NCBI GenBank assembly: GCA_044070495.1
Contig: JBIPSI010000012.1
Coordinates: 89,808 to 153,807 of the forward strand
Source of the DNA: Spirulina sp.
GTDB taxonomy: Bacteria > Cyanobacteriota > Cyanobacteriia > Phormidesmidales > Phormidesmidaceae
Direction: 5' to 3'
Length of the DNA stretch: 64,000 nt
Part shown: positions 1 to 64,000 of the stretch, piece by piece
Layout of the letters: each line of letters starts with the position of its first letter
Numbering within the stretch: position 1 is the stretch's first letter
The notes under the pieces: model-generated
What the model was told of the DNA's origin: nothing
What the model saw: the letters and a program-made list of their open reading frames with translations, nothing else
Databases searched by the model: none
Made by a program: the position numbers and the translations under genes

Positions 1-755
1 ATCAGCTTGTCTTCGCCCTTGTCTTTCAGGAAGGGAAACACCTCCCAAGCCACCTGGCCGATCACCTCTTTGTGAGATAGGCCAGACATCTTTTCCATTG
101 GCCCATTCCAGACCTGATAGCGAAAGTTGGTATCTAGGGCAATAATGCCATCCACCGCACTCTCAATCAGCCGGTCAGAAAATTGCCGCAGTTGCACCTG
201 GTGAATGGCGTGGAACAGGTGTTGGGCCAACTGCCGCAAAAACGACAGTTCTAGCGGGCTCCAGTGGCGAGAATGGCTCTGCTGTGCCACCAAGAACCCC
301 CATACCTCAAGGGTGGAGGGGATAGTATCCTGCCATTGTGAGGGCTTTTGCCAATCTAGGCTGAGGTAGATAGGAACGAGCACACTGGCCTGAATGCCTA
401 GGGCCGAGAGCATGGTCTGCTCGCAGGGGGTCAGATCGGCCTTAGTCAGATCATCAATGGCCCTAGGCGTTTGCAGGGTTGCCTCCGCCAACCAGCGCTG
501 TAGGCACTGGGAAAAATCAACGGAATTGTCCGGCAAGGGGGGCAAGATAGCCTTGGTCTGCACAGCCGCTGCCTGAGCCTGACCAGAGGCATCCATCTGG
601 TAAATGACGACCCGGTCAGTTCCCAGCAGCTTTTGGACATCATCCACGGTGTTTTGCAGAATTTCCTTCAGGCTATCGGCCTGGTACAACCGTAGGGCCG
701 TCGCAGAAACAAAATCCAAAAAGTGGGGCGCACCACTGGGGCTAGGCAGACTCAT
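1..755 (-). CDS. GAF + PAS sensor protein (N-terminal part; runs off window start)
   Basis: Manual translation from ATG at 755: MSLPSPSGAPHFLDFVSATALRLYQADSLKEILQNTVDDVQKLLGTDRVVIYQ...LTPCEQTMLSALGIQASVLVPI...VWGFLVAQQSHSRHWSPLELSFLRQLA (GAF), then LIESAVDGIIALDTNFRYQVWNGPMEKMSG (PAS). Overlaps the NACHT gene by 14 nt. Confidence 0.85.
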   Translation of the reverse strand, partial: MSLPSPSGAPHFLDFVSATALRLYQADSLKEILQNTVDDVQKLLGTDRVVIYQMDASGQAQAAAVQTKAILPPLPDNSVDFSQCLQRWLAEATLQTPRAIDDLTKADLTPCEQTMLSALGIQASVLVPIYLSLDWQKPSQWQDTIPSTLEVWGFLVAQQSHSRHWSPLELSFLRQLAQHLFHAIHQVQLRQFSDRLIESAVDGIIALDTNFRYQVWNGPMEKMSGLSHKEVIGQVAWEVFPFLKDKGEDKL

Positions 756-3057
756 ACTGCACCTCTCGCACGAATAGGCATTGTTCAAGGGTTTGGATTC
801 TGTCGGCGGTGAAGGATCGGTTGTGTCGCAAACTATCCACCAGCAGCCGCTGCATGTGGTAGTAGGTGCGCGTAGACTCGTCCGTAGACCCGCCCGTAGA
901 TCCATTCGTAGACCCGTCCGTAGACCCGTCCGTAGACCCATCACCCCAATCGCCACTCCAGCCGCGATAGCGGAACACGGCCTCCTGAAGACCTTGCCAC
1001 CACGCCGCCCCCTCGGACTCGCACCAGGTCGCCAAGTCCCCCTGCTCTTCCAGCACATCCAGCAGTTGAGTCTGGAGTTGGCTCAGCGCATCTGCCAAAT
1101 CCTGCCCCAGGGAAAATCGCTGGTGCAGATCCATGGCAAAGGCCAGGTCAAACCCCCGCTGCCCATCGGGAACCCTCAGCCAGTGCCGAGCCTGGTGCAG
1201 CAGGCGTATCAGGGCCTCATCTAGGGCGAGGCTGGGGGGCAAATCTACCGCCAGTCGGGCCTCTAAGGCGGTAGCTAGGTCGATTCCCTGCTCCAACCGC
1301 AGGCCCAGGTAAAATCCCCGCAGCGCCGCTGGATGATAGTCCTCGGCGATGGCTTCCGCCTGATCTTTGGCCCAACCTACCAGCGCCATCAACCGGGGAT
1401 GGGCTAGGACGTACTGCTGGCTTTGTCGCCAGAGGGCTTCCCACAGGGCGTCGGGTTGGGGCACCATTTCCACCGTGAGGAGGATCACCTCCCGCCAGCG
1501 GGCATCGGCAACGTGGCTGGCCAGGTCGGCCCAGTCCTCGGCCCCGGTTCTTTGCAGCGCCGTTAAGGCCCATCGGCGGGCGGTGAGGAATTCCTGAAAG
1601 CTGAGGTGGGCAAAGGCATAGCTGCCCAATTCCCGCTCCGTCAACATCCCGTAGTGTTCAATCAACACTTGCAGCATGGCTTTGCTGTCGGCCCACAGCC
1701 GCTCTAGGGTATCGCCCTGGGCACCCCGATTCACCAGGCTTTTGGCAATCAGACCCAGCAGTTCCGCCTCTTCTAGCACCACCCGGCCCTGCTCAAAGCT
1801 GTGGGCCGCAACGTCGGCCAAAACTCCGGTCAAATCTAGGGGAGATAGGTGTCGTAGGGGGTGGCTGCGATGGATGCCCCGCTGCTGATCCCACTGCCCC
1901 AGCAGCAAATCTAGCGCCTGCTGGTACAGTTTGCTGCGCTGCTCTGGAAACTGGCCAAACCGCTGAAAAACCAGACACATCAAATGCAGCAGGATGGGGG
2001 TGAGGGCCATTTCCCGCAGGCGGTCGTTCTCTGGGTGGTTGAGGGTTTGCAAGCAGGTTTGGGCAAACCATTCTCCCTGGATGGGCTGGCTGGCCGCAAA
2101 CCACTTATAGACAAAGGCCTCGACCTGTTGGGGGGCAAATTCCGTCAGTTCCAGGGTGACTAAGCCATTAAGCTGGGGCAGAGGCCCACCGCTGCGCCCA
2201 GATATCAGCACCCGCAGGCCGGGGTAGGTATCCAATAGGGCCTGGATTTGCTGCGTTACGGCCCGATGCTGCTCTATGGGAAGTTCGTCCCAGCCATCCA
2301 GCAAGAGCCAGATCCGGCCCTGCTGCCACAGATGATCCACTTGCGATGGGCTTAACCCACTGGCTAACCAGCGCTGGTTGAGGTACTGCTGCACAGGGAT
2401 GTCCGTCTCAGACACCAGGGCCAACTGACGTAGGCGCAGAAAAACGGGCAGGTAAGCCATCCCGTCGCCCCGCCAGCCATCGGCGCTGATTTCCAAAACC
2501 AGATGCTGCAACAGGGTGGTTTTACCCGCCCCCGGCCCCCCCACGATCAACACCCGCGAGTGGGGCTGTATGGCTTCGGTAGCGGGTGTTTTGGCGAGGC
2601 TAGCCGCTGCTCCAAACCGTTGGTGGGGCCGTAAATAGGCTTCTGTGTAGAGTTGGGCCAGGGTGATGGGCTGGTGCAGATCGAGGGGGATCTCCAGCAG
2701 GTGGCACTGGGATTGGGCCAGGGTGATCAGGTGCAACCGCGCCTCGGCTAAATCACCCGCTGGGTTCTCGGCGGTCGAGGCAACGGCAGCCTGGGATTCC
2801 TCCGCCACCAGATCCGGCGTATCTGCAACAAAGGCGGATCGGTCAACAATATCTTCCCAATCCAGATCCAGGGTGAAACAGATATCGATAAAAATGTGGC
2901 GTTCTACCGGACGCCCAGAAAAAAATTTCCACACCGACTGACGGGTTTGCAAACCCACCTCAGCCGCCAAATATTCCTGGGTCCATCCTCGCAAGTCAAA
3001 GGCTCGCTTGGCCCTAATGATGCCGTCTTGAGATGCCTTGAACGACCGTTTCGCCAT
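742..3057 (-). CDS. NACHT (STAND) NTPase with N-terminal HTH
   Basis: N-terminal HTH (WTQEYLAAEVGLQTRQSVWKFF), Walker A GGPGAGKTT, Walker B LLLDGWDE, TPILL and FAHLSFQEF motifs. Confidence 0.9.
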   Translation of the reverse strand: MAKRSFKASQDGIIRAKRAFDLRGWTQEYLAAEVGLQTRQSVWKFFSGRPVERHIFIDICFTLDLDWEDIVDRSAFVADTPDLVAEESQAAVASTAENPAGDLAEARLHLITLAQSQCHLLEIPLDLHQPITLAQLYTEAYLRPHQRFGAAASLAKTPATEAIQPHSRVLIVGGPGAGKTTLLQHLVLEISADGWRGDGMAYLPVFLRLRQLALVSETDIPVQQYLNQRWLASGLSPSQVDHLWQQGRIWLLLDGWDELPIEQHRAVTQQIQALLDTYPGLRVLISGRSGGPLPQLNGLVTLELTEFAPQQVEAFVYKWFAASQPIQGEWFAQTCLQTLNHPENDRLREMALTPILLHLMCLVFQRFGQFPEQRSKLYQQALDLLLGQWDQQRGIHRSHPLRHLSPLDLTGVLADVAAHSFEQGRVVLEEAELLGLIAKSLVNRGAQGDTLERLWADSKAMLQVLIEHYGMLTERELGSYAFAHLSFQEFLTARRWALTALQRTGAEDWADLASHVADARWREVILLTVEMVPQPDALWEALWRQSQQYVLAHPRLMALVGWAKDQAEAIAEDYHPAALRGFYLGLRLEQGIDLATALEARLAVDLPPSLALDEALIRLLHQARHWLRVPDGQRGFDLAFAMDLHQRFSLGQDLADALSQLQTQLLDVLEEQGDLATWCESEGAAWWQGLQEAVFRYRGWSGDWGDGSTDGSTDGSTNGSTGGSTDESTRTYYHMQRLLVDSLRHNRSFTADRIQTLEQCLFVREVQYESA
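871..942. repeat. 12-bp tandem repeat x6 (cgtagacccgtc) within the NACHT CDS, encoding GST(D/N/G)
   Basis: Directly visible; protein reads DGSTDGSTDGSTNGSTGGSTDEST. Confidence 0.9.
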
Positions 3058-3561
3058 GGTTTTTCCGGATATACAGCACTTCCCACTTCAGCAAAGGACA
3101 CACCAGGGGATTAGTGCCCTTCGATAGACCGCCAACCACCCTATAGCGCTGCTCTGTCTAATGAGGTACATCCTTGTGGGGGCAAATGGCTTGATGACAA
3201 GGGGCATGATCCCCTTGCCTGTACCTCACGGGCGTGAGAGGCGCTGTATCTTGAGTTCGTAGCAAGTAATTGCTTTCTAAACCACTTTTCTAAGCACCAT
3301 CCTCCAGAACCGGAAATAAACCAAGAAGACAGACAAAAATCAGTATTTATGCCGTCATACTGAACCCGAGTCTATTTTTCCCTTGAGGCTTTACGTAGGA
3401 TCACGCAAGTATCATAGACATTTGACGGCATTTCCCAATCCATAGCGATACCTGGCAATCGCGATACCTGGAGAGGATACCAAAGCTTACTTGGCGACCC
3501 CCGTTCCCCAGGGATGCATTGCAGCGAATCAATTGGTATAAAATCGCCGTTTACGCCTAAT

Positions 3562-6495
3562 CTACTTCGCTTCCATCCAGTTGGGGCCAGTGTGGGCGTC
3601 TACCTTTAGGGGCACTTTTAGGGTAACGGCAGATTCCATGGCAGCGGTGATTTTGGGTTGCAGTTCGTCCCATTCATCGGGGGGGATTTCAAACACCAAT
3701 TCATCGTGAACTTGCAGAAGCAGATTGGCCTGGTAGTCCTTCAGGAGTTCATGCAGGCGAATCATAGCGATTTTGATGATATCGGCACTGCTGCCCTGGA
3801 TAGGAGCGTTGGCGGCGGCGCGTAGCAGTCCGGCTTCGTAGCCGTTGGTGCGAAGTTTATCGAGGTCGATGGTGGCAGGGTCGGTGCCGTAGAGAGAACG
3901 CAGTTTGCCATCCGTGAAATTGAAGTAGCGTCGCCGTCCGCAGAGGGTTTGCACATAGCCCTTGGCGATGGCCTCCCGCTGCATTTGTTGCAGGTATTCA
4001 AACACCTTGGGATAGCGCTCGTAGTAGCGGTCGATGAAGGTTTTGGCCTCGGTGCGGTTGACGCCAGCCTCGCGGGCAAAGCGGGACGCCCCCATGCCGT
4101 AAATCACCCCAAAGTTGATGATTTTGCCGAGGCGACGTTCTTCCGTGGAAATATCATCTTTTTCTAGCAATAATTTAGCGGTGAGAGCGTGAACATCGTC
4201 ATTGTTGTTGTAGGCCTCGACGAGGACAGGTTCACCGCTGAGGTGGGCCAGAATTCGTAGCTCGATTTGGGAATAGTCCGCCGCCGCCAGTTGCCAGCCC
4301 TCGGCGGGAATAAACGCCGCCCGAATTTGCCGACTAAAGGCCGTACGAATGGGAATATTTTGCAGGTTGGGGTTCGATGACGACAGCCGCCCCGTGGCCG
4401 TCACCGCCTGATTAAAATCGGTATGCACCCGGTGAGTATCGGGCCGAATCAGGAGGGGCAAAGCATCCACATAGGTGGATTTAAGCTTAGACAGAGTGCG
4501 GTGGTCGATGATTAAATCTACAAATGGATGACCTTCAAATTTTTCTAGAGTGGCAGCATCAGTAGAGTAAGCACCGGACTTGGTTCTGCGAGACTTCTTT
4601 TTATCCAAGCCCATTTTCTCAAAAAGAATTTCGCTGAGTTGTTTGGGAGAGGCCAAGTTAAAGGTTTCCCCGGCTTCCTCGTAGGCTTTTTTCTCAATGT
4701 CGGCCAGGTCAGTTTCTAGCCTTTTTGAGAACGTGGCTAGGTAATCCGCATCCACCCGCACGCCAATGGTTTCCATTTCCGCCAACACGGGTTCTAGGGG
4801 CAGTTCAATATCGGTAAATAGGCTGTACAGATCCGGATTTTCTTCCAGTTCTGCCCTCAGCTTCGGCACCAGCAAATAGGTCGTGTGGACATCGGCCCCG
4901 CAGTAGTTCGCTACGGCAGGAATGGCAATATCCGCGATAGTTTTTCCCTTGGGCACCAGATCGGTGTAACTCTGGGCAACCAGGTTGAGATAGCGCAGAC
5001 TGAGATCAGTTAAATTGTGGCTCGATTCTGGATTCAGCACATAGCTGGCCAGCATCGTGTCAAAGGTGACTCCGGCCAGTTGGATGCCCTGATTTCGCAG
5101 CACTAAACGGTCGTACTTGGCATTTTGCAATGCTTTAGGAAATTCGACATTTTCCAGAATAGGGCGCAATGCTTCTAGGACGGTTTCCAGTGGTAACTGA
5201 TCGCCCTCAGAATGGCCCACGGGAATGTAGGCCATCTGATCCCGACCACTGCCCCAACAGCAGCCAATCCCCACCAACTGGGCATCCCTCGGTTCCAACG
5301 AGGTCGTTTCCGTGTCCCAAGCAACGGGGTTTTCGGGGTTGGTTTGGGCCGAAAGAATATCCAGCAACTCATAAAGCTGGGCTTCTGTGGTAACAATCTG
5401 GGGCCGAATCGCCACCGCCTGCACCGCCTGGGCCTCGTCCGTTTCTGCTGCCGAAAAAAACGCAACGTCCGCCCCTAAACCATCCCCCGAATCCGGCTCC
5501 AAATTGGACTTCTGACTCCCAACTCCCGACTCCCGACTCCCGACTCCCGACTCCCCTCCAAAGGCCACCTGCAACTTGCCCAGGCGGTTAATAAAATTCT
5601 GAAACTCCAGCTTCTTCAGTGCCGGAATCACCACATCGGGGTCGAAACCTGTGAGTTTGCAGGTGGCTAAATCCGCCCCCAACTCCACATCGGTAACGAT
5701 TTTGGCCATAAACCGCGAGTGGTAGGCGGCCTCCTTGCCTTCGATCAGCTTTTTCTGGGTGGCTCCCTTAATATTGTCAATATTGGCGTAAATCGTATCT
5801 AAATCGCCAAATTCCGCCAGCAGTTTGGCCGCCGTTTTCGCCCCAATCCCCTTCACGCCAGGGATGTTGTCGGAAGAGTCGCCGCACAGCGCCTTGTAAT
5901 CCACCACCTGGGAAGGCAGAATATCCAGCTTCGCCTTCACCTCATCGGCCTTAAACTCCTGGGCTAGGCCGTTTTTGGCCCCTTTGGCAAAGGCGTTACC
6001 CAGGTGCAGCACGGTGATCTGCTCCTCCGGGTCGATGAGCTGAAACAAATCCTGGTCGCCGCTGAGGATCTTCACCCGCAGACCCGCTGCCTTGCCCTGG
6101 TGGGCCAGGGTGCCAATCACATCATCAGCCTCAAAGCCCGGTGCGGTATAGATATTTAGGCCAAAATCTGTCAGCAGTTCTTGCAGATTGTTGACATCCT
6201 CAATGAAGCCCTCCGGCGTTTCGGGACGGCCATCCTTGTAGGTAGTGTCCGCTTCGTGGCGAAAGGTGGGCTGGGCCAAATCGAAGGCCACGGCGGCATA
6301 CTGGGGCTTCTCTACCTCCATCATGTCCAGCAAGGATTTGAGGAAGCCGTAGCAGACGCTGGTGGGTACCCCCGTGGAGGTACGCAGGCCGCCCTCGGCA
6401 TTTTTGGCAAAGGCATAGAAGGAACGAAAGGCCAGGGAATGGCCATCGACCAACAGCAGGGTGGGCGTTTCGGTGGAGGAAGAGGGGGCAGCCAC
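3562..6495 (-). CDS. polA: DNA polymerase I
   Basis: LLLVDGHSLAFRSF 5'-3' exonuclease; DYSQIELRILAHLS, INFGVIYGM and LQVHDELVFE polymerase motifs. Confidence 0.98.
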   Translation of the reverse strand: MAAPSSSTETPTLLLVDGHSLAFRSFYAFAKNAEGGLRTSTGVPTSVCYGFLKSLLDMMEVEKPQYAAVAFDLAQPTFRHEADTTYKDGRPETPEGFIEDVNNLQELLTDFGLNIYTAPGFEADDVIGTLAHQGKAAGLRVKILSGDQDLFQLIDPEEQITVLHLGNAFAKGAKNGLAQEFKADEVKAKLDILPSQVVDYKALCGDSSDNIPGVKGIGAKTAAKLLAEFGDLDTIYANIDNIKGATQKKLIEGKEAAYHSRFMAKIVTDVELGADLATCKLTGFDPDVVIPALKKLEFQNFINRLGKLQVAFGGESGVGSRESGVGSQKSNLEPDSGDGLGADVAFFSAAETDEAQAVQAVAIRPQIVTTEAQLYELLDILSAQTNPENPVAWDTETTSLEPRDAQLVGIGCCWGSGRDQMAYIPVGHSEGDQLPLETVLEALRPILENVEFPKALQNAKYDRLVLRNQGIQLAGVTFDTMLASYVLNPESSHNLTDLSLRYLNLVAQSYTDLVPKGKTIADIAIPAVANYCGADVHTTYLLVPKLRAELEENPDLYSLFTDIELPLEPVLAEMETIGVRVDADYLATFSKRLETDLADIEKKAYEEAGETFNLASPKQLSEILFEKMGLDKKKSRRTKSGAYSTDAATLEKFEGHPFVDLIIDHRTLSKLKSTYVDALPLLIRPDTHRVHTDFNQAVTATGRLSSSNPNLQNIPIRTAFSRQIRAAFIPAEGWQLAAADYSQIELRILAHLSGEPVLVEAYNNNDDVHALTAKLLLEKDDISTEERRLGKIINFGVIYGMGASRFAREAGVNRTEAKTFIDRYYERYPKVFEYLQQMQREAIAKGYVQTLCGRRRYFNFTDGKLRSLYGTDPATIDLDKLRTNGYEAGLLRAAANAPIQGSSADIIKIAMIRLHELLKDYQANLLLQVHDELVFEIPPDEWDELQPKITAAMESAVTLKVPLKVDAHTGPNWMEAK
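5514..5555. repeat. Heptamer tandem repeat (gactccc)x6, in frame within the polA linker
   Basis: 42 bp visible; encodes GESGVGSRESGVGSQ. Confidence 0.9.
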
Positions 6496-6581
6496 GGCAA
6501 TACTCAGTCTTGGGATGGGGACTTCTATTGTAAGGGGTGGGCTGGCGGTGAAGGCGATGGGGGATAAGCCTTGTGGTGGAA

Positions 6582-6614
6582 AGATCCCAGGGTTCTTGAA
6601 GAACCCTGGGATCT
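6582..6614. repeat. Palindromic (REP-like) hairpin agatcccagggttct-tga-agaaccctgggatct
   Basis: 15-bp arms; near-identical copy at 22999-23031, related copies at about 7128 and 12145. Confidence 0.8.
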
Positions 6615-6702
6615 ATAAAGCGTGGAAGCCTTAGATGATTGGATCTTCACCCCATGAGGTGGCCTTGCAGTTCTGGATACCTTGGAAACAGCCTATCCAC
6701 AA

Positions 6703-7014
6703 TTACTTCAGACATTCCCAGTCTTCTTCGTCAACGATGGGGCTAACAATGTCGCCTAGAATTTTGGCCTTGCCTGCAATGGAAGCCGCAGGAGAACGGC
6801 GTTTCAAGGGAGCAGGGGATTCTTCCTCGTCTTCTTTCTCGAAGATGGTGACGCGGGAAGCCTCAAGAAACTGTCGCTGCACGGAGATTGTGGATTCTTC
6901 CTTGTCTGCTTCCTCTAGGATGGTGACGATGATGCGGGCTGAGGTGACTTGGGGTTGGTCGGACAACCATTTGAGTTGCCCGTTGTCGTAGATGGCTTCG
7001 TAGCTTTTCAGCAT
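6703..7014 (-). CDS. Antitoxin AF2212/DUF104-like small protein
   Basis: MLKSYEAIYDNGQLKWLSDQP N-terminus; C-terminal KILGDIVSPIVDEEDW typical of antitoxin tails; GGAGG RBS. Confidence 0.6.
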   Translation of the reverse strand: MLKSYEAIYDNGQLKWLSDQPQVTSARIIVTILEEADKEESTISVQRQFLEASRVTIFEKEDEEESPAPLKRRSPAASIAGKAKILGDIVSPIVDEEDWECLK

Positions 7015-7225
7015 GGCATGTACCTCCCGATTGAGGGATGGGGCTTACGTTGACGCTAGCACAGGGAATAGTGGCCTGGTGCTGGGTAATGTTGGTATGG
7101 GCTGAGCGCTGTGAGTAGAGAAGAGAGAAGCCCGGATTCTTGAAAAATCTGGGGTTATGGGAACCTATGCGTGATCTCAGTGTTAGGATGGGCAGCAATC
7201 GCGGTGGTCTGGCGGCGAGGGGCTA

Positions 7226-8197
7226 TCAACGAAGCACCACAATCGGGTCTTGGCCTTGGGCCAGGATGGCAATCTGGCGGGTTTGGGGCTGGAGGAGGGC
7301 GATCTGGTGCCCTCCAAGCTGAAAGATCGCTAGGTCTCCAGTTAGGTGGGTAACGTAGCGAATTTGCCAAGACAACATCGGAGTTTCTAGGGCCAGGTGA
7401 AATCGTTCATTCTGGCTAGTTTTTTGGCCTGTTAATCCAGGCTTTGAGCGATTGAGAAAATATTGCCAGTTACCCGTTTCGGCCTTGGATATTCCCTGCG
7501 GAGGAAGCAGTTGGGGCACGGGGCCAAAGCGGTCTACCCGTTGGGGTTCCAGATCGGCAAAGACCTCTGGGGCAACGTGCTCAGCCCCAGTACCATCCAA
7601 ATTGATTTGCATAGGCTGGCCCTCCAGGGTTTTGAAATACAGCACGTAGGCCGCACTGGGCTGCAACTGCTGGGCAGGCACCAGACTGAACTGAGTCAGC
7701 AGAGTGGTTTGGCTACTGAGGGCATACCACCCCACCAGCACCAGATAGCTGATGCTGTGGATGAGTAAGTTGGCCTTTAGCGCCGTTTTGGCGGCCTGGG
7801 GCTTCTGTCGAAACAGCGCCCACACAAAGGGATACTCCATCACCAGGGTGATCACCAAGGCCAGCCCCAGCGCCCCCAGCAACCAACCCCAGGCCGTCGA
7901 TAAAGCCACCCTGGGATGGTTCGATAGCCACCCCGGCAACAGCGCCAACCCCACCCAGGCCGAGGCCAAATTCGCGAACACCATCACTCCAAACGACAAT
8001 CGCCGGGGGGTATGGAATACTCTGGCAAGAATCCCGGACTCCAGATAGCCAATGCCCAAGTTGCCCAACATCAAGGGCCAAAACCCCACCCACAGCATGG
8101 CGCTGCCACTATTGGCCTGGGCAGGGTGGGGCCAGAGGGCCAGGGCAAAACCTAGGCAGAGCCAGCGTAGGGGGAATTGTTTTAGACAAGTTAGCAT
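7226..8197 (-). CDS. Hypothetical membrane protein (signal peptide, about 4 TM, soluble C-terminal domain)
   Basis: 323-aa ORF with AQA signal cleavage and hydrophobic helices. Confidence 0.75.
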   Translation of the reverse strand: MLTCLKQFPLRWLCLGFALALWPHPAQANSGSAMLWVGFWPLMLGNLGIGYLESGILARVFHTPRRLSFGVMVFANLASAWVGLALLPGWLSNHPRVALSTAWGWLLGALGLALVITLVMEYPFVWALFRQKPQAAKTALKANLLIHSISYLVLVGWYALSSQTTLLTQFSLVPAQQLQPSAAYVLYFKTLEGQPMQINLDGTGAEHVAPEVFADLEPQRVDRFGPVPQLLPPQGISKAETGNWQYFLNRSKPGLTGQKTSQNERFHLALETPMLSWQIRYVTHLTGDLAIFQLGGHQIALLQPQTRQIAILAQGQDPIVVLR

Positions 8198-8326
8198 TCG
8201 TCACCCTCGGAACAAGGAAATGGGAAGCCTGTATTTTGCGATTGGTAGGATAGGTTAACGCCAGCGCAATGAATCATTTTTTGTGATTCTTAGGCACAAT
8301 TTTCAGCATTGAACCAGGCATCAACA

Positions 8327-9037
8327 TTAATCAAGATTGGTGTATGTAAATTCAATGCTGCCATCGCGAGTGCTACAGATCGCCGCACGATATTGTCCAC
8401 CAATGCGAGTGACCCCACAAGTACCCTCTTTTTCAGCGGTTTCGCCGTTATACATCACCCCAACTACGCGATAGCTCAAACCATGACCCATCTCAAATTC
8501 AGAGGCCGTGGTGGTCACAAAGGAAAAGGGCTGATTGTCAAAGTAGTAGCTAAAGACAAGGGCACCTTCGGAGGGCATCATGGTCATGCGAAAGGCTTCA
8601 CATTGGAGAGGATTACTGCCTTGGGTATGGCATCGGGTGGGGCGGTTATCGTGATGAATAATTTGGAGATCGTCCGATGCCTGGGCAGTGGCAGAAGGGA
8701 CTGGTGGGGAAGTCACTGGCATAGAACTCGCACTGGGCGCAGGTGCCGGAGGAGCGGCCTGGGGGGCTTGATTTCCACCGCCAATTTGCTGAAGAAAAGA
8801 ATCAACGGTATTGATGGTTTCAATGACCGCACCTGCATCCCGAATAGCATCACCAATTTGGCGAAAAATATTGGCGACTAAAACAGAATCGGATTCAGTG
8901 ACAGATGCAGATTCAGTCCTTTGGGCGGCGGCAACACTAGGAGAGTGCCCCAAAAGGGAAACCAGCAGGATACCGGAGAGGCTGAGTCTATGGGCAAAGC
9001 TGGCACTTTTACGATAACGGGTCGTTAAGAATAGCAT
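8327..9037 (-). CDS. Hypothetical secreted protein (VAN-motif family)
   Basis: Signal peptide, VLVANIFRQIG segment, Pro-rich linker, C-terminal domain with 4 Cys; GAGGA RBS. Confidence 0.75.
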   Translation of the reverse strand: MLFLTTRYRKSASFAHRLSLSGILLVSLLGHSPSVAAAQRTESASVTESDSVLVANIFRQIGDAIRDAGAVIETINTVDSFLQQIGGGNQAPQAAPPAPAPSASSMPVTSPPVPSATAQASDDLQIIHHDNRPTRCHTQGSNPLQCEAFRMTMMPSEGALVFSYYFDNQPFSFVTTTASEFEMGHGLSYRVVGVMYNGETAEKEGTCGVTRIGGQYRAAICSTRDGSIEFTYTNLD

Positions 9038-9085
9038 TGTGTTGTCCTCGTTAATGATTTGAGTGTAATCATGCTCAAGGTGGTA

Positions 9086-9112
9086 TATTTCTCACCCGTT
9101 TGAGCCTATTCA
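9086..9112 (-). promoter_or_regulatory. Bipartite motif copy TGAATAGG-N12-AGAAATA
   Basis: Plus strand tatttct-cacccgtttgag-cctattca, about 50 nt upstream of the 9037 start. Confidence 0.7.
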
Positions 9113-9174
9113 ATATCAGGGCCTTGTTTGCATCAGGGCATTCATCAACTGCTGAATACTGCCTTGATGGATAT

Positions 9175-9609
9175 TCAGTGGACGGCTAGCCTCTTCTTCT
9201 TTGTCAAACTGTGGAGGGTATTCACCATAGTCAGGATTGAGGTCATAAAAGCAGCATCACGAGAGAGTATCCTATCCGCAGCCGCCATGTATCGCATAAA
9301 CCCGCTATCGGTCGCGAGATTGTAGCCGCGAGGTGACAAATTAGCCTTTTGTAAGGCTTCATAGCCATGGCGAACCATTACAGCGCAGTTGGATCGAACC
9401 ATCGCGACAATTCCCTGTCCGGACTGCATGGATGAGGGCAACGCCGCTTCGCAGGTGTCCGAAGCATTTTCCATGGCTTCCGATAGATCAGCGATGAAGT
9501 GACTGGGCGCATGGTGTGCTGAAACGTGTTTGGGAATCATCGCACCCAGCGTAAAGGTGCTGGAAATACAGGTAAGAACTATTAGCTTGGTTAGCTTTTT
9601 TATGGGCAT
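9175..9609 (-). CDS. Hypothetical secreted protein
   Basis: 144-aa ORF with signal-peptide-like N-terminus (...KHVSA). Confidence 0.6.
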   Translation of the reverse strand: MPIKKLTKLIVLTCISSTFTLGAMIPKHVSAHHAPSHFIADLSEAMENASDTCEAALPSSMQSGQGIVAMVRSNCAVMVRHGYEALQKANLSPRGYNLATDSGFMRYMAAADRILSRDAAFMTSILTMVNTLHSLTKKKRLAVH

Positions 9610-9666
9610 GAGAAATTCTGGAGATGGGCAGTATTAATCAAAACAAAAGGATCAATTCTTCCTTAA

Positions 9667-10206
9667 TCAATCCTGTCTACACGCTGCAATTCTGTGTCTT
9701 AGGCAAATGTCTACTTCGTCGCTACTGCTGGAATTATCAGAACTATCCCCATTCTCCAACAACCACAAAATTATTGCGGCGGCGGCCTCCGCCTGGGCAG
9801 CTTGCCGAGCCCGCTGCTCTGCCAGATAGGCCTGCTGCTGTTCAGGGGTGAGGCTTTCAAAGTACTGGCGCTGGCGTTCGGCTTCTAGCTGCTGCTGCTC
9901 AGCCGCCGCTTGACGGATGGCCTCTTGCTGTTGAATCTGCTGTTGTCGAACGGCCTCCCATTCTCGTCGCTCTTGCTCTCGCTGCTGCCGCTCAATTTCC
10001 CGCTGCACTTGTTGGGCACCACGGTTGATGTCTCGGAGAATATTGCCAAGGTTAGCGACCATGACAGGCTCAGACGAATGAGACGTGGTCTGCATGGTGG
10101 CCTGGGTGGCCGCACTGGCAGGGGGCGACCCCACCAATAGGGAGGCCAGCGCTAGGGCGGGCACCCCCAGGGCTAGGGTCAGGTAACGAGGGGATAGATT
10201 CTGCAT
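9667..10206 (-). CDS. Hypothetical secreted Gln-rich coiled-coil protein (VAN-motif family)
   Basis: Signal peptide, VMVANLGNILRDI, FESLTPEQQQAYL. Start placed at MQNL after a GAGGA RBS (ORF track start 10221). Confidence 0.75.
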   Translation of the reverse strand: MQNLSPRYLTLALGVPALALASLLVGSPPASAATQATMQTTSHSSEPVMVANLGNILRDINRGAQQVQREIERQQREQERREWEAVRQQQIQQQEAIRQAAAEQQQLEAERQRQYFESLTPEQQQAYLAEQRARQAAQAEAAAAIILWLLENGDSSDNSSSSDEVDICLRHRIAACRQD

Positions 10207-10249
10207 GGGACATATCCTCATAAATACGTTAGGGTCAATTATTTGCTTC

Positions 10250-10276
10250 TAGTTCTGGGTCAAATAAACTTATTCA
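10250..10276 (-). promoter_or_regulatory. Bipartite motif copy TGAATAAG-N12-AGAACTA
   Basis: Plus strand tagttct-gggtcaaataaa-cttattca. Confidence 0.65.
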
Positions 10277-10370
10277 ACCGAGTAGATGTCGAGGCGGCGA
10301 ATGTCAGAGATGCAGTCTGGCCCCAGATCATCTATACACAGACGGCATGCTGACTTCTGCTGAAGGGACG

Positions 10371-10397
10371 TATTGCTGGAGAACTTCAACCTATTCA
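10371..10397 (-). promoter_or_regulatory. Bipartite motif copy TGAATAGG-N12-AGCAATA
   Basis: Plus strand tattgct-ggagaacttcaa-cctattca. Confidence 0.6.
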
Positions 10398-10688
10398 AAG
10401 GGGCGATGTTGGCGTGGCCTATCAGTTTGGGCTTTGCACGGATCGCCAATCCCGAATGAACGTGTCCAATAGACCCGTCAGTAGTTCTCTTTCTGCCGAA
10501 GCGTAGCTAACTCTATAGCCTAGAGATCCATAGCCCCCACCCCTGCTGTAGATATCCGCTTCAATGGTGCGGCCATTGAGCTGAACGGTGTGAAACACGC
10601 TGCCCCTGACGCTAATGGCCCCACCGTCATCGGTACATTAGTTGCCCTGACAAAATAGGACATTAACTACAGTGATTAATCTTTAGTA

Positions 10689-11288
10689 CTAGCGTGAGCA
10701 AACAGGATCGATGTAGCAAACCCATTCTTCACGGCTCATGCCTCGACGGTGGCTGGGGCCAGTCGGTTCATGCTCAGCCCTGGAGGCTTCCACGGCGGCC
10801 CAGCCTTCAAACATGAAGTTCCACAGGCCATTGACCGTGTCCCGCTCTGCCTGCAAAAAAGCCTCTCGTTCTTCGGGGGTTAGGGTTTGCAGAAAGGCTT
10901 CTCGCTCTTGGCGACGGGCTTCTCGGCGGGCGGCATCTTCGGCTCGGCGACGCTGATAATCGTTCGCAAATTCACTACTGTTTTGCTGCCATTGTTCTAG
11001 CCGATCCTGGCGCATTTCCGTGCGTACCTGCGCTCCAGAATGGGGGGTCTGGGTTCTGGGCGTAGCGCGAGGGGCCTGTCCGCCCTGCGTGATACCTTCT
11101 AGGAGTTGCAGTCCATCGTGGACGGTTTGGAAAATATCAAACAGGTTGGCCACCCTAGCCGGATCGTCGGCAGTAGCGGTGCTTTCAGCAGGGGTGACGG
11201 CGGCGAGGCCGGGAACGGTGCCTAGCCAGGAAGCCAGGGCCAAGGTGGGTAGGGCAGCGCCTAGGCGAAACGTGTTGAACCAAGACAT
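10689..11288 (-). CDS. Hypothetical secreted coiled-coil protein (VAN-motif family)
   Basis: Signal peptide, RVANLFDIFQTV, FLQTLTPEEREAFL; same catatcctcata 5' leader as the 10206 gene. Confidence 0.75.
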   Translation of the reverse strand: MSWFNTFRLGAALPTLALASWLGTVPGLAAVTPAESTATADDPARVANLFDIFQTVHDGLQLLEGITQGGQAPRATPRTQTPHSGAQVRTEMRQDRLEQWQQNSSEFANDYQRRRAEDAARREARRQEREAFLQTLTPEEREAFLQAERDTVNGLWNFMFEGWAAVEASRAEHEPTGPSHRRGMSREEWVCYIDPVCSR

Positions 11289-11332
11289 AGACCATATCCT
11301 CATAACGGGGGTTGACTGCGGTCATGGGGATC

Positions 11333-11359
11333 TATTTCTGGGGCAGGCGAACCTATTCA
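11333..11359 (-). promoter_or_regulatory. Bipartite motif copy TGAATAGG-N12-AGAAATA
   Basis: Plus strand tatttct-ggggcaggcgaa-cctattca. Confidence 0.7.
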
Positions 11360-11367
11360 CGGATGGG

Positions 11368-11752
11368 CTAGATTTCTCCAATTTCTTGTATGGCTAGGGC
11401 TAGGAATTGGCCAGCGCGATCAATCTGGTCGGCAGCTTGTGCAACGGTTACAGCGTTTAACTGACCGTAATCACCCATCGTTCGCAGCGCTTGGGCCTCA
11501 ATCAAAAATTGATGAAATATCGTGGGCAGTTGTTGGGTTTTTGCAAATTCTCGTCCGAAGGCAGCAATCACCGCAGAGTGTTTAGAGAAGGAAAGCCCTT
11601 TACCATCTAAAAAAGCCTCCGCGATGTAGAACATTGCGTAGTAAGACCGCTAGACGGCATAGTCTGGATAGTTAGTTGTTGGTCAGGAGCAGTTTTGAGG
11701 CTTCTAGACTTTGTCTGGCCTTTTGCAGGAGTTCCTGTTGCTCTGAGGTCAT
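11368..11752 (-). pseudogene. HEPN-domain toxin pseudogene (MNT-HEPN pair)
   Basis: MTSEQQELLQKARQSLEASKLLLTNN*, a frameshift at a duplicated AACT, then YPDYAV*RSYYAMFY...SKHSAVIAAFGREF. Confidence 0.8.
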
Positions 11753-12069
11753 AATAAAATGCCTTCTTTACGGATGTTGCGAAGCAGGGCTGTATTGCGA
11801 GTTTGATACTGGATATCATCCATAAATAGGCAGGTAATCACGACATCATGATGAAGGGATAAATCGGCTACAACGTTACCCGTTCGCTGGATTTCTTCAC
11901 CTGGATTGATTGGGGACTTGAGCACCACTAAAACATCAATATCGGATTCGGGTGTCGCATTGCCGCGAGATTGGGAACCAAACAGGGTGAGATGGACTAA
12001 GCGATCCCTGTAGATGTCAGAGAGCGCTTGCTTAAGTTGAGCCAAGATAACAGCAAGGGCAGCATCCAT
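11749..12069 (-). CDS. Minimal nucleotidyltransferase (MNT) antitoxin
   Basis: LFGSQSRGNATPESDIDVLVV motif; ATGA overlap with the HEPN gene. Confidence 0.9.
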   Translation of the reverse strand: MDAALAVILAQLKQALSDIYRDRLVHLTLFGSQSRGNATPESDIDVLVVLKSPINPGEEIQRTGNVVADLSLHHDVVITCLFMDDIQYQTRNTALLRNIRKEGILL

Positions 12070-12144
12070 AGAAAAAGCCAGCAAGAAGTTCCTATTTCTA
12101 GGGTAGAAGAGGTTTTGCAAATCAGGTTTAAGGTATTTGTAATG

Positions 12145-12183
12145 CCTAGATGCCCGGTTTCTTGAAGCAACTGGGCATCTAGG
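12145..12183. repeat. Palindromic hairpin cctagatgcccggtt...aactgggcatctagg
   Basis: Visible inverted repeat directly after the DUF928-like gene stop. Confidence 0.7.
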
Positions 12184-12186
12184 ATG

Positions 12187-12990
12187 CTAGGAGGTGATTT
12201 CTTCGCTACAGATGGTGTCGATGAGGGTGGTTTGTAGGGTGGTGAGGGCCGGGGTAAGGTCGGTTTCGTCTACGGAAAAGAGGATGTGCAGGGCATCGGC
12301 GGGCATGTCCTGTTCTAGGAAGTAAGTGGCTTTGGCCTCGGCAATGGCGGCACTATTCGCCCCTTGGGCCACCAAGTCGGTGTGCAATTGGGCGAGGTCG
12401 ATGGTGATTTGGTCGCGATCTGGGCCGTTGGACATGACCCGAAAGGGCAGGATGTAGGTTGGTAGACCTGAGTTCTCGGCACGGGCGGAGGTTTGATAGA
12501 TGCGCCACTCGTAGCGGGTGCCCGGTTCTAGGGGGGTGGCCTCAAAGGGCGCTTTAACCAAAGCATCACCGACGGCATTGGGGGCAACGCTCCAGAGCAC
12601 AAGCGGGGGTGGGTCAATGCGGCGTCGCAGAAAGGGCTGAAATTCCTTCACCTCCATACGACTGACCCGCCCCTGGATCAGGAAAAGGGGTTGGAGATGC
12701 CAGAGGGTATCGTTTCTGCCGGGGTTGAGGATGCAGGTGCGGCTGGGTTCAGCTTCGCTACCCTCCGCTGTTTCGACCCAGCCATCGCCCCTGGAGGTGC
12801 CATCGCGGCCTCGGTTGCGGTCTTCGGGGTCGCGCCGGAAAAATTCGATGATGGTTGGGTCTGGGCTGAGCTGGGTCGGCTCTACCTGGGCGGCGGCGGA
12901 CGGCCCATTAACGAGTATCGAGGCTAACCCTAGGGTCACGGCACCTAGTCCCAGGCTCGCGGTAATCGTGATCGGTCTAATGGGTTGCAT
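12187..12990 (-). CDS. DUF928-like secreted protein
   Basis: Signal peptide, GRDGTSRG motif, LEPGTRYEW; overlaps the CHASE2 gene end, the usual CHASE2-DUF928 arrangement. Confidence 0.65.
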   Translation of the reverse strand: MQPIRPITITASLGLGAVTLGLASILVNGPSAAAQVEPTQLSPDPTIIEFFRRDPEDRNRGRDGTSRGDGWVETAEGSEAEPSRTCILNPGRNDTLWHLQPLFLIQGRVSRMEVKEFQPFLRRRIDPPPLVLWSVAPNAVGDALVKAPFEATPLEPGTRYEWRIYQTSARAENSGLPTYILPFRVMSNGPDRDQITIDLAQLHTDLVAQGANSAAIAEAKATYFLEQDMPADALHILFSVDETDLTPALTTLQTTLIDTICSEEITS

Positions 12991-15361
12991 CCGTATTTCC
13001 TCTTAGACTAGACAAACCATAACACCCCACCACCAGCGACGGCAGCAGCCAGGGCAGCAGCACCGCCCCGCTGATGTAAAGCTGTAACGACAGCAGTCCG
13101 TAGCCAGTGGTGGCCAATCCCAGGCCCAAGCTCACCTGCCAGCGGGGGCGAGGATGGACAGCCAGGTGCAGGCTCAGGGCTTTGCCCAGCCCAGCGGCAA
13201 CGAGAATCAGCCACAGGTCTGGGATGGGCACTACCAGGCGGTTGTTCAGTAAATGGTGAACCATGTAGGCGTGGGCTTCGCCGCCGGTGATGTGGGTGGC
13301 GGGTTGGTTGGCCCGTCGTCGCCAGTGGGCCAGGGCGGGGGGGATGGGCATATTGTCTTCGCCAGCGGCCACCAGTCCGGCGGCATGGTAGCCTCCGGGG
13401 GCCACAACCACCACGGCATTGGTGAGGTCGGGCAGATCGGCGGCATTTTCCCAAAGCTGCCAGGCGGGGATGGTGACAAAGACCCGATCCGGCGGCAGGG
13501 AAAAGTCCATCAAGGGCTGAAGCCACTGTTGCCAAATCCAATCTGAGGCATAGGTGATGGGGTGGAGGGTGGCGCGACGGGGCAGACCCAGATCGTGCTG
13601 TTGGCGGTAGGCGGCGACCTGGTCGGCCAGGGGTGGGCCATCCAAAGCAGGGCGCGGTGCGGCGGGGGCGGTTTGGCGCTGGTGCAAACGGTGGGCCACG
13701 GCCAGTTGATAGCTGAAGGGGTTTTGCAAATGGGGGGCTGAACGCTGGGGCAACATCCGCCACCAGGGCACCCGCACATTGCCCAGCAGCACACGATCCG
13801 GGGCAATGACATGGGGATGGGGCGTCAACCAAGCGCCCCCCTGACGAGCCGTAGCCACCACGGGCCAGATGCCTTGATTGATAGCGGATTCTAGGGCTTG
13901 GCGCAGTTCAGCATCGTGGGCGGGCTGGGCCAAATCGAGGATGTAGTCTAGGCCAATGACCGGGGCTTGGCGACGGCTGATTTCAGCCACAATCGTCGCC
14001 AGCATGGCCCGGTTGATGGGCGTATAGTCCGTCGCCCCCCAGCGAATAAAGCTCTCGCCGTCCACCTGCACCAGCACCACGGGCGGGTTAGCCGGGGGTA
14101 GCTGTCCGGTCAGGTCGCGATACACCGCCTGCGCCGCCACCCGCTGATCCATCAGCCAAGCCTGGGGTACCCAGTTGGCCTCGGCAGGAATTAGGCTAAT
14201 CGCCGCCAGGGCGCTAACGATCAGGGCTTCGCGGCGGGTGGGTTGCCAGCGTCGCCACCGACTACGCCAGCCCGTAGGTTCGAGTTGGTAGGGCACCGAG
14301 GCCGGATGGCGAAACAGCGACGGCACCAGGTAGGCCGAGGGATAGGTGAGGTTTTGCGCTAGCTTGAGGAATTGGCAGGCTCCGCGCAGGGCTGCCTGGA
14401 CGTTTTCGCCACGGGCAAGGCGCTGGAGCAACTGCACTAAAAAGGTTTGGGCCACCTGGTTATGGATCGGCTCCCGCATAACCGCCACCTGGCTGAGGCC
14501 GAGGTTAATCAACCCCTGGGCAATGTCTAGGCCGCTGCACGAATTGAACAGGGCAAACTGAAGCCCCCGCCGCTGGGCCTGTTGCAGAGCGGGGGTGAGA
14601 TCCTGAATCGACAGGGCCAAGTTGGGGGCAATGGCCACCTCGCCCCCCACCCAGGCCGCCTCGTTGCTGTGGCCCGCAAAAAAGAGAATGTCCCAGCCCT
14701 GGGGATCCGCAATAGCCTCGTAGATGCGACGCTTCAGGGCATTGGCCTCCTCCTCCGGCTGCCAGCCCACATAGTGAATGTCCATCACCACTGCCTGGGC
14801 GGCGAGGGCGTTGCGTTCCTCGGTGAAGTTCAGCCCGGTTTCGTCGCCCAAAATCGCCAAGACCCGCGTTTTGCCCCGCCGAAAGGAACGCCGATTCACC
14901 GCCTCGGCCCGAATGGTGGGCGGCGACCGCAAAATCTGCACTGGGGGGCCAAATTCCCAGGTTTCCCAGGGCAACCGAGCCAAGTCCAGCGGCGTGCAGG
15001 TGAGAAATAGCTCCAGCGGGGCGGCGGGATGCGCAGACTGAGCGGCCCTGACAATTTCCTGGCGCAGATCAAACAAATCCCCCTGCCGCAGCCAGCGATG
15101 GAACTCCGACAACAGCCGCGCCTCCGCCTGCCCCAGTTGGCTGTGCCAATCCACCGGAGCCGCCACCACCTGCCCCATCGCCCCGGCCCGCCCCCGCAGG
15201 GCTTGCTTGTAATAGCCCAAATAGGCCCGCCGCCAGGTGTCGTAGAGCGGCAACAGGGTGTCAGGAAAGGCCACCGTCGCCGTGATTCGCTGCCCCTCGC
15301 CCCAGGTGAGATCGAACAGGCCGCTCTGATCGATTTTGTGAACAGTAAGGCGGTAGGGCAT
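12977..15361 (-). CDS. CHAT (caspase-like) protease - TM - CHASE2 - 3TM membrane sensor
   Basis: LPWETWE, ILFFAGHS (His), LFNSCSG (Cys), VMREPIHNQVA; CHASE2 motifs VVLVQVD, VIGLDYILD, GGEAHAYMV. Start at MPYRLTVHKID. Confidence 0.88.
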   Translation of the reverse strand: MPYRLTVHKIDQSGLFDLTWGEGQRITATVAFPDTLLPLYDTWRRAYLGYYKQALRGRAGAMGQVVAAPVDWHSQLGQAEARLLSEFHRWLRQGDLFDLRQEIVRAAQSAHPAAPLELFLTCTPLDLARLPWETWEFGPPVQILRSPPTIRAEAVNRRSFRRGKTRVLAILGDETGLNFTEERNALAAQAVVMDIHYVGWQPEEEANALKRRIYEAIADPQGWDILFFAGHSNEAAWVGGEVAIAPNLALSIQDLTPALQQAQRRGLQFALFNSCSGLDIAQGLINLGLSQVAVMREPIHNQVAQTFLVQLLQRLARGENVQAALRGACQFLKLAQNLTYPSAYLVPSLFRHPASVPYQLEPTGWRSRWRRWQPTRREALIVSALAAISLIPAEANWVPQAWLMDQRVAAQAVYRDLTGQLPPANPPVVLVQVDGESFIRWGATDYTPINRAMLATIVAEISRRQAPVIGLDYILDLAQPAHDAELRQALESAINQGIWPVVATARQGGAWLTPHPHVIAPDRVLLGNVRVPWWRMLPQRSAPHLQNPFSYQLAVAHRLHQRQTAPAAPRPALDGPPLADQVAAYRQQHDLGLPRRATLHPITYASDWIWQQWLQPLMDFSLPPDRVFVTIPAWQLWENAADLPDLTNAVVVVAPGGYHAAGLVAAGEDNMPIPPALAHWRRRANQPATHITGGEAHAYMVHHLLNNRLVVPIPDLWLILVAAGLGKALSLHLAVHPRPRWQVSLGLGLATTGYGLLSLQLYISGAVLLPWLLPSLVVGCYGLSSLRGNTDATH

Positions 15362-15364
15362 GGG

Positions 15365-15416
15365 ATGGCGGAATGGCGGAATGGCGGGATGGCGGGATGG
15401 CGGGATGGCGGGATGG
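15365..15416. repeat. Octamer tandem repeat (atggcggr)x6
   Basis: Directly visible immediately upstream of the CHAT-CHASE2 start codon. Confidence 0.9.
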
Positions 15417-15499
15417 GGCAAAGCGTAGGGCATAACGCCAGGGTGAGACTAGCGCCAGGGCGAAGCAATGCACCATCTACTCACGAAGCAATGCCCTAT

Positions 15500-16723
15500 T
15501 TATTGAACCGGATCCTCTGGGCGAAAGACAAAGGGGGGCCAATGGAGGGTTGCGCCGTTGGGGAGTTGAATGGCCACGGTGAAGGCTTCTTCCCAGGTGC
15601 CGAAGACCTGGACATAGAGGTATTGGGCGGAACTTTGGGCATCGAGGGAACTATCCGCCAGCAGCCCTGTAGCATCGCTGACCTGGAGGCGTACCCCATC
15701 TGGTAGCGTATCGCCGGGGGCTGGCCCTAGGACTAGAAACAGGCACCATTCTGGCTCAGGATGCTCCCACACAGGCCAGATCAGGGCATAGAGCCGCAGG
15801 GGCAATCCGGTGGCCTGGAGATCGGTGTAGGCTCCCCTGGCGGCGGCGGGGATTTCCACTCCGGCGGGGGCCAGTTCGCGCAAAACGGCCTCTAGGGTAT
15901 CGGCGGGGCTTTGTGCGGCCATCAGGGCATGGGAGAGGGCAAGGGGCGGCAACAGGTTCCAGGTCAGGGTTTCGGTAACATGGGCGGTGACCGCATCAAG
16001 CCGATCCTGAAGCCATGGCCCCACATTGATCCATGGCCTGGTGGGCGAATCTGGGACGGATGCCATCGTCGGAGAGGTCGGGGGGGCTGGGGCGGTTTCC
16101 GGTGCCGCCGCCAAAAGCTGATCGGGGTTCAAACAGGTGAGGTAGAGCAAAATCTCCTCCGGTTCGGTATCAAACAGGGCGATGGGCAGGGTGTAGGTGT
16201 CGCCGTTATGGGTCAGGTGGCCGCTGGCTTGGTGGGACAACAGGCGATCCCGGCGTAGGCCACCCAGTATCGTCACCTGGTCGGCTTCTTCGCGCACTTC
16301 GACTAAGAGGTAGATGTGGGCGAAGGATGGTGGGGTGATGGGGTGGTGGGGTGGTGGGGTGGTGGGGTGGTGGGTGGTGGGGTGGTGGGTGGTTTGGGGG
16401 ATGGTGACTTGGTCGTCGCTGAGGCTGCCTTGCACGACTAAACACAGGCGAAAACCGTTGACTTCGGCCTGGATGCCTGTGCCTGGGGGCTGGGTGGGGT
16501 CGTAGGTGAGGGTTAGTCCGGTGCTGCCCTGCCGCAGCCAGTGATCGACCCCCCGTAGCGCCATAGCCCGCAAAAAGGTGAGCCACTGGTGGGCTTCGGG
16601 TTCGGATTGGCCGATTTGCACCGCCCAATCTACCTCTGCCGGGGAGAGGTGAACCGTGGCGGGGTGAAGGCGATCAAACTCGACATCGGGGGCGAGGTCT
16701 GGGAATTCGGGGGAAGCACTCAT
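15500..16723 (-). CDS. DUF1822 family protein
   Basis: FRLCLVVQGS, AHIYLLVEVREE...VTILG, INVGPWLQ, LPDGVRLQVSDATG, YLYVQVFGTWEEAFTV. Confidence 0.8.
   Translation of the reverse strand: MSASPEFPDLAPDVEFDRLHPATVHLSPAEVDWAVQIGQSEPEAHQWLTFLRAMALRGVDHWLRQGSTGLTLTYDPTQPPGTGIQAEVNGFRLCLVVQGSLSDDQVTIPQTTHHPTTHHPTTPPPHHPITPPSFAHIYLLVEVREEADQVTILGGLRRDRLLSHQASGHLTHNGDTYTLPIALFDTEPEEILLYLTCLNPDQLLAAAPETAPAPPTSPTMASVPDSPTRPWINVGPWLQDRLDAVTAHVTETLTWNLLPPLALSHALMAAQSPADTLEAVLRELAPAGVEIPAAARGAYTDLQATGLPLRLYALIWPVWEHPEPEWCLFLVLGPAPGDTLPDGVRLQVSDATGLLADSSLDAQSSAQYLYVQVFGTWEEAFTVAIQLPNGATLHWPPFVFRPEDPVQ
16325..16402. repeat. 7/8-mer ggggtggt-type tandem repeats inside the DUF1822 CDS
   Basis: Encodes TTHHPTTHHPTTPPPHHPITPP. 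Confidence 0.8.
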
Positions 16724-16778
16724 AGGGCATAGACTCGCGATGGGGTGGGTGAGGTAGGAATACATTAGAGTTGAGGGC

Positions 16779-18134
16779 TTAGGGTTGAGGGGGTAAAAAG
16801 GCGTGGATTTCGGTACAGAGGTGCTGGCTAAAGCGGCTTTTTACCGGGCGGGGTTTGGGCGCTTGGGCCTCGGCGGCGGCTTCGGCAATTAGGTCATCCA
16901 CCGTTTCTGCTAACAGGGTTTCTAAGGTTTGATCGATGGCCTGGAGCCGATCCGCCGAGACGTAATTCAGGGCTTCCTGGCGCAGGGTGGCGTGCAGTTG
17001 GGGAATCAGCCGATGGCGCACCTCCGCCCGCAGCCGTTTCAGGTTCAGCAGCCGCGTCACCTGCACCTGGGAACTCAGGCCAATGCGCGGAGCTACGGCC
17101 CCCATGGCCAACCCTTCACACTGGCGCAGATAGAGACCCTGCACGTAGGCGCTGTCCTGGGGTGGGGTGCGCTGGCGAAGCTGGCGCATTTGGTCGGCGA
17201 TCACCTGGCGTAGGGTGCCCCCCAAATGGTGATTCAGGCTGGCCCGATAGCGATCCAAAAAATCCATCTGTTCATCCGGGACTGGGGCCGCTTGGCGGGT
17301 TTGGGCGATGCTTTCGAGTTCAGAGTCGTCCTGGGGTTGGTAAAGCTGGGGATGTCCACCCCGTCCGTGGATGCGGTATTGCCGGAGTTGGGTGGCCAAC
17401 TGCCGCAGATTGGCCTTCACCTGTTTGGGGGAGCGGGTGGAATCCATGGCCTGCAATTGGTCGGGGCTGGGTTCTGGACAGCGTCCGGCCTTACCCTGTT
17501 GTCGCTGGCGCAGCCGATCCTGGCGATAGACCCGATGGTAGCTCTCCAGCAGGGCCACCGCCTGATCGACCTCGTAGGTGCTGCACAGATGATAGTCGCG
17601 TAAAATGCGCTGCACCTGGGCGGGGGTGGTGTCGTTCAAAATCGCCCAATCGCTGGCCTGGTATAGTCCCTTTTCTAGCAGCCATTGGTTGAGGTCGGGA
17701 TGGGTTTTGGTGAGGCGATGGCTCCAGGCACTGAGACGCCCCTTGGTGGGGTCGTAGCTCTCCAAAATCCGCAGGGTGAAGGGCTGATGGCGGGGGCGAG
17801 GGCGTCCATCATCCTCTAAAACCAGGGGCAGCAGGTCGGCGGTGGTAAAGCCGTAGCGTTCTCCATGGCGCTGGGCCAACCCCATACAGCAACTCCGAAT
17901 CTGGTGGGTCACCCAACCGCGCAAGCTCAACTGGGCCAGATCGGCCTCCGCCTGCCCCCTCTGCCAACGGTCAAACAGCGCCCGCTGAAGCTGGGCTTCC
18001 TGCTCCTCCAGGTTGTCTAACCAAGGGGCGAAGGCCTCCTGAAGCCAGGGTTTCACCGTCGCCAGTTCCAGGGTTTGAAGCTGGCCTCCACTGGTGAGCC
18101 GCACCAGGTGCCAATATCGTGAAGCGTTATTCAT
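16779..18134 (-). CDS. Sigma-70-like (region 2 / region 4-like) regulatory protein
   Basis: ILESYDPTKGRLSAW resembles sigma region 2; LYLRQCEGLAMGAVAPRIGLSSQVQVTRLL resembles a region 4 HTH; sits upstream of DUF1822. Confidence 0.55.
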   Translation of the reverse strand: MNNASRYWHLVRLTSGGQLQTLELATVKPWLQEAFAPWLDNLEEQEAQLQRALFDRWQRGQAEADLAQLSLRGWVTHQIRSCCMGLAQRHGERYGFTTADLLPLVLEDDGRPRPRHQPFTLRILESYDPTKGRLSAWSHRLTKTHPDLNQWLLEKGLYQASDWAILNDTTPAQVQRILRDYHLCSTYEVDQAVALLESYHRVYRQDRLRQRQQGKAGRCPEPSPDQLQAMDSTRSPKQVKANLRQLATQLRQYRIHGRGGHPQLYQPQDDSELESIAQTRQAAPVPDEQMDFLDRYRASLNHHLGGTLRQVIADQMRQLRQRTPPQDSAYVQGLYLRQCEGLAMGAVAPRIGLSSQVQVTRLLNLKRLRAEVRHRLIPQLHATLRQEALNYVSADRLQAIDQTLETLLAETVDDLIAEAAAEAQAPKPRPVKSRFSQHLCTEIHAFLPPQP

Positions 18135-18246
18135 AGCAGGGCAAACATTCTGCCTATCACAGTAAGTTGAACGGTCTCTCAACATCCCTCTACCCGTGGG
18201 AGAGGGATTTAGGGTAAGGGCTAGTTCGGCTAAAGCTGTTCTACCG

Positions 18247-18273
18247 TATTTCTGAGCAGGGAAGACCTATTCA
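18247..18273 (-). promoter_or_regulatory. Bipartite motif copy TGAATAGG-N12-AGAAATA upstream of the sigma-like operon
   Basis: Plus strand tatttct-gagcagggaaga-cctattca. Confidence 0.7.
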
Positions 18274-18442
18274 CCGGAAGGAGAAAGGTTTAGCGTTCTG
18301 GGGTGCAGTGGCTATGATAGACAGCAGTTGTTGGCGCGCCCTTAGCCCCCGCCATGGAACATCGGGCGTAGCCCTGGCCCACGGTGCCCCCTAGCCCATC
18401 GTTCTAGGCAAGGCCATTCCCTGAGCAATCCTTGGTTGAACC

Positions 18443-18574
18443 ATGAATGCCGTCGAAATCGAAGAAGCCGTTTCCCAACTGGCCGAAGCCCCCTTTGACC
18501 CCGAAGCGTTTCCCTTTGCCTTCCTGGAAGCCTTTGGCAATAAGGCCACCATGATCAAGAAGCTCAGGAGATAG
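18443..18574 (+). pseudogene. N-terminal fragment of a type IIG/IIL (YeeA/MmeI-like) RM methyltransferase
   Basis: MNAVEIEEAVSQLAEAPFDPEAFPFAFLEAFGNKATMIKKLRR*. Confidence 0.7.
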
Positions 18575-18662
18575 TATTCGTATCAACGATCAGTGGCGCA
18601 TTTGTTTTTTGTGGACAGATGAAAATAATGCAGATCAAGTTGAAATTGTAGATTATCACTGA
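18573..18662 (+). pseudogene. higB: C-terminal fragment of HigB toxin
   Basis: SIRINDQWRICFLWTDENNADQVEIVDYH*. Confidence 0.85.
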
Positions 18663-18670
18663 GAACGGCT

Positions 18671-18980
18671 ATGGATAACGCACGTCTGTCAAATATTCAC
18701 CCCGGCGAAATTCTACGGCTAGAATTTCTAGAGCCGCTTTTCTAAGGCCGCTTGATATTACACCCTACCAATTAAGTAAAGATATTGGTGTAGCCCAGAC
18801 GCGAATTAGCGAAATTTCATCTGAAAAGCTCTAAAAAGCGCAGCATTACAGCCGATACATCCCTGCGACCATCAAAATATTTTAGCAATAGCGCTCAGTT
18901 TTGGATGAACCTACAGTCTCAGTACGATTTACGCCAAGCCTAGGAAGAAAACAAAGAAATTTACAAACATATTCCTGAAC
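18671..18980 (+). pseudogene. higA: HigA antitoxin pseudogene
   Basis: IHPGEILRLEFLEPL...ITPYQLSKDIGVAQTRISEI...KRSITADTSLR...QFWMNLQSQYDL, with frameshifts and stops. Confidence 0.85.
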
Positions 18981-19049
18981 AACAACAACTGTGTATAAAT
19001 CGAACAGGGTTTCGCTGCCGTCTCCTAAGGTAACGATGTCGAAGGCACT

Positions 19050-19328
19050 TCAAGATAAGTTGGGCTCTTCCGGGTTCAGGGTGATGGCGGCTTGTTCTCC
19101 TGGGTCAAGGGTATTGAGGGTTGGATCAACTTCGGGAACAGATTGCACGGTAAGCCAGGAAGGAGGTTTGGCAATCCATTGTTGGAGAATGAGGGGAGCA
19201 TCAGGGTCGATCATTTCATCTCGAACAACATCGGGAATGATGATTTTCTGAAATAATTGGGGCAGGAGATGAACCTGGCCAATCAGCAGTAGATAGTTGA
19301 TGGGCGAGGTATCGGAAACGACAATCAT
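19050..19328 (-). pseudogene. DUF3368 (PIN-like) toxin, C-terminally truncated
   Basis: MIVVSDTSPINYL...LDPGEQAAITL; the expected LIDE...G tail is missing. Confidence 0.75.
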
Positions 19329-19603
19329 GAAGCACTGTGAACTTGCTTTTCGCGGAGTTGACGGAGAGTGCCACGGTCTTGCTCTAAATCTGCCTCGTCG
19401 TAATGTAGTTCAACATTATGCTGCTTTAAGAAATTATCTACGGCCCAACGAGAGGGTAAGCCTAGTATGTGACCCACTTCGGCACTGGTAATTTTTTCTG
19501 CTTGGTAGGCTTGTATTGTAAGGGCTTCTAGAATTTCGCGGGAAAGGTTGTCTGGGTTAAAGTATTGAGCCAGTGAATCAGGCAGATCGAGAATGATTTG
19601 CAT
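19325..19603 (-). CDS. UPF0175 family antitoxin
   Basis: LTIQAYQAEKITSAEVGHILGLPSRW...YDEADLEQD; ATGA overlap with DUF3368. Confidence 0.85.
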   Translation of the reverse strand: MQIILDLPDSLAQYFNPDNLSREILEALTIQAYQAEKITSAEVGHILGLPSRWAVDNFLKQHNVELHYDEADLEQDRGTLRQLREKQVHSAS

Positions 19604-19682
19604 AGGGGAACCCCGTATATTCATACATCTTCAAGCAAGTGAGTGACCAGAACTGCTAAGGGTTTTCAGGCAAAATTAATCA

Positions 19683-19919
19683 TCAATTCTCGATAGTCTC
19701 TAGCAATTTTGCTTGAACTTCTTTGGACAATTCCACAATCACAAACCGTTTTTGTGGATAAAGATAGTCTTCGCCAGATTCATCAATGACTCGTAGACAT
19801 TCGACTTCCGCTGCTTTTGTATCTGGTAAGACTCGATAAATCTTCCATGCCTCCAGATCACTATCTTCTTCAGCGGCAATACAGATGGCAAATTTGATGT
19901 TTGAATCTATGGTATACAT
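19683..19919 (-). CDS. Conserved small hypothetical protein (IDESGEDYLYP)
   Basis: 78-aa acidic ORF, 5 nt downstream of the 20164 gene. Confidence 0.8.
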   Translation of the reverse strand: MYTIDSNIKFAICIAAEEDSDLEAWKIYRVLPDTKAAEVECLRVIDESGEDYLYPQKRFVIVELSKEVQAKLLETIEN

Positions 19920-19924
19920 CGTTT

Positions 19925-20164
19925 TTAGTCCAGGATACGCTTAACTTTCATTTTGCGCCGACCTACCCCGTGAGCTTCATACCAGTGCAGTTCGGCTTGG
20001 CAAACCTCTCCATTGGAAAACTGGACTAAGCCAGTACCTTTCAATTTGCGCCAGCGACGACCTCCAAATTCATCCTTAAGTCTTCGCAGTTCTCGAATTG
20101 ACAGATTGACGGCGATAACTTCAATGTCTGTCAGTTTACTAATTAGCTCAAAGTCACTCTCCAT
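19925..20164 (-). CDS. Conserved small basic hypothetical protein (WRKLKG...AELHWYEAHG)
   Basis: 79-aa ORF forming a bicistron with the next gene. Confidence 0.8.
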   Translation of the reverse strand: MESDFELISKLTDIEVIAVNLSIRELRRLKDEFGGRRWRKLKGTGLVQFSNGEVCQAELHWYEAHGVGRRKMKVKRILD

Positions 20165-20323
20165 GATTCAAGGTCAACATTCTGTGGGTAATCTTGAAGC
20201 ATCATAATCATTCTTCATGTTGTTAGTTCTAATTTGGTAATCAATTAGGCGTTGTCGGCAGCGGGTTAAGGATCTGTGAGCAACTCAGAGTAAACTGAGA
20301 CACCTGAAATTTTTGTAGATCTG

Positions 20324-21319
20324 CTAATGCTCCAACCAAATGAACGGCTCGTTATTGTCCTTCAATAGATTTTGCCAGTGATTAAACTTCTCACGCGGAG
20401 TTATCTTTAGGATCTCGTAATGAACATTGACATTGTTGCTTGTATTTTTACATCCGTAGCGGTAAAGATCTAGAATGACATCAAGTTCACCTTCAGTAAA
20501 CTTATGTTCTTTGCTTAAAAGATACTGTTCGTACAATTCATCCAAGATGCCTGGACTGCAAAGTTGGCTTGAAAAATTCTCTAATGTTTGAAGCCTCAGC
20601 ATCGGATAGTCAAGACTCTTGTCTTGCAAATAGCGTTTTGTTAAATATGCTTTAAGTAAATTGGCATAAGCACTTTGCAAGCATTGTGTTAAATCAAGAG
20701 AAACATTAATTTCATCTCTGTCAAGATGCTTTCCAATCAGCATCTCTATTAGAGACTCAATACTATTAAATAATTTTGAGATTTCGTTGTCTAGATACTC
20801 ACTCCATCCTAAATCTTCCATCTGATGTATGAGCGTTATACAATCTTTTATATGACACCTAACGTCTGCGACTAGCTTGCTTAACTCATGCTTGATGAGT
20901 TCTGAAATTTTGGTGTCTAAAGCGCGAATCTGATTGCAAATCTCATTTAGTTTTTTGTCAATTTTATTTAACTGATATACGACAACTGCAAAGCCTACTA
21001 CAGCCACTCCTAGCGTCGTGCCAGAAATAGCTAGGTTGAGAGTACTCAAGGCTTTAATTTCTTGGGTTAGACTGATTATTTTATTAAGTTTTGAAGTATC
21101 GCCAACCATTTTAAGTCCAGCACCTGCGACGGCAAAGGCTGGATGTACGGCACCAAGAGCACCTAATGTCTGTGGGCCAGCGGCTTTCGCCATTTCAAGA
21201 TGAGCAACTATCGCTTTAGTTCCTGCATCTCTCACCACTCCACTTTCAATTATAATTTTTCCTGCTTTTAAGGCAGATTCTAAATGCTGAGGTAGTTGAA
21301 GCAAGTATTGATATGTCAT
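20324..21319 (-). CDS. Hypothetical protein with hydrophobic helix and coiled coil
   Basis: 331-aa AT-rich ORF; ATGA overlap with the upstream gene. Confidence 0.8.
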   Translation of the reverse strand: MTYQYLLQLPQHLESALKAGKIIIESGVVRDAGTKAIVAHLEMAKAAGPQTLGALGAVHPAFAVAGAGLKMVGDTSKLNKIISLTQEIKALSTLNLAISGTTLGVAVVGFAVVVYQLNKIDKKLNEICNQIRALDTKISELIKHELSKLVADVRCHIKDCITLIHQMEDLGWSEYLDNEISKLFNSIESLIEMLIGKHLDRDEINVSLDLTQCLQSAYANLLKAYLTKRYLQDKSLDYPMLRLQTLENFSSQLCSPGILDELYEQYLLSKEHKFTEGELDVILDLYRYGCKNTSNNVNVHYEILKITPREKFNHWQNLLKDNNEPFIWLEH

Positions 21320-22143
21320 GTTAGTTGACCCTTTCTTCCTCTTTCTTTGAGTTCATTTTGATAACGAAAAGTGTAAATAGAAAGAATTGCCTGAATAAAG
21401 CGCAGTTTCTCTTGTTCACTGCCGAGCTTAATTAAGGATAGAGCAATACTTAATCCTCCAGTGCCAATGGCAATCCCCCATCCGATAGGCCCTGCTAATG
21501 CGCCAAGAACAGCTACTTGGAGTGCTTTCTGTCCCATTACATTAATCAAAAGCCATGCCATAAATCCTCGTGTAAGCTGCTGAAGCATTACGCCAGCAAC
21601 AAGTGGAACGGCAATGGGGACAGCGCCACCAATACCACCAAAAAGCAAATAATAGACTGAATTATTAATTTCTTGCTCTGTGAATTTCCGATTATACCTT
21701 CCTTCTAGATCCTTTTTTACCGTATCAACAAATTTATCTTTATCCTGATCGCTAGATTCTTTCCAAAGAAGTAAAAATATATCTCTAGCAACCGTAACCA
21801 TTAAATCAGAGTCATTCAACTTATCTTTAGAATCTAGTGCTTTTAGATCTTTGACTACCTGATCTCTCTGAGATTGATTCTCAGGCTTGACTGTTTTCTT
21901 ACCTAAAACTTCTAGAACGTAATCTCTCCACAGAACAAGAACTCTATAGGACTCTGAAGGTAGTTTCTGCTTTGCTGAAGCATAATGCTCTCTGAGTTTA
22001 GTTTTTATTCTTGCATTAAGATGGCTCTTCTGATTAATTTCATTGAATGATTGATACTCTTTAGCCTTGTTAACACCTAGAGTTTCTGCTACTGATTTAA
22101 GTTGATCTAGCTGTAAATCATTTATTGTCGCAAATAAACTCAT
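21316..22143 (-). CDS. Hypothetical membrane-associated protein (YaaW-like Gly-rich helices)
   Basis: 275-aa AT-rich ORF, LGALAGPIGWGIAIGTGG; GAGG RBS. Confidence 0.75.
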   Translation of the reverse strand: MSLFATINDLQLDQLKSVAETLGVNKAKEYQSFNEINQKSHLNARIKTKLREHYASAKQKLPSESYRVLVLWRDYVLEVLGKKTVKPENQSQRDQVVKDLKALDSKDKLNDSDLMVTVARDIFLLLWKESSDQDKDKFVDTVKKDLEGRYNRKFTEQEINNSVYYLLFGGIGGAVPIAVPLVAGVMLQQLTRGFMAWLLINVMGQKALQVAVLGALAGPIGWGIAIGTGGLSIALSLIKLGSEQEKLRFIQAILSIYTFRYQNELKERGRKGQLT

Positions 22144-22224
22144 ATCTTGACCTCAAAGAGATTTTGACTCCAGGAATTTGACTCCAGAGAATATCTTTTC
22201 AAGATTTTCTGGTATTCTAACGAA

Positions 22225-22563
22225 TCAAGCCACTGCGAAACCTGTATGCTGTCGTATTCTAGGATGACGGAAACCTAATACAATATCTTTTCTAGAAACC
22301 CCTGCCTGCATTAAATCTGTGGCTACTCCTTCTTCAGTGTCATCATATTGCACCCAAACCTTATCGCCAACTAAGCTGATGTGGATTGGGGTTGAGTGAA
22401 GGTAACGATCACCGTTCCAGCCCATATCTAGAATCAGGTATTGTCCTCGTTCATCATCAAAGACGAGTTGAGAGGTGTAACCATCAGGCAATGCGGCACG
22501 ATAATCAGCGTGATTTTGCAAAACTTTTTTGATGATGGCTTGGTATCTCAGTCGGGTATCCAT
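22225..22563 (-). CDS. xisI: XisI protein
   Basis: KVWVQYDDTEEGVATDLMQAGVSRKDIVLGFRHP. Confidence 0.95.
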   Translation of the reverse strand: MDTRLRYQAIIKKVLQNHADYRAALPDGYTSQLVFDDERGQYLILDMGWNGDRYLHSTPIHISLVGDKVWVQYDDTEEGVATDLMQAGVSRKDIVLGFRHPRIRQHTGFAVA

Positions 22564-22967
22564 TGTACAATTGCCTCACTTTCATCATCGAAGACCAATA
22601 ATTTGACTATCTGATTTTTGAGTAATACCTGTCCTAATTCTATCGTGAACACACTGTTGAAGGTTGGTTGAGTTACGGCTAGATAAAGGCTACGCTCGAT
22701 GCCCATTTCATTGAGAATCTGACGATACAGAACATACTGTCCTAGTGCCTGTTCCAAATCTCTAACATCTGACTGACCTACAAAGCTTTTTACTTCAACA
22801 ACGATGCGCTGGAATCCCCGTTCAGCGCTAATTAGCCGCTCAGCACCCAAATCAGCCGATAGACGCTTCTTGCCGATCTGAAGTGGAAAGGGATCATGGG
22901 TGATTGTCCATCCATCCTTTTGTAGAGCACGTCTTACAGCGTCATGGTAAATGTCTTTTGCTGGCAC
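22548..22967 (-). CDS. xisH: XisH protein
   Basis: AKDIYHDAVRRALQKDGWTITHDP, DLGAE, VEVKSF, ALGQY. Confidence 0.95.
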   Translation of the reverse strand: MPAKDIYHDAVRRALQKDGWTITHDPFPLQIGKKRLSADLGAERLISAERGFQRIVVEVKSFVGQSDVRDLEQALGQYVLYRQILNEMGIERSLYLAVTQPTFNSVFTIELGQVLLKNQIVKLLVFDDESEAIVQWIPD

Positions 22968-22998
22968 AGAAACCCTGAAGTAATGAAACTAACTGATC

Positions 22999-23031
22999 AG
23001 ATCCCAGGGTTCTCGGAGAACCCTGGGATCT
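22999..23031. repeat. Palindromic hairpin, near-identical to 6582-6614
   Basis: agatcccagggttctc-g-gagaaccctgggatct. Confidence 0.8.
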
Positions 23032-23041
23032 TGGCATACTC

Positions 23042-26000
23042 CTAGGCCAACTCTGATCGCACGTTCTCCTCAATAATGGCCACCTGTTCATTAGTCAGGC
23101 CCAGTTCTTCCTGAAGCTCCAGCAGTTGGGCCTGTTCTTCCAGGTCAACTTCGCCATCATTTTCGATGAACGCCCGGAACATCAGGCCATATTCGGCGGC
23201 GGCTTGTTCGATGGTGTCTTGGGGTTGGTATTGGGCCGCAATCGCATTTGCCTGTTCTACCGAAACCCCATACTTCACCCGGAATTTCTCCAACAGTTCT
23301 AGTTCCGTGGCAGAAGGATTGCCGCGACGGTAGCAGGTATCGACCAGTTTGGTGTATTTGCCCAGATTTTCATCGGCGGAGGCTGGGTTGGGTTGGGGCG
23401 CACTGCTGTGCGCCCGTACAGGATCTTGGGGAGCGGCGGTAGGTTGGGGCGCGGGATTTTCGCCAGGAATAAACAGTCGGTGGGTGGTGACGAAATTAGA
23501 AATCGCCGCCTGGATGCGTTTGTAGTCGTCGCTGTCGGGGCCACCGGGGAGGGTTTGTTCCTGCTGTTGTAGGTAGGTCATCACCTGGGCGTAGAGGGTT
23601 TGTTTTTGGGGTTTGGTGGCGGCCTGTTCACCAATGGCGCGAATGGCATTGTCTAGGGTTTCGGCGAGGCGGCGGTTTTGGTCGGTGAGGAGGAAGTCTT
23701 CGGCCTCTTGCCAGGTGGCCCCCATCACGTCGGTTTTGTCGAAGCCCGTGAGCTTGTCGCGGTAGGTAAATTTGATTTCCCCAAAGCCCGTCACCCGGTT
23801 CTCCTCCTCGCGCACCAGGCCCAGGGCGTTGGCCAGCATCAGGTTATAGCGGGCCTGCCGTTCGTTGCTGGTTTCGGGCATGATGTCGCCGAACTGGCGG
23901 TAATCTTGGTGGGTGTGGAGGGGGTTGTGGTCGGCCTGGGAAACGGCGCGGTAGAGGGATCGCATCCGTTCCATGCCCTCAATCATCCGCAGGGGAAAGG
24001 CTCCGGTTTCCTGCACAAAATAGATGTGGTAGGGGTCGTTGAGGGGGCGAATTTCCTTGTCGGTGACGGTGCTGGTTTTGCGGATCATCGGCAGCAGGGC
24101 CGACACGGCGGGGTCGGTGGGTTTGCTGCCACCCTGGATGCCCACCAGCTTTTGGTATTTCTCCAGTTTGTCGTCCCAGCCCAGTTTTTTCTGCTCTTGG
24201 CTGAGGCGCAGAAAGGCTTCGGATTTCTCGAAGGTAGTTTTGATTTGGGCTTCCTGCATTTCCACGGTGGGGTATTGTTCCAGGAACTTGCGGGCGGTGG
24301 AAATGTCGAGTTGGCTGCGGCGACGGAACACTTCCATCGATTGACCCAATAGCCGTTCGTAGAGGTCTTTGGTTTTTAGGGTATCAAATTGGTAGAGATC
24401 AAACAGGCGCAGACGCAACTCTTCAAGCACCTGTTGAGAAAGGGTTTGGCAGAGGGTTTCTTCCTGATCAGCAACGGTTTTGCTGTAGGCGGCGTCGATT
24501 TCCTTTTCGTCGTAGAGCAAGATGCCGTTGACGGTAAGTCCCCCGGTTTCGCGGGTGTAGACGCGCTCTTTGTCCTTCAGCTCGGTGTGGACGTTGGCTA
24601 GGACAGTTTCAAAGGCGGTGAGATCCACCAAAAGCTGATCAATTTCCTCCCGTAGGCCATCCAGCAGCATGACCCCCAGGGTGCGGGCTTTGACTTCTAC
24701 TTTGGACACATAGATCTGCTCTAGCGCCTGCATAATGCCATTGAAATCGTCTTCAATCACCTTTTTGCGATTGAGCATTAGCATTTGCTGAGCGTGGTTA
24801 TCGATTTGCTTCAGCAGGGTTTGTAGGGCGTTTTGGGCCGAGCGTTCTTTGGGCAACCAGTTTTTCTGACGATCTTGATCAAACTTGCTGCGGAAGTCGG
24901 CAAAAACTTCGATTAAGACTTCCAAAAACTGCCGAGTAAACTTTGGCCCCCGGAAGCGATCTTCCACCATTTGATACACCGTGGCCCGCAGTTCCTTGCG
25001 CTTTTCAGGAATCAGCCAACTGAGGTTATCCCACATTTTTTGGAAGTAGTCGCTCCAGCGTTTGGGGTCGGTGCCCGTATCGTGGAAGTGGGGGGCGTAT
25101 TTCTCCTGCTCGTTGGAGATAAACCGCTGCAAATTCTCGAAGGGAATATTCAGATCGTTGCGACGCTTGCGGATGCCCGCCGCCCAGTCCGCCACCTCCT
25201 TAGCGTAGGGCTTCTTGTTATCGCCCATGCTGATGCTGTCGATGATCTGGTGGTCGTGCTCAGATTCTGCCAAAAACAGTCCCGGCAAAATCTCGGTGCG
25301 AATCAAATCCGACATCGCCGAAGGAGCTGGGGTGGGATTACTCCACCAGTCCACCAATTTACCCGCCAGCCGCGCCGAACAAGCATTCAACACCCGCTCC
25401 ACCGGAAACTGAATACTCGACAGGCCAAAGCTCATAAAGTTTTGGGGATAGCCCAGGGCATCGGGGCTGGCCCAGTGTTTGCGGACGTTGTCTCGCACCA
25501 TTTTTTTGTACTGGCTAAAGCCGGAGGTGAAATCCAAAAACACGTTCTGGGAGACCATTTCTAGCACGTTACCCAGGGTAGGAAACGTCACCTTGTCGTT
25601 GCTGTTGCCCACCAAATAGGTGAAATTAAAGGGCATATCCAGGCCGCTTTGGCTGGTGATGCGGTCGCTCTGGCTGTCGCTGTACTGCACATCAAAACGG
25701 GTATCGCCTCGGCTGAAGTGATTGAGTTCCATCAGCGCCGCGTAGGCATTGGCAATCACCCGATCCCCCAGGCCCGAAAAGGCCCCTGGCAACACCAAAA
25801 AGGCACTGGTCTGGGGTAGTTCGGAAATCGGCACCCAGTCCCGCAGGTTGTAGGCCAAATCCAACACCATGCCGGAACCCGTACCGCCAGATAGGGAACA
25901 GACCACAAAAATATTGATGCCCTTATCCAACTGGACTTTCCACCGATCCAGCATGAATTTCTCATGGCCAACGATGCGTCCCTTGGCCTTATTGAAATAG

Positions 26001-26398
26001 TCCTTAATCAGCGGGTAATTCAAGCTAAAAGCAAATCGCCCCAGGGCACGAATTTGCCCCGCCCCCGCCAAAATAGAATCCGTTCCCTTCAGTTCGCTGG
26101 GGAACCATTCATCCAAATAGCTGTAGGCGGAAAGCTTATTCAAAATCGCCTTGGCATCCTCCACCTTGGCCCAAATTTGCTCAATGGGTCGCAGGGAAAT
26201 ATCCTGTTTCAGCACCGTCTGCGCCTCAGATACCCGCGCATTTTGCTCGGTATCGATATGCAGAAATGACACAATTGGCAACGCATCCAACGATCCGTAC
26301 TGCTCCACAATCATGCGGCGGATTTTAATCAAAATCTCTTTGCCAGTTCCCCCCAAACCAATGATGACGGTGGGGGTCATGCCTGTGTATTCGCTCAT
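23042..26398 (-). CDS. Tubulin-like (Tubulin_2/FtsZ-like) GTPase domain protein
   Basis: IIGLGGTG, GAGQIRALGR, SLSGGTGSG, ANAYAALMEL; long helical C-terminal region. Confidence 0.9.
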   Translation of the reverse strand: MSEYTGMTPTVIIGLGGTGKEILIKIRRMIVEQYGSLDALPIVSFLHIDTEQNARVSEAQTVLKQDISLRPIEQIWAKVEDAKAILNKLSAYSYLDEWFPSELKGTDSILAGAGQIRALGRFAFSLNYPLIKDYFNKAKGRIVGHEKFMLDRWKVQLDKGINIFVVCSLSGGTGSGMVLDLAYNLRDWVPISELPQTSAFLVLPGAFSGLGDRVIANAYAALMELNHFSRGDTRFDVQYSDSQSDRITSQSGLDMPFNFTYLVGNSNDKVTFPTLGNVLEMVSQNVFLDFTSGFSQYKKMVRDNVRKHWASPDALGYPQNFMSFGLSSIQFPVERVLNACSARLAGKLVDWWSNPTPAPSAMSDLIRTEILPGLFLAESEHDHQIIDSISMGDNKKPYAKEVADWAAGIRKRRNDLNIPFENLQRFISNEQEKYAPHFHDTGTDPKRWSDYFQKMWDNLSWLIPEKRKELRATVYQMVEDRFRGPKFTRQFLEVLIEVFADFRSKFDQDRQKNWLPKERSAQNALQTLLKQIDNHAQQMLMLNRKKVIEDDFNGIMQALEQIYVSKVEVKARTLGVMLLDGLREEIDQLLVDLTAFETVLANVHTELKDKERVYTRETGGLTVNGILLYDEKEIDAAYSKTVADQEETLCQTLSQQVLEELRLRLFDLYQFDTLKTKDLYERLLGQSMEVFRRRSQLDISTARKFLEQYPTVEMQEAQIKTTFEKSEAFLRLSQEQKKLGWDDKLEKYQKLVGIQGGSKPTDPAVSALLPMIRKTSTVTDKEIRPLNDPYHIYFVQETGAFPLRMIEGMERMRSLYRAVSQADHNPLHTHQDYRQFGDIMPETSNERQARYNLMLANALGLVREEENRVTGFGEIKFTYRDKLTGFDKTDVMGATWQEAEDFLLTDQNRRLAETLDNAIRAIGEQAATKPQKQTLYAQVMTYLQQQEQTLPGGPDSDDYKRIQAAISNFVTTHRLFIPGENPAPQPTAAPQDPVRAHSSAPQPNPASADENLGKYTKLVDTCYRRGNPSATELELLEKFRVKYGVSVEQANAIAAQYQPQDTIEQAAAEYGLMFRAFIENDGEVDLEEQAQLLELQEELGLTNEQVAIIEENVRSELA

Positions 26399-26705
26399 AG
26401 CTGGGACACCGAAGGTAGGTGAAGGATGGTGGACACGGACTGCTCCTAGTCTAGCCAGCAATCCACGGCCCTGCCCCTAAGCTAGACCAGCCCTAGGGCT
26501 TGCCCCCGCAATCTTCAAGAAAATTCGAGAATTGGAACGGGAAAGCTCATGTAAAGCGGGTTTTCATCCGTTGTAGGACACTGTTAGGCGAAGCGGTAAC
26601 GCACCTTTACCTAAGACTGGTACCCACCCTCAAGCGCTGATGCATTACGCTGGAGCTAATGTAGCCTACCGATCTCGAATTCTGGCTCACAGCAAGCTAT
26701 CGCCC

Positions 26706-27041
26706 ATGAATACCCAACTGGCCAATTCCCTTGCAGAAGCCGTATCAGCCCTTCCTCTGGAAGACTTTCAGGCGTTTCAGGTAGCCCTACTGGATCATAT
26801 GGTGCAAAAAACGCCGGGGGTCGCTGGGGGCCATGCCTGCATTCGCCAGACCCGCATTGCTGTGTGGACACTGATTTCCCTCACCCATCAAGGAATGGAC
26901 GATGAGCGGATCTTGAGCAACTTTCCAGGGTTAACCCCCCTAGATCTTTTAGCGGCCAAAGCCTACTACCAGACCTGCCAGGCCGAAATTGATGCTTTGA
27001 TCACCTCTCACCACAGCGAGGATGGTTGGGATGAGGTTTAG
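26706..27041 (+). CDS. DUF433 antitoxin
   Basis: KTPGVAGGHACIRQTRIAVW. Confidence 0.9.
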   Translation: MNTQLANSLAEAVSALPLEDFQAFQVALLDHMVQKTPGVAGGHACIRQTRIAVWTLISLTHQGMDDERILSNFPGLTPLDLLAAKAYYQTCQAEIDALITSHHSEDGWDEV

Positions 27042-27423
27042 GTTCTATGCCAATGAGAACTTAACGGCAGAATTAGTCGAGGCACTACGAAAACTGGGTC
27101 ACGATGTTTTGACCTCCTACGAAGCGGGGACTGCCAATCAACGCATTCCCGATAATCAGGTTTTAGCGAATGCTACCGCTGACGAACGGGCGGTGCTCAC
27201 CTTCAATCGCGATGATTTTTTAGCCTTGCATCGTAGCGGAATCAATCACAGCGGCATTGTGGTGTGCAAGGACAACAGTGATGAGCAAAAGCTCAGCCAC
27301 GCTCTGAACGACTACCTCGCAACGCAGGACACCCTAAACGACCGATTACTAAGGGTTATGCAACGGAATCAGCCTGGACTCAGTCAGCCCGTGTTCATCG
27401 TGCGTGAGTATGGCCGCTGTTAA
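27031..27423 (+). CDS. DUF5615 PIN-like toxin
   Basis: RFYANENL, GHDVLT, IPDNQVL, LTFNRDDF, HSGI. Confidence 0.9.
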   Translation: MRFRFYANENLTAELVEALRKLGHDVLTSYEAGTANQRIPDNQVLANATADERAVLTFNRDDFLALHRSGINHSGIVVCKDNSDEQKLSHALNDYLATQDTLNDRLLRVMQRNQPGLSQPVFIVREYGRC

Positions 27424-27451
27424 AGTCGGGCATCGAAGGGATTTAGATCGA

Positions 27452-27694
27452 TCAATAAATCTCGGGTTCGGGCTGGGGGACGGCGAAGTTAGAGGGGTCG
27501 TTGAGGTAGCGCAGGGCGTCTTCCTCTAGGCGATGGATAAGGTAAGGCTCTAGGGCATCGGCGTGGCGCAGGGCGGCCAAGTAGCCTTCTAAGAAGAGGC
27601 GGAGGTCGCTGGTGCGATAGCCTCGGTGCCAATGGTCTACAAAGGCATCGGTTATCCGCTGATAGTAACGAACCGCTTTGGCATCCTGAAGCAT
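27452..27694 (-). CDS. Conserved cyanobacterial protein (DUF6761-like)
   Basis: MLQDAKAVRYYQRITDA...IHRLEEDALRYLNDPSNF. Confidence 0.8.
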   Translation of the reverse strand: MLQDAKAVRYYQRITDAFVDHWHRGYRTSDLRLFLEGYLAALRHADALEPYLIHRLEEDALRYLNDPSNFAVPQPEPEIY

Positions 27695-27981
27695 AGGTCT
27701 TTTGGTAATGGCTCCACTACGATGGGGGATCTAGGCGTCCCCCTATTGAATAAAGTTCCCACTTTTGAGAGAACGACACCCTACCCCTTAATGTAGCTTC
27801 ATAGTCGAGTGAGGGAAGTTCGTGTTAACAACTTCTTATTGTTTACATTTACCATTCTAGCGGATATCCCCATGGCCCTGGGGGCGGTGCGGTGCGGTGT
27901 TGGGCAGGGCCATTTCTGGGGCTGGCGCAACGCGCTAAGATAGGAAGCTGCGTCCTAGTATTACCTCCAGAGCGACACCCT

Positions 27982-29343
27982 ATGTCTGGTTCCGCCCGTC
28001 AATACCACATCACCACCTTCGGCTGCCAAATGAACAAAGCCGACTCTGAACGCATGGCAGGGATTCTGGACGACATGGGCATGGTGTGGACGGATGACCC
28101 CTACCAGGCCGATGTGGTGCTGTACAACACCTGCACCATTCGCGACAACGCCGAGCAAAAGGTCTATTCCTATCTGGGGCGGCAGGCCAAACGCAAGCAG
28201 GAGAAGCCGGATCTGACCCTGATTGTGGCGGGTTGTGTGGCCCAGCAAGAAGGGGAATCCCTGCTGCGGCGGGTGCCAGAACTGGATTTGATTATGGGGC
28301 CGCAGCACGCCAACCGTCTGCAAGATTTGCTGGAACAGGTGATGGACGGCAACCAGGTCGTCGCCACCGAGTCCATCGACATTATGGAGGACATCACCAA
28401 GCCCCGCCGCGACAGCGACGTAACGGCCTGGGTGAACGTGATCTACGGCTGCAACGAGCGCTGTACCTACTGCGTGGTACCCGGTGTGCGCGGCATCGAG
28501 CAATCCCGCACGCCGGAAGCTATTCGGGCAGAAATGGAGGAACTGGGTCGCCAGGGCTTTAAGGAAGTGACCCTGTTGGGCCAAAATATCGACGCCTACG
28601 GACGGGATTTGCCCGGTTCCACCGCCGATGGCCGCCACCAGCACACCTTCACCGACCTGCTGTACTTCGTCCACGATGTCCCCGGCATCGAGCGCATCCG
28701 CTTTGCCACCAGCCACCCCCGCTACTTCACCGAGCGGCTGATTCGCGCCTGTGCCGAACTGCCCAAGGTCTGCGAACATTTCCACATCCCCTTCCAGTCG
28801 GGCGACAACGATGTTCTCAAAGCCATGGCACGGGGCTACACCCACGAAAAATATCGCCGCATCATCGACACCCTCCGCCGCTACATGCCCGACGCCGCCA
28901 TCAGTGCCGATGCCATTGTGGGCTTTCCCGGCGAAACCGAGGAACAGTTCCAGCACACCCTCGATCTGGTCAACGACATCGCCTTCGACCAACTGAACAC
29001 CGCCGCCTACTCCCCCCGCCCCGGCACCCCCGCCGCCCTGTGGGAAAACCAGCTTTCCGAAGACGTCAAGGCCGACCGTCTGCAACGGCTGAATCACCTC
29101 GTCGCCCAAAAGGCCGCCGAACGCTCCCAGCGCTACCAGGGCCGTATCGAAGAGGTGCTGGTGGAAGCCACCAACCCCAAAAATCCCGCCCAGGTGATGG
29201 GCCGCACCCGTGGCAATCGCCTCACCTTCTTCCCTGGAGACATCGCCACAATGAAGGGTGAATTAATCCAGGTGAAAATCACCGAAGTCCGGCCTTTTAG
29301 TCTTACCGGAGATCCCCTCCAAGCGCTAGTAACTGCTGGGTAG
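27982..29343 (+). CDS. miaB: tRNA methylthiotransferase MiaB
   Basis: [22 protein letters not shown], radical [15 protein letters not shown] domain. Confidence 0.97.
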
Positions 29344-29391
29344 AGCAGCCTCAAGCACTCTGAACCGCCAACCTCAATTAGGAGATTTTCG

Positions 29392-29616
29392 ATGCAGGTA
29401 CACCTTGATCTGCCAGACTCCATCAACGTTGATGCGACCTATGTCCAAGAGGCCCTGATGGCGGTGCTGTACTCTACGGGCAAGGTATCTGCCCACCAAG
29501 CCTGTCAAATTCTTAATCGAACTCGTCGGTCTTTTGAGGAAATGCCGCCTCAGTATGGTGTCTCGGTGCTAGTCGATAGCGACGATAACCTAGCTATTGA
29601 ATTGGATGTTGAATGA
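29392..29616 (+). CDS. UPF0175 family antitoxin
   Basis: LYSTGKVSAHQACQIL; ATGA overlap with the next gene. Confidence 0.75.
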   Translation: MQVHLDLPDSINVDATYVQEALMAVLYSTGKVSAHQACQILNRTRRSFEEMPPQYGVSVLVDSDDNLAIELDVE

Positions 29617-29960
29617 CATTAGCTGCAATTGTGAGTGATACTGGGCCATTGATCAGCCTGGAAAAGTTATCGGTGGGCTACGGCTGGATGCAACAAATCT
29701 ATGGGCAGATTTTGATTCCTAACGTTGTAGCCTAGGAACTCTATCAAGCTATGTTCCCTAACTGGGACGCTTACCGAAATCACTATGGCATCAGGGGCTT
29801 TATCGTTGTTGTGGATATGGCCGACATGGCAGCCTTCCCAGGATGCGAACGGTTAGATATCGGAGAAAGGCAAGCGATCCAACTGGCATGGCAGAAAGAT
29901 TTGCCTTTATTGATTGAGGAAGAGCAAGGCAGGCAGGTTGCCCAAGCACTAGGTCTTTGG
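29613..29960 (+). pseudogene. DUF3368 PIN-like toxin pseudogene
   Basis: MTLAAIVSDTGPLISLEKL...PNVVA*(TAG 29733)ELY...LDIGERQAIQLA...LLIEEEQGRQVAQALGL, then truncated. Confidence 0.8.
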
Positions 29961-30126
29961 CAAAAGGCTATACGCTGGGCTGATGGAAGCGCTGTAGCGA
30001 TAAACGTTCCAAAGGCCGGAGGGGTGGCAGCCTTGGTGTGGTGAAGGATATCCTTAAATAAGCGGATCAGGTAATGCCACCTAGAAGATGCAGGCTGACT
30101 GTTGTTGCCTATCAGGCTTGATAAGA

Positions 30127-30234
30127 ATGCCAGCGCAATTCATCCATGGTTATCCATTACTCGTTGGAGTGGGTAGGACTTTAGATCCACGGTTCTCGTT
30201 GCCTGTAACGGTTCAAGATGCTCAGGCGATCAAA
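30127..30234 (+). pseudogene. N-terminal remnant of a caspase-family protein
   Basis: FIHGYPLLVGVG...SLPVTVQDAQAI resembles the start of peptidase C14 proteins. Confidence 0.55.
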
Positions 30235-30678
30235 GATTCGGGACATAGAATATTGGACGAGGCTACCAAGGCCTACTGTATTTAATTTCCCATGATTTTA
30301 ATCCCCAGGCCGTTGATCAAACCGTACTCTCAGCCGAGACGTTGGGTGCATGGGGGAGGTGCTGAAGGTTCTGAGGTGAGCCGTGCCGCCGTTGCGGTTT
30401 GAGTTTGGGTAGCAGGTGGTCGGCGAAATCTTGCATGGGATCCGTTTCTGAGAACTCGTCCTGGCTTTCACGGGTTGGGGGAGAAGTCTCTCAGAATCAG
30501 TCAACCGCAGAAAATTCAATCTTTTCGGCCCATAAGCCCCCGCGTTTGACCAACAAAAGTTAACATAGGTATTAACAAAACTTTAGTCAGGTCAGATAGG
30601 GCTGAGTCGTCCTCCACAGACGCGTTTTCCCTAGGCTTGACACCCCCCTCACCCTACCGACGCAGGAGCTACTGAGTT

Positions 30679-31089
30679 ATGACTGGATTTATTCGCGGTT
30701 TGTTTGGCGGCAAGGCCAAGAACCCCGGCGAAGCGGATCGTCCCGCCAAGGCCAAGCCACAGCCCAGCATCGAATCCGCTGGCGGTTCCTACTACCTCGA
30801 TCCCGATGACGCCAAGAGCTTTGGCAACATCGAATACATGCGTTCCTCCAAAACCGTGCGCCGTACCTTTGCCAAAAAGCGGGGCGAAACCGAGGAAAAG
30901 GAAAGCATCCGCAAAGTCTCCGCCATGGAAGCGGTGAAGCTAGATGAGAGCGGTCTGCCCAAGGCCAAAACCATCCCCACCGAGTCCACCGTGCCGTCCA
31001 CCACCCCCAGCAGCTTTACCAGCCGCAACCTCAAAACCGACACTAACCTCGATATGTTCCGCAAAATGGCTAAGGACATCAAAAAGTAG
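30679..31089 (+). CDS. Conserved cyanobacterial hypothetical protein
   Basis: YYLDPDDAKSFGNIEYMR...LDMFRKMAKDIKK; host-like codon usage. Confidence 0.85.
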   Translation: MTGFIRGLFGGKAKNPGEADRPAKAKPQPSIESAGGSYYLDPDDAKSFGNIEYMRSSKTVRRTFAKKRGETEEKESIRKVSAMEAVKLDESGLPKAKTIPTESTVPSTTPSSFTSRNLKTDTNLDMFRKMAKDIKK

Positions 31090-31361
31090 TCCATTGCCTA
31101 CGCTAACCCCAAAACGTTGTAACAGGATGTAGCTCTTTAGCTATGTCCTGTTTTCTTTGTAGATTTATTGCGCTATCGCGATCTCCCCAAAAAGCCTGGG
31201 CAGGATCGTTCGCCAAAAATAACCGCAAGTTGGCGTGGGAACCTTGCCTCACCGGGTTCTGCCAATTGCAAGATGCTGTATTCACCTCAAGATTTATGTG
31301 CCTAACGTTCTTCTTCAACGGTGGTAGACAACTTTGATTAAGCTGCAAGGGAATTGTTATC

Positions 31362-32303
31362 TCAAATTTTGACATTTCGATTTTCGATAATTCTTTGGCA
31401 AGCATACTGAATGGTCTGCCTCAACCAAAGGTTTTCAAAATTTTGATCGTCAAGCGAATTCCAAATCATGGATATTGACCAAGGCGATAAATTGAGTGGA
31501 ATATCGAATGTCTGCAGGGAATAGTGCCGAGTAACATGGGCTGCCATACAGGAGGGGATAGCTACTAACAGATCAGAAGACTCGATGGCCGAAGGTAAGG
31601 CAAACCAGAAGGGAACCGTGAGGGCAATGCGTCGTTTTAACCCCTGATTAGCTAGGGCTTGATCGATGATCCCAGTATCATCTCGCCGTAACGTAAATAG
31701 CGCATGGGGAAAAACAACAAAATCCTCTAAGCTTATCACCCCATTCTTTAGCGCCGAGTGTCCGCTACGGGCAATACCAACAAACTTCTCTGACAGTAGC
31801 GTTTGTTGAAGAATATAGGGCGGTAAATCATCGAACGTTCCTACGGCCACATCCACCTTGTCGTTTTCGATTGACTTAACCAGTGATTCCTTTTCCACTG
31901 GTAGAAAGCGTAGATTTATCAGTGGAGCTTGATGGCTGAGAATGTCTAGTAACACTGGGAGAATCATGCTGGCAAAATAATCTGATGTGGCAACGGTGAA
32001 GGTTTTCTGCGAAGAGGCCGGATCAAAGGTCTGCGGATCAGCCAATGTGGCCCGAATCGTGTCTAGGGCAGAGATCACCTGTGGCGCGATCTCCACGGCC
32101 CTAGACGTTGGCTTCATTTCTCGCCCTACACGCACAAATAATTCATTGCCAAAGAGTGCGCGCAATCGCCCTAGTGCTGCACTCATCGCGGGTTGCCCGA
32201 TGTGAATATGTCGAGCAGCGAGGGTAACACTTTGATGGATGTACAAGGCCTCGAAGGCGACGAGGAGATTGAGATCCACGGCACCAAGCTCAATCGATTT
32301 CAT
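31362..32303 (-). CDS. LysR-type transcriptional regulator (NodD/LeuO-like)
   Basis: DLNLLVAFEAL...SVTLAA...QPAMSAALGRLR. Confidence 0.95.
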   Translation of the reverse strand: MKSIELGAVDLNLLVAFEALYIHQSVTLAARHIHIGQPAMSAALGRLRALFGNELFVRVGREMKPTSRAVEIAPQVISALDTIRATLADPQTFDPASSQKTFTVATSDYFASMILPVLLDILSHQAPLINLRFLPVEKESLVKSIENDKVDVAVGTFDDLPPYILQQTLLSEKFVGIARSGHSALKNGVISLEDFVVFPHALFTLRRDDTGIIDQALANQGLKRRIALTVPFWFALPSAIESSDLLVAIPSCMAAHVTRHYSLQTFDIPLNLSPWSISMIWNSLDDQNFENLWLRQTIQYACQRIIENRNVKI

Positions 32304-32462
32304 TGATTTCAAGAATCTCTATAATCAATTTGATTTATCCTAATCTTGCCACTATTCTAATTTTTAAACAAGCTTTTCTAGATACAGGAGCGATAGTTCC
32401 TATGACTGACTGCGCAAATTATTTTGCTAAATTCGCTACGGATTGAGGTTGAGGTAAAAGTC

Positions 32463-33359
32463 ATGCAATTACCTGATATCTATGCTGAAACACCTGTTTC
32501 TTTGCTGTCTGCCCAGTCCGTTGCAACATTTCCTGTGAATACATTTCTAGAAAATTTGGTGATCCTTCCCTCGGGTGAAATCTATCTTACTAACCACGAA
32601 GCTGGGGCGGTTGTTCAGGTAAATCTAGATGGTCACTGGACGACCTATGCTCAACTCAGCGGCAAAGTCAGCGGCATTGCCTGGATTGAGCCAGATCAGT
32701 TCCTCGTCAATGGCTGGAATGCAGACGGTGTTCCCTTTCTTGCCGTGTTATCAGAGGGTGAGGTGCAATTCCTCCAGACGTTACCACAGGCCCAGTTTCT
32801 CAATGGCATCACGCCATTGTCTCCCCGCCATTACCTGATAGCCGATTCCTATCGAGGCGCAATCTGGTCGTTTGATCTCTCCACCCAAATCGTTGATCTT
32901 TGGTTGGAACATCCTCTCCTCGCTCGCAGTGATGCGACTAGCCTGTTTCCAGCCGTTAATGGCATCAAGCGTTTTGGCAAGAGTCTCTATGCCTCTAATA
33001 CCCAGCGGATGTTGCTATTGCAGATTCCATTAGATGAGAGCCTCAAACCACAAGAGCCAGAGATTGTCATCGAAGGAACCAATATTGACGATTTTGCCTT
33101 TGATAGTCACGGCAATCTCTATGGCGCTACCCATGTTTACAACAGTGTGATTCGCATTGATCGCGATCACCATACGACTATCATTGCCCAGGCAGAACAG
33201 GGGGTCACAGGTTGCACGGCTGTTGCCTTCCATGGCACTGATTTATACGTTGTCAATAATGGCGGGATGTTTTTACCCCCTAAAACTGGAGTGGAACCCG
33301 CTCAGGTGGTTCGTCTAGCGGTTGGTGTGAATGGTGCGCCCTTGTTAAGCAAAGGCTAG
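32463..33359 (+). CDS. SMP-30/gluconolactonase-like beta-propeller
   Basis: [30 protein letters not shown]. Confidence 0.8.
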
Positions 33360-33363
33360 AACC

Positions 33364-33915
33364 ATGCACACCGATCCTCCCGTAACCGTAGATGTGGTAC
33401 AGCGCGTCAGACCGAGCAAGGAGCGAGACTTTGAAGTGCTATTAGAGCACATTATCAGTACGGCTAGCACCTTTGAAGGGTATCTAGGGTCATCGGTATT
33501 TCGCCCTAGCCTACCAAATGACGGCGAATACCGCATCGTCTTCAAGTTTGACCGCTTAGAAAACCTGAAACGATGGGAACATTCCTCAGTCCGCCAGCGC
33601 CTTCTGACCGAGGTTCGTCATTTCACCGTAGATGCTGGTACATTCTCAATTATTACCGGGCTGGAAACCTGGTTCACGCTGCCCGCAAAGCCAGGGATAC
33701 CGCCCCCACCGCGCTACAAAATGGTGCTGGTTTCCGGCATCGCCATTTTTGGCATTAATCAAATCTTGGCTATTTTGCCCCTGGCGTGGTTGGAGCAGTT
33801 ACCGCCTGGAATCCACCTTCTAATTCTGGTTTTTCTAACAACCACACTGATGACCTACGTTGTGATGCCAAGGCTCACAAAGCTGTTGGCCTGGTGGTTG
33901 TATCCCCAACGTTAA
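33364..33915 (+). CDS. Antibiotic biosynthesis monooxygenase (ABM) domain membrane protein
   Basis: TFEGYLG, GLETWF, PPPRYKM, LMTYVVMPRLTKLL. Confidence 0.85.
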   Translation: MHTDPPVTVDVVQRVRPSKERDFEVLLEHIISTASTFEGYLGSSVFRPSLPNDGEYRIVFKFDRLENLKRWEHSSVRQRLLTEVRHFTVDAGTFSIITGLETWFTLPAKPGIPPPPRYKMVLVSGIAIFGINQILAILPLAWLEQLPPGIHLLILVFLTTTLMTYVVMPRLTKLLAWWLYPQR

Positions 33916-33944
33916 ACATTGCCGTCAATCAAGGAGAAATCATC

Positions 33945-34595
33945 ATGGCTAACTTATGCGCGATTGTTGGCATGGGCGAAGGCAATGGCATGGCAATCGC
34001 CCGTCGATTTGCCAAGGAAGGATTTGAGATCGCCATGCTGGCAAGGAATGAGCAAAAGCTTCAGGGGTATCAAGCCACCTTGCAAGCTGAAGGCATTGCT
34101 TCGCATTACTTCCTCGCCGATGCGGGGGATGAAGCTGCTCTCACCGCCGCCTTTACCCGTATCCAAAATCAGTTGGGAACACCAGCAGTACTCATCTACA
34201 ACGCTGCCGTACCCCGAATGGAAAACATCCTCCAAACAACCTACGAAACACTCGTGAACGACTTTCGAGCAAATGTCGCAGGGGCAATGGTTTCTGTTCA
34301 ATCTGTCCTGCCAGGGATGCAACAGCAACAAAGCGGCACGATTTTGCTAACCGGAGGCGGATTTTCCCTCTATCCTCAGCCTGATTTTGTATCACTATCC
34401 ATTGGCAAGGCGGGAATTCGTGTCCTAGCAAATACCCTTCATGAAGCTCTCAAAGACTCACCGATTAAAGTCGGAACCGTCACCATCTGCGGCACCGTCA
34501 ACGGTGAAGACCCCAAGTACAGTAGCGATCTCATTGCCGAAGAGTACTGGAAATTGCATATTACCGAGGGTGCAGAGTACGAAATTGTTTATTAG
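33945..34595 (+). CDS. Short-chain dehydrogenase/reductase
   Basis: IVGMGEGNGMAIARRF, LIYNAA, SIGKAGIR. Confidence 0.9.
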   Translation: MANLCAIVGMGEGNGMAIARRFAKEGFEIAMLARNEQKLQGYQATLQAEGIASHYFLADAGDEAALTAAFTRIQNQLGTPAVLIYNAAVPRMENILQTTYETLVNDFRANVAGAMVSVQSVLPGMQQQQSGTILLTGGGFSLYPQPDFVSLSIGKAGIRVLANTLHEALKDSPIKVGTVTICGTVNGEDPKYSSDLIAEEYWKLHITEGAEYEIVY

Positions 34596-35291
34596 CTAAA
34601 CTGCGCAACCCCTTGCAGATGACATCAAGCTGAACCGCGAACGCCGTCGAGTACGATGTCGTCGAGCTAGCGGTGTTCGTCGGCTCCAGCGAGATTGTTC
34701 TTCCGAAGTTTCGAGATTTTAGCCTATACTTTCAAGCATTTGTACTACTGCGGAAGGGAAACTCATTATACTGACTCTTTCCTTGTACCTGCCTCCTCTG
34801 AAGTAGTTATCCCGATGTTTTTCGTATAATTCACCCTAGGTAGGGAGTTATATCGACAGTTTCCGTGCGGTACACCTGGGTCGGACAATTGTACGGAAAC
34901 CTTCTAGAAACATTCAGATTTCAATCGCATGGGAATACCCTGCGGCTGGCATCGGCAACCTGAGTACACCTACTCTGCGATAGCCTTCTCTCCTCAGCGG
35001 TTTGATCAAGGTCATCAGGTGCTGGGGGGCAGACATTACTTTTACGAAAAAGCCATATTTAGTGGACTTAAGTGCTTTGTTACCCTCCCCTTCGATGGAG
35101 CCACCGGGGGAGATAGAGGGCGTTGCAAAATGATGACAATATTCCCACCGTGCAGGAGTGGTTGGGGCCCAAGGCTGTGCAGACCTCCCACCATTCCACC
35201 CTGCCCCCTACCGACTGCCCCCACTTTTAGTTACTCTTTGTAAAGATCCCTGTAAAGACTCCCCGCCATCCTTCACCTTTGGAGACCTTCC

Positions 35292-37022
35292 ATGCTGCGT
35301 TTAGAGCACATCAGCAAAATTTATCCCACCGGGGAAGTTCTCAAGGATGTGAACTGGGAGGTGAAACCAGGGGATCGCATCGGCCTAGTGGGGGTGAACG
35401 GAGCGGGAAAATCCACCCAACTCAAGATCATCACTGGAAAAGAGGAGCCCACGGCGGGGGCGATTGTGCGGGCACCGAGTTTGAAGATTGCCTACCTGTC
35501 CCAGGAGTTTGAGGTGGATCCTAGCCGCACGGTGCGGGAGGAATTTTGGACGGTGTTCCACGAAGCCAACGAGGTGCAATCGAAGCTGCACCATATCCCG
35601 GCGCTGATGGAGCAGGCCGATCCCGACGAGTTGGACAAGCTAATCCACGAGATGGACAAGCTGCAACGGCGGTTTGAGGCCATGGACGGCTACGGGTTAG
35701 AGGCTCGCATCGAGAAAATTTTGCCGGAGATGGGCTTTGCGCCGGGGGATGGCGACCGCTACGTCAGCGAATTTAGCGGCGGCTGGCAGATGCGGATGGG
35801 CCTAGGCAAAATTTTGCTGCAAAAGCCCGACATCCTGCTGATGGACGAACCGACCAACCACCTGGATTTGGACACCATCGAGTGGCTGGAGATCTATTTA
35901 AAAGGACTGACCACGCCGATGGTGATCGTTTCCCACGACCGGGAATTTTTGGATCGCCTCTGCACCCAAATTGTGGAAACCGAGCGGGGCGTTTCGACCA
36001 CCTACCTGGGCAACTACAGCGCCTACCTGCTGCAAAAGGAAGAAAACCAGGCCGCCCAACTCAGCGCCTACGAGCGGCAGCAGAAGGAACTGGCCAAGCA
36101 GGAAGCCTTTGTGGAAAAATTCCGAGCCAGCGCCACCCGCAGCACCCAGGCCAAAAGCCGCGAGAAACTGCTGGATAAAGTTGAGCGCATCGAAGCCCCA
36201 GAAGGCTCGGTGCGGACGCTGCATTTTCGCTTTCCTCCGGCCCCCCGCAGCGGTCGTGAAGTGGTAATGATCGAAGACCTGACCCACACCTACGACGAGA
36301 AAATTCTGTTCCTGGGGGCAAATTTGCTGATTGAGCGGGGGGATCGGATCGCCTTTTTGGGCCACAACGGAGCCGGAAAGTCCACCCTGCTGCGCCTGAT
36401 TGCCGGACTGGAACCCCCCACCGACGGCAAGGTGACCATGGGGGCGCACAACGTCATCCCCAGCTACTTTGAACAAAACCAGGCGGAAGCCCTGGATCTC
36501 GACAAAACCGTCCTGGAAACCGTCCACGACGAAGTGCCCGACTGGACGAACGAAGAAGTGCGTACCCTGCTAGGGCGCTTCCTATTTAGCGGCGACATGG
36601 TGTACAAACAGGTGAACGCCCTCAGCGGTGGGGAAAAGGCCCGCCTTGCCCTGGCCAAGATGCTGCTGCGTCCTGCCAACCTGATGATGCTGGACGAACC
36701 CACCAACCACCTCGACATTCCCGCCAAGGAAATGCTAGAGGAAGCCCTGCAACACTACGACGGCACCGTGCTGCTGGTCTCCCACGACCGCTACTTTATC
36801 TCCCGCGTGGCCACCAAAATCGTAGAAATCCGCGATGGCGAACTGCGCCTCTACCGGGGCGACTACCACTACTATTTGGACAAAATTGCCGAAGAAGCCG
36901 CCGCCGAACAGCAAGCCGCCCTAGAAGCCGAGCGCCAAGCCAAGGCCGCAGCCAAGCGCCAAAAGCAACAGGAAAAGCTGAAGGAAAAGCAGACCGCCAA
37001 AGCTGGAAAACCCCAATCCTAG
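35292..37022 (+). CDS. ABC-F family ATP-binding protein
   Basis: Two ABC domains (GVNGAGKST/FSGGWQMR/DEPTNHLD; GHNGAGKST/LSGGEKAR), no TM segments. Confidence 0.95.
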   Translation: MLRLEHISKIYPTGEVLKDVNWEVKPGDRIGLVGVNGAGKSTQLKIITGKEEPTAGAIVRAPSLKIAYLSQEFEVDPSRTVREEFWTVFHEANEVQSKLHHIPALMEQADPDELDKLIHEMDKLQRRFEAMDGYGLEARIEKILPEMGFAPGDGDRYVSEFSGGWQMRMGLGKILLQKPDILLMDEPTNHLDLDTIEWLEIYLKGLTTPMVIVSHDREFLDRLCTQIVETERGVSTTYLGNYSAYLLQKEENQAAQLSAYERQQKELAKQEAFVEKFRASATRSTQAKSREKLLDKVERIEAPEGSVRTLHFRFPPAPRSGREVVMIEDLTHTYDEKILFLGANLLIERGDRIAFLGHNGAGKSTLLRLIAGLEPPTDGKVTMGAHNVIPSYFEQNQAEALDLDKTVLETVHDEVPDWTNEEVRTLLGRFLFSGDMVYKQVNALSGGEKARLALAKMLLRPANLMMLDEPTNHLDIPAKEMLEEALQHYDGTVLLVSHDRYFISRVATKIVEIRDGELRLYRGDYHYYLDKIAEEAAAEQQAALEAERQAKAAAKRQKQQEKLKEKQTAKAGKPQS

Positions 37023-37071
37023 GCGATCCCCGCTTTCAATCCCTCAGTTCCTCTCCCAAGTAGGCTACTGA

Positions 37072-37236
37072 CTACCGTTGATCCATGCGCCTTTAGTCTG
37101 CTTTGTACCAAGCGTTGATCCCCCCTAGCCCCCCTTGAAAAGGGGGGAATTCGATTCAAAGTCCCCCTTCCCAAGGGGGATTGAGGGGGATCCCACAGGC
37201 ATGACGGTATGAGAACAAGCTGTGTATGAGCCGTAG
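37072..37236. mobile_element. About 165-bp MITE-like non-autonomous element, copy 1
   Basis: Internal gatcccccctagcccccttg...gggggatc hairpins; homologous to 59512-59675. Confidence 0.6.
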
Positions 37237-37627
37237 CCCAAGGGCTGATCGTCTGCATCCGTAGCCTAGGCAATGATCCCCGCCCTGGGGGTACCGCATG
37301 GCACAGGGGCAAATGTTGGGCAGATTATAAAAATTGGCGGTTGTAGAGTAAAATCCCTCTTATAAAACTTTTATAAAGCCCGTTTTAACCAATTTTTCTA
37401 TCTTTCCGACCCTGTGCCCAAGGCTATCTTCCCTGGGTGTAGCCCCCCAAATGCCAGTATCTTCTCCCTGGCTAGGTCAAGGGCTTTCAGGTCTGTTTCA
37501 AAGCATAGGATTCGCCAGGATGTGCGGCTCTAGCCGTTTAGGAAAACGCCTTTTCCAGGCGATATCCCCTAAAATGCCAATGCTATGATCGCTGAGACGC
37601 TAGTCACAATCACAAGGATTCTCACCC

Positions 37628-39226
37628 ATGAATCAGACGTCTGTGCCGCCGATGGTGCTCATTATTCTCGATGGTTGGGGATATCGAGACACCGCAGATG
37701 GTAATGCCGTTGCTACCGCCAAGACGCCTGTGATGGACAGCCTTTGGGCCGCCTATCCCCACACCCTGATCCGCACCTCCGGTAAGGATGTTGGTCTGCC
37801 CGACGGGCAAATGGGCAACTCGGAAGTGGGCCACCTGAACATTGGTGCAGGCCGCATTGTGCCCCAGGAACTGGTCAGAATTTCCGATGCCGTGGAAGAT
37901 GGCACCCTGCAAGAAAACGAAGCCCTGCTGAAGGTGTGTCAGACGGTGCGCTACCAGAAAAGCAAGCTGCACCTGATCGGGTTGTGTTCCGAGGGCGGGG
38001 TTCACTCCCACCTCAACCACCTGTTTGGCCTGATTGACATGGCCAAGGCCCAAGACATCGATGAAGTCTGCATCCATGTCATCACCGATGGCCGCGATAC
38101 GAAACCCACGGAGGGTAAAAACGCCATCCAAAAAATTCAGGATTACGTCGATCAAGCCGGACTCGGTCGCCTCGTCACCATCAGCGGGCGCTACTACGCC
38201 ATGGATCGCGACAACCGTTGGGATCGCGTGGAAAAAGCCTACAAGGTGCTGGTCGATTCTAGCCATGGCACGGGTAAAACCGCCGTAGAAACCCTGATCG
38301 AATCCTACGCCCAGGACATCAATGACGAGTTTGTGGAACCCACCCGACTGGCCCCCGGTGCCATCGAGGCTGGGGATGGCGTGATTTTCTTCAACTTCCG
38401 GCCCGACCGCGCCCGTCAGATTACCCAGGCGTTGGTGGATCCCAACTTTAAAGAGTTTGATCGGGAACTCGTCCCCGATCTGGCCTTCGTCACCATGACC
38501 CAGTACGACCCGGATCTGCCTGTGGATGTGGCCTTCCATCCCCAAAACCTCAGCAACATTCTGGGGGAAGTCGTCGCCCACCACGGCCTCAAGCAGTTCC
38601 GCACCGCCGAAACCGAAAAGTATGCCCACGTCACCTACTTTTTCAACGGTGGCCTAGAGGATCCCCTAGAGGGCGAAGATCGAGAACTGGTACCCAGTCC
38701 CATGGTGGCCACCTACGACAAAGCTCCGGCCATGTCCGCCGAACCCGTCACCAATACCGCCATCGCCGCCATTGAAAAAGGTGTCTACTCCCTGGTGGTG
38801 ATCAACTACGCCAACCCCGACATGGTGGGCCACACGGGCAAAATGGACGCCGCAGTCTCCGCCATCGAAACCGTGGATCGCAGCCTGGGTAAATTGATCG
38901 ACGCCATCGGCAAAGCCGGGGGGACGGCCATCATCATCGCCGACCACGGCAACGCCGAACTGATGTGGGACGAAAACCACAAACCCTGGACGGCCCACAC
39001 CACCAACCCAGTACCCTTCATTTTGATTGAAGGGGAAAAGCTGAAGGTGCCCGCCCACGGGGGGGATGTGAAACTGCGGGAAGACGGTCGGCTTTCGGAC
39101 GTGGCTCCCACGATTCTGCAAATCCTCAACCTGCCCCAGCCCCCGGAAATGACCGGACGATCCATGCTACTCTCCGCCGATGTGGACATTCGCGCCAATC
39201 GCACCCCGGTGAGGCTGTCTATCTAG
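37628..39226 (+). CDS. gpmI: 2,3-BPG-independent phosphoglycerate mutase
   Basis: LIILDGWG, QMGNSEVGH, NPDMVGHTG, ADHGNAE. Confidence 0.98.
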   Translation: MNQTSVPPMVLIILDGWGYRDTADGNAVATAKTPVMDSLWAAYPHTLIRTSGKDVGLPDGQMGNSEVGHLNIGAGRIVPQELVRISDAVEDGTLQENEALLKVCQTVRYQKSKLHLIGLCSEGGVHSHLNHLFGLIDMAKAQDIDEVCIHVITDGRDTKPTEGKNAIQKIQDYVDQAGLGRLVTISGRYYAMDRDNRWDRVEKAYKVLVDSSHGTGKTAVETLIESYAQDINDEFVEPTRLAPGAIEAGDGVIFFNFRPDRARQITQALVDPNFKEFDRELVPDLAFVTMTQYDPDLPVDVAFHPQNLSNILGEVVAHHGLKQFRTAETEKYAHVTYFFNGGLEDPLEGEDRELVPSPMVATYDKAPAMSAEPVTNTAIAAIEKGVYSLVVINYANPDMVGHTGKMDAAVSAIETVDRSLGKLIDAIGKAGGTAIIIADHGNAELMWDENHKPWTAHTTNPVPFILIEGEKLKVPAHGGDVKLREDGRLSDVAPTILQILNLPQPPEMTGRSMLLSADVDIRANRTPVRLSI

Positions 39227-39443
39227 GACGGCCACTCTGCGAGATACAGAGGTCGTCAGAATGGCTGTCCTACGTTGGGTTTGCCCACTCAGCGGGCTGA
39301 TTGCCTGACACATCTCCAAAGTAGTAGCAAGTCCAGTCAAATTCGTAGGGTGCATTCGCGAAGCAATGCACCACCCAGGGACTTGGCTGGAGAAACCAGC
39401 TCCAACATTGTAGACCTGACGCGCTACTAGGTTGAGGATTGCC

Positions 39444-40805
39444 CTAGATGGCGGACAATCCCTGAGGTTGCAATACCTCATCCAGTTCGGCATAGTCGGG
39501 CAGGGTACGATCAATCGCGGCCCCCCGACGCAGCACCACCCGATCACTCTGGGGGCGAGACAGCAGCTCATTGAGACTGCGGGCTTTAAATAGGACAAGA
39601 TCGGCGGGTTTCCCTAGGCCGATCTGTCCTCCCTGGGGTAGCCCAACTAGTTGGGCAGGGGTTGTGGTGACGGCCTGGGGCCAATGGCCAAAGGGAGCAT
39701 CCAACTGGCCGAGGCGCACCCCCTGGGTAAACACCTCCAGCATGTCGTGGTCGCCGTAGGCAAAAAAGGGATCGCGGCAGTTGTCGCTGGCCAAAGCCAC
39801 GGGCACCCCCGCCTGGGCCAGTTCGGGCAGCAGGGTTATCCCTCGGTAGCGGGGCATTCGTCCCGGTTGGCGATCCTGCAAGTAGGCATTGCACATGGGC
39901 AGGCTGATCACGGTGATCTCGGCCTGCCCTAGTAGGGTCAGGGTTTGCTGTACCTGGTCTTCCGACTGCACCGACAGACTACAGGCATGGCCACAGGTGA
40001 CCTGCCCCCTAAAGTTGTGGCGAAGCTTGGCCTCAGCCACCCAGCGCAGTCCTTTGGCCTCAGGATCAAGGCTTTCGTCCACGTGAAAATCCAGATCCAG
40101 ACCCCGTTCCTGGGCCAGTCGGAAGGCTTGGTCGATGCGTTCCCGCAGCCGTGGTTGGGGGTAGATGACCCCACCCAGTAAGCCGCCTGCCTCGGCGACC
40201 CAGTCCGCTAAATCTATCGCTGCCGGGGTGTCGTACACGTCCATCCCCACCAACGCCACCGCCTGCACCGTTAGGCGTCCCGCCCATTGGCGGCGTAGAT
40301 CGTCCATGACGACCCAGCTTGTTTTAGCCCAGTCGCCCAGGCTGTCGAGGTGGGTGCGGAGGGCTTGGGTGCCGTGGGCGTAGCTGCAACGCAGGGCAAA
40401 GTCCATGCGCTGGCGCAAATCCGCCGCCGACCAGTGGGCGTAGTCCTTCCGTACCGCCGTGATGGCTGAGCCAAAGGTGCCGTCGGGGTTAGCCTGCCGA
40501 GGCCAAATGTGGGCCTTGTCGAGGTGGGTATGGCTATCCACAAAGCAGGGCCACACCAACCCCTGCCGCCAGTCCCAGGTCGGGACATCCTCTGGTATCG
40601 ACTGGCTAGCGGGGACAATAGACACCATCTGCCCCTGGCACACCTCCAGATGGGCGGACACCAGGTCTTCTCGCCAGGGGGGCTGGGCTAGGGCGGGGAT
40701 GGGAACTTTCCACCCCACGGACGCATCGAGACAGGCCAGGGGAATGCGAACGTGGGTAAGCCAGTAGTGATCCGTCGCCGTGGCAAAGGGGGGCTGGGGG
40801 GGCAT
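39444..40805 (-). CDS. codA: Cytosine deaminase
   Basis: DSHTHLDKAH, DFHVDE, GHACSL, ASDNCRDPF. Confidence 0.9.
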   Translation of the reverse strand: MPPQPPFATATDHYWLTHVRIPLACLDASVGWKVPIPALAQPPWREDLVSAHLEVCQGQMVSIVPASQSIPEDVPTWDWRQGLVWPCFVDSHTHLDKAHIWPRQANPDGTFGSAITAVRKDYAHWSAADLRQRMDFALRCSYAHGTQALRTHLDSLGDWAKTSWVVMDDLRRQWAGRLTVQAVALVGMDVYDTPAAIDLADWVAEAGGLLGGVIYPQPRLRERIDQAFRLAQERGLDLDFHVDESLDPEAKGLRWVAEAKLRHNFRGQVTCGHACSLSVQSEDQVQQTLTLLGQAEITVISLPMCNAYLQDRQPGRMPRYRGITLLPELAQAGVPVALASDNCRDPFFAYGDHDMLEVFTQGVRLGQLDAPFGHWPQAVTTTPAQLVGLPQGGQIGLGKPADLVLFKARSLNELLSRPQSDRVVLRRGAAIDRTLPDYAELDEVLQPQGLSAI

Positions 40806-41061
40806 GGAAAGAGGTTCAGAAGAAGGGTTCAAGGAGAGGAAGGGGCCGTTATCAGCCCTGGGGAGTGATCCCTATCACGGCGATGGGTGATGGATATCAG
40901 CGCCTTGGATCGATGGGATCACCCGTGGGCCTGCGACAGGTCATTTCACCCCTCTTGACAGGGGAGTAATCTAAAGATAAGGACACAATGTTTTTCAGTT
41001 CGGTTTTGGGAATGCTAATAGAATAGGGTGTTTCTATCGTTAGTTACTGAGGTAAATACTC

Positions 41062-41148
41062 ATGGTTAGCAACACAACGTTTCATATTTTCTGGCAATCG
41101 GGTGTTTCGGTCTTTGGGTTTCTGCTGCTCGTTATCCTGCTAGCCTAG
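41062..41148 (+). CDS. 28-aa small membrane protein (not in ORF track)
   Basis: MVSNTTFHIFWQSGVSVFGFLLLVILLA*, preceded by a GAGGT RBS in an AT-rich promoter-like region. Confidence 0.5.
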   Translation: MVSNTTFHIFWQSGVSVFGFLLLVILLA

Positions 41149-41316
41149 CCCTCTCCCCGTACAATACCAGCCTGGGTTCTACGATTCTCCCTAGACCTAT
41201 CCAGACAGATTCAGGACAATCCCCTTTCCCATCCCGTCGTCCCATCCCCTACAGCCACCTTTTTCGTTCACGCCCTGAGCGATCTGCCCCACCTTTCATC
41301 ATGCTCGGCCAGGGGT

Positions 41317-42288
41317 CTAAGACAACATCGCCGCCAAGGCCCCGTTCAGACTGGCTTTCACCGATGCGGCGGATCGTTGTAAGGCATCCTCCTCCGCCGG
41401 AGTTAGCGCTAGCTCGATAATGCGTTCCACCCCGCGTTTGCCCAGTTGGCAAGGAACGCCCAAATAGAGATCGCTCAAGCCATACTGCCCCTCTAGATAG
41501 GCGGCGGTGGGTAGGATGCGAGACTGCCCCAGCAAAATGGATTCCACCATGGCGCAGGTGGCCGCCGCTGGCGCATAGTAGGCTCCCCCCAGCTTCAGGA
41601 GAGAGACAATTTCCGCTCCACCGTGGCGAGTACGTTCGATGGCGGCTTGAATACGATCTGGCGGCAGCAGTTCGGTGACCGGAATGCCGCTAACGGTGGA
41701 ATAGCGGGGTAAGGGCACCATTAAGTCTCCGTGACTGCCTAGTACCATCGCCGCCACATCCCCGGAGGGCACCCCCAACTCCATGGCCAAAAAGGTTTGG
41801 AACCGGGCTGAATCGAGCACCCCGGCCATCCCCATCACCCGGTGGGCGGGCAAGCGGCTAACGTTCCAAGCCAGGTAGGTCATCACATCGAGGGGATTGG
41901 TGACCACCAGGATACTGGCCTGGGGAGAGTAGGCCACGGCCTTCTGGACGGCCTCCGCCACAATGGTGCCATTGGTGAGCATGAGATCCTCGCGGCTCAT
42001 GCCAGGACGACGAGGCAGCCCAGCGGTAATCACCAGCAGATCGGAACGGGCGGTGTCTGCGTAGTCGTTGGTGCCGATAAGGGTGTGGCTATAGCGTCCG
42101 TGGCTGCGGGCCTGGGTGAGGTCTAGGGCAAGCCCCTGGGGTCGGTCGGCAATGATGTCGAACAGAACCACGTTGGCGAGATCTCGCTCGGCAATCCGTT
42201 GGGCAAGGGCGCTACCAACATTACCAGCCCCCACAATGGTAACTTGGCTTTCGTTGCAATAGGCTAGGGAAGGAAGGGAAGTGGTCAT
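41317..42288 (-). CDS. mdh: Malate dehydrogenase (LDH-like)
   Basis: [35 protein letters not shown]. Confidence 0.95.
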
Positions 42289-42594
42289 GGGTAGTTAGTT
42301 CCAATGGCGACCATAACTCTATTGTCTTTACGCCTATAGGCGACTGTCTCGTAGTTGTTGATATTCTTAATTTTATTGAGTTTTCTTTGATCCCTCTTTG
42401 TTTTAGATGCTTAATTCATAGGTCTAGACTCTCCTAATTTAAGGAAAACGAGCTTTTTGATAGGAGGCTATCTCAGTAATTTCTCGTATTTTTCGGCTTT
42501 CCTATTACGTTTCTTGTCGCCACAGTGACGCCCCTCTTAATTGACAAAAGATTCTGCACCGGGCGCGGCAACCGCGCCCCTACCGTATGCTGGG

Positions 42595-43335
42595 CTAAAA
42601 CATCTCGCCCATCGGCTCTGTGGTAATCAGGGTGAAGGATTCTGCAATGGCCACAGCGTCTTGGGGATCAATATCCTTGCAGGCGTCAAAGGTGGCAAAG
42701 AGCGCTTTGATCTCCGCCGCCCCGGTGAGGCGATAGTAGCCGGAGGGGCCAGCCAGCCAGTCGGTATAGAGGTTGGGTTCGGGGAATTTGGCCTGCCATT
42801 CGGGGTCGGAATATTTGCCGTAGTTGAGTCCGTAGCTGGGATTACCGTTTTCGTCGGTAAACAGCGGGGGCTTGATGGGCACCCGGTTTTCGGTGGCCAG
42901 GGGCGTTAGGGTGCCACCATCGACATACTCCACGGCAAAGCACTGGTTACTGGCGTTTTGGTACACAATCAGGTAGCTGGTACCCATGTCGCCTTGGGTA
43001 ATGCGTAGATCGGCCACCTGAAAGGCAGGCGGCACGGTTCCCGGCACCACCACATCAATCCCTAGGCTGGTAAGTTGGGCCACTTGGTCGGGGGAAAGCT
43101 GGGCCAGGAAGGCTCCTGGGGGCGGCGGCGGCGGGGCCAATGGATCGTTCTCGCCAGCGGGGGATTGGGGGTCGGCCTCCAGGGCCATGGAGTTGGGCGC
43201 ATCTCCGGTGGCCGGGTTAGATTCGGCAGGGGCCGATCCGCTGGGAACCGGGCGATCACAGGCCGCAGGCAGTAGACCTAACAGCACGGCACCGATCAGT
43301 CCAGCCCATCGTGACCCGGTGAATCCATGACCCAT
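42595..43335 (-). CDS. Hypothetical lipoprotein
   Basis: Signal with LPAAC lipobox, Pro-rich linker. Confidence 0.75.
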   Translation of the reverse strand: MGHGFTGSRWAGLIGAVLLGLLPAACDRPVPSGSAPAESNPATGDAPNSMALEADPQSPAGENDPLAPPPPPPGAFLAQLSPDQVAQLTSLGIDVVVPGTVPPAFQVADLRITQGDMGTSYLIVYQNASNQCFAVEYVDGGTLTPLATENRVPIKPPLFTDENGNPSYGLNYGKYSDPEWQAKFPEPNLYTDWLAGPSGYYRLTGAAEIKALFATFDACKDIDPQDAVAIAESFTLITTEPMGEMF

Positions 43336-43469
43336 AGCGATTTCCTCTAAACCTCGTACCTTTGTCATTGTGGCTCACCCCGTGGCCCATCCGGTGCTCT
43401 GCCTTGGGAGAGTGGGTATTGCCCTCGCAATGTGGCAAGATCAACCCACTGAGAGTTGGGAGTCCGTCG

Positions 43470-44846
43470 TTGTCTAAATTACCGCCTCTGCCCTTGCCAG
43501 TGAAGTTGGCCTATGGCATGGGAGAGCTGGCGGCGGCTGTCCCGGCTAGTTTGTCGGCCTTTTTTGTGCTGTATTTTTTTACCACCGTGGCGGGGCTAAA
43601 TCCGGCCCTGGCGGGGAGCGTGATTCTAATCGGGCGGCTGTGGGATGCCATCAACGACCCCCTGATTGGCTGGCTGAGTGATCGCACGGTGTCTCCCTTG
43701 GGGCGGCGGTTTCCGTGGATGCTGGGCGGCATGGTGCCCATGGCTCTCACCGCTATGCTGCTGTGGGTGGTGCCGCCCTTCCAAACCCAGGGCGGCATTT
43801 TTGCCTACTACGTTGTGCTGTCGCTGTTTGCCTTTGCCTCCTTTACGGCGGTGCAGTTGCCCTACACCGCCCTCGCCGCCGAGCTTTCCGATGACTACGA
43901 CGAACGCACCACTCTGATTGGGACGAAAGCGGCCTTCAGCATTGGCGGGGGCATTTTGGCGCTGGTCATGGCCCAGGTGGTGTTTGGCCGAGTGGCGGAT
44001 CCCGAACGACAGTACGCCATTTTGGGTATCCTCTCCGCCTGCCTCGCGATTGTGATGGTGCTCCTCTGCGTGGCGGGTACCTACCGCCGCTACTGGCAGG
44101 CCCAAAAAGCCCACGCCAGCCTGCACCCCCCAGAGGGCTTCACCTCCCTGTTGGCGGATGTGCGAAGCGTGTTTGCCAACAGCGCCTTTCGGAAGGTGTT
44201 GGGGCTATACCTATGCAGTTGGATGAGTGTGCAGGTGACCGCCGCCATGCTGCCCTACTTTGTGGGGGCCTGGATGGGCCTACCCGAAACCCACTTTGCC
44301 CAGATGGCCCTAGCCGTACAGGGAACCGCCATCGCCATGCTGGTGGTCTGGAACCGAGTGGCCCACTGGACGAGCAAACGTACCGCCCTGATGCTAGGCG
44401 CACCCCTAGCCATGATGGCGCTGATGGGACTCATCACCGTGCAACCCGGACAGGAGGGCTGGATGTATACCCTAGGTGTGGTAGCCGGGATGGGCGTGGC
44501 CACCCTCTACCTGATCCCCTTTGCCATGCTGCCCGATGTGGTGGATTTAGACGAACTGCAAACCGGACGCCGACGGGAAGGACTTTACTTCAGCGCCCTG
44601 GTGTTTCTGCAAAAGTTTGGCCTAGCGGCGGCCATCTTCCTATCCGGCCAGTTACTGCACTGGACAGGCTACGACCCCCAAGCCGCCGCTCAACCCCCCC
44701 AAGCCCTCTGGGCCATTCGCCTGCTGATTGGCCCCCTACCCGCCACCCTGTTGATCGGTAGCCTCTGGTTTGCCTACCGCTACCCCATCGACCGAGATCG
44801 CCATCGCCAAATCCTAGAAGCCCTCGAAGTCCAGCGCCACCAATAA
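43470..44846 (+). CDS. MFS transporter, glycoside-pentoside-hexuronide (MelB-like) family
   Basis: WDAINDPLIGWLSDRT, PYTALAAELSDDYDERT, RREGLYF. Confidence 0.92.
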   Translation: MSKLPPLPLPVKLAYGMGELAAAVPASLSAFFVLYFFTTVAGLNPALAGSVILIGRLWDAINDPLIGWLSDRTVSPLGRRFPWMLGGMVPMALTAMLLWVVPPFQTQGGIFAYYVVLSLFAFASFTAVQLPYTALAAELSDDYDERTTLIGTKAAFSIGGGILALVMAQVVFGRVADPERQYAILGILSACLAIVMVLLCVAGTYRRYWQAQKAHASLHPPEGFTSLLADVRSVFANSAFRKVLGLYLCSWMSVQVTAAMLPYFVGAWMGLPETHFAQMALAVQGTAIAMLVVWNRVAHWTSKRTALMLGAPLAMMALMGLITVQPGQEGWMYTLGVVAGMGVATLYLIPFAMLPDVVDLDELQTGRRREGLYFSALVFLQKFGLAAAIFLSGQLLHWTGYDPQAAAQPPQALWAIRLLIGPLPATLLIGSLWFAYRYPIDRDRHRQILEALEVQRHQ

Positions 44847-44936
44847 GCAACCCCACCGCAATCCCGCAGGGTGCAGTCGCGGCACCAGATCTCTTTCAAC
44901 CTGTGAGATCCACCCCCTTGGCCGCAAGGCACCCCC

Positions 44937-45077
44937 CTAGCGACGGCGGCGGCAGCGTTCGGAGCAGTATTTCACCTCGTCCCAGCAGTCGGCCCACTTT
45001 TTGCGCCAGGTAAAGGGTCGTTGGCACACCGGGCAAACCTTGGTCGGCAAATCTGCCTTAGAGCGTTGTTTGGCCAT
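44937..45077 (-). CDS. DUF2256 small Cys-rich protein
   Basis: [35 protein letters not shown] (46 aa, below track cutoff). Confidence 0.9.
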
Positions 45078-45337
45078 CCTAATGTCCCTCCTTATATCCA
45101 GGTTCTAGATGCTTAGGATGCTTGAACAATCAAGATTCTGGGGTTTTGGACAGACCATAGCTATCGTCCCTTGGGCTAGGACATTCAGACGACGTTCAAA
45201 CGGGGGAACGTTCTAACCTTGAAAGGGGCAATGTCTTAACTAGACTGGCTACAGCTATAGATCCTAGGGTGCTTGGGTTGATAGACGAAGGTAGGACGAA
45301 ACCCCGACGTCAAAGCCTGGGCCTGGGGTGGAAATGC

Positions 45338-46672
45338 CTACAAATCCCGATGGGTGAAGGGTTTGGCCTTGGGGCCGCTGTAGGTGGTCGAGACATGGCC
45401 ATCCCCCACCACTTGGTATTTGTAGGTGACGAGACCTTCTAGACCCACTGGCCCACGGGGCGGCATTTTTTGGGTGCTAATGCCCACCTCGGCCCCAAAG
45501 CCGTAGCGGAAGCCGTCGGCAAAGCGCGTCGAGCAGTTGTGGTAGACCCCCGCCGCATCCACCTCGGCCATGAACTGGGCGGCGGTAGCGGCATTTTCGG
45601 TGACGATGGCGTCGGTGTGGCGAGAGCCGTAGGTGTTGATGTGGGTCACGGCGGCCTCCAGATCATCCACCACTTTGAGGGCCAGAATCAGGTCACTGTA
45701 TTCCGTGGCCCAGTCCTCCTCGGCGGCGGGTATTAGGTCGGGCAGAATGTGCCGAGATGGCTCATCCCCCCGCAGTTCCACCCCGGCCTCCCTCAGGGCA
45801 CTGGCGAGGATGGGCAGGGCGGTGGCGGCGATGGCCTGGTGAATTAGCAGGGTTTCGATGGCGTTGCAGGCCGAGGGATAGGCGGCCTTGGCATCTACGG
45901 CGATGGTAGTGGCTTTGGCCAAGTCGGCTTCGGCATCGATATAGAGATGGCAAATGCCGTCCGCATGGCCCAACACGGGGATGCGGGTGTTGTTTTGCAC
46001 AAAGCGCACAAAGGCGTTGGAACCCCTAGGGATAATCAGATCAATGTATTCATCCAGAGCCAGCATGGCCTGGGTTTCTTCGCGGGTGGTGAGCAACTGC
46101 ACCGCCGCCGGATCAAACCCCGCCGCTTCGAGGCCCTGTTTGATGGCCACCACCAGGGCCATACAGGACTGCACCGCTTCCTTGCCGCCCTTCAAAATCA
46201 CCCCATTGCCAGATTTCACGGCTAGGGCCGAAATCTGCATGACCGCATCGGGCCGCGACTCAAAAATCACCCCCAGTACCCCCAGGGGGCAGGTGATCCG
46301 CTTCAGCACCAGTCCCGCATCTAGTTCCCGATGAATCTGCACCGTCCCCACCGGATCGGGCAGTTTGGCCACATCGCGCAGGCCCGTAATGGCCCCCCGC
46401 AGCTTCACCGCATCCAGCTTCAGTCGTTCGTAGAGGGGCTTAGCCAGGTGATCCCGCAGGGCTGCGTCGCAATCCGCCTGGTTTGCCGCCACAATCGCTG
46501 CTTCGTGTTGCTCTAGGGCGGTGGCGATGGCCTCGATGGCGCGATTTTTGTCGGCGGTGGTGGCGGTGGCCAGCCCCTGGGCGGCGCGGCGGGTAGCCTG
46601 GGCCAAGGGCGTGAGGGAGTGGGGAGTGGGGAGTGGGGAGTGGGAGGATTGGGCGGCAGGAGAAGCAGTCAT
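45338..46672 (-). CDS. proA: Glutamate-5-semialdehyde dehydrogenase
   Basis: [37 protein letters not shown]. Confidence 0.97.
46615..46642. repeat. Heptamer (gggagtg)x4 in the proA 5' end
   Basis: Directly visible; encodes HSPLPTPHS. Confidence 0.85.
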
Positions 46673-46757
46673 GATCAGCGGTATGCAGTGCAGGGACTAG
46701 ATAGTCTAGTGTATCGCTCCCGTCGCCAGGATTGAGCCCTGGCGGTCGCCCGTAGAT

Positions 46758-46997
46758 CTAGTCCTCGCCACCTTCACCGTTCTCGCCACCATCATCGTCG
46801 TCACCCTCCTCGCTGTCGTCACCCTCCTCACCGCCTTCGTCATCATCGGCATTGGGGGCATTTTCATTCATGGTTTCTGCGGGGGGCGTCCCTGTACCGC
46901 CATCGCCACCTGGATTAGCGGGGCCACCGCAAGCCGCAACTGTTGTCATTAAGCCAAGCGTCAGGAACAACTCTACGGATTTGAGGGATGTTTTCAT
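46758..46997 (-). CDS. Small acidic lipoprotein with EGGE motifs
   Basis: VAAC lipobox, tail DDEGGEEGDDSEEGDDDDGGENGEGGED. Confidence 0.75.
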   Translation of the reverse strand: MKTSLKSVELFLTLGLMTTVAACGGPANPGGDGGTGTPPAETMNENAPNADDDEGGEEGDDSEEGDDDDGGENGEGGED

Positions 46998-47047
46998 GGG
47001 TATCGACCTAGGCTTTAGCCATTATGGGAGCGTAGATCAGCCTAGTC

Positions 47048-47070
47048 TTATTGATACTCCATGTCAATAA
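47048..47070. promoter_or_regulatory. Inverted repeat TTATTGA-N9-TCAATAA (Fur-family-like operator)
   Basis: Perfect 7-bp arms about 50 nt upstream of the EGGE lipoprotein. Confidence 0.5.
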
Positions 47071-47197
47071 AATACCCGTAGAGTGCGAGGCTTTGCGGCG
47101 TTGTGTCCGGTGTCTAGGGCTCACAGACCCATCGTTTCTACTCCATGGCCAGGGCGCAAGATCTCCCCCCCGCCGATCTAGTTCGACCTCCCCCCAA

Positions 47198-48631
47198 TCA
47201 CCCTTGCCAGGTGCCGTGGAAACTGTGGGGAATCACCTCCGGCAGCGGCAGACGGGCAATAGGATCTCCGCCAAAGGCGTTGCCGTCGTAGATCCACACT
47301 TCGCTGCGGTGGTCGTGGCTGTTGTAGACCACGGTGATCACCCAGTGCTGGCCGGGGTCATGGCGATCTGAGACCGGAATCGCCTCCGAGGGGTAATAGC
47401 CGGGGCCAGTTTCGGCCAGGGTTAACGCTTGGGTTTGGGGGTTGAACTGGGCTACGGCATCGAAAAAGTCGCCCGTGGGGGTGGGTACCGTGCGGTGGGC
47501 GCTGAGGTAGGTAAGGGCTGGCCCTTCGGCGGGGGCATAGGCAACGGGGAATTCGCAGTGGCGATCCACCCCACAGTGTTGCTCCAAAATTTTGCCGCTG
47601 TGGGGGTCGATGCGGTAGTGCCAAAGCCGCGCCTCGGCGGGGGTGAGGATTTGGCCAGCGGCGACTTCCTGAAGCTGCTGGTTGGTGGCAAAGTCGGCGT
47701 AGCGCACCAGGTCGAGGCCGATGGTGTCGTCGCTATTCAGGACGCTGTGGCCAAAATGCCATTGATACCAGGGTTCCGCCTGCTCCCAGGCTAGAACTTC
47801 CAGGCTGTCGGCCTCCACCACAATAATTTGGGTGCCCCACTTGGGCTGCCATTGCAGGGCGTCGCTAAAGGTTTGCAAGCTAAACACCGCTGGCAATGGG
47901 TTCAGCCGCACCGGAGACACGCAAAACACCAGGTAGCGGTCGGCTAGGGCGAAGTCGTGGATCAGCGGAATGCCGTTGAGGTCGATACGTTTGGTGTCCT
48001 TAACGTGACCGCTCGGATTGCAGCGGTAGATTTGCAGAACGGGTCGCCCTCCGGCGATAACCCCCACATTAAAAATCTCCCCGGTGCGGGGGTGGCGCTT
48101 GGGGTGGGCCGAAAAGGTATCGCTGGGGCGCAGACTGCCCAGGGTGTCGATGCCGTGGGTTTCCAGGGTTTCTAAATCCAGCCCGTGGGGCAAGCCCGCC
48201 TCCCACAGGGCCAGCAGCCGATCCGGTAGGGCCAGCACCGAGGTATTGGCGGCATTTTTCACCTGACTTTGCCAGCGCTGCCACAGGGAACCGGGGGCAA
48301 AGCTGCCATAGCCGCGATAGAGATACTGATCGGCGGCTTCTTCGTCCTGGAAGCCCGCCGACTGCACGTAGCGGTAGGTGGCTACGGCCTGTTCATCGGC
48401 AAACTGCACCCGCAAAATCGCCCCATCGCCATCAAACCAGTGGCCCGCCCTCTGCCCACCCCGTTCTAGCCGAGCAGGGCCATTGCGGTAGAGGGTGCCC
48501 TGCAATCCGGCAGGGATCTGTCCTGTCAAGCACTGGATCGGCGTGGCCGCAAACTCCGAGGCGGGCTGGGATAGCGCCTTCGCCCAGGCAAAGGACGGCA
48601 CAACGGGAGAGGGCGGCGCAGACAAGGACAT
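47198..48631 (-). CDS. Carotenoid oxygenase (RPE65 family)
   Basis: LYRNGP, HWFDGDG, FSAHPK, IHDF, HSFHG. Confidence 0.92.
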   Translation of the reverse strand: MSLSAPPSPVVPSFAWAKALSQPASEFAATPIQCLTGQIPAGLQGTLYRNGPARLERGGQRAGHWFDGDGAILRVQFADEQAVATYRYVQSAGFQDEEAADQYLYRGYGSFAPGSLWQRWQSQVKNAANTSVLALPDRLLALWEAGLPHGLDLETLETHGIDTLGSLRPSDTFSAHPKRHPRTGEIFNVGVIAGGRPVLQIYRCNPSGHVKDTKRIDLNGIPLIHDFALADRYLVFCVSPVRLNPLPAVFSLQTFSDALQWQPKWGTQIIVVEADSLEVLAWEQAEPWYQWHFGHSVLNSDDTIGLDLVRYADFATNQQLQEVAAGQILTPAEARLWHYRIDPHSGKILEQHCGVDRHCEFPVAYAPAEGPALTYLSAHRTVPTPTGDFFDAVAQFNPQTQALTLAETGPGYYPSEAIPVSDRHDPGQHWVITVVYNSHDHRSEVWIYDGNAFGGDPIARLPLPEVIPHSFHGTWQG

Positions 48632-48957
48632 GGCGATCAGGCTAGGACAATGTCTTTATCTTATCGCCGTTGATTCTGACCCTTGTTGGCAGAAAACCGA
48701 TTTCTCGTCCAGCGTTAGCCCTGGGTTCAGGATAGTTTAGAGACCGAATATTTAGCTCCTCGCCTAAAATCCCCCGTAGGAGGGGAGACTTGGACTCCGA
48801 ATCCCCCTTTGCAACGGCGACTTAGAATTGGGTTCTCCCTTGGTTAAGGGAGGCTAGGCCGCACAACCTGCGACAGCCTCTCGCGTTCGGATCGCCCCTC
48901 AGCCTCGTACAATATAGGATGGATTTTTTCGCATACAGGATTTCGAGGAGAGCAGCC

Positions 48958-49305
48958 ATGCCACAGGCCGTAGGGTCCTTAGAGACCAGAGGGTTTCCCC
49001 CCGTTCTAGCCGCCGCCGATGCGATGGTGAAGGCCGGACGTGTCACATTAATCGGTTATATTCGGGCGGGGAGTGCCCGGTTTGTGGTGAATATTCGCGG
49101 CGATGTGTCTGAGGTGAAGGCCGCCATGGCCGCAGGCGTGGAAGCGGCGGAAAATACCCCCGGCGGCATTCTCGAAACCTGGGTAATCATCCCCCGTCCC
49201 CACGAAAACGTAGTGGCGGTGCTGCCCATCGACTTCAATGAAGAGGTGGAAATCTACCGTCAGGCGGTGGAGGTGCCCATTCTCCCCGGTGCTACCGGGC
49301 GCTAG
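48958..49305 (+). CDS. ccmK: Carboxysome shell hexamer (CcmK4/K5-like)
   Basis: AADAMVKAGRVT, GSARF, RGDVSEV, WVIIPRPHENVVAVLPIDF. Confidence 0.92.
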   Translation: MPQAVGSLETRGFPPVLAAADAMVKAGRVTLIGYIRAGSARFVVNIRGDVSEVKAAMAAGVEAAENTPGGILETWVIIPRPHENVVAVLPIDFNEEVEIYRQAVEVPILPGATGR

Positions 49306-49370
49306 GCCGAGTTCCGTAGAGGGCGCTGAGGTACTCAACGAATCTCACAATTAAGGTCAAGCTTAAGGTG

Positions 49371-49405
49371 GCGCTAGGGTCAAAAACACCCTAGCGCTTT
49401 TGTTT
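49371..49405 (+). terminator. Rho-independent terminator after ccmK
   Basis: gcgctagggt-caaaaac-accctagcgc-ttttgttt. Confidence 0.75.
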
Positions 49406-49582
49406 GTCTGCCCTTGGGGCTATCTTGCCCATCCTAGGGGCAGCCACCAACGGTAGCCTTAACCCTAGAGGCTGGGAGGAATCGGCAAGCTTTGGAGTTC
49501 CACCGTTTCAGGAATAGCCCACGGGATCGCCAATCGGGGTTGCGGATTCAGGGAGGTGTTGCGGACTCAGAAAATGGTTTGG

Positions 49583-50671
49583 CTAAAACAACGTGCATTG
49601 ACCGTGGTGGCGCAGCAGATGATCGCACAGCACCAGGGCCATCATCGCTTCTACCATGGGCACCGCACGGGGCAACACGCAGGGATCGTGGCGGCCACGG
49701 GCGGAGAGGACGGTGGCTTCGCCGCTGTTGGTGACGGTGTTCTGGGCCTTGCGGATGGTGGCGGTGGGCTTAAAGGCGGCGCGGATGATGATGTTTTCGC
49801 CGTTGGAGATGCCGCCCTGGGTGCCGCCGGAACGGTTGGTGCGGGTGCGCAGTTGGCCGTTTTCGTCGGTGTAGTATTCGTCGTTATGTTCACTGCCGGG
49901 GAGCAGGGTGCCCGCAAAGCCGGAACCGAGTTCAAAGCCCTTGCTGGCGGGGAGAGACATCACCCCCTTGGCCAAGTCCGCCTCCAGCTTGTCAAACACC
50001 GGATCCCCTAGGCCCACGGGCACCCCACGGGCCACGCACTCCACCACGCCGCCAATGGAGTCGCCCTGGTCGCGGATGGCTTCAATGCGGTCGATCATTT
50101 GCTCGGCGGCGGCGGCATCGGGGCAGCGCACGATGTTGCTTTCCACCTGGGCTAGGGTGACGGTTTCGGGATCGACGGTGCCTTCTAAATCCTGGATGCG
50201 CTTAACGTAGCCGATAATGTCTACCTCGGCCACCTGCTGGAGAATTTTCTTGGCTACAGCCCCCGCCGCCACTCGGCCAATGGTTTCCCGAGCCGAGGAT
50301 CGCCCGCCGCCCTGGTAGTTGCGAAAGCCGTATTTGGCGTCGTAGGTGGCGTCGGCGTGGGAGGGGCGATAGGTGGTGGCCATCTCGCTATAGTCCTGGG
50401 GGCGGGTGTCTTGGTTACGCACCAGGATGGAAATGGGTGTCCCCAGGGTTTTGCCTTGAAATACGCCGGAGAGAATTTCGCAGCGGTCGCTTTCCTTGCG
50501 GGGGGTGGTAATTTTGCTTTGGCCCGGTCGTCGCCGATCTAGCTCCGCCTGGATTTCCTCCACGCTTAGCTCTAGCCGGGGTGGACAGCCATCAATCACC
50601 ACTCCTACGCCGCCACCGTGGGACTCGCCAAAGGTGGTAATGCGAAATAGCTGCCCAAAAGTACTGCCCAT
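49583..50671 (-). CDS. aroC: Chorismate synthase
   Basis: [27 protein letters not shown]. Confidence 0.98.
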
Positions 50672-50894
50672 AGGATCGGTCTTGCCAGAATTTAAGGTGT
50701 AAGGTTTCTCGATCCTACTATTTCACTCCCCTCCCTGGGTATTTTCCTAGTGGGTAGGTCGATCAGCGGGAGTCTGCGGAGGATGACTTAGACCTAGCTG
50801 TAACCTGTCAAAGCCTTGTCTAGCAAGGGTTACGGTTGGTTAACCCATCCTGCCTGAGCCCTGATCATTAACCTGTCCCATCAACCTGTCCCCT

Positions 50895-51776
50895 CTACTT
50901 ATCTTCTTTATCTTCCCGATCTTCGAGCTTGAGGAAGTAGCGGGGGTTCACCGCCTGCCCGTTGCGATAGATGCCGTAGTGCAGGTGGGGGCCGGAGGAA
51001 CGTCCGGTGTTGCCCAGATAGCCAATAATGTCGCCGCGCTGCACCTGATCGCCCATGGTTACCGTCATGCGAGACAGGTGGGCGTACAGGGTTTCGTACT
51101 GATAGCCGTGGTCGATTGTGACGTGGTTACCGTAGCCGCGATCATAGTCGGCCTTCACCACGGTGCCATCGGCGGTGGCTAAAATCGGTTGCCCCACTGG
51201 CCCCGCAAAGTCAATTCCTTCATGGACTTCGTAGCTACTGCCGCCAAAGGGGTTCGACCTCAGCCCAAATTCTGACGAGACCTTGGCCTCCCCCGCTACG
51301 GGTTTGCCATCGGGAAACGCCGCCTGCTGATCGGCCTCGGCCTCTAGGGTGGCTTCTAAGGCCGGACGCACATCCGCCGTCAACACCGCCGACAGCACCG
51401 GAAGCTGCCGCTGGGCAGCGGCCAACATCAATTCTGGCGGTGCGGTGGCCGCTGGGCCACCCTGGGGGGTGCTTTCTGGATCTGGAGAAACGTCCCATTC
51501 CTCCTCACCAACCCCGGCCCGATGCTTCAGCACTTCAATTTCGCTGCCGATGGCATTCAGATCCGTCAACACCTCATTGGCCGTATGGGTCAGGGCTTCG
51601 TTTTGCTGGGCCAACCGCCAATTGTGGTAGGCCAGTGCCGCAATCGAGGCCGTCGGTATCCCGATCAGCAAGGTTGCAGAGGCTAGGACAGCCCAAGGGT
51701 TGAGGGTGATGGTAATGGGTTCCTTGCCCGTCGCCGTAATGAGCACGGTGTAGGGTTTGAGTGGACGAAGAACCAT
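50895..51776 (-). CDS. M23 family metallopeptidase
   Basis: HEGIDF, YAHL, TGRSSGPHLHY. Confidence 0.92.
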   Translation of the reverse strand: MVLRPLKPYTVLITATGKEPITITLNPWAVLASATLLIGIPTASIAALAYHNWRLAQQNEALTHTANEVLTDLNAIGSEIEVLKHRAGVGEEEWDVSPDPESTPQGGPAATAPPELMLAAAQRQLPVLSAVLTADVRPALEATLEAEADQQAAFPDGKPVAGEAKVSSEFGLRSNPFGGSSYEVHEGIDFAGPVGQPILATADGTVVKADYDRGYGNHVTIDHGYQYETLYAHLSRMTVTMGDQVQRGDIIGYLGNTGRSSGPHLHYGIYRNGQAVNPRYFLKLEDREDKEDK

Positions 51777-52232
51777 GGCAAGGGCGTTCTAGTGAAGGAA
51801 TGTAAAGAAATTATTATACGGGGATCAATGCTTTTCCACAAATTCAGGCTTGATTTGCAGGCAAAAGACCCCGCGCCCGGCTCGGTTACCGCACCCCTAC
51901 AGCATTTGGACAATGGGGGGCAGGTCTCCTGCCCCTTTAATAGATCTGGTGATAGATCTGGGCTCTGGTAAGTTTGGTCAGACAACCAGGGTCTTGGATC
52001 GGGTTCCCCAGGCAGGAGGTTTGGCCCAGGGTCGCTGCATCCGCTAGACGGCTAGGCACAGGTCCCCTTGGCGATTTCCTAACGCTCCGATCAGATAGCC
52101 GCTAGAATCGGAAGCGCAGGGCGTGCACTTGCCCGAAGTGATAGAAGTTACACTGTCCCTGACAGGCTTGTCCCCGGCCTTCCGAAGCCCTGCCCCATGC
52201 CTTAGGGGTAGGGTGCGGCTCCATCTGACCTG

Positions 52233-53633
52233 ATGTTGATCCTACGTTCCCTGATGCGGCCCAACCCTCTGTCCACCATCCTTGAGACCTTTCGCCGCTG
52301 GAGGCGATCCCCTGGGCCACCATCGTCGCGGCGGGCCAGTCGTATGGTTTGGTGGCTGGCTCCGGGGCTATTGGTTAAGCGGTGGTTGTTTCTCAGTGCT
52401 GCCGGGGTGCTCTTGGTGGGTATAGGCACCATGATCTGGCTGAAGCTCACCCCCGTTTTTTATACGGGACAGGTGCTCGGTGCTGCCTTGCGTCTGTTTA
52501 CCACCTACGTTCCTAACTACATCAGTGGGCCTCTCGGTATTTTGCTGGGGCTATGGCTAATTTTATGGGGGCAAACCCGCACCGTTGGGGCCATCACCGA
52601 TGTGCTGATTCCGGGACAGGAAGAGGAACTGCTGGATGCCCTGCTGACCCAGCGGCGGCTCTCGCGGGGGCCAAAAATTGTTGTCATTGGCGGTGGCACC
52701 GGCCTATCTAACCTGCTGCGGGGGCTGAAACACTACAGTGCCAACATCACCGCCATTGTCACCGTAGCCGATGATGGCGGATCCTCAGGACGGCTGCGGC
52801 GAGAAATCGGGGTGTTACCCCCAGGGGATATCCGTAACTGTCTGTCGGCCTTGGCGAACGAAGAAAAGCTGCTGACGGAATTGTTTAAGTACCGCTTTGA
52901 AGCCGGAAGTGGGTTAGTGGGCCACAGCTTTGGCAACCTCTTCCTCACCGCCATGAGCGAAATTACCGGCGATCTAGAGCAAGCCATTGCCGCCAGTTCC
53001 AAGGTGTTGGCGGTGCGGGGTCAGGTCTTGCCCTCTACCCTCAGCGATGTGCAACTGTGGGCGGAGTTGGATAACGGTCGTCGGATTGTGGGCGAGTCTA
53101 AAATTGCCGAGGCCCGCCGCCGCATTGTTCACATCGGTTGTCTGCCGCCCAATCCTCCGGCCCTGCCCAAGGCCATCCGCGCCATCGAGGAGGCCGATTA
53201 CATCGTGATTGGCCCCGGCAGTCTTTACACCAGCATTATTCCCAATCTGCTCGTGCCCGATTTAGTCAAGGCCATTGCCGCCCAGCGGGTGCCCCGCATC
53301 TACGTCTGCAACGTCATGACTGAACTGGGGGAAACCGAGGGGTTCGCCGTGTCCGACCACATTCGTGCCATCGACTCCGCCTGTGGCCACTATTTATTTG
53401 ATGCCGTCCTGGTACAAAAAACGCCCCCCTCCGAAGCCATTATTCGCCACTATGCCCAGGAGGGGGTTGGCCCGGTTATCCTCGACCGAGAGGCGGTGAT
53501 GGAGTCCGGTCGCCGGATCATTGCCGCCAATATTATGGACGAACGCCTCGATCTCACGGTGCGCCACCACCCCGACCATTTAGCCCGCGTTTTGCTGCGC
53601 TGGTATTCTCGCACCCAGCGCATTTGGCCCTAG
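52233..53633 (+). CDS. yvcK: YvcK/GlmR (gluconeogenesis factor) family protein
   Basis: [35 protein letters not shown]; start uncertain. Confidence 0.9.
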
Positions 53634-53642
53634 GCCATTGGG

Positions 53643-54455
53643 TTAACCCAGGGCTTGAACCATGGCCTGTTGGGCGGCGGATTGGTAGAGGGATTTGAGT
53701 TGAGCCATCACCGCAGGGGCATCCTCTGGCGGCAAGGGAATTTTACCGAGGGTGTCTAGCACCGTGGTTTCAGAGGGGGCAATCACCACTAGGTCGGCGT
53801 CCAGGGGATCGTCGTAGCGCCAAAACGCGCTGAGATCCACCGTTGTGGTCGGGCGGCTAGGTTCCGTACTGGGTAGCCCCTCTGATTCTAAGGGGGCCGC
53901 CGCTTGGCGCTTCTGGCGCAGGGCTTCCAGCAGGCTATCGCGACTGCGACCCCGCAACTGAAACAGCACAAAGGGGTCTTCCCGAAACAGATCCCCCAGT
54001 TGGTAATACACCGCCGCAATGTGCTTACAGGGGTTCTTCGGGTCTGGGCAACTGCACTTAGAATGAACCTCGCTCAGGTTAAAGGGATAGAGGCTAAGCC
54101 CGTTGGCGGTAAAGACGGCTTCAATATCGGCGGGCATCTCCCCCGCCAGCAGTTGGGCAGAGTAAATGGCCTGCTCGGCCAGAGAATCAATCACATAGTT
54201 CCAGTCTTCGGCACTGAAGGCATCCAGCCAGATTGAGAGCTTATAGGGCTCCTCAGCGGTGCCCTGCACCAGGGCAGACACCTTGGCTCCCTTATACTCT
54301 AGGCTAAGAATGTGCCCCTCCCGAGCATAGATGCGCCCCCGTTCTAGCCGCTTTTTAAACCGATAGGCATTTAACAAATCGACCCAGCGCTGTACCCACC
54401 AGGCTTCCTCTTCCAGGGCGTAGGCGGCAACAGGGGGCGAAGAATAGGCAGTCAT
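53643..54455 (-). CDS. SWIM zinc finger protein
   Basis: CSCPDPKNPCKH, DPFVLFQLRG. Confidence 0.9.
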   Translation of the reverse strand: MTAYSSPPVAAYALEEEAWWVQRWVDLLNAYRFKKRLERGRIYAREGHILSLEYKGAKVSALVQGTAEEPYKLSIWLDAFSAEDWNYVIDSLAEQAIYSAQLLAGEMPADIEAVFTANGLSLYPFNLSEVHSKCSCPDPKNPCKHIAAVYYQLGDLFREDPFVLFQLRGRSRDSLLEALRQKRQAAAPLESEGLPSTEPSRPTTTVDLSAFWRYDDPLDADLVVIAPSETTVLDTLGKIPLPPEDAPAVMAQLKSLYQSAAQQAMVQALG

Positions 54456-54547
54456 GGCAAAGGGAATGGGGGAGTGAAGGGCAGGACTAGACGCACCGCT
54501 CAGGCTTGCCGCTAAGATGGCTAGGTGCCACTATCGCAAGGGATGCC

Positions 54548-54769
54548 ATGTCCGTTTCCAAGGCTGAAGCCCAGCAATTACTAGAGCGACTCATCTTCGA
54601 TACTACCGACCCCCAAGACTGGGTGCAAGATGTGTGGGGCCTTAGCCCTATGATGGGTGATAGCGCCGCTAAACTGCTTGACGTGTTCCATGCCCTGATT
54701 GACTGCTGCCCCGAAGAACAACTGGACAACCTAATCAAAGGGCTATACCGCCAGCTCTTGGAACTCTGA
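54548..54769 (+). CDS. Conserved cyanobacterial hypothetical protein
   Basis: DWVQDVWGLSPMMGDSAAKL. Confidence 0.75.
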   Translation: MSVSKAEAQQLLERLIFDTTDPQDWVQDVWGLSPMMGDSAAKLLDVFHALIDCCPEEQLDNLIKGLYRQLLEL

Positions 54770-54998
54770 CCCCACACCATTGCCCCTGCCCCGTTTGGCA
54801 CTTGCCATTTCGTGGCCCACACTACGGATCTAACCCCCTAGATTGCGTTTTATAGAGGAGCATGTCCCGTGAATATCCTGATCCTGGAGGCAGCTCAACG
54901 GAGAATCTAGTCATGCAGGTTTTGACTCGGATTGTCAAGATCTTAAGGATCAATTTACTTTTGGGCTACAATCGAAAGGAATCACGGAGAGGTGGGGT

Positions 54999-55343
54999 AT
55001 GTTTGTCAGGCTAGCCGAGCAGCACCGACAATTTGTTAAAGATCTAGTCATGAACCTTCAGGCCCTAGCCACGGTGCTAGAGGGCCTAGGTTACCTTGCC
55101 TCCTGCTATACCTGCGGCGGCCAGATGAACAGCGCTTCCTTTATGGTTAGCCTGGGCGATAACCACCTGATTCGCTTTCTGGTGTCCGACTACGGCATCA
55201 CCTGGACAGAAATGCGTGATGATCGAGAGCTGATGAAGCTAGAGGGAGCGGAAGCCATCCAGCAACTTCAAGAACTCGCCAATTTGGCTAAGTTTAAGAT
55301 TGCGCCTACCCACTCTAGCCCCGTGCTTCCCACCCAGGTCTAG
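54999..55343 (+). CDS. DUF1815 family protein
   Basis: GYLASCYTCG, HLIRFLVSDYGITWTEMRDDRELMKLEGAEAI. Confidence 0.85.
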   Translation: MFVRLAEQHRQFVKDLVMNLQALATVLEGLGYLASCYTCGGQMNSASFMVSLGDNHLIRFLVSDYGITWTEMRDDRELMKLEGAEAIQQLQELANLAKFKIAPTHSSPVLPTQV

Positions 55344-55384
55344 CTCAGATTAAATTCCCCCATCCAGTCATCTAACCCATTTCG

Positions 55385-55418
55385 ACAGAGGCAACCCTAA
55401 CCATTGCCTCTGTTTTTT
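55385..55418 (+). terminator. Rho-independent terminator
   Basis: acagaggcaa-ccctaacca-ttgcctctgt-ttttt. Confidence 0.7.
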
Positions 55419-55467
55419 ATGGGCCAGACGCTTGTGAGATACGTGCCCTATCCTGAAGGGGACACCG

Positions 55468-55716
55468 CTAGAGCCCTAGGCTTTGCTTACTCTGCTTGAG
55501 CTGCTGGTAGAGGCCCTTAATTTGCTGATAAGCCTCCTCCGGGGAAATTTTCCCGCCGGTGTTGAGGCTAGAAATATAGCCAACTCGGTGAGCGAACTCC
55601 TGAAGGTTGGCGTTAAAGGTTAGATTTTGGGGCGAAAACTCCCCGTAATACCGGCTATGAGGGAACAACAGACGATCTCGATCCTGACGATTCGAGGATG
55701 GATTGAGGCCAGTCAT
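55468..55716 (-). CDS. Conserved cyanobacterial small protein
   Basis: YYGEFSPQNLTFNANLQEFAHRV...GKISPEEAY. Confidence 0.85.
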   Translation of the reverse strand: MTGLNPSSNRQDRDRLLFPHSRYYGEFSPQNLTFNANLQEFAHRVGYISSLNTGGKISPEEAYQQIKGLYQQLKQSKQSLGL

Positions 55717-55914
55717 AATATCCCCCCTTAATGTTTACTTAATGTTTTCTAAGGTCTTTCTTAATTTTAGTCAAGGATTAAGGCTACCAATAGCGGGGGG
55801 ATACCCAAGCCCAGGGGAGTGGGGCGGGGGGATCCCCTCGGTTTCACGGGGAAAGGGGGGACTCAATCAAGGCCATGGTAGCGGTGGTAGGGGGCCGACC
55901 TTGCCCATGGATCC

Positions 55915-56742
55915 CTAGGAGGGTTCGGCATACTCCACATCGGACTTCTCTGGGGTCGGAGTGGTAGTCCGTTCGGCCTTGTCGGCATGGGATTTTTCTA
56001 GATCAGCGAGGGTGGGGATTGCGGTGGCCCCACGGCTCGCTTCAGGGTCAGCGGCTTCCAGAGGGGTAGCCTCGGTGCGTTTAGAGAAGCCCCAGGTAAA
56101 GACGGCGGCAATCAGCAGCACCATCAACCATTCGGGGGGCACTAGGGATGGATCGACCACCCGCACCAGCAGCCGCAGCCCCACAAAGGCCACGGTGACA
56201 AAGCCCGCGTCTTCTAGGTGCTCAAATTCCTCCAACCAGCGGATAAACAGCCCCGCCATAAACCGCAGGGTAACCACGCCAATTAGCCCGCCCAACAAAA
56301 TCACCAGCGTGTCCTTCGACAGGGCTAGGGCCGTGGTGACGCTATCCAGCGAAAAGGCTAGATCCGTAAAGGCAATGATGGGAATGGCCTGGATCAGGGA
56401 GGCAAAACGAGGCCCATGGTGGTGATCGGCGCTGTCGGTTTCGGCGGTGAAATGCTTGAACACCAACCACAGCAGGTAGGCCGCACCGAGGACTTCAAAC
56501 TGCCAAAACCGGAGCACCCACCCCGCCGCCAAAATCAGCGCCACCCGCAGGACAAAGGCAATCAACAGCCCAAAATTGAGGGCTTGGCGTTGCAGTTTTT
56601 CCCCCTCTAAGCCCTGGGCAATGGCCGCTAGGGCAATGGCATTATCGGCGGAAAGCACCGCCTCTAGGGCAATCAACACAGGCAATAGCAGCAGTGTGTC
56701 TACCCCAAAGTTGGTTGAAATGTCGAGCAGTTGGTCTAGCAT
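55915..56742 (-). CDS. TerC family membrane protein
   Basis: LEAVLSADNA, DLAFSLDSV. Confidence 0.93.
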   Translation of the reverse strand: MLDQLLDISTNFGVDTLLLLPVLIALEAVLSADNAIALAAIAQGLEGEKLQRQALNFGLLIAFVLRVALILAAGWVLRFWQFEVLGAAYLLWLVFKHFTAETDSADHHHGPRFASLIQAIPIIAFTDLAFSLDSVTTALALSKDTLVILLGGLIGVVTLRFMAGLFIRWLEEFEHLEDAGFVTVAFVGLRLLVRVVDPSLVPPEWLMVLLIAAVFTWGFSKRTEATPLEAADPEASRGATAIPTLADLEKSHADKAERTTTPTPEKSDVEYAEPS

Positions 56743-56904
56743 GGATGAGTTTAGCTACCTTGGGCAGCCGTTAGCGTTATGGTATCTAGTCCGGGAATAA
56801 GGGTAATAGGCTTTAGTCTAACCTGCCCCGTTGGCCCAGGCGTAGTACGGTTAATTGTCCACGGTCTCGTTCATCCCTAGGAGCTATCCCCTGTGCTGAG
56901 GTCA

Positions 56905-57687
56905 ATGCTCACCGCCTTTCGCCAGCACTATCCCCAGGGCGGCCTAGTATCGGAGCTTCTCCGCATCCACGATGGGCTATACATCGTGCGTGCCGTTGTC
57001 GTGGTGGAGAATCAAACCCTGGCTACGGGGTTGGCGGCCCATGGGGTGCTCGAAACCGCCGAAGATACGGCCTCCGTGCGCGCCCTAAGCCACCTCGGTT
57101 TAGCCGACATCGGCTACGCGACTCCACCCACCCTTGCGGTGCCGCCCACCGATTTTCCGGCGGCTCACCCATCGCCCAAAGCGCCTCAATCCGTTCCGTC
57201 AGTGGCCTTACCTACAGCGGCGATGTTATCCACGGCGACCACAAAGGATGGTGCCGTTCGCCCCGACGCAGCAGCCCTTTTACCCAGCCTTGACTTAGAA
57301 AGGGCAGCAGCGGATTTTGAACCGGAGACCTACGTCAGCCATGGCCCTGACAGTACTGGCTCTGATTTTACGTTGACACCTGAGGCCGATCTCAGCCCCA
57401 ACCTGCGGCCTGTAGTGGAGCCAATACCTGCGGAGCCAACATCTGATGCTCCGCTCCCCTTCGATCCAGACCTGCTTTCCCTAGAGGGCATCCCGACGCC
57501 GTCGATTGATCTGTCGGACATTATTGCCCAAACCGATGTAGAGCTTCAGCGCCTGGGCTGGAACGTGAACCAGGGGAGAGAGTTCCTAGAAAAGACCTAC
57601 GGCAAACGTTCCCGCCACGATCTGACCGATGAAGAACTGCTGGAGTTCTTGCTATTCCTAGAAACCCAGCCCACCCCTGGCCCTTAA
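56905..57687 (+). CDS. Conserved cyanobacterial hypothetical protein
   Basis: FRQHYPQGGLVSELL; C-terminal DLSDIIAQTDVELQRLGW...YGKRSRHDLTDEEL. Confidence 0.85.
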   Translation: MLTAFRQHYPQGGLVSELLRIHDGLYIVRAVVVVENQTLATGLAAHGVLETAEDTASVRALSHLGLADIGYATPPTLAVPPTDFPAAHPSPKAPQSVPSVALPTAAMLSTATTKDGAVRPDAAALLPSLDLERAAADFEPETYVSHGPDSTGSDFTLTPEADLSPNLRPVVEPIPAEPTSDAPLPFDPDLLSLEGIPTPSIDLSDIIAQTDVELQRLGWNVNQGREFLEKTYGKRSRHDLTDEELLEFLLFLETQPTPGP

Positions 57688-57699
57688 GTTGCCTCTAAC

Positions 57700-58305
57700 C
57701 TAGGCGACAGCCAAGGGACGACCACCCACGGAGGTACGGTCAATCACCTGGTCGATGAGGCCATATTCCACAGCCTCCTGGGGGCTCATAAAGAAGTCGC
57801 GCTCGGTGTCTTCCGCGATTTTTTCGATGGGCTTGCCGGTGTTGTTGGCCAGGGCTTCATTCAGGCGCTGCTTCAGGTAGAGGATTTCCTTGGCCTGAAT
57901 TTCGATATCGGTGGCTTGGCCCTGGGCACCACCGAGGGGCTGGTGGATCATAATCCGAGAGTTGGGTAGGCTCATGCGCTTGCCCTGTTCCCCAGCGGCG
58001 AGCAGAAACGCGCCCATGCTGGCGGCAAGGCCCACGCAAATGGTGCACACCTGGGGCCGAATGTGGTTCATGGTGTCGTAAATGCCGAGGCCCGCCGTCA
58101 CCGACCCACCGGGGGAGTTGATATAGAGATAAATGTCCTTGTCGGGATCCTCAGCTTCCAGAAATAGCATCTGCGCCACAATCAGGTTGGCGGAATCGGA
58201 GGTTACCTCTTGGCCGAGGAAAATAATCCGCTCGCGCAACAGACGGGAATAAATGTCAAACGCGCGCTCACCACGCCCGGATTGCTCAATAACGGTAGGA
58301 ATCAT
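57700..58305 (-). CDS. clpP: ATP-dependent Clp protease proteolytic subunit
   Basis: [28 protein letters not shown]. Confidence 0.97.
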
Positions 58306-58411
58306 GAGGATAGGCCACTTGTTCACTGCTATCGCCCATTGTAGCCATATCCGCTAGCAAACCTGTGATCCCGCCCGGTCGTAATCGCCCCACCCCATCG
58401 GTTCCCATCTC

Positions 58412-58903
58412 CTACAATCCCTCATCCATCCGGCCTGCCACCGTGGCAATCCAGCCGCGACGCAGGGCCAGTTCTAGCACCGCCGCCGTCACGGAAAACA
58501 TCAGCAGGCTTTCGGTAATGGCGATCAAAAACGGCCAGCCCATCATCGTGATGGCGGCTCCCACGTTCACCAATGCCAACCCTCTCACCAAGCTAAAGGC
58601 AAAAATTACCCCAGAACGCAGGTAGGAACTGGTGTCTTGGCGCACAGCGTAGCGGTAGGTGATGCCAAACAGCGCCCCCGACAGGGCTGCAATGGCCACG
58701 CTAATCCAGAAAGTTGCGCCCGCAAGTCCGTCAAGGGTTGAGGCCGCCGCCGCCATCCAACCCAAGGCCGCCGCCCGATGCAGCAGCAGTAACTTCGCCC
58801 CCACCACCCCAGCAATCAACCCTGTCAGCCCCGCCGCCTGCACCGAGGCCATGCGGTCTTGGCTGGCTTGTCCTTGGCGGGTGTTTCCTGATGCGGTATC
58901 CAT
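58412..58903 (-). CDS. Conserved cyanobacterial membrane protein
   Basis: LFGITYRYAVRQD...LRSGVIFAFSLVRGLA. Confidence 0.85.
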   Translation of the reverse strand: MDTASGNTRQGQASQDRMASVQAAGLTGLIAGVVGAKLLLLHRAAALGWMAAAASTLDGLAGATFWISVAIAALSGALFGITYRYAVRQDTSSYLRSGVIFAFSLVRGLALVNVGAAITMMGWPFLIAITESLLMFSVTAAVLELALRRGWIATVAGRMDEGL

Positions 58904-59082
58904 GGATGTCTTCCTTTACCAATCGTGTTCAAGGCCAGCCCCGTAGGCATGGCGGCTGGAACGACCCTCGCTTGTCATCCCTGGGCTAAATCGACAGGGC
59001 TTTCAAGCTATCGTTTATTTTAGGCAAGCCTTTACCGTATGATAGGAACGGCTGTGTTGTCTTCTATCAACTCATTGCAATT

Positions 59083-59172
59083 ATGGACATTTTGACCTTG
59101 GGCTGGGTATCTCTGCTGGTTGTCTTCACCTTCTCCCTGTCGATGGTGGTTTGGGGCCGCAACGGCTTCTAA
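59083..59172 (+). CDS. petN: Cytochrome b6f subunit PetN
   Basis: [29 protein letters not shown]. Confidence 0.97.
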
Positions 59173-59206
59173 GGTTGTTTACCTGCCGTAAGCCATCACA
59201 TTAGCC

Positions 59207-59404
59207 ATGGAAGCCACCCTAGAAGCACAAGCCTTTAGCGTCCTTGCCGTGCTGGCCCTGGTTTTGCTAGTGGTCGTCACCGGAGGGGTTGCGTACCTCA
59301 CTGCCGCCGACTGGCGAGATCGTCGTCGCCGCAAAAACGACCAGGATTCCGTCAAGCGTCGGCCCGCCAAGGCTGCTAAGGCCGCCAAGACTGCTAAAAA
59401 ATAG
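59207..59404 (+). CDS. Small single-TM cyanobacterial protein
   Basis: VTGGVAYLTAADWRDRRRR. Confidence 0.8.
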   Translation: MEATLEAQAFSVLAVLALVLLVVVTGGVAYLTAADWRDRRRRKNDQDSVKRRPAKAAKAAKTAKK

Positions 59405-59511
59405 TTCCTCCCATTCCCATTGCAAATGGCTCGGATCGTCGGTGACTGGCTGGCGTCCGGGCTTTTGCTTTGGGTGGGTACTCGGCTGATCCCCCCTGCC
59501 CCCTTGGAAAG

Positions 59512-59675
59512 CTACTGTGTACACATCAGTCCTTAACGTAGACGATACAGGGAATTGATCCCCCCTAGCCCCCCTTAAAAAGGGGGGAACCGGATTCAAG
59601 GTCCCCCTTTTTAAGGGGGATTTAGGGGGATCTCCCAGCTATGGCTGTATCAGAACAGGATGTGCATCGCGGTAA
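59512..59675. mobile_element. About 165-bp MITE-like element, copy 2
   Basis: Homologous to 37072-37236. Confidence 0.6.
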
Positions 59676-59820
59676 ATGGGCAGGCGAGGAGACCTCTCCC
59701 CTACGTTTTGGGGGGTTCAAACTTGGGGTCTAAGGTTGAGCGTTGGTCGCAGGGGTAAGGGCGGCGGGGAGGTTGCGCCCCACGAAAGATAGATTTTTTA
59801 CCTGAGGTTAGCTAGGTTTG

Positions 59821-61185
59821 ATGGCGGCAACGGTTCCCAAGACAGATTCTCCAACGGCGCGGCAATGGGCGCTGTCCGCCCTGCTTCAAGTGCAGGGGGG
59901 AGCCTATGCCGACGTGGCCCTGCATCGCACCTTGGCCCAGGCGAAGCTCTCGGCCCAGGATGCCGCCTTGGTAACGGAATTGGTCTACGGCACGGTGCGG
60001 CGGCAGCGGACGTTGGACGGGCTGATTTCCCAATTGGGCACCCGCCCTGCGGAGAAGCAGCCCCCGGTGTTGCGGCTGGTGTTGCAGTTGGGCCTCTATC
60101 AACTGCGCTATCTCAAAGCGATTCCGGCCTCGGCGGCGGTGAATACCAGCGTAGATTTGGCCAAGGCCAACGGTTTGGGGCAACTGTCTAAGGTGGTGAA
60201 CGGCCTGCTACGGCAGTACGAACGGCTGACATCCAAGGGCACCGATCCCCTGGTGCTGCCCGAAGACCCCACGGCAGCGTTGGGGGTGCGCCATAGCTAT
60301 CCCAACTGGATCGTAGACCTGTGGCGACAACAGCTTGGCGACCCGGAAACCGACCAGCTTTGCCAGTGGTTTAACCAAGTGCCCAGCCTGGATCTGCGCG
60401 TGAACCGCCTACAAACCACCGTGGAAGCGGTGGAACAAGCCCTAGCCACAGCGGGAACCGCCACAGAACGCCTGCCCGGTCTGCCCTGGGCCTTGCGGTT
60501 GAGCCAGCATTCTGGGGCCATCACCGACCTACCAGGTTATGAAGAAGGCTGGTGGGCGGTACAGGATGCCAGCGCTCAATTGGTGGGTCAACTCCTCGAT
60601 CCGCAACCGGGGGAAACCGTGATCGATCTCTGCGCCGCACCGGGAGGCAAGGCCACCCATTTGGCGGAAATTATGGGCGACCAGGGCACAGTCTGGGCCT
60701 GCGACCGCACGGCATCCCGGCTCAAAAAAGTGACGGTCAATGCCGAGCGATTGCAGCTCCACAGCATCCGCACCCACCTGGGCGACAGCACCGATTTAGT
60801 CCCACTCCATGGCCAAGGGGATCGGGTTCTAGTCGATGCCCCCTGTTCTGGCCTGGGCACCCTGCACCGCCACGCCGATGCCCGCTGGCGACAAACCCCA
60901 GATTCTATCCAAACCCTAGTGCCGCAGCAGCAAGCCCTATTGGCCGAAGCGGCCCGCTGCACCAAACCGGGCGGCATCCTGGTCTACGCCACCTGCACCC
61001 TCCACCCCGCCGAAAACGAAGGGGTGATTCAAACCTTTTTGCAAACCCATCCCCACTGGCACATCCAACCCCCAGCGGCGGATTTGATGCCAGGACTTAC
61101 CCCCGCCCCGGAAGGCTGGCTGAAACTCTGGCCCCACCGCCAGAACATGGACGGCTTTTTCATGGTCTGCCTACGTTACTCGTAA
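59821..61185 (+). CDS. rsmB: 16S rRNA m5C967 methyltransferase
   Basis: NusB-like N-terminus, DLCAAPGGK, DAPCSGLG, YATCT. Confidence 0.95.
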   Translation: MAATVPKTDSPTARQWALSALLQVQGGAYADVALHRTLAQAKLSAQDAALVTELVYGTVRRQRTLDGLISQLGTRPAEKQPPVLRLVLQLGLYQLRYLKAIPASAAVNTSVDLAKANGLGQLSKVVNGLLRQYERLTSKGTDPLVLPEDPTAALGVRHSYPNWIVDLWRQQLGDPETDQLCQWFNQVPSLDLRVNRLQTTVEAVEQALATAGTATERLPGLPWALRLSQHSGAITDLPGYEEGWWAVQDASAQLVGQLLDPQPGETVIDLCAAPGGKATHLAEIMGDQGTVWACDRTASRLKKVTVNAERLQLHSIRTHLGDSTDLVPLHGQGDRVLVDAPCSGLGTLHRHADARWRQTPDSIQTLVPQQQALLAEAARCTKPGGILVYATCTLHPAENEGVIQTFLQTHPHWHIQPPAADLMPGLTPAPEGWLKLWPHRQNMDGFFMVCLRYS

Positions 61186-61560
61186 AAGGGATTGCACAGC
61201 GTTAACTCAGGCACTCGCTTAAAGTCGTCCACATTACTGGTGATTACACAGGCAGAGCGATGTAAAGCCGTTGCCGCAATTAGGGCATCGGGAAGTTTGA
61301 GGCGATAATAGCGACGCAATTGAATGGTGCGATCTTCGATTTGAGGCGACAGGGGAATGCGTTCAAACTGCGTCAGTAAGTCATTAATTATCGTTTCTTC
61401 TTCGTCAGATAAATCTGGAAAACTCAACAATTCAATTCTCCCATTGTGCGAATTGAATTGTTGAGTTTTGGCTGAGAAATGAGTCTAAGAAAAATCGCAA
61501 TACTTCTGGCTCTTCTGCAAAATAATAAATAAAAATATTGGTATCGTAGAGATACTTCAC
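61176..61560 (-). pseudogene. vapC: VapC (PIN) toxin pseudogene
   Basis: VKYLYDTNIFIY..., frameshift at a perfect palindrome, then RIELLSFP...LKLPDALIAATA...TSNVDDF. Confidence 0.85.
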
Positions 61561-61754
61561 CGATCCCACTCCTGGCGCACGGTATCGAGATGGGCCAGCA
61601 TTTGGTTTCGCTTGTCTTTTAGCAGTCCCTTGGCCTTAGTTATTTTGGCATAGTCCCGCTGCCAGAGCGATACTACTGATGCATGTACATCCACGGTAAT
61701 GAACTCTTCATTTTGATCGATTAAATACTGTTTAGGAATTTTAATGATGGGCAT
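61557..61754 (-). CDS. Putative antitoxin
   Basis: 65 aa ending VRQEWDR; GTGA overlap with vapC. Confidence 0.75.
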   Translation of the reverse strand: MPIIKIPKQYLIDQNEEFITVDVHASVVSLWQRDYAKITKAKGLLKDKRNQMLAHLDTVRQEWDR

Positions 61755-61878
61755 TGCTCTTGCTCTTGAGTGATTATCCTAAATCTTAATTGATCGCCTC
61801 TAGGCTGTGCCAGATTAAGCCGATCCGTCAGTTTGTGCTATTAAAGGGTGAAGCCTACGCGGAAGGGGCATTAGGGGC

Positions 61879-63864
61879 ATGGTAGATCAGTCGAATCGCG
61901 GCATTCACATTCAAGAGAGTGCGGTGGGCAGTGCCATTGTCTCCGGCGATGGCAACACGATCTATGTGATTCACCAAACCACCCAGTCGCAACCGGAAGC
62001 CTCCGCCGATACCCCCGCCCAGCTTGGCCCCAACCCCTACAAGGGGCTGGCGGCGTTTACAGAGCAGGATGGCGACCGCTACTTTGGCCGCGAAGCCCAG
62101 GTAGAACGCCTGTGGGAACGGTTGCAACGGCTGATGGAACAGTCGGCAATGCCTCGGTTGTTGACGATTTTGGGGCCGTCGGGTTCGGGTAAATCTTCCC
62201 TGGCGAGGGCGGGGTTGATTCCAGCCTTGGCCCAGCGGCCCCTGTTGGGCAAGGCCCAGATGCGGGTGGCGGTGCTGGTGCCCGGTAGCCATCCCCTGGA
62301 GGCGCTGGCGGGGGTGCTGGCCAAAACGGCGACCCAAGACCCCATGCCCGTCACTAAAACGCGGGAATTTGCCACAGAGCTGGGCATCGCCACCCCAGAG
62401 GGTACCTACGACGGTCTGCGCCGCATCGCCAGCCTGATTCCTCAAATCCAGGATGCTCCGCTGGTGGTGCTGGTAGACCAGTTCGAGGAGGTCTATTCCC
62501 TTTGCAAAGAGGCTGGGGAACGCCAAGCCTTCATCGACAATCTGCTCACCGCTGCCCAAGACCCCAGTGCCCAGGTTTCGGTGGTGATCACCCTCCGCAG
62601 CGACTTTTTGGGCGAAACCCAGCGCCACCCAGGGCTAAACCAAATCATCGGTTCCGACCAAAGCGTGATTGTGCCCGCCATGACCACGGCAGAACTGCGC
62701 CGTGCCATTGCCGAACCCGCCAAACGGGCCGGACATCCCCTGGATGAGGCCACGGTGGATCTGTTGGTGACGGATACCGAGGGCCGGGAGGGGGCGTTGC
62801 CGCTGCTTCAGTTTGCCCTCAGCCGCATTTGGGAGGGGTTGGCCCAGGGGTTGGCCCCGGCGGAGACCTATCGCCAGATGGGGGGTGTGGGCGGTGCCCT
62901 AGCCGGAAAGGCCCAGGAGATTTACGACCACCTCAGCCCAGGGGAACAGGAGACGGCCCGCCGCATTTTTATCGGTCTGGTGCAACTGGGGGAAGGCACC
63001 CGCGACACCCGCCGCCGTACCTCGGTGGAAAGCCTAATCGCCAGCCAGGACAGCCCGGAGGTGGTGAAGCAAGTGTTGGCGAGGTTTTCGTCCCCTGGAG
63101 CGCGGCTGGTGACGTTGGCCAACCAAGAAAACCAAGATGTGGCGGAAGTGACCCACGAAGCTCTGTTTGGCCACTGGCAACAGCTTAACGATTGGCTGGA
63201 CAGCAGCCGGGACGATATTCGTTTTCAACGCCGCCTAGAAGCCGCCGCCCAATATTGGCACGACCAAGGCCGACCCGCTGGCCTGCTGTGGCGACCTCCT
63301 GATCTGGATTTGCTGCGTACTTTTATCAAAACCTACGCTGCTAATCTCTCCCAACGCTGCCTAGACTTTTTTCATGCCTCTGACCGGGCTGAACAACGGG
63401 AGCGACGCTTGAAACGCTTGGGCATTGCTGGACTGGCAGTGGGCTTGGTGTTAACCACAACGTTGACGGGGTTTGCTGGGTATCAGGTGCGACAGGCCGA
63501 ACTGCGGCAGATGCAGATTTATGCACAAGAGGCTAGGAACCTGGCTGAAACTGATCCCCTGGGCAGCATGGTGAATGGTCTGGCAGCGATTGGTCTAGGA
63601 CGCCATCTTTTGGTCAAGTTACCTCGCCTCAGAGGAGGGGGGCTAGTATCTCCCAACGTTCTAGACCCAGGGAATCGCCATGCACGTTTTACTCGGATAG
63701 TTGGTAATCATCAGGGTTGGGTCATGTCTGTGGCCCTTAGTGCAGATGGCAATACTATCGTCAGTGGCGGTCTGGATGGCATGGTACGGCTGTGGAACCG
63801 CCAAGGCCAGCCTGTTGCCCCCCCTTTCAGGGGTATTCAGATAGGGTCATGTCTGTGGCCCTTA
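61879..63864 (+). pseudogene. nSTAND1-type NTPase + TM + WD40 protein, interrupted by an IS
   Basis: NPYKGLAAF...YFGRE, GPSGSGKSS, VDQFEEV, LPLLQFAL, HEAL; one WD40 repeat, then a break in the second. Confidence 0.85.
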
Positions 63865-64000
63865 GAGGATATTTAAAAACACGGAGATGAGGTATTAAAC
63901 CCCTCACGCGAGCCTCCGTAGCATGATGCGAATCATGGCGATGTGAATGAAGGCCTCCGAGGATTCGGGTAAGCGCTCGTAATCGACATTGAGGCGACGA
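63865..64000 (-). mobile_element. IS5-family (IS1031-like) element end with transposase C-terminus
   Basis: Minus strand RRLNVDYERLPESSEAFIHIAMIRIMLRRLA* (stop 63904-63906); end gaggatatttaaaaac follows a TTA. Confidence 0.85.

Follow-up and report, generated by a model that had tools for sequence, protein, structure and literature searches.

A rigid bipartite promoter motif probably recognised by a divergent HetZ-type ECF sigma factor in Spirulina sp.

Five copies of a two-box motif in a 64-kb stretch of Spirulina sp. DNA (here called the window, meaning the whole of the 64,000 nucleotides analysed) are best explained as promoters recognised by a 451-aa sigma-like protein encoded in the same stretch (16779-18134), itself probably a HetZ-type ECF sigma factor, and we hold this explanation with good confidence. 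It draws on the motif itself, its rigidity, placement, and conservation, its co-occurrence with a protein family, and evidence from fold and homology, all of which are shown here. HetZ was established as a sigma factor of unique build only in 2026, and for heterocyst development alone; the relatives considered here form a far broader set and are wired to membrane caspase-like receptors. A concrete promoter, predicted starts, and a target set (the sigma factor's own operon together with small secreted proteins, TPR-CHAT proteins, and proteases) make the role of these relatives experimentally tractable. As the five motifs are very probably promoters dedicated to the sigma-like protein, the genes that it would switch on are now predictable, and annotators gain a sequence-based means of recognising the regulons of receptor-protease/sigma modules.

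Sites and Genes in the Window

The sites and the genes around them are as follows.

18247..18273, minus strand: promoter-like site of the sigma-like operon, TGAATAGG-N12-AGAAATA, with C-A at motif positions 36-37; predicted start 18237
16779..18134, minus strand: sigma-like protein, 451 aa, type A (defined below), with its ATG at 18134
15500..16765, minus strand: DUF1822 partner protein (Pfam PF08852, E 3e-23), predicted binder of the middle domain of the sigma-like protein
12977..15433, minus strand: CHAT (caspase-fold) protease fused to a CHASE2 membrane sensor (CHAT E 1e-6, CHASE2 E 1.7e-13)
12187..12990, minus strand: 267-aa protein, the start of which overlaps the end of the CHAT-CHASE2 gene
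11333..11359, minus strand: promoter-like site, TGAATAGG-N12-AGAAATA; predicted start 11323
10689..11303, minus strand: small signal-peptide protein with a VANLFD motif; probable start 11288
10371..10397, minus strand: promoter-like site, the distal member of a tandem pair, TGAATAGG-N12-AGCAATA; predicted start 10361
10250..10276, minus strand: proximal promoter-like site of the tandem pair, TGAATAAG-N12-AGAACTA; predicted start 10240
9667..10221, minus strand: small signal-peptide protein with a VAN motif; probable start 10206
9175..9609, minus strand: 144-aa ORF, 57 nt downstream of the 9667..10221 gene and without a motif of its own
9086..9112, minus strand: promoter-like site, TGAATAGG-N12-AGAAATA; predicted start 9076
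8327..9037, minus strand: 236-aa VAN-motif protein with a signal peptide

Exact matching with the strict pattern TGAATARG-N12-AGMAMTA recovers all five copies reported in a first-pass annotation of this DNA and no others in the window; as that annotation had described, they are intergenic, share one orientation, and keep a fixed 12-nt spacer whose sequence differs from copy to copy. Random background occurrence is ruled out, given that only 0.01 matches are expected in the window and that none of 100 dinucleotide-preserving shuffles reaches five. The whole 5.31-Mb genome holds a single further strict match, on contig C9. The placement originally claimed is likewise borne out: 44-49 nt separate the ends of three copies from the probable ATGs of the VAN-motif secreted genes (11288, 10206, and 9037), a second, distal copy stands before the 10206 gene, 121 nt upstream of the site at 10250, and the copy preceding the sigma-like gene ends 113 nt before its ATG.

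The protein encoded at 10689..11303 carries a C-terminal GMSxxEWxCYIDPxC motif that is common to its orthologues, and the ATGs at 11288 and 10206 are each preceded, at a distance of 9 nt, by GAGGA. Tandem pairs of sites are also found upstream of the orthologous gene in two related loci (L009 and L011). The 144-aa ORF is probably co-transcribed with the gene that precedes it. The 267-aa protein has no Pfam match and shares 30% identity with the product of the gene behind a second CHAT-CHASE2 gene, on contig C35.

Motif Architecture and Predicted Transcription Starts

In its extended form the motif reads TGAATARG-N12-AGnnATA-N8-Y-R. Numbered in the manner of a promoter, TGAATA occupies approximately -36 to -31 and is followed by a 17-nt spacer with a conserved AG at -16/-15, nATA at -13 to -10, a stretch of 8 nt, and a pyrimidine-purine step at -1/+1. 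When the two boxes were scored separately at offsets from -8 to +8, the canonical offset held for 20 of the 22 box pairs from this genome and for 88 of 89 from related loci (1.26 Mb). The AG at motif positions 21-22 is invariant, A27 is kept in all 126 related sites, and the motif as a whole is oriented and non-palindromic, lying 20-110 nt upstream of genes on the same strand.

The weight matrix does not cover the Y-R step (motif positions 36-37), which played no part in site finding and is present in 5/5 window sites, 22/25 genome sites, and 117/126 related sites. Once sites with similar downstream sequence are removed, it is retained in 41 of 48 (background 0.21, binomial p = 2e-21). From its position, 10 nt past the last A of the motif, the step likely marks the transcription start, which yields the minus-strand starts given above.

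The Sigma-Like Protein and Its DUF1822 Partner

The structural model of the 451-aa protein contains a sigma-2-like domain (residues ~46-156) and a sigma-4-like helix-turn-helix (~290-378), so that both folds are predicted in the correct order; additional structured parts are modelled at the N-terminus (1-45), as a middle insertion (~157-285), and at the C-terminus (~380-451). Pfam and NCBIfam sigma models give no match for this protein, and among 30 family members Sigma70_r2 finds none and Sigma70_r4_2 only one (E 0.012). Profile comparison by hhalign with the nine canonical sigma factors of this genome aligns 25 columns at 3.5% probability, whereas the same comparison (alignment A1) with a 403-aa protein on contig C16 (90147-91358) spans 302 columns at 96% probability (E 4.6e-9). 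The latter protein is a bona fide ECF sigma factor with insertions and, at 90.2 bits, clears the TIGR02937 cut-off of 42.9. Fold and profile evidence together suggest that the window protein is probably an ECF sigma factor of HetZ type, highly divergent and bearing three insertions. The sigma-like reading of the first-pass annotation thus stands on its sigma-2/sigma-4-like folds and its ECF profile homology, and gives way in one respect, the protein being HetZ-like, with large insertions, rather than a standard ECF factor. Members of the family, most of them annotated as 'hypothetical', were found in 45 of 151 sampled cyanobacterial genomes.

The DUF1822 gene directly follows the sigma-like gene after a gap of 13 nt, and an ORF of at least 330 aa immediately follows the sigma gene in 68 of 80 related loci. 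A complex model of the two proteins scores 0.69, against 0.00 for the best control; in a benchmark, this mark was attained by 116 of the 157 solved complexes and by 2 of the 215 mismatched pairs. The complex-model runs had a contact agreement of at least 30% and a partner pLDDT of at least 67. The predicted interface maps to the middle domain of the sigma-like protein, and the model supports binding between the two.

The Motif Follows the Sigma-Like Family

The 45 genomes that bear the family contain 102 strict matches, against 15 for a reversed-pattern control (89 matches in 44 genomes when this genome is set aside), whereas the 106 genomes that lack it contain 28, against 31 for the control. 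Genomes with the sigma-like family and without a C16-type sigma factor yield 46 matches in 27 genomes (control 8), and the converse group 9 matches in 22 genomes (control 11). Across the 151 genomes, the motif excess tracks the sigma-like family and not the second sigma/DUF1822 family.

These counts bear on the possibility that the sites are real promoters with another reader, either an ordinary sigma factor on the ATA box assisted by an activator on TGAATAAG, or the sigma-like protein acting as a conventional activator. We consider this unlikely, as the motif excess follows the sigma-like family rather than the other sigma/DUF1822 family, and as the sigma-like family is itself profile-homologous to an ECF sigma factor. 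A search for sigma-70 promoters (TTGACA/TATAAT, at least 9 of 12 matches, 16-18 nt spacer) detected none at any site, and none in the whole of 8200-18500, where 4.2 are expected. The invariant AG and the one-base rigidity of the spacing suit a single protein in contact with both boxes, and the geometry equals that of sigma-HetZ, which cryo-EM has shown to be a sigma subunit (PMC13342950).

Distribution of Sites in the Genome and in Related Loci

A weight-matrix scan of the genome finds 25 sites of at least 18 bits, of which 5 are in the window, 15 on contig C35, 3 on C73, 1 on C74, and 1 on C11; C73 and C74 are fragments, and 8 of the 25 sites were not in the set from which the matrix was built. 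High-scoring sites are thus almost confined to two loci, which encode the sigma-like protein and its paralogue, and the single site outside these islands, on C11, lies upstream of an unlinked TPR-CHAT gene. In related loci, by comparison, 126 such sites occur in 42 of 80 loci (1.26 Mb). The scan of the genome and its relatives that had been proposed in the first-pass annotation therefore shows the motif concentrated at sigma-like loci: in 52 of the 80 related cyanobacterial loci, drawn from both major clades of the family, the best site within 400 nt upstream of the sigma-like gene scores 12 bits or more.

That the copies are instead remnants of duplicated upstream regions, or a passively spread repeat without regulatory function, is very improbable. 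The three VAN-motif genes are indeed paralogues of one another, and among the TPR-CHAT paralogues on C35 and C73 there are several in which a long run of sequence after the motif is identical, as duplication would predict, but the boxes are kept while spacers and flanks diverge, and the motif persists at sigma-like genes down to 35% identity. The genes downstream of the sites are mutually unrelated (sigma-like, small secreted, TPR-CHAT, S8, C14, and RTX), and the Y-R step is retained where downstream sequences are dissimilar. Less probable still is a role as recombination or cassette-boundary sites or as an RNA element, for although the window copies sit between genes of one orientation, like cassette junctions, sites in relatives occur on both strands and are always aimed at the following gene, including divergent pairs (e.g., L017 1803(-)/1926(+)), no integrase or transposase genes were noticed among the Pfam-annotated ORFs, and the want of dyad symmetry and of spacer conservation leaves no RNA hairpin possible.

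Proposed Mechanism

Under the preferred explanation, recognition of the sites by the sigma-like protein, the site at 18247-18273 would drive an operon encoding the sigma-like protein, DUF1822, CHAT-CHASE2, and the 267-aa protein; a sigma-like operon driven from its own motif site would amount to positive autoregulation. Four sites would drive the genes of the three small secreted VAN-motif proteins, and one further site the unlinked TPR-CHAT gene on C11. By analogy with HetF-PatU3-sigma-HetZ, DUF1822 probably blocks sigma-factor activity up to the point at which the membrane CHAT-CHASE2 protease is set off. We infer three elements of this scheme: that the sigma-like protein reads the motif while bound to RNA polymerase, where transcription starts, and that proteolysis gates the system. 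The earlier proposal of a dedicated promoter and local regulon of the sigma-like protein is supported computationally, autoregulation included, except that the site before the C11 TPR-CHAT gene makes the regulon not purely local.

Contig C35 holds a sister system, with a paralogous sigma/DUF1822 pair and a motif variant that differs at -14/-13, and the window sites bear a paralogue-specific variant of the -10 box; the C35 pair would read the sister motif. It is conceivable, at slightly short of an even chance, that these are two orthogonal HetZ-type sigma/promoter pairs of one architecture, separated by -14/-13 (positions 23-24) and partly by position 7, with type A reading AG-AA-(A/C)TA and type B reading AG-(not AA)-ATA. 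The type-A targets might then be the operon of the type-A factor along with the genes of the secreted VAN-motif proteins and the C11 TPR-CHAT gene, a list that we advance with just under even confidence, and those of type B on C35, put forward as tentatively, could be TPR-CHAT, subtilase, and caspase genes arrayed over 45 kb. If this were true, promoters of the whole HetZ-like family, present in about one-third of the sampled cyanobacterial genomes, would follow a code that can be read, and sequence would suffice to predict the regulon of every receptor-protease/sigma module.

Comparison With Known Systems

Promoters of ECF sigma factors have a conserved -35 element (e.g., GGAAC or TGAAAC), 16-17 nt, and a short -10 element (e.g., CGTC or CGTA). 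The window sites resemble autoregulated ECF promoters in being bipartite and rigidly spaced, with a site before the sigma factor's own operon and a small dedicated regulon; the system differs in its boxes and in a protein of 451 aa with three extra regions and no match to the Sigma70_r2/r4 HMMs. Full-text literature, searched by protein families and systems, yielded no published account of the motif.

The closest parallel is sigma-HetZ of Anabaena PCC 7120, which acts at DIF1-type promoters with the inhibitor PatU3 and the protease HetF (PMC13342950, PNAS 2026; PMC9457339, PNAS 2022). HetZ belongs to the ECF-type sigma factors, carries large insertions, escapes sequence models, and first came to light through a structural comparison based on an AlphaFold model; its promoter consensus is TCCGGA-N16-17-TGNA-N7-9-T, with A at -10 (PMC13342950). 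The window motif, TGAATA-N17-nATA-N8-Y-R, has the same hexamer/tetramer geometry, with starts that are here predicted; in HetZ and in the model of the window protein alike, insertions stand ahead of sigma-2, between it and sigma-4, and behind sigma-4, and both systems include an adjoining partner gene and a caspase-fold (CHAT/HetF-type) protease. Among the search hits, none has HetZ as its source name. The boxes differ (TGAATA/nATA here, TCCGGA/TGNA in the HetZ system), and the window motif further conserves an AG at -16/-15 and GYT downstream of the -35 box. Its regulon would comprise secreted VAN-motif proteins, TPR-CHAT proteins, and proteases instead of heterocyst genes, and its protease is a membrane receptor, CHAT-CHASE2, encoded within the operon. 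A beta hairpin is predicted only in the N-terminal part of the window model, whereas HetZ has it in insertion 2, and DUF1822 is predicted on the middle domain, whereas PatU3 cross-links on i1, i3, and sigma-4.

The trio of a caspase/CHAT protein with a variable C-terminal sensor (e.g., CHASE2), DUF1822, and a sigma factor has been catalogued computationally, in a survey that also proposed control of many genes by the sigma factor (Kaur, Iyer, Burroughs, and Aravind, eLife 2021, PMC8195603). The genes at 12977-15433, 15500-16765, and 16779-18134 match the EACC2-caspase/ECF sigma/DUF1822 neighbourhoods of that survey, the available passages of which give no promoter motif, regulon, or start sites. 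A further likeness is to the protease-gated sigma systems of type III CRISPR loci described in a preprint (CalpL-CalpT-CalpS, PCc-sigma, and CASP-sigma; bioRxiv 10.1101/2023.06.23.546230), which are without DUF1822 and use unrelated proteases, sigma factors, and signal (cyclic oligoadenylates), and in which a protease likewise governs the availability of a dedicated sigma factor.

Genes of the locus

The 451-aa sigma-like protein is encoded together with a series of further genes on the minus strand:

16779-18134, minus strand: sigma-like protein, without a Pfam or NCBIfam family
15500-16765, minus strand: DUF1822 protein (Pfam)
12977-15433, minus strand: CHAT protease fused to CHASE2 (Pfam)
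12187-12990, minus strand: 267-aa protein, no family hit
11368-12120, minus strand: nucleotidyltransferase/HEPN pair (NTP_transf_2 at 11749-12120, E 1e-10)
probable ATGs at 11288, 10206, and 9037, minus strand: three secreted-protein genes, accompanied by a 144-aa ORF

Since the first four genes are separated by only 13 nt and 66 nt and then overlap by 14 nt, their arrangement suggests a single operon, comprising the sigma-like, DUF1822, CHAT-CHASE2, and 267-aa genes, that would be transcribed from the motif copy at 18247-18273. The products of the three small genes each begin with a signal-peptide-like stretch that is followed by a V-A-N motif.

The 267-aa protein matched no Pfam family, DUF928 included, even at E 0.1; it shares 30% identity (E 3e-23) with the protein of C35:35236-36120, on another contig of this genome, and each of the two is encoded after a CHAT-CHASE2 gene. 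The sigma operon is separated from the secreted-protein genes by the nucleotidyltransferase gene and by a HEPN gene that an in-frame stop splits into ORFs at 11607-11819 and 11368-11634; the two are probably a decayed MNT/HEPN toxin-antitoxin pair. On the other side of the operon, 18300-22000 has a GC content of 0.39-0.47, against about 0.55-0.6 elsewhere, and holds short, apparently truncated ORFs and, by eye, a PIN-like fragment (19050-19328); the stretch resembles the remains of a mobile or toxin-antitoxin region.

Copies of the motif in the window and the genome

The first-pass annotation had described five intergenic copies of a bipartite motif in one orientation, three of them about 45-50 nt ahead of the secreted-protein genes, and this description is borne out in full. 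Exactly five matches to TGAATARG-N12-AGMAMTA occur in the window, all on the minus strand (9086-9112, 10250-10276, 10371-10397, 11333-11359, and 18247-18273), all between genes and each aimed at the next gene, and background-level occurrence can be dismissed, as shuffled sequence averages 0.01 matches and never yields five. Three copies end 44-49 nt before the probable ATGs at 11288, 10206, and 9037; the copy at 10371-10397 is the proposed additional site of the 10206 gene, 121 nt further upstream, and the copy assigned to the sigma-like gene ends 113 nt ahead of its ATG at 18134, the methionine at which homologues of the protein also begin.

Genome-wide (5.31 Mb in 74 contigs, with the window at C12:89808-153807), the strict pattern is matched six times. 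A survey for TGAATARG showed that it clusters again on contig C35, which is 51 kb long, and on the short contigs C73 and C74. With a weight matrix built from 17 sites, 25 sites of this genome reach 18 bits or more; 5 of them lie in the window, 15 on C35, 3 on C73, 1 on C74, and 1 on contig C11, and 8 of the 25 were absent from the seeds of the matrix. The C11 site precedes a gene for a 1193-aa TPR-CHAT protein. The rigid spacing noted at first pass persists when the boxes are scored separately, with an identical offset in 20/22 box pairs of this genome and 88/89 in related loci.

The sixth strict match (C9:81290), at the start of a 158-aa ORF without a family hit, falls below 12 bits on the matrix and probably arose by chance. 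Naive ORF calls that place starts 2-8 nt after the motif probably have wrong start codons and were excluded from the evidence. Between the tandem sites of the 10206 gene, at 10280-10370, the only ORF has 6 codons, and transcription from the distal promoter may yield an extended leader or a small RNA.

A third element at the predicted transcription start

A pyrimidine-purine step occupies motif positions 36-37, ten bases past the last A of the ATA box. It lies downstream of the matrix and was therefore not selected for in site finding, and it is present in 5/5 sites of the window, 22/25 of this genome, and 117/126 of related loci, or 41/48 once those with downstream sequence at least 50% alike are dropped, against a background frequency of 0.21. 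Bacterial start sites usually show a pyrimidine at -1 and a purine at +1. Because the step matches this signature, it likely marks the start of transcription, and its reading as -1/+1 predicts the following starts:

18237, minus strand: predicted start, sigma-like gene
11323, minus strand: predicted start, 11288 gene
10361, minus strand: predicted start, distal site of the 10206 gene
10240, minus strand: predicted start, proximal site of the 10206 gene
9076, minus strand: predicted start, 9037 gene

The two boxes and their N12 spacer stand as originally drawn, within a motif that is larger than was described and takes in the start-site signature.

Conservation in relatives and co-occurrence with the protein family

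With one genome taken per species, 405 stretches were found to encode a relative of the sigma-like protein, and the best 80 loci, nearly all cyanobacterial and totaling 1.26 Mb, were analyzed; homologue hits include Nodosilinea and Leptolyngbya strains. The 80 loci contain 126 sites of at least 18 bits, spread over 42 of them. Of these sites, 96 share the strand of the sigma gene; the 30 on the opposite strand precede genes of their own strand, divergent pairs included. Within 400 nt upstream of the sigma-like gene itself, the best site reaches at least 12 bits in 52/80 loci, and no such site was found there in the other 28. Close relatives carry TGAATA and most members of a distant clade (35-40% identity) carry TGCATA, with the spacing and the AG...TA box unchanged; this third position (A vs C) shows only 4 state changes on a tree of 81 proteins, one of which separates the close sisters L028 and L029.

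A Pfam scan of 66 ORFs downstream of sites, the sigma gene left out, assigned 10 to TPR-CHAT, 20 to TPR only, 5 to caspase C14, 2 to subtilase S8, and 1 each to RTX and CHASE2. Several of the 27 without a family are orthologues of the small secreted proteins of the window, with which they share the signal peptide, VANLFD, a Q/E/R-rich middle, SLTPEQQQAY, and a C-terminal GMSxxEWxCYIDPxCGR. A tandem double site also precedes the secreted orthologue in two related loci (L009 and L011), with its sites 60 nt apart.

Among 151 cyanobacterial genomes of at least 90% completeness, the sigma-like family is encoded in 45. The strict pattern, including the Y-R step, was searched in all of them with the reversed pattern as control; the counts are given without a significance test because related genomes are not independent.

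Matches of the strict pattern in 151 cyanobacterial genomes (genomes; number; matches; reversed-pattern control)
With the sigma-like family; 45; 102; 15
With the family, minus this genome; 44; 89; 15
Without the family; 106; 28; 31
Sigma-like family only, no C16-type sigma; 27; 46; 8
C16-type sigma only; 22; 9; 11

The C16-type family, named after contig C16, consists of long sigma factors of another kind, likewise paired with DUF1822, and is present in 40 genomes of the sample; it does not account for the excess of motifs.

In another cyanobacterial genome (G027), 15 strict matches of the TGCATAAG type are distributed over 14 contigs in the presence of three copies of the sigma-like gene, a regulon much more dispersed than that of the Spirulina sp. 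genome.

The C35 island and two sub-motifs

On contig C35, the gene of a sigma-like paralogue, 58% identical to the window protein, is followed by a DUF1822 gene; the contig also carries another CHAT-CHASE2 gene and an extended series of TPR-CHAT, subtilase, caspase, and trypsin-like genes. When sites were chosen with a matrix blind to positions 7 and 23-25, AA was found at positions 23-24 in 16/18 distinct sites of loci with the window type of sigma (L008-L013) vs 1/21 sites of seven loci with the C35 type (Fisher p = 6e-8, a value inflated by relatedness). Within this genome, AA occurs in 4/5 sites of the window, 1/1 on C11, 1/16 on C35, 0/3 on C73, and 0/1 on C74. On account of this split, the five window copies, along with the C11 site, appear to form the regulon of the sigma factor encoded in the window, separate from that of the C35 island. 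The local regulon proposed at first pass would accordingly hold for the five copies, and the C11 site would carry it beyond the window.

In front of several TPR-CHAT paralogues on C35 (L003-L005) and C73 (L006), the roughly 35 nt after the motif (ATATATAGTGATGTCACCCCCAGAYGGAGCATTGCC) are almost the same, with the start codon 37 nt past the ATA box, and constitute a conserved leader. The site at C35:27090 (L004 7090; 28.7 bits, with the Y-R step) lies just past the end of a TPR-CHAT gene and faces the 3' end of a subtilase gene (27337-29502, minus strand) that converges on it; its transcript would be antisense to that gene, or it would serve a small gene missing from the annotation.

The predicted DUF1822 partner

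A model of the complex of the sigma-like and DUF1822 proteins scored 0.69 (three runs: 0.73, 0.69, and 0.68), whereas the best of three controls scored 0.00; 116/157 solved complexes and 2/215 mismatched pairs reach the mark attained here. At least 30% of contacts are common to the runs, the pLDDT of the partner is at least 67, and the confident contacts fall on residues 153-258 of the sigma-like protein, its conserved middle insertion. The model supports a putative binding of DUF1822 to the sigma-like protein.

A putative HetZ-type sigma factor

Sequence models do not call the 451-aa protein a sigma factor, and its family profile gave nothing meaningful against PDB sequences (best E 0.17, an endoglucanase). 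More telling, the same profile matches the 403-aa sigma of a third sigma/DUF1822 pair (C16:90147-92460; loci L097 and L100) with 96% probability (E 4.6e-9, 302 columns), in an alignment that spans the family-invariant SDWAILND stretch and the helix-turn-helix of region 4. In the ESM Atlas, the nearest named clusters are cyanobacterial sigma-70-family proteins of about 400 aa.

The gene trio and sigma-HetZ are already in print. HetZ was examined by ChIP-seq, reconstituted transcription, and cryo-EM (PNAS 2026, PMC13342950), and that report describes PatU3 as its likely anti-sigma factor and gives its promoters as TCCGGA (-35 to -30), 16-17 nt, TGNA (-13 to -10), 7-9 nt, and T; PatU3 is reported to be degraded by the caspase-fold protease HetF (PNAS 2022, PMC9457339). 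Set against this consensus, the motif here (TGAATA, 17 nt, nATA, 8 nt, Y, R) has equal geometry but other letters, and its invariant A likewise falls at -10 if the purine is +1; the published consensus has no equivalent of its conserved AG at -16/-15 or of the GYT that follows its first box. The partners also differ in their contacts, PatU3 reportedly cross-linking to i1, i3, and sigma-4 of HetZ, whereas those predicted for DUF1822 lie on the middle insertion. On its architecture, partner, protease, and promoter geometry, the 451-aa protein is a putative HetZ-type sigma factor, and on the computed evidence its promoter, as first proposed, is with good probability the best explanation of the motif. 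The motif itself was not found in the literature searched; the tree of sigma-HetZ, sigma-HetZ', and homologs in Fig. S4 of PMC13342950 may already include the family.

Against TIGR02937 (sigma-70 ECF) the C16 sigma reaches 90 bits, its regions 2 and 4 being separated by an insertion. Its gene runs into the start of a DUF1822 gene that, at 242 bits, has the highest DUF1822 score in the genome. The PDB matches of the C16 sigma are ordinary sigma factors only, with no HetZ chain among them, and source names for its type go no further than "sigma-70 family RNA polymerase sigma factor." In this genome TCCGGA-N16-17-TGNA has 23 matches, none at the C16 locus; by eye, TCCGGA-N15-TGGA is present about 320 nt upstream of the C16 sigma gene. 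The C16 pair may represent the hetZ/patU orthologue in this filamentous cyanobacterium, which is non-heterocystous.

Follow-up and report, generated by a model that had tools for sequence, protein, structure and literature searches.

Four genes arranged in tandem along the minus strand of the window (the whole stretch of 64,000 nucleotides that was analysed) form a cassette that is best read as a conserved cyanobacterial envelope-to-transcription signalling system, with a probability of roughly 0.55 for the steps as proposed here. The order of the genes is sigma-like, DUF1822, CHAT-TM-CHASE2 and DUF928-like, and their open reading frames occupy positions 16779-18185, 15500-16765, 12977-15433 and 12187-12990, respectively. 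Gene 3 would encode a membrane receptor whose periplasmic CHASE2 domain probably works together with the secreted product of gene 4, and whose caspase-like CHAT domain, with its His/Cys dyad intact, would face the cytoplasm. The sigma factor encoded by gene 1 would be held by the DUF1822 protein encoded by gene 2 through a conserved region (SDWAILNDT/Y..Y...R) located after the sigma-2 domain. A signal perceived by CHASE2 would switch the protease on, and the ensuing cleavage, for which DUF1822, the receptor itself and the sigma factor are possible substrates, would change the sigma:DUF1822 complex in such a way that sigma can act. The sigma factor would then send RNA polymerase to promoters of the type GAATARG-N12-AGNNATA, which would serve its own operon, three adjacent genes for secreted proteins and, elsewhere in the genome, TPR and CHAT protease genes. 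The cassette belongs to a known, experimentally uncharted kind, and the promoter motif makes it directly testable. For this purpose, the locus offers a predicted interface between sigma and its partner in which individual invariant residues can be named, a Cys of the catalytic dyad, a short motif of fixed spacing and three adjacent putative target genes.

Conservation of the cassette

The four co-oriented genes noticed in the initial annotation are confirmed, and of 80 related cyanobacterial loci, 40 retain the complete block. Sixty-five of the loci give room to judge, and in 61 of these DUF1822 is the very next gene after the sigma-like one. Out of these 61 loci, 46 contain the CHAT-CHASE2 gene and 40 contain all four genes; because the remaining 15, which have room for it, carry no CHAT-CHASE2 gene downstream, the sigma-DUF1822 pair does not require the receptor. 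Neither a cas gene nor a CRISPR array was seen by Pfam among the four genes and their immediate neighbours.

A divergent sigma-70-like protein

Gene 1 (16779..18134, minus strand) encodes a protein of 451 amino acids. Its frame is open to 18185, but as the homologues have about 451 residues, translation probably begins with the ATG at 18134, the position at which the initial annotation ended the cassette. This protein had been described as sigma-like, a description supported by its fold and by profile-profile comparison, whereas the curated Pfam and NCBIfam models are not passed. At E ≤ 0.1 no family of either collection was matched, including any sigma region 2 or region 4 model, and a Pfam scan of 48 members of the gene 1 family gave three weak Sigma70_r4_2 matches (best E 0.012), none above the cut-off. 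The gene 1 profile found no sigma factor among PDB sequences with hmmsearch, the best match being a MarR HTH (E 0.099), and in its own genome it found only itself and a paralogue on contig C35, the canonical sigma factors not being among the matches.

The AF2 model of gene 1 has a pLDDT of 88.9. Of the 50 Foldseek matches listed for it, 44 are RNAP-sigma entries; nothing was matched at E ≤ 0.001, and the best match (6uu7) has an E of 0.033 and a probability of 0.90. All 50 matches listed by VIA are sigma or RNAP-sigma entries, with Z of 6.6-8.2, although a Z below about 13 can reflect an arrangement common in helical proteins and the values of 7-8 obtained with gene 1 lie within that range. 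By the same method, the sigma-2 domain aligns with sigmaE (1or7_A; Z 7.0, rmsd 3.0, 92 aligned) and with sigmaS (7vf9_F; Z 7.2, rmsd 4.0, 101 aligned), and the closest structural matches of the protein are group 1-3 sigmas, which have a domain after sigma-2. Profile comparison with hhalign joins the gene 1 family to the clade of a paralogue on contig C16 (97.9%, E 4.6e-13, 278 columns) over the end of region 2, region 3 and the region-4 HTH. The alignment used for this clade comprises 38 proteins named as sigma-70 family by their sources, many of them with Pfam Sigma70_r4, r4_2 or r2 domains. Pairwise BLASTP between gene 1 and the C16 paralogue is weak (E 0.001). The profile comparison supports homology to recognised sigma-70 proteins, and gene 1 is taken as a very divergent sigma-70-family factor.

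Several conserved elements exceed those of a minimal sigma, namely an N-terminal hairpin (residues 1-41), a C-terminal helical tail (394-446) and an LRQYRIHxRGG stretch, which is followed by a disordered loop. The conserved SDWAILNDT/Y..Y...R region comes after the sigma-2 domain. The relatives of this family amount to 430 matched stretches in a set of species-representative genomes, and some of them come from strains in culture, among them Leptolyngbya sp. BL0902 and PCC 6406.

DUF1822 and its predicted binding to sigma

Gene 2 (15500..16765, minus strand) encodes the predicted partner of gene 1, a protein of 421 amino acids that passes the DUF1822 model (PF08852; 82.9 bits, cut-off 25, E 3.1e-23). 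The protein is of the soluble type, with no hydrophobic segment. Its AF2 model (pLDDT 82.3) consists of two domains joined by a disordered linker (219-245), the N-terminal one with a restriction-endonuclease-like fold (Z 9.1) and the other one a beta-sandwich. No Foldseek match to this model was obtained at E ≤ 0.001, and the DUF1822 profile matched nothing below E 0.0039 among all PDB chains, the matches listed being MHC chains and one lyase. An active nuclease was considered for the N-terminal domain and rejected, as its strands carry no invariant or near-invariant Asp or Lys column.

Prediction of the gene 1:gene 2 complex, which the initial annotation had called for, supports binding: the ipSAE reached 0.71, 0.70 and 0.70 in the three runs, against 0.01 for the best control. 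In the benchmark, the ipSAE mark was attained by 116 of 157 solved complexes and by 2 of 215 mismatched pairs. The runs have at least 39% of their contacts in common, with a partner pLDDT of at least 67, and, given that DUF1822 has no solved relative by sequence, this result is not the memory of a known complex. The gene 1 protein is therefore predicted to bind the DUF1822 protein. The contact would involve residues 160-257 of sigma, after sigma-2, and the interface includes columns that are invariant or near-invariant within the respective families (R207, C219, S161 and N167-T169 in sigma; W61, E160, Q60 and E159 in DUF1822). The predicted interface leaves free the sigma-2 and sigma-4 surfaces that are covered by classical anti-sigma domains.

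The initial annotation had cast DUF1822 as an anti-sigma factor cleaved by the protease. The matches to the DUF1822 model are nuclease-like and beta-sandwich folds, and no anti-sigma fold was recognised in it; the sole anti-sigma entry in the fold searches is the sensor domain of RsgI4 (Z 5.5), which matches as a beta-sandwich. Since the contact is predicted after sigma-2 and no anti-sigma fold is seen, DUF1822 may be an adaptor or co-factor instead of an inhibitor. It would then have a positive role, linking sigma with either the receptor-caspase or RNA polymerase, and the protease would cut itself or a pro-sigma segment, never DUF1822. With this would agree the uncovered sigma-2 and sigma-4, the common use of nuclease-like domains and beta-sandwiches as protein-docking modules, the conserved extensions of gene 1, and the "autopeptidase activation" proposed for such systems (Kaur et al., 2021; PMC8195603). 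However, the strict pairing and tight spacing of the sigma and DUF1822 genes are equally typical of sigma/anti-sigma pairs, and the adaptor role is regarded as rather unlikely. In the signalling system as proposed above, we infer the signal, the cleavage step with its substrate and the sign of the DUF1822 effect; that the protease cleaves DUF1822 itself would be pure conjecture.

The proposed receptor and its secreted neighbour

Gene 3 (12977..15361, minus strand) comprises an N-terminal constant region, a CHAT/caspase-like domain, a transmembrane segment, CHASE2 and C-terminal transmembrane segments. Its frame is open to 15433, and the start is probably at 15361 because the conserved columns of the orthologues begin near residue 29. 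Both domains pass their Pfam models, CHAT over residues 214-353 (28.8 bits against a cut-off of 24) and CHASE2 over residues 426-745 (51.1 against 26.3). The dyad motifs are FAGHS (residue 252) and FNSC (position 296 of the protein), and both His255 (14669-14671) and Cys299 (14537-14539) are invariant in the 47 aligned CHAT-CHASE2 proteins. The 47 sequences also show strong conservation over residues 29-190, as expected of a constant module. Between CHAT and CHASE2 lies a single hydrophobic segment (404-422) with an Arg-rich stretch ahead of it, and hydropathy indicates more such segments at 733-807. The membrane sensor described in the initial annotation, with its caspase-like dyad on the N-terminal side and CHASE2 after the membrane segment, is thus upheld. 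Its topology, with CHAT in the cytoplasm and CHASE2 in the periplasm, is supported by the hydropathy profile.

Gene 4 (12187..12990, minus strand), which shares its first 14 nucleotides with the end of gene 3, encodes a putatively secreted protein of 267 amino acids with an N-terminal hydrophobic segment (9-27). The DUF928 label given to it is not upheld in that form. Gene 4 shows no DUF928 match in Pfam at E ≤ 0.1, and a genome-wide search with PF06051 at E ≤ 1 found four other copies, gene 4 not being among them. Its relatives, in contrast, do match: of 34 syntenic orthologues, 13 match DUF928 below threshold (best 24.2 bits against a cut-off of 26), and among 47 proteins scanned out of the 150 profile matches listed, 20 match DUF928 with an E of 0.01 or less, while 5 score above the cut-off. 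As gene 4 itself fails the model and yet its relatives match, it is considered a divergent DUF928 relative and not a Pfam member. The wider family was reached by exhaustive profile search; a word-indexed homologue search yielded no more than 10 close relatives, all of them lacking Pfam domains, and BLASTP against the DUF928 protein of the C16 paralogous cassette aligned only the signal/RGD region (E 0.02). The pairing of CHASE2 with DUF928 receives genomic support, as all six full-length DUF928-type genes of the genome directly follow a CHASE2 gene.

Promoter-like motif and motif-bearing genes

The bipartite motif GAATARG-N12-AGNNATA is found upstream of the operon and of three neighbouring genes for paralogous secreted proteins, all on the minus strand. 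The copy of the operon (GAATAGG-N12-AGAAATA, 18247..18272) lies 113 nucleotides upstream of the start of gene 1. Exact copies stand 29 nucleotides before a 204-aa gene (copy at 11333..11358, gene at 10689..11303), upstream of a 184-aa gene (10371..10396 and 9667..10221) and 48 nucleotides before a 236-aa gene (9086..9111 and 8327..9037). The 184-aa gene has a second copy with one mismatch (10250-10275) and is followed by an open reading frame for a signal-bearing product of 144 amino acids (9175-9609). The 204-aa protein has a signal-like N-terminus and belongs to no known family; an ESM Atlas look-up gave scores of 0.75-0.78, under the meaningful level, and no family either. With up to one mismatch, the window contains 6 matches against 0.34 expected, a number reached by none of 100 shuffles. 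The match at 26116-26141 (one mismatch) lies inside a tubulin-like frame of 1139 amino acids and was taken as chance.

The fixed spacing is specific beyond the window. The existence of motif-bearing genes, on which the initial annotation relied, is supported. The whole genome contains 12 exact matches at spacing 12, compared with 0-2 for every other spacing between 8 and 16. Ten of these matches sit in sigma/CHAT clusters on contigs C12, C35 and C73, one copy (C35:27091) having no downstream gene within 350 nucleotides, and two (on C9 and C20) are away from any cluster. In related loci (1.08 Mb), spacing 12 yields 73 matches and the other spacings 0-5, and the exact motif is missing from 40 of the 80 loci, mostly the more distant ones. 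It is also present upstream of gene 1 relatives, and in two loci (L012 and L014) it recurs downstream of gene 4, once more in front of genes for homologues of the small secreted proteins. Read as TGAATA-N16-nnATAn, the motif would have a -35/-10-like geometry. We infer that the gene 1 sigma reads it, and the motif probably marks the genes that this sigma switches on. Among 23 public sequencing runs, no RNA run was listed as containing the stretch, and the best DNA run shares 0.36 of its words.

In the genome the motif also stands before a TPR-CHAT gene and before a pair formed by a small protein and a CHAT protein, and the contig of the paralogous cassette holds at least 9 CHAT open reading frames. 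Toxin-antitoxin-type genes (MNT/HEPN and UPF0175) flank the cassette of the window, and such caspase systems have been grouped with apoptosis- and immunity-like systems (Kaur et al., 2021; PMC8195603). These observations would suit a conflict or programmed-death system instead of an environmental sensor, in which the caspase would be the effector arm of immunity or kin discrimination and sigma would turn on secreted toxins or more CHAT proteases. Nonetheless, CHASE2 is an extracytoplasmic sensor domain and, with a secreted partner, fits envelope or external sensing, and the products of the three putative local target genes show neither a toxin-like motif nor membership of a toxin-like family; a conflict role is thus held to be quite improbable. 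That gene 1 is no longer a sigma but a sigma-derived DNA-binding or scaffold protein, with the motif read by another regulator, is very improbable: it passes no curated sigma model and its structural Z is moderate, but the profile link to named sigma-70 proteins spans both the part after region 2 and the region-4 HTH, and the motif, whose two halves stand at a single fixed distance, would be -35/-10-like in the above reading and travels with the gene 1 family across genera.

Relation to known systems

Filamentous cyanobacteria are rich in caspase-like CHAT proteases. The initial annotation implied a novel type of system; its architecture had already been catalogued in silico, as EACC2-caspases neighbouring sigma factor and DUF1822 genes were described by Kaur, Iyer, Burroughs and Aravind (eLife, 2021; PMC8195603), who proposed that a stimulus activates the peptidase and leads to a sigma-dependent transcription response. 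The cassette shares with those systems a caspase/CHAT domain with catalytic His and Cys, a variable C-terminus (here a transmembrane segment and CHASE2) and the neighbouring sigma and DUF1822 genes. In those systems a constant alpha+beta domain, EACC2, stands N-terminal to the caspase, and the conserved residues 29-190 of gene 3 may correspond to it. The labels differ: sigma is called "ECF" and DUF1822 "a TPR protein" in that work, whereas the clade of gene 1 passes no sigma model and the DUF1822 model contains no TPR, the latter assignment being rejected for gene 2 for want of a helical repeat. The fourth gene, the promoter motif and the target genes were not found mentioned in passages of that article, and the term DUF928 is absent from its main text. 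A full-text search of the literature gave no paper assigning a substrate or an output to a receptor-type CHAT protease, and nothing was found joining CHASE2, a CHAT domain and a sigma factor (since 2019), or an orthocaspase and a sigma factor in cyanobacteria (since 2020).

A paralogous cassette on contig C16 of the same genome contains, in this order, a sigma-70 family gene, DUF1822, CHAT-CHASE2, DUF928 and a TPS-domain protein, so that gene order and domain set are identical to those of the window cassette. Both sigma clades share an SDW...L motif, which the model places at the predicted DUF1822 interface. The C16 sigma passes Pfam Sigma70_r4 and the fourth gene passes DUF928, while the window copies pass neither; likewise, the C16 cassette is followed by a two-partner-secretion-type exoprotein, and that of the window by small secreted paralogues.

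The precedent cited in the initial annotation holds, since Csx30, the protein cut by Csx29, inhibits a sigma factor (Strecker, 2022; PMC10028731). In that type III-E system (Cas7-11, Csx29, Csx30 and CASP-sigma), as would be the case here, activation of a CHAT-family protease frees sigma from a non-classical sigma-binding partner. There, the trigger is target RNA on the CRISPR effector and the TPR-CHAT protease is soluble, whereas the window cassette would receive a periplasmic input through CHASE2, with the protease as part of a membrane receptor; cleavage has been demonstrated for the type III-E system and is hypothetical here. Csx30 is absent from the fold-search matches listed for the DUF1822 model, and, as the DUF1822 profile matches no solved chain at E < 0.001, no sequence link between both proteins is seen, although they may be remotely related. 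Should the proteolytic release of sigma be true, the CHAT-protease/sigma-inhibitor principle of type III-E CRISPR would extend to ordinary transmembrane signalling. A bolder and doubtful version of the signalling reading is that of a CRISPR-independent, Craspase-like receptor, in which a signal through CHASE2 and the DUF928-like protein would cause the caspase to cut the flexible linker of DUF1822. The divergent sigma so freed would drive a regulon of secreted proteins and more CHAT proteases, in a feed-forward proteolytic cascade, and DUF1822 would represent a new sigma-sequestering type derived from an inactivated restriction-endonuclease fold plus a beta-sandwich.

In pathways of the RseA-sigmaE type, a membrane-spanning anti-sigma is cut by site-1 and site-2 proteases. 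The proposed system would be alike in that an envelope signal leads through proteolysis to the release of a dedicated, probably autoregulated sigma. It would differ in that the partner, DUF1822, is soluble and the membrane protein itself bears the caspase-like protease.

Octanucleotide arrays

Two tandem octanucleotide arrays lie within the cassette. The array of GGGATGGC (6.9 copies, 15362..15416) immediately precedes the Met25 codon in the open reading frame of gene 3. The array of TGGTGGGG (8.5 copies, 16328..16393) runs in frame inside gene 2 and encodes a His/Pro/Thr-rich loop of low pLDDT, at which the orthologue of locus L011 is 5 residues shorter. In the bolder, doubtful reading given above, slippage within this in-frame array of the DUF1822 gene could provide a further means of switching the system.

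Organization of the Operon and Its Probable Membrane Receptor

The four co-oriented genes described in the initial annotation were all found as open reading frames (ORFs) arranged head to tail on the minus strand. The sigma-like gene is open from 16779 to 18185, but since its homologues measure about 451 aa, the ATG at 18134 is the more probable start codon. It is followed after 13 nt by the DUF1822 gene (15500–16765; Pfam, 82.9 bits, cut-off 25), by a receptor gene in which Pfam detects CHAT and CHASE2 domains (ORF 12977–15433), and by a fourth gene (ORF call, 12187–12990) whose start overlaps the end of the receptor gene by 14 nt. The first and fourth products have no match in Pfam, and NCBIfam names none of the four.

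In the receptor, CHAT occupies residues 214–353 (28.8 bits, cut-off 24) and CHASE2 lies C-terminal of it (426–745, 51.1 bits). The caspase-like dyad claimed for this protein is located in the strings FAGHS (residue 252) and FNSC (residue 296), and neither His255 nor Cys299 varies across the 47 aligned CHAT-CHASE2 sequences (one from the window, one paralogue and 45 from related loci). The claim of a CHASE2 domain after a transmembrane segment also holds: an Arg-rich stretch and a single hydrophobic segment (404–422) precede CHASE2, and more hydrophobic segments lie C-terminal of it at 733–807. From this hydropathy pattern, the protease half should be cytoplasmic and CHASE2 periplasmic. The sigma-like and DUF1822 proteins have no hydrophobic segments. 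The true start of the receptor would be Met25 (15361), because an 8-bp tandem array (15362–15416) fills the opening 24 codons of the ORF and the conserved alignment columns start near residue 29.

A Divergent Sigma-70-Family Protein

The sigma-like nature of the first gene is supported by its fold and by profile-profile comparison, but not by the domain databases. Even across its family, the Pfam scan gave a weak Sigma70_r4_2 match in only 3 of 48 members, and the family profile matched neither a solved sigma among the solved-structure sequences nor any of the ordinary sigma factors of the source genome. All 120 homologues among the matches listed are unnamed or "hypothetical protein", with no Pfam domain. 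AlphaFold models the protein with confidence (pLDDT 88.9). In fold comparisons, sigma entries dominate the matches listed, but Foldseek returned nothing at E ≤ 0.001. Of the 50 chains that Foldseek lists, 44 come from RNA polymerase-sigma entries, led by σS (6uu7; E 0.033, probability 0.90) and σ32 (8hkc; probability 0.94). With VIA, 50 of the 50 matches listed are RNA polymerase-sigma entries (Z 6.6–8.2), including domain-sized sigma-2 matches to σE (1or7_A; Z 7.0, rmsd 3.0, 92 aligned) and σS (7vf9_F; Z 7.2, rmsd 4.0, 101 aligned); since Z values of this size can occur in helical proteins, the fold by itself is not decisive. A paralogue on another contig of the source genome (C16) passes Pfam Sigma70_r4, and its family is named "sigma-70 family" or "group 3/4 sigma-70" by the sources. 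The two families align profile to profile with 97.9% probability (E 4.6e-13, 278 columns), over a span that takes in the region-4 helix-turn-helix. Fold, paralogue and profile-profile lines agree on a sigma derivation, and the protein is read as a very divergent member of the sigma-70 family. This protein looks closer to a sigma-2/3/4 factor with extensions than to a minimal ECF sigma, because its full-length structural matches are group 1–3 sigmas and a three-helix unit lies C-terminal of sigma-2.

Modelled Structure of DUF1822 and Its Predicted Binding to the Sigma Protein

The DUF1822 model (pLDDT 82.3) comprises two domains (37–218 and 245–410) separated by a disordered linker. In an exhaustive structural search, the N-terminal domain resembles restriction-endonuclease-like folds, with D212 (2w8m_B) as the best match (Z 9.1, rmsd 3.5, 125 aligned), followed by DpnI (Z 7.8), I-Ssp6803I (7.4), NhoI (6.9), Hjc (6.2) and PvuII (6.0), and the C-terminal domain resembles beta-sandwiches (Z about 6–7). 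Nuclease activity is unlikely because the strands carry no conserved Asp or Lys column in the family alignment. The TPR reading of DUF1822 found in passages of Kaur et al. (2021; PMC8195603) does not fit this protein, since the model has no helical repeat.

The complex prediction for the sigma and DUF1822 proteins, one of the checks proposed initially, gave scores of 0.71, 0.70 and 0.70 against 0.01 for the best control, with one 48-row alignment supplied for each protein. In the benchmark of this score, the mark was reached by 116/157 solved complexes and 2/215 mismatched pairs, counts that are only rough here because the analysis used its own alignments. At least 39% of contacts are common to the runs, and the partner pLDDT is 67 or higher. 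The predicted interface involves residues 160–219 and 250–257 of the sigma protein and residues 42–65, 112–118 and 157–162 of DUF1822, and includes invariant or near-invariant columns on both sides (S161, N167, D168, T169, R207 and C219; Q60, W61, E159 and E160). The SDW..L motif is also kept in the C16-type sigma clade. Comparison of the profile with PDB chains found no solved sequence relative of DUF1822, so the score is not the memory of a known complex. The prediction supports binding of the sigma protein to DUF1822.

The Probably Exported Fourth Protein

The only hydrophobic segment of the fourth gene's product is N-terminal and ends in AAAQ, as would fit an exported protein. Its DUF928 label needs qualification: neither the protein scan nor the genome search matched it to Pfam DUF928, and a more distant kinship emerges from its relatives. 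Sub-cut-off DUF928 matches in consistent register occur in 13 of 34 syntenic orthologues (best 24.2 bits, cut-off 26). A search with its profile reaches 473 cluster representatives at E ≤ 0.001; among the 47 scanned from the 150 matches listed, 20 match DUF928 at E ≤ 0.01 and five pass the cut-off. These matches place the protein within the DUF928 lineage, on a divergent branch. In the source genome, each of the six full-length DUF928-type genes lies immediately 3′ of a CHASE2-encoding gene, which supports, by association only, a CHASE2-DUF928 partnership.

Conservation of the Gene Block

When one genome per species was scanned, relatives of the sigma-like protein turned up in 430 stretches, and the best 80 of these 430 loci are all cyanobacterial. 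Their ORFs were classed with profiles built from the source genome's own copies. All four genes are present in 40 of the 80 loci; six have three genes with no relative of the fourth found (four of them with room for it), 15 have only the sigma-like and DUF1822 genes despite at least 2.6 kb of downstream room, four have a sigma-like gene without DUF1822 despite room, and 15 are too short for judgement. Among the 65 judgeable loci, 61 therefore have DUF1822 after the sigma-like gene, and CHAT-CHASE2 comes next in 46 of these 61.

The source genome contains three such systems. The C16 system is canonical (sigma-70 family, DUF1822, CHAT-CHASE2, DUF928 and a TPS-domain exoprotein). The system on contig C35 has a DUF1822 gene and a sigma-like gene 57% identical to the window copy, with the CHAT-CHASE2 gene and a relative of the fourth gene 21.7 kb beyond this pair. 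This third system belongs to a CHAT-rich island (C35, positions 1–44571; loci L010 and L091) that also carries a subtilase, four exact matches to the promoter-like motif and at least nine other CHAT ORFs, soluble or TPR-fused.

A Promoter-Like Motif and a Putative Local Regulon

GAATARG is common to 25 of 36 regions upstream of relatives of the sigma-like gene, and AGNNATA constantly lies 12 nt after it, across a spacer of unconserved sequence. At up to one mismatch, the window contains six matches (0.34 expected; none of 100 shuffles reaches six), all on the strand of the operon. The whole 5.3-Mb genome contains 12 exact matches at spacing 12, two each at spacings 14 and 16, and none at 8–11, 13 and 15. 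In related loci (1.08 Mb), spacing 12 gives 73 matches, and every other spacing between 8 and 17 gives 0–5. Of the 80 related loci, 40 have a match; by a reading of the table, 30 have one no more than about 350 nt 5′ of the sigma-like gene. Written as TGAATA-N16-nnATAn, the motif has an ordinary −35/−10 geometry. In the closest relatives from Nodosilinea, Thainema and Desertifilum (L012–L015), the second of the two blocks that precede the sigma-like gene is AGAACTATA, not AGNNATA, so the exact pattern undercounts the motif.

Ten of the 12 exact genomic matches lie inside sigma/CHAT clusters. They precede both 450-aa sigma-like genes; three adjoining window genes (204, 184 and 236 aa); a TPR gene and a TPR-CHAT gene on C35; and, on contig C73, a 207-aa gene with a CHAT gene behind it. 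A second C73 copy is 245 nt from the contig end, its downstream gene falling outside the assembly, and the copy at C35:27091 has no gene after it. The two matches outside clusters are on C9 and C20. The proteins encoded by the three window targets all begin with a signal-like N-terminus, belong to no Pfam family and are paralogous (E 1e-12 and 4e-7). Their homologues recur 3′ of the fourth gene in Nodosilinea and Thainema loci, again preceded by the exact motif in Nodosilinea (L012 and L014). From this co-occurrence we infer that the sigma protein may read the motif.

Proposed Signaling Route and Relation to Previous Work

In the proposed route, a periplasmic signal would be received by CHASE2 and the exported fourth protein, and the cytoplasmic caspase-like domain would then be activated. 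A cleavage event, in DUF1822, the receptor itself or the sigma, would change the sigma:DUF1822 complex; the freed sigma would bind RNA polymerase and drive transcription of the operon itself, of the genes for the secreted paralogues and of additional CHAT protease genes. A serious rival for the cleavage step is receptor self-cleavage, as in the account of Kaur et al. (2021), with DUF1822 as an adaptor. The choice made initially, DUF1822 as an anti-sigma cleaved by the receptor protease, is attractive because of the Csx29/Csx30/CASP-sigma precedent (PMC10028731) and the exposed linker of DUF1822, but in the predicted complex DUF1822 leaves the sigma-2 and sigma-4 surfaces uncovered, and its model shows no anti-sigma fold.

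The core idea of such a cassette is already in print, since the relevant passages of Kaur, Iyer, Burroughs and Aravind (eLife 2021; PMC8195603) describe caspases whose N-terminal EACC2 domain is constant and whose C-terminus varies, with TM+CHASE2 among the variants and with sigma factor and DUF1822 genes as neighbours, and propose that stimulus-induced peptidase activation leads to sigma-dependent transcription. Full-text literature searches (DUF1822, DUF928, CHASE2/CHAT/sigma, orthocaspase/sigma/cyanobacteria) found no experimental study of it; the window cassette would thus be of a known, experimentally untested kind. Specific to this locus are sigma and DUF928 branches that Pfam does not recognize, a structural account of DUF1822 with its modelled sigma interface, and the fixed-spacing motif with adjoining, conserved target genes.

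Tandem Arrays and Flanking DNA

The operon has two octanucleotide tandem arrays (16328–16393 and 15362–15416); only 11 octamer arrays with at least four perfect copies occur in the 5.3-Mb genome. The former, TGGTGGGG repeated 8.5 times, is in frame within the DUF1822 coding region and encodes a His/Pro/Thr-rich loop, which is five residues shorter in an 82%-identical orthologue. A change by a single unit, in either direction, would put the sequence out of frame.

Between the fourth gene and the motif-bearing genes are a nucleotidyltransferase gene (NTP_transf_2, 11749–12120) and an ORF with a weak, sub-cut-off HEPN domain (11368–11634), a pair that looks like an MNT/HEPN toxin-antitoxin type. 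Upstream of the sigma-like gene, the stretch 18400–22200 has a GC content of 0.39–0.47 (0.61–0.64 in the operon) and small ORFs, including a UPF0175 protein (19325–19624). In the closest relative (L011), the end of a CHAT-like gene is instead immediately upstream of the motif; the low GC and this different content suggest an insertion. Beyond it, a XisH/XisI pair (22548–22967 and 22225–22563) adjoins the gene for a 1139-aa Tubulin_2-domain protein (23042–26461).
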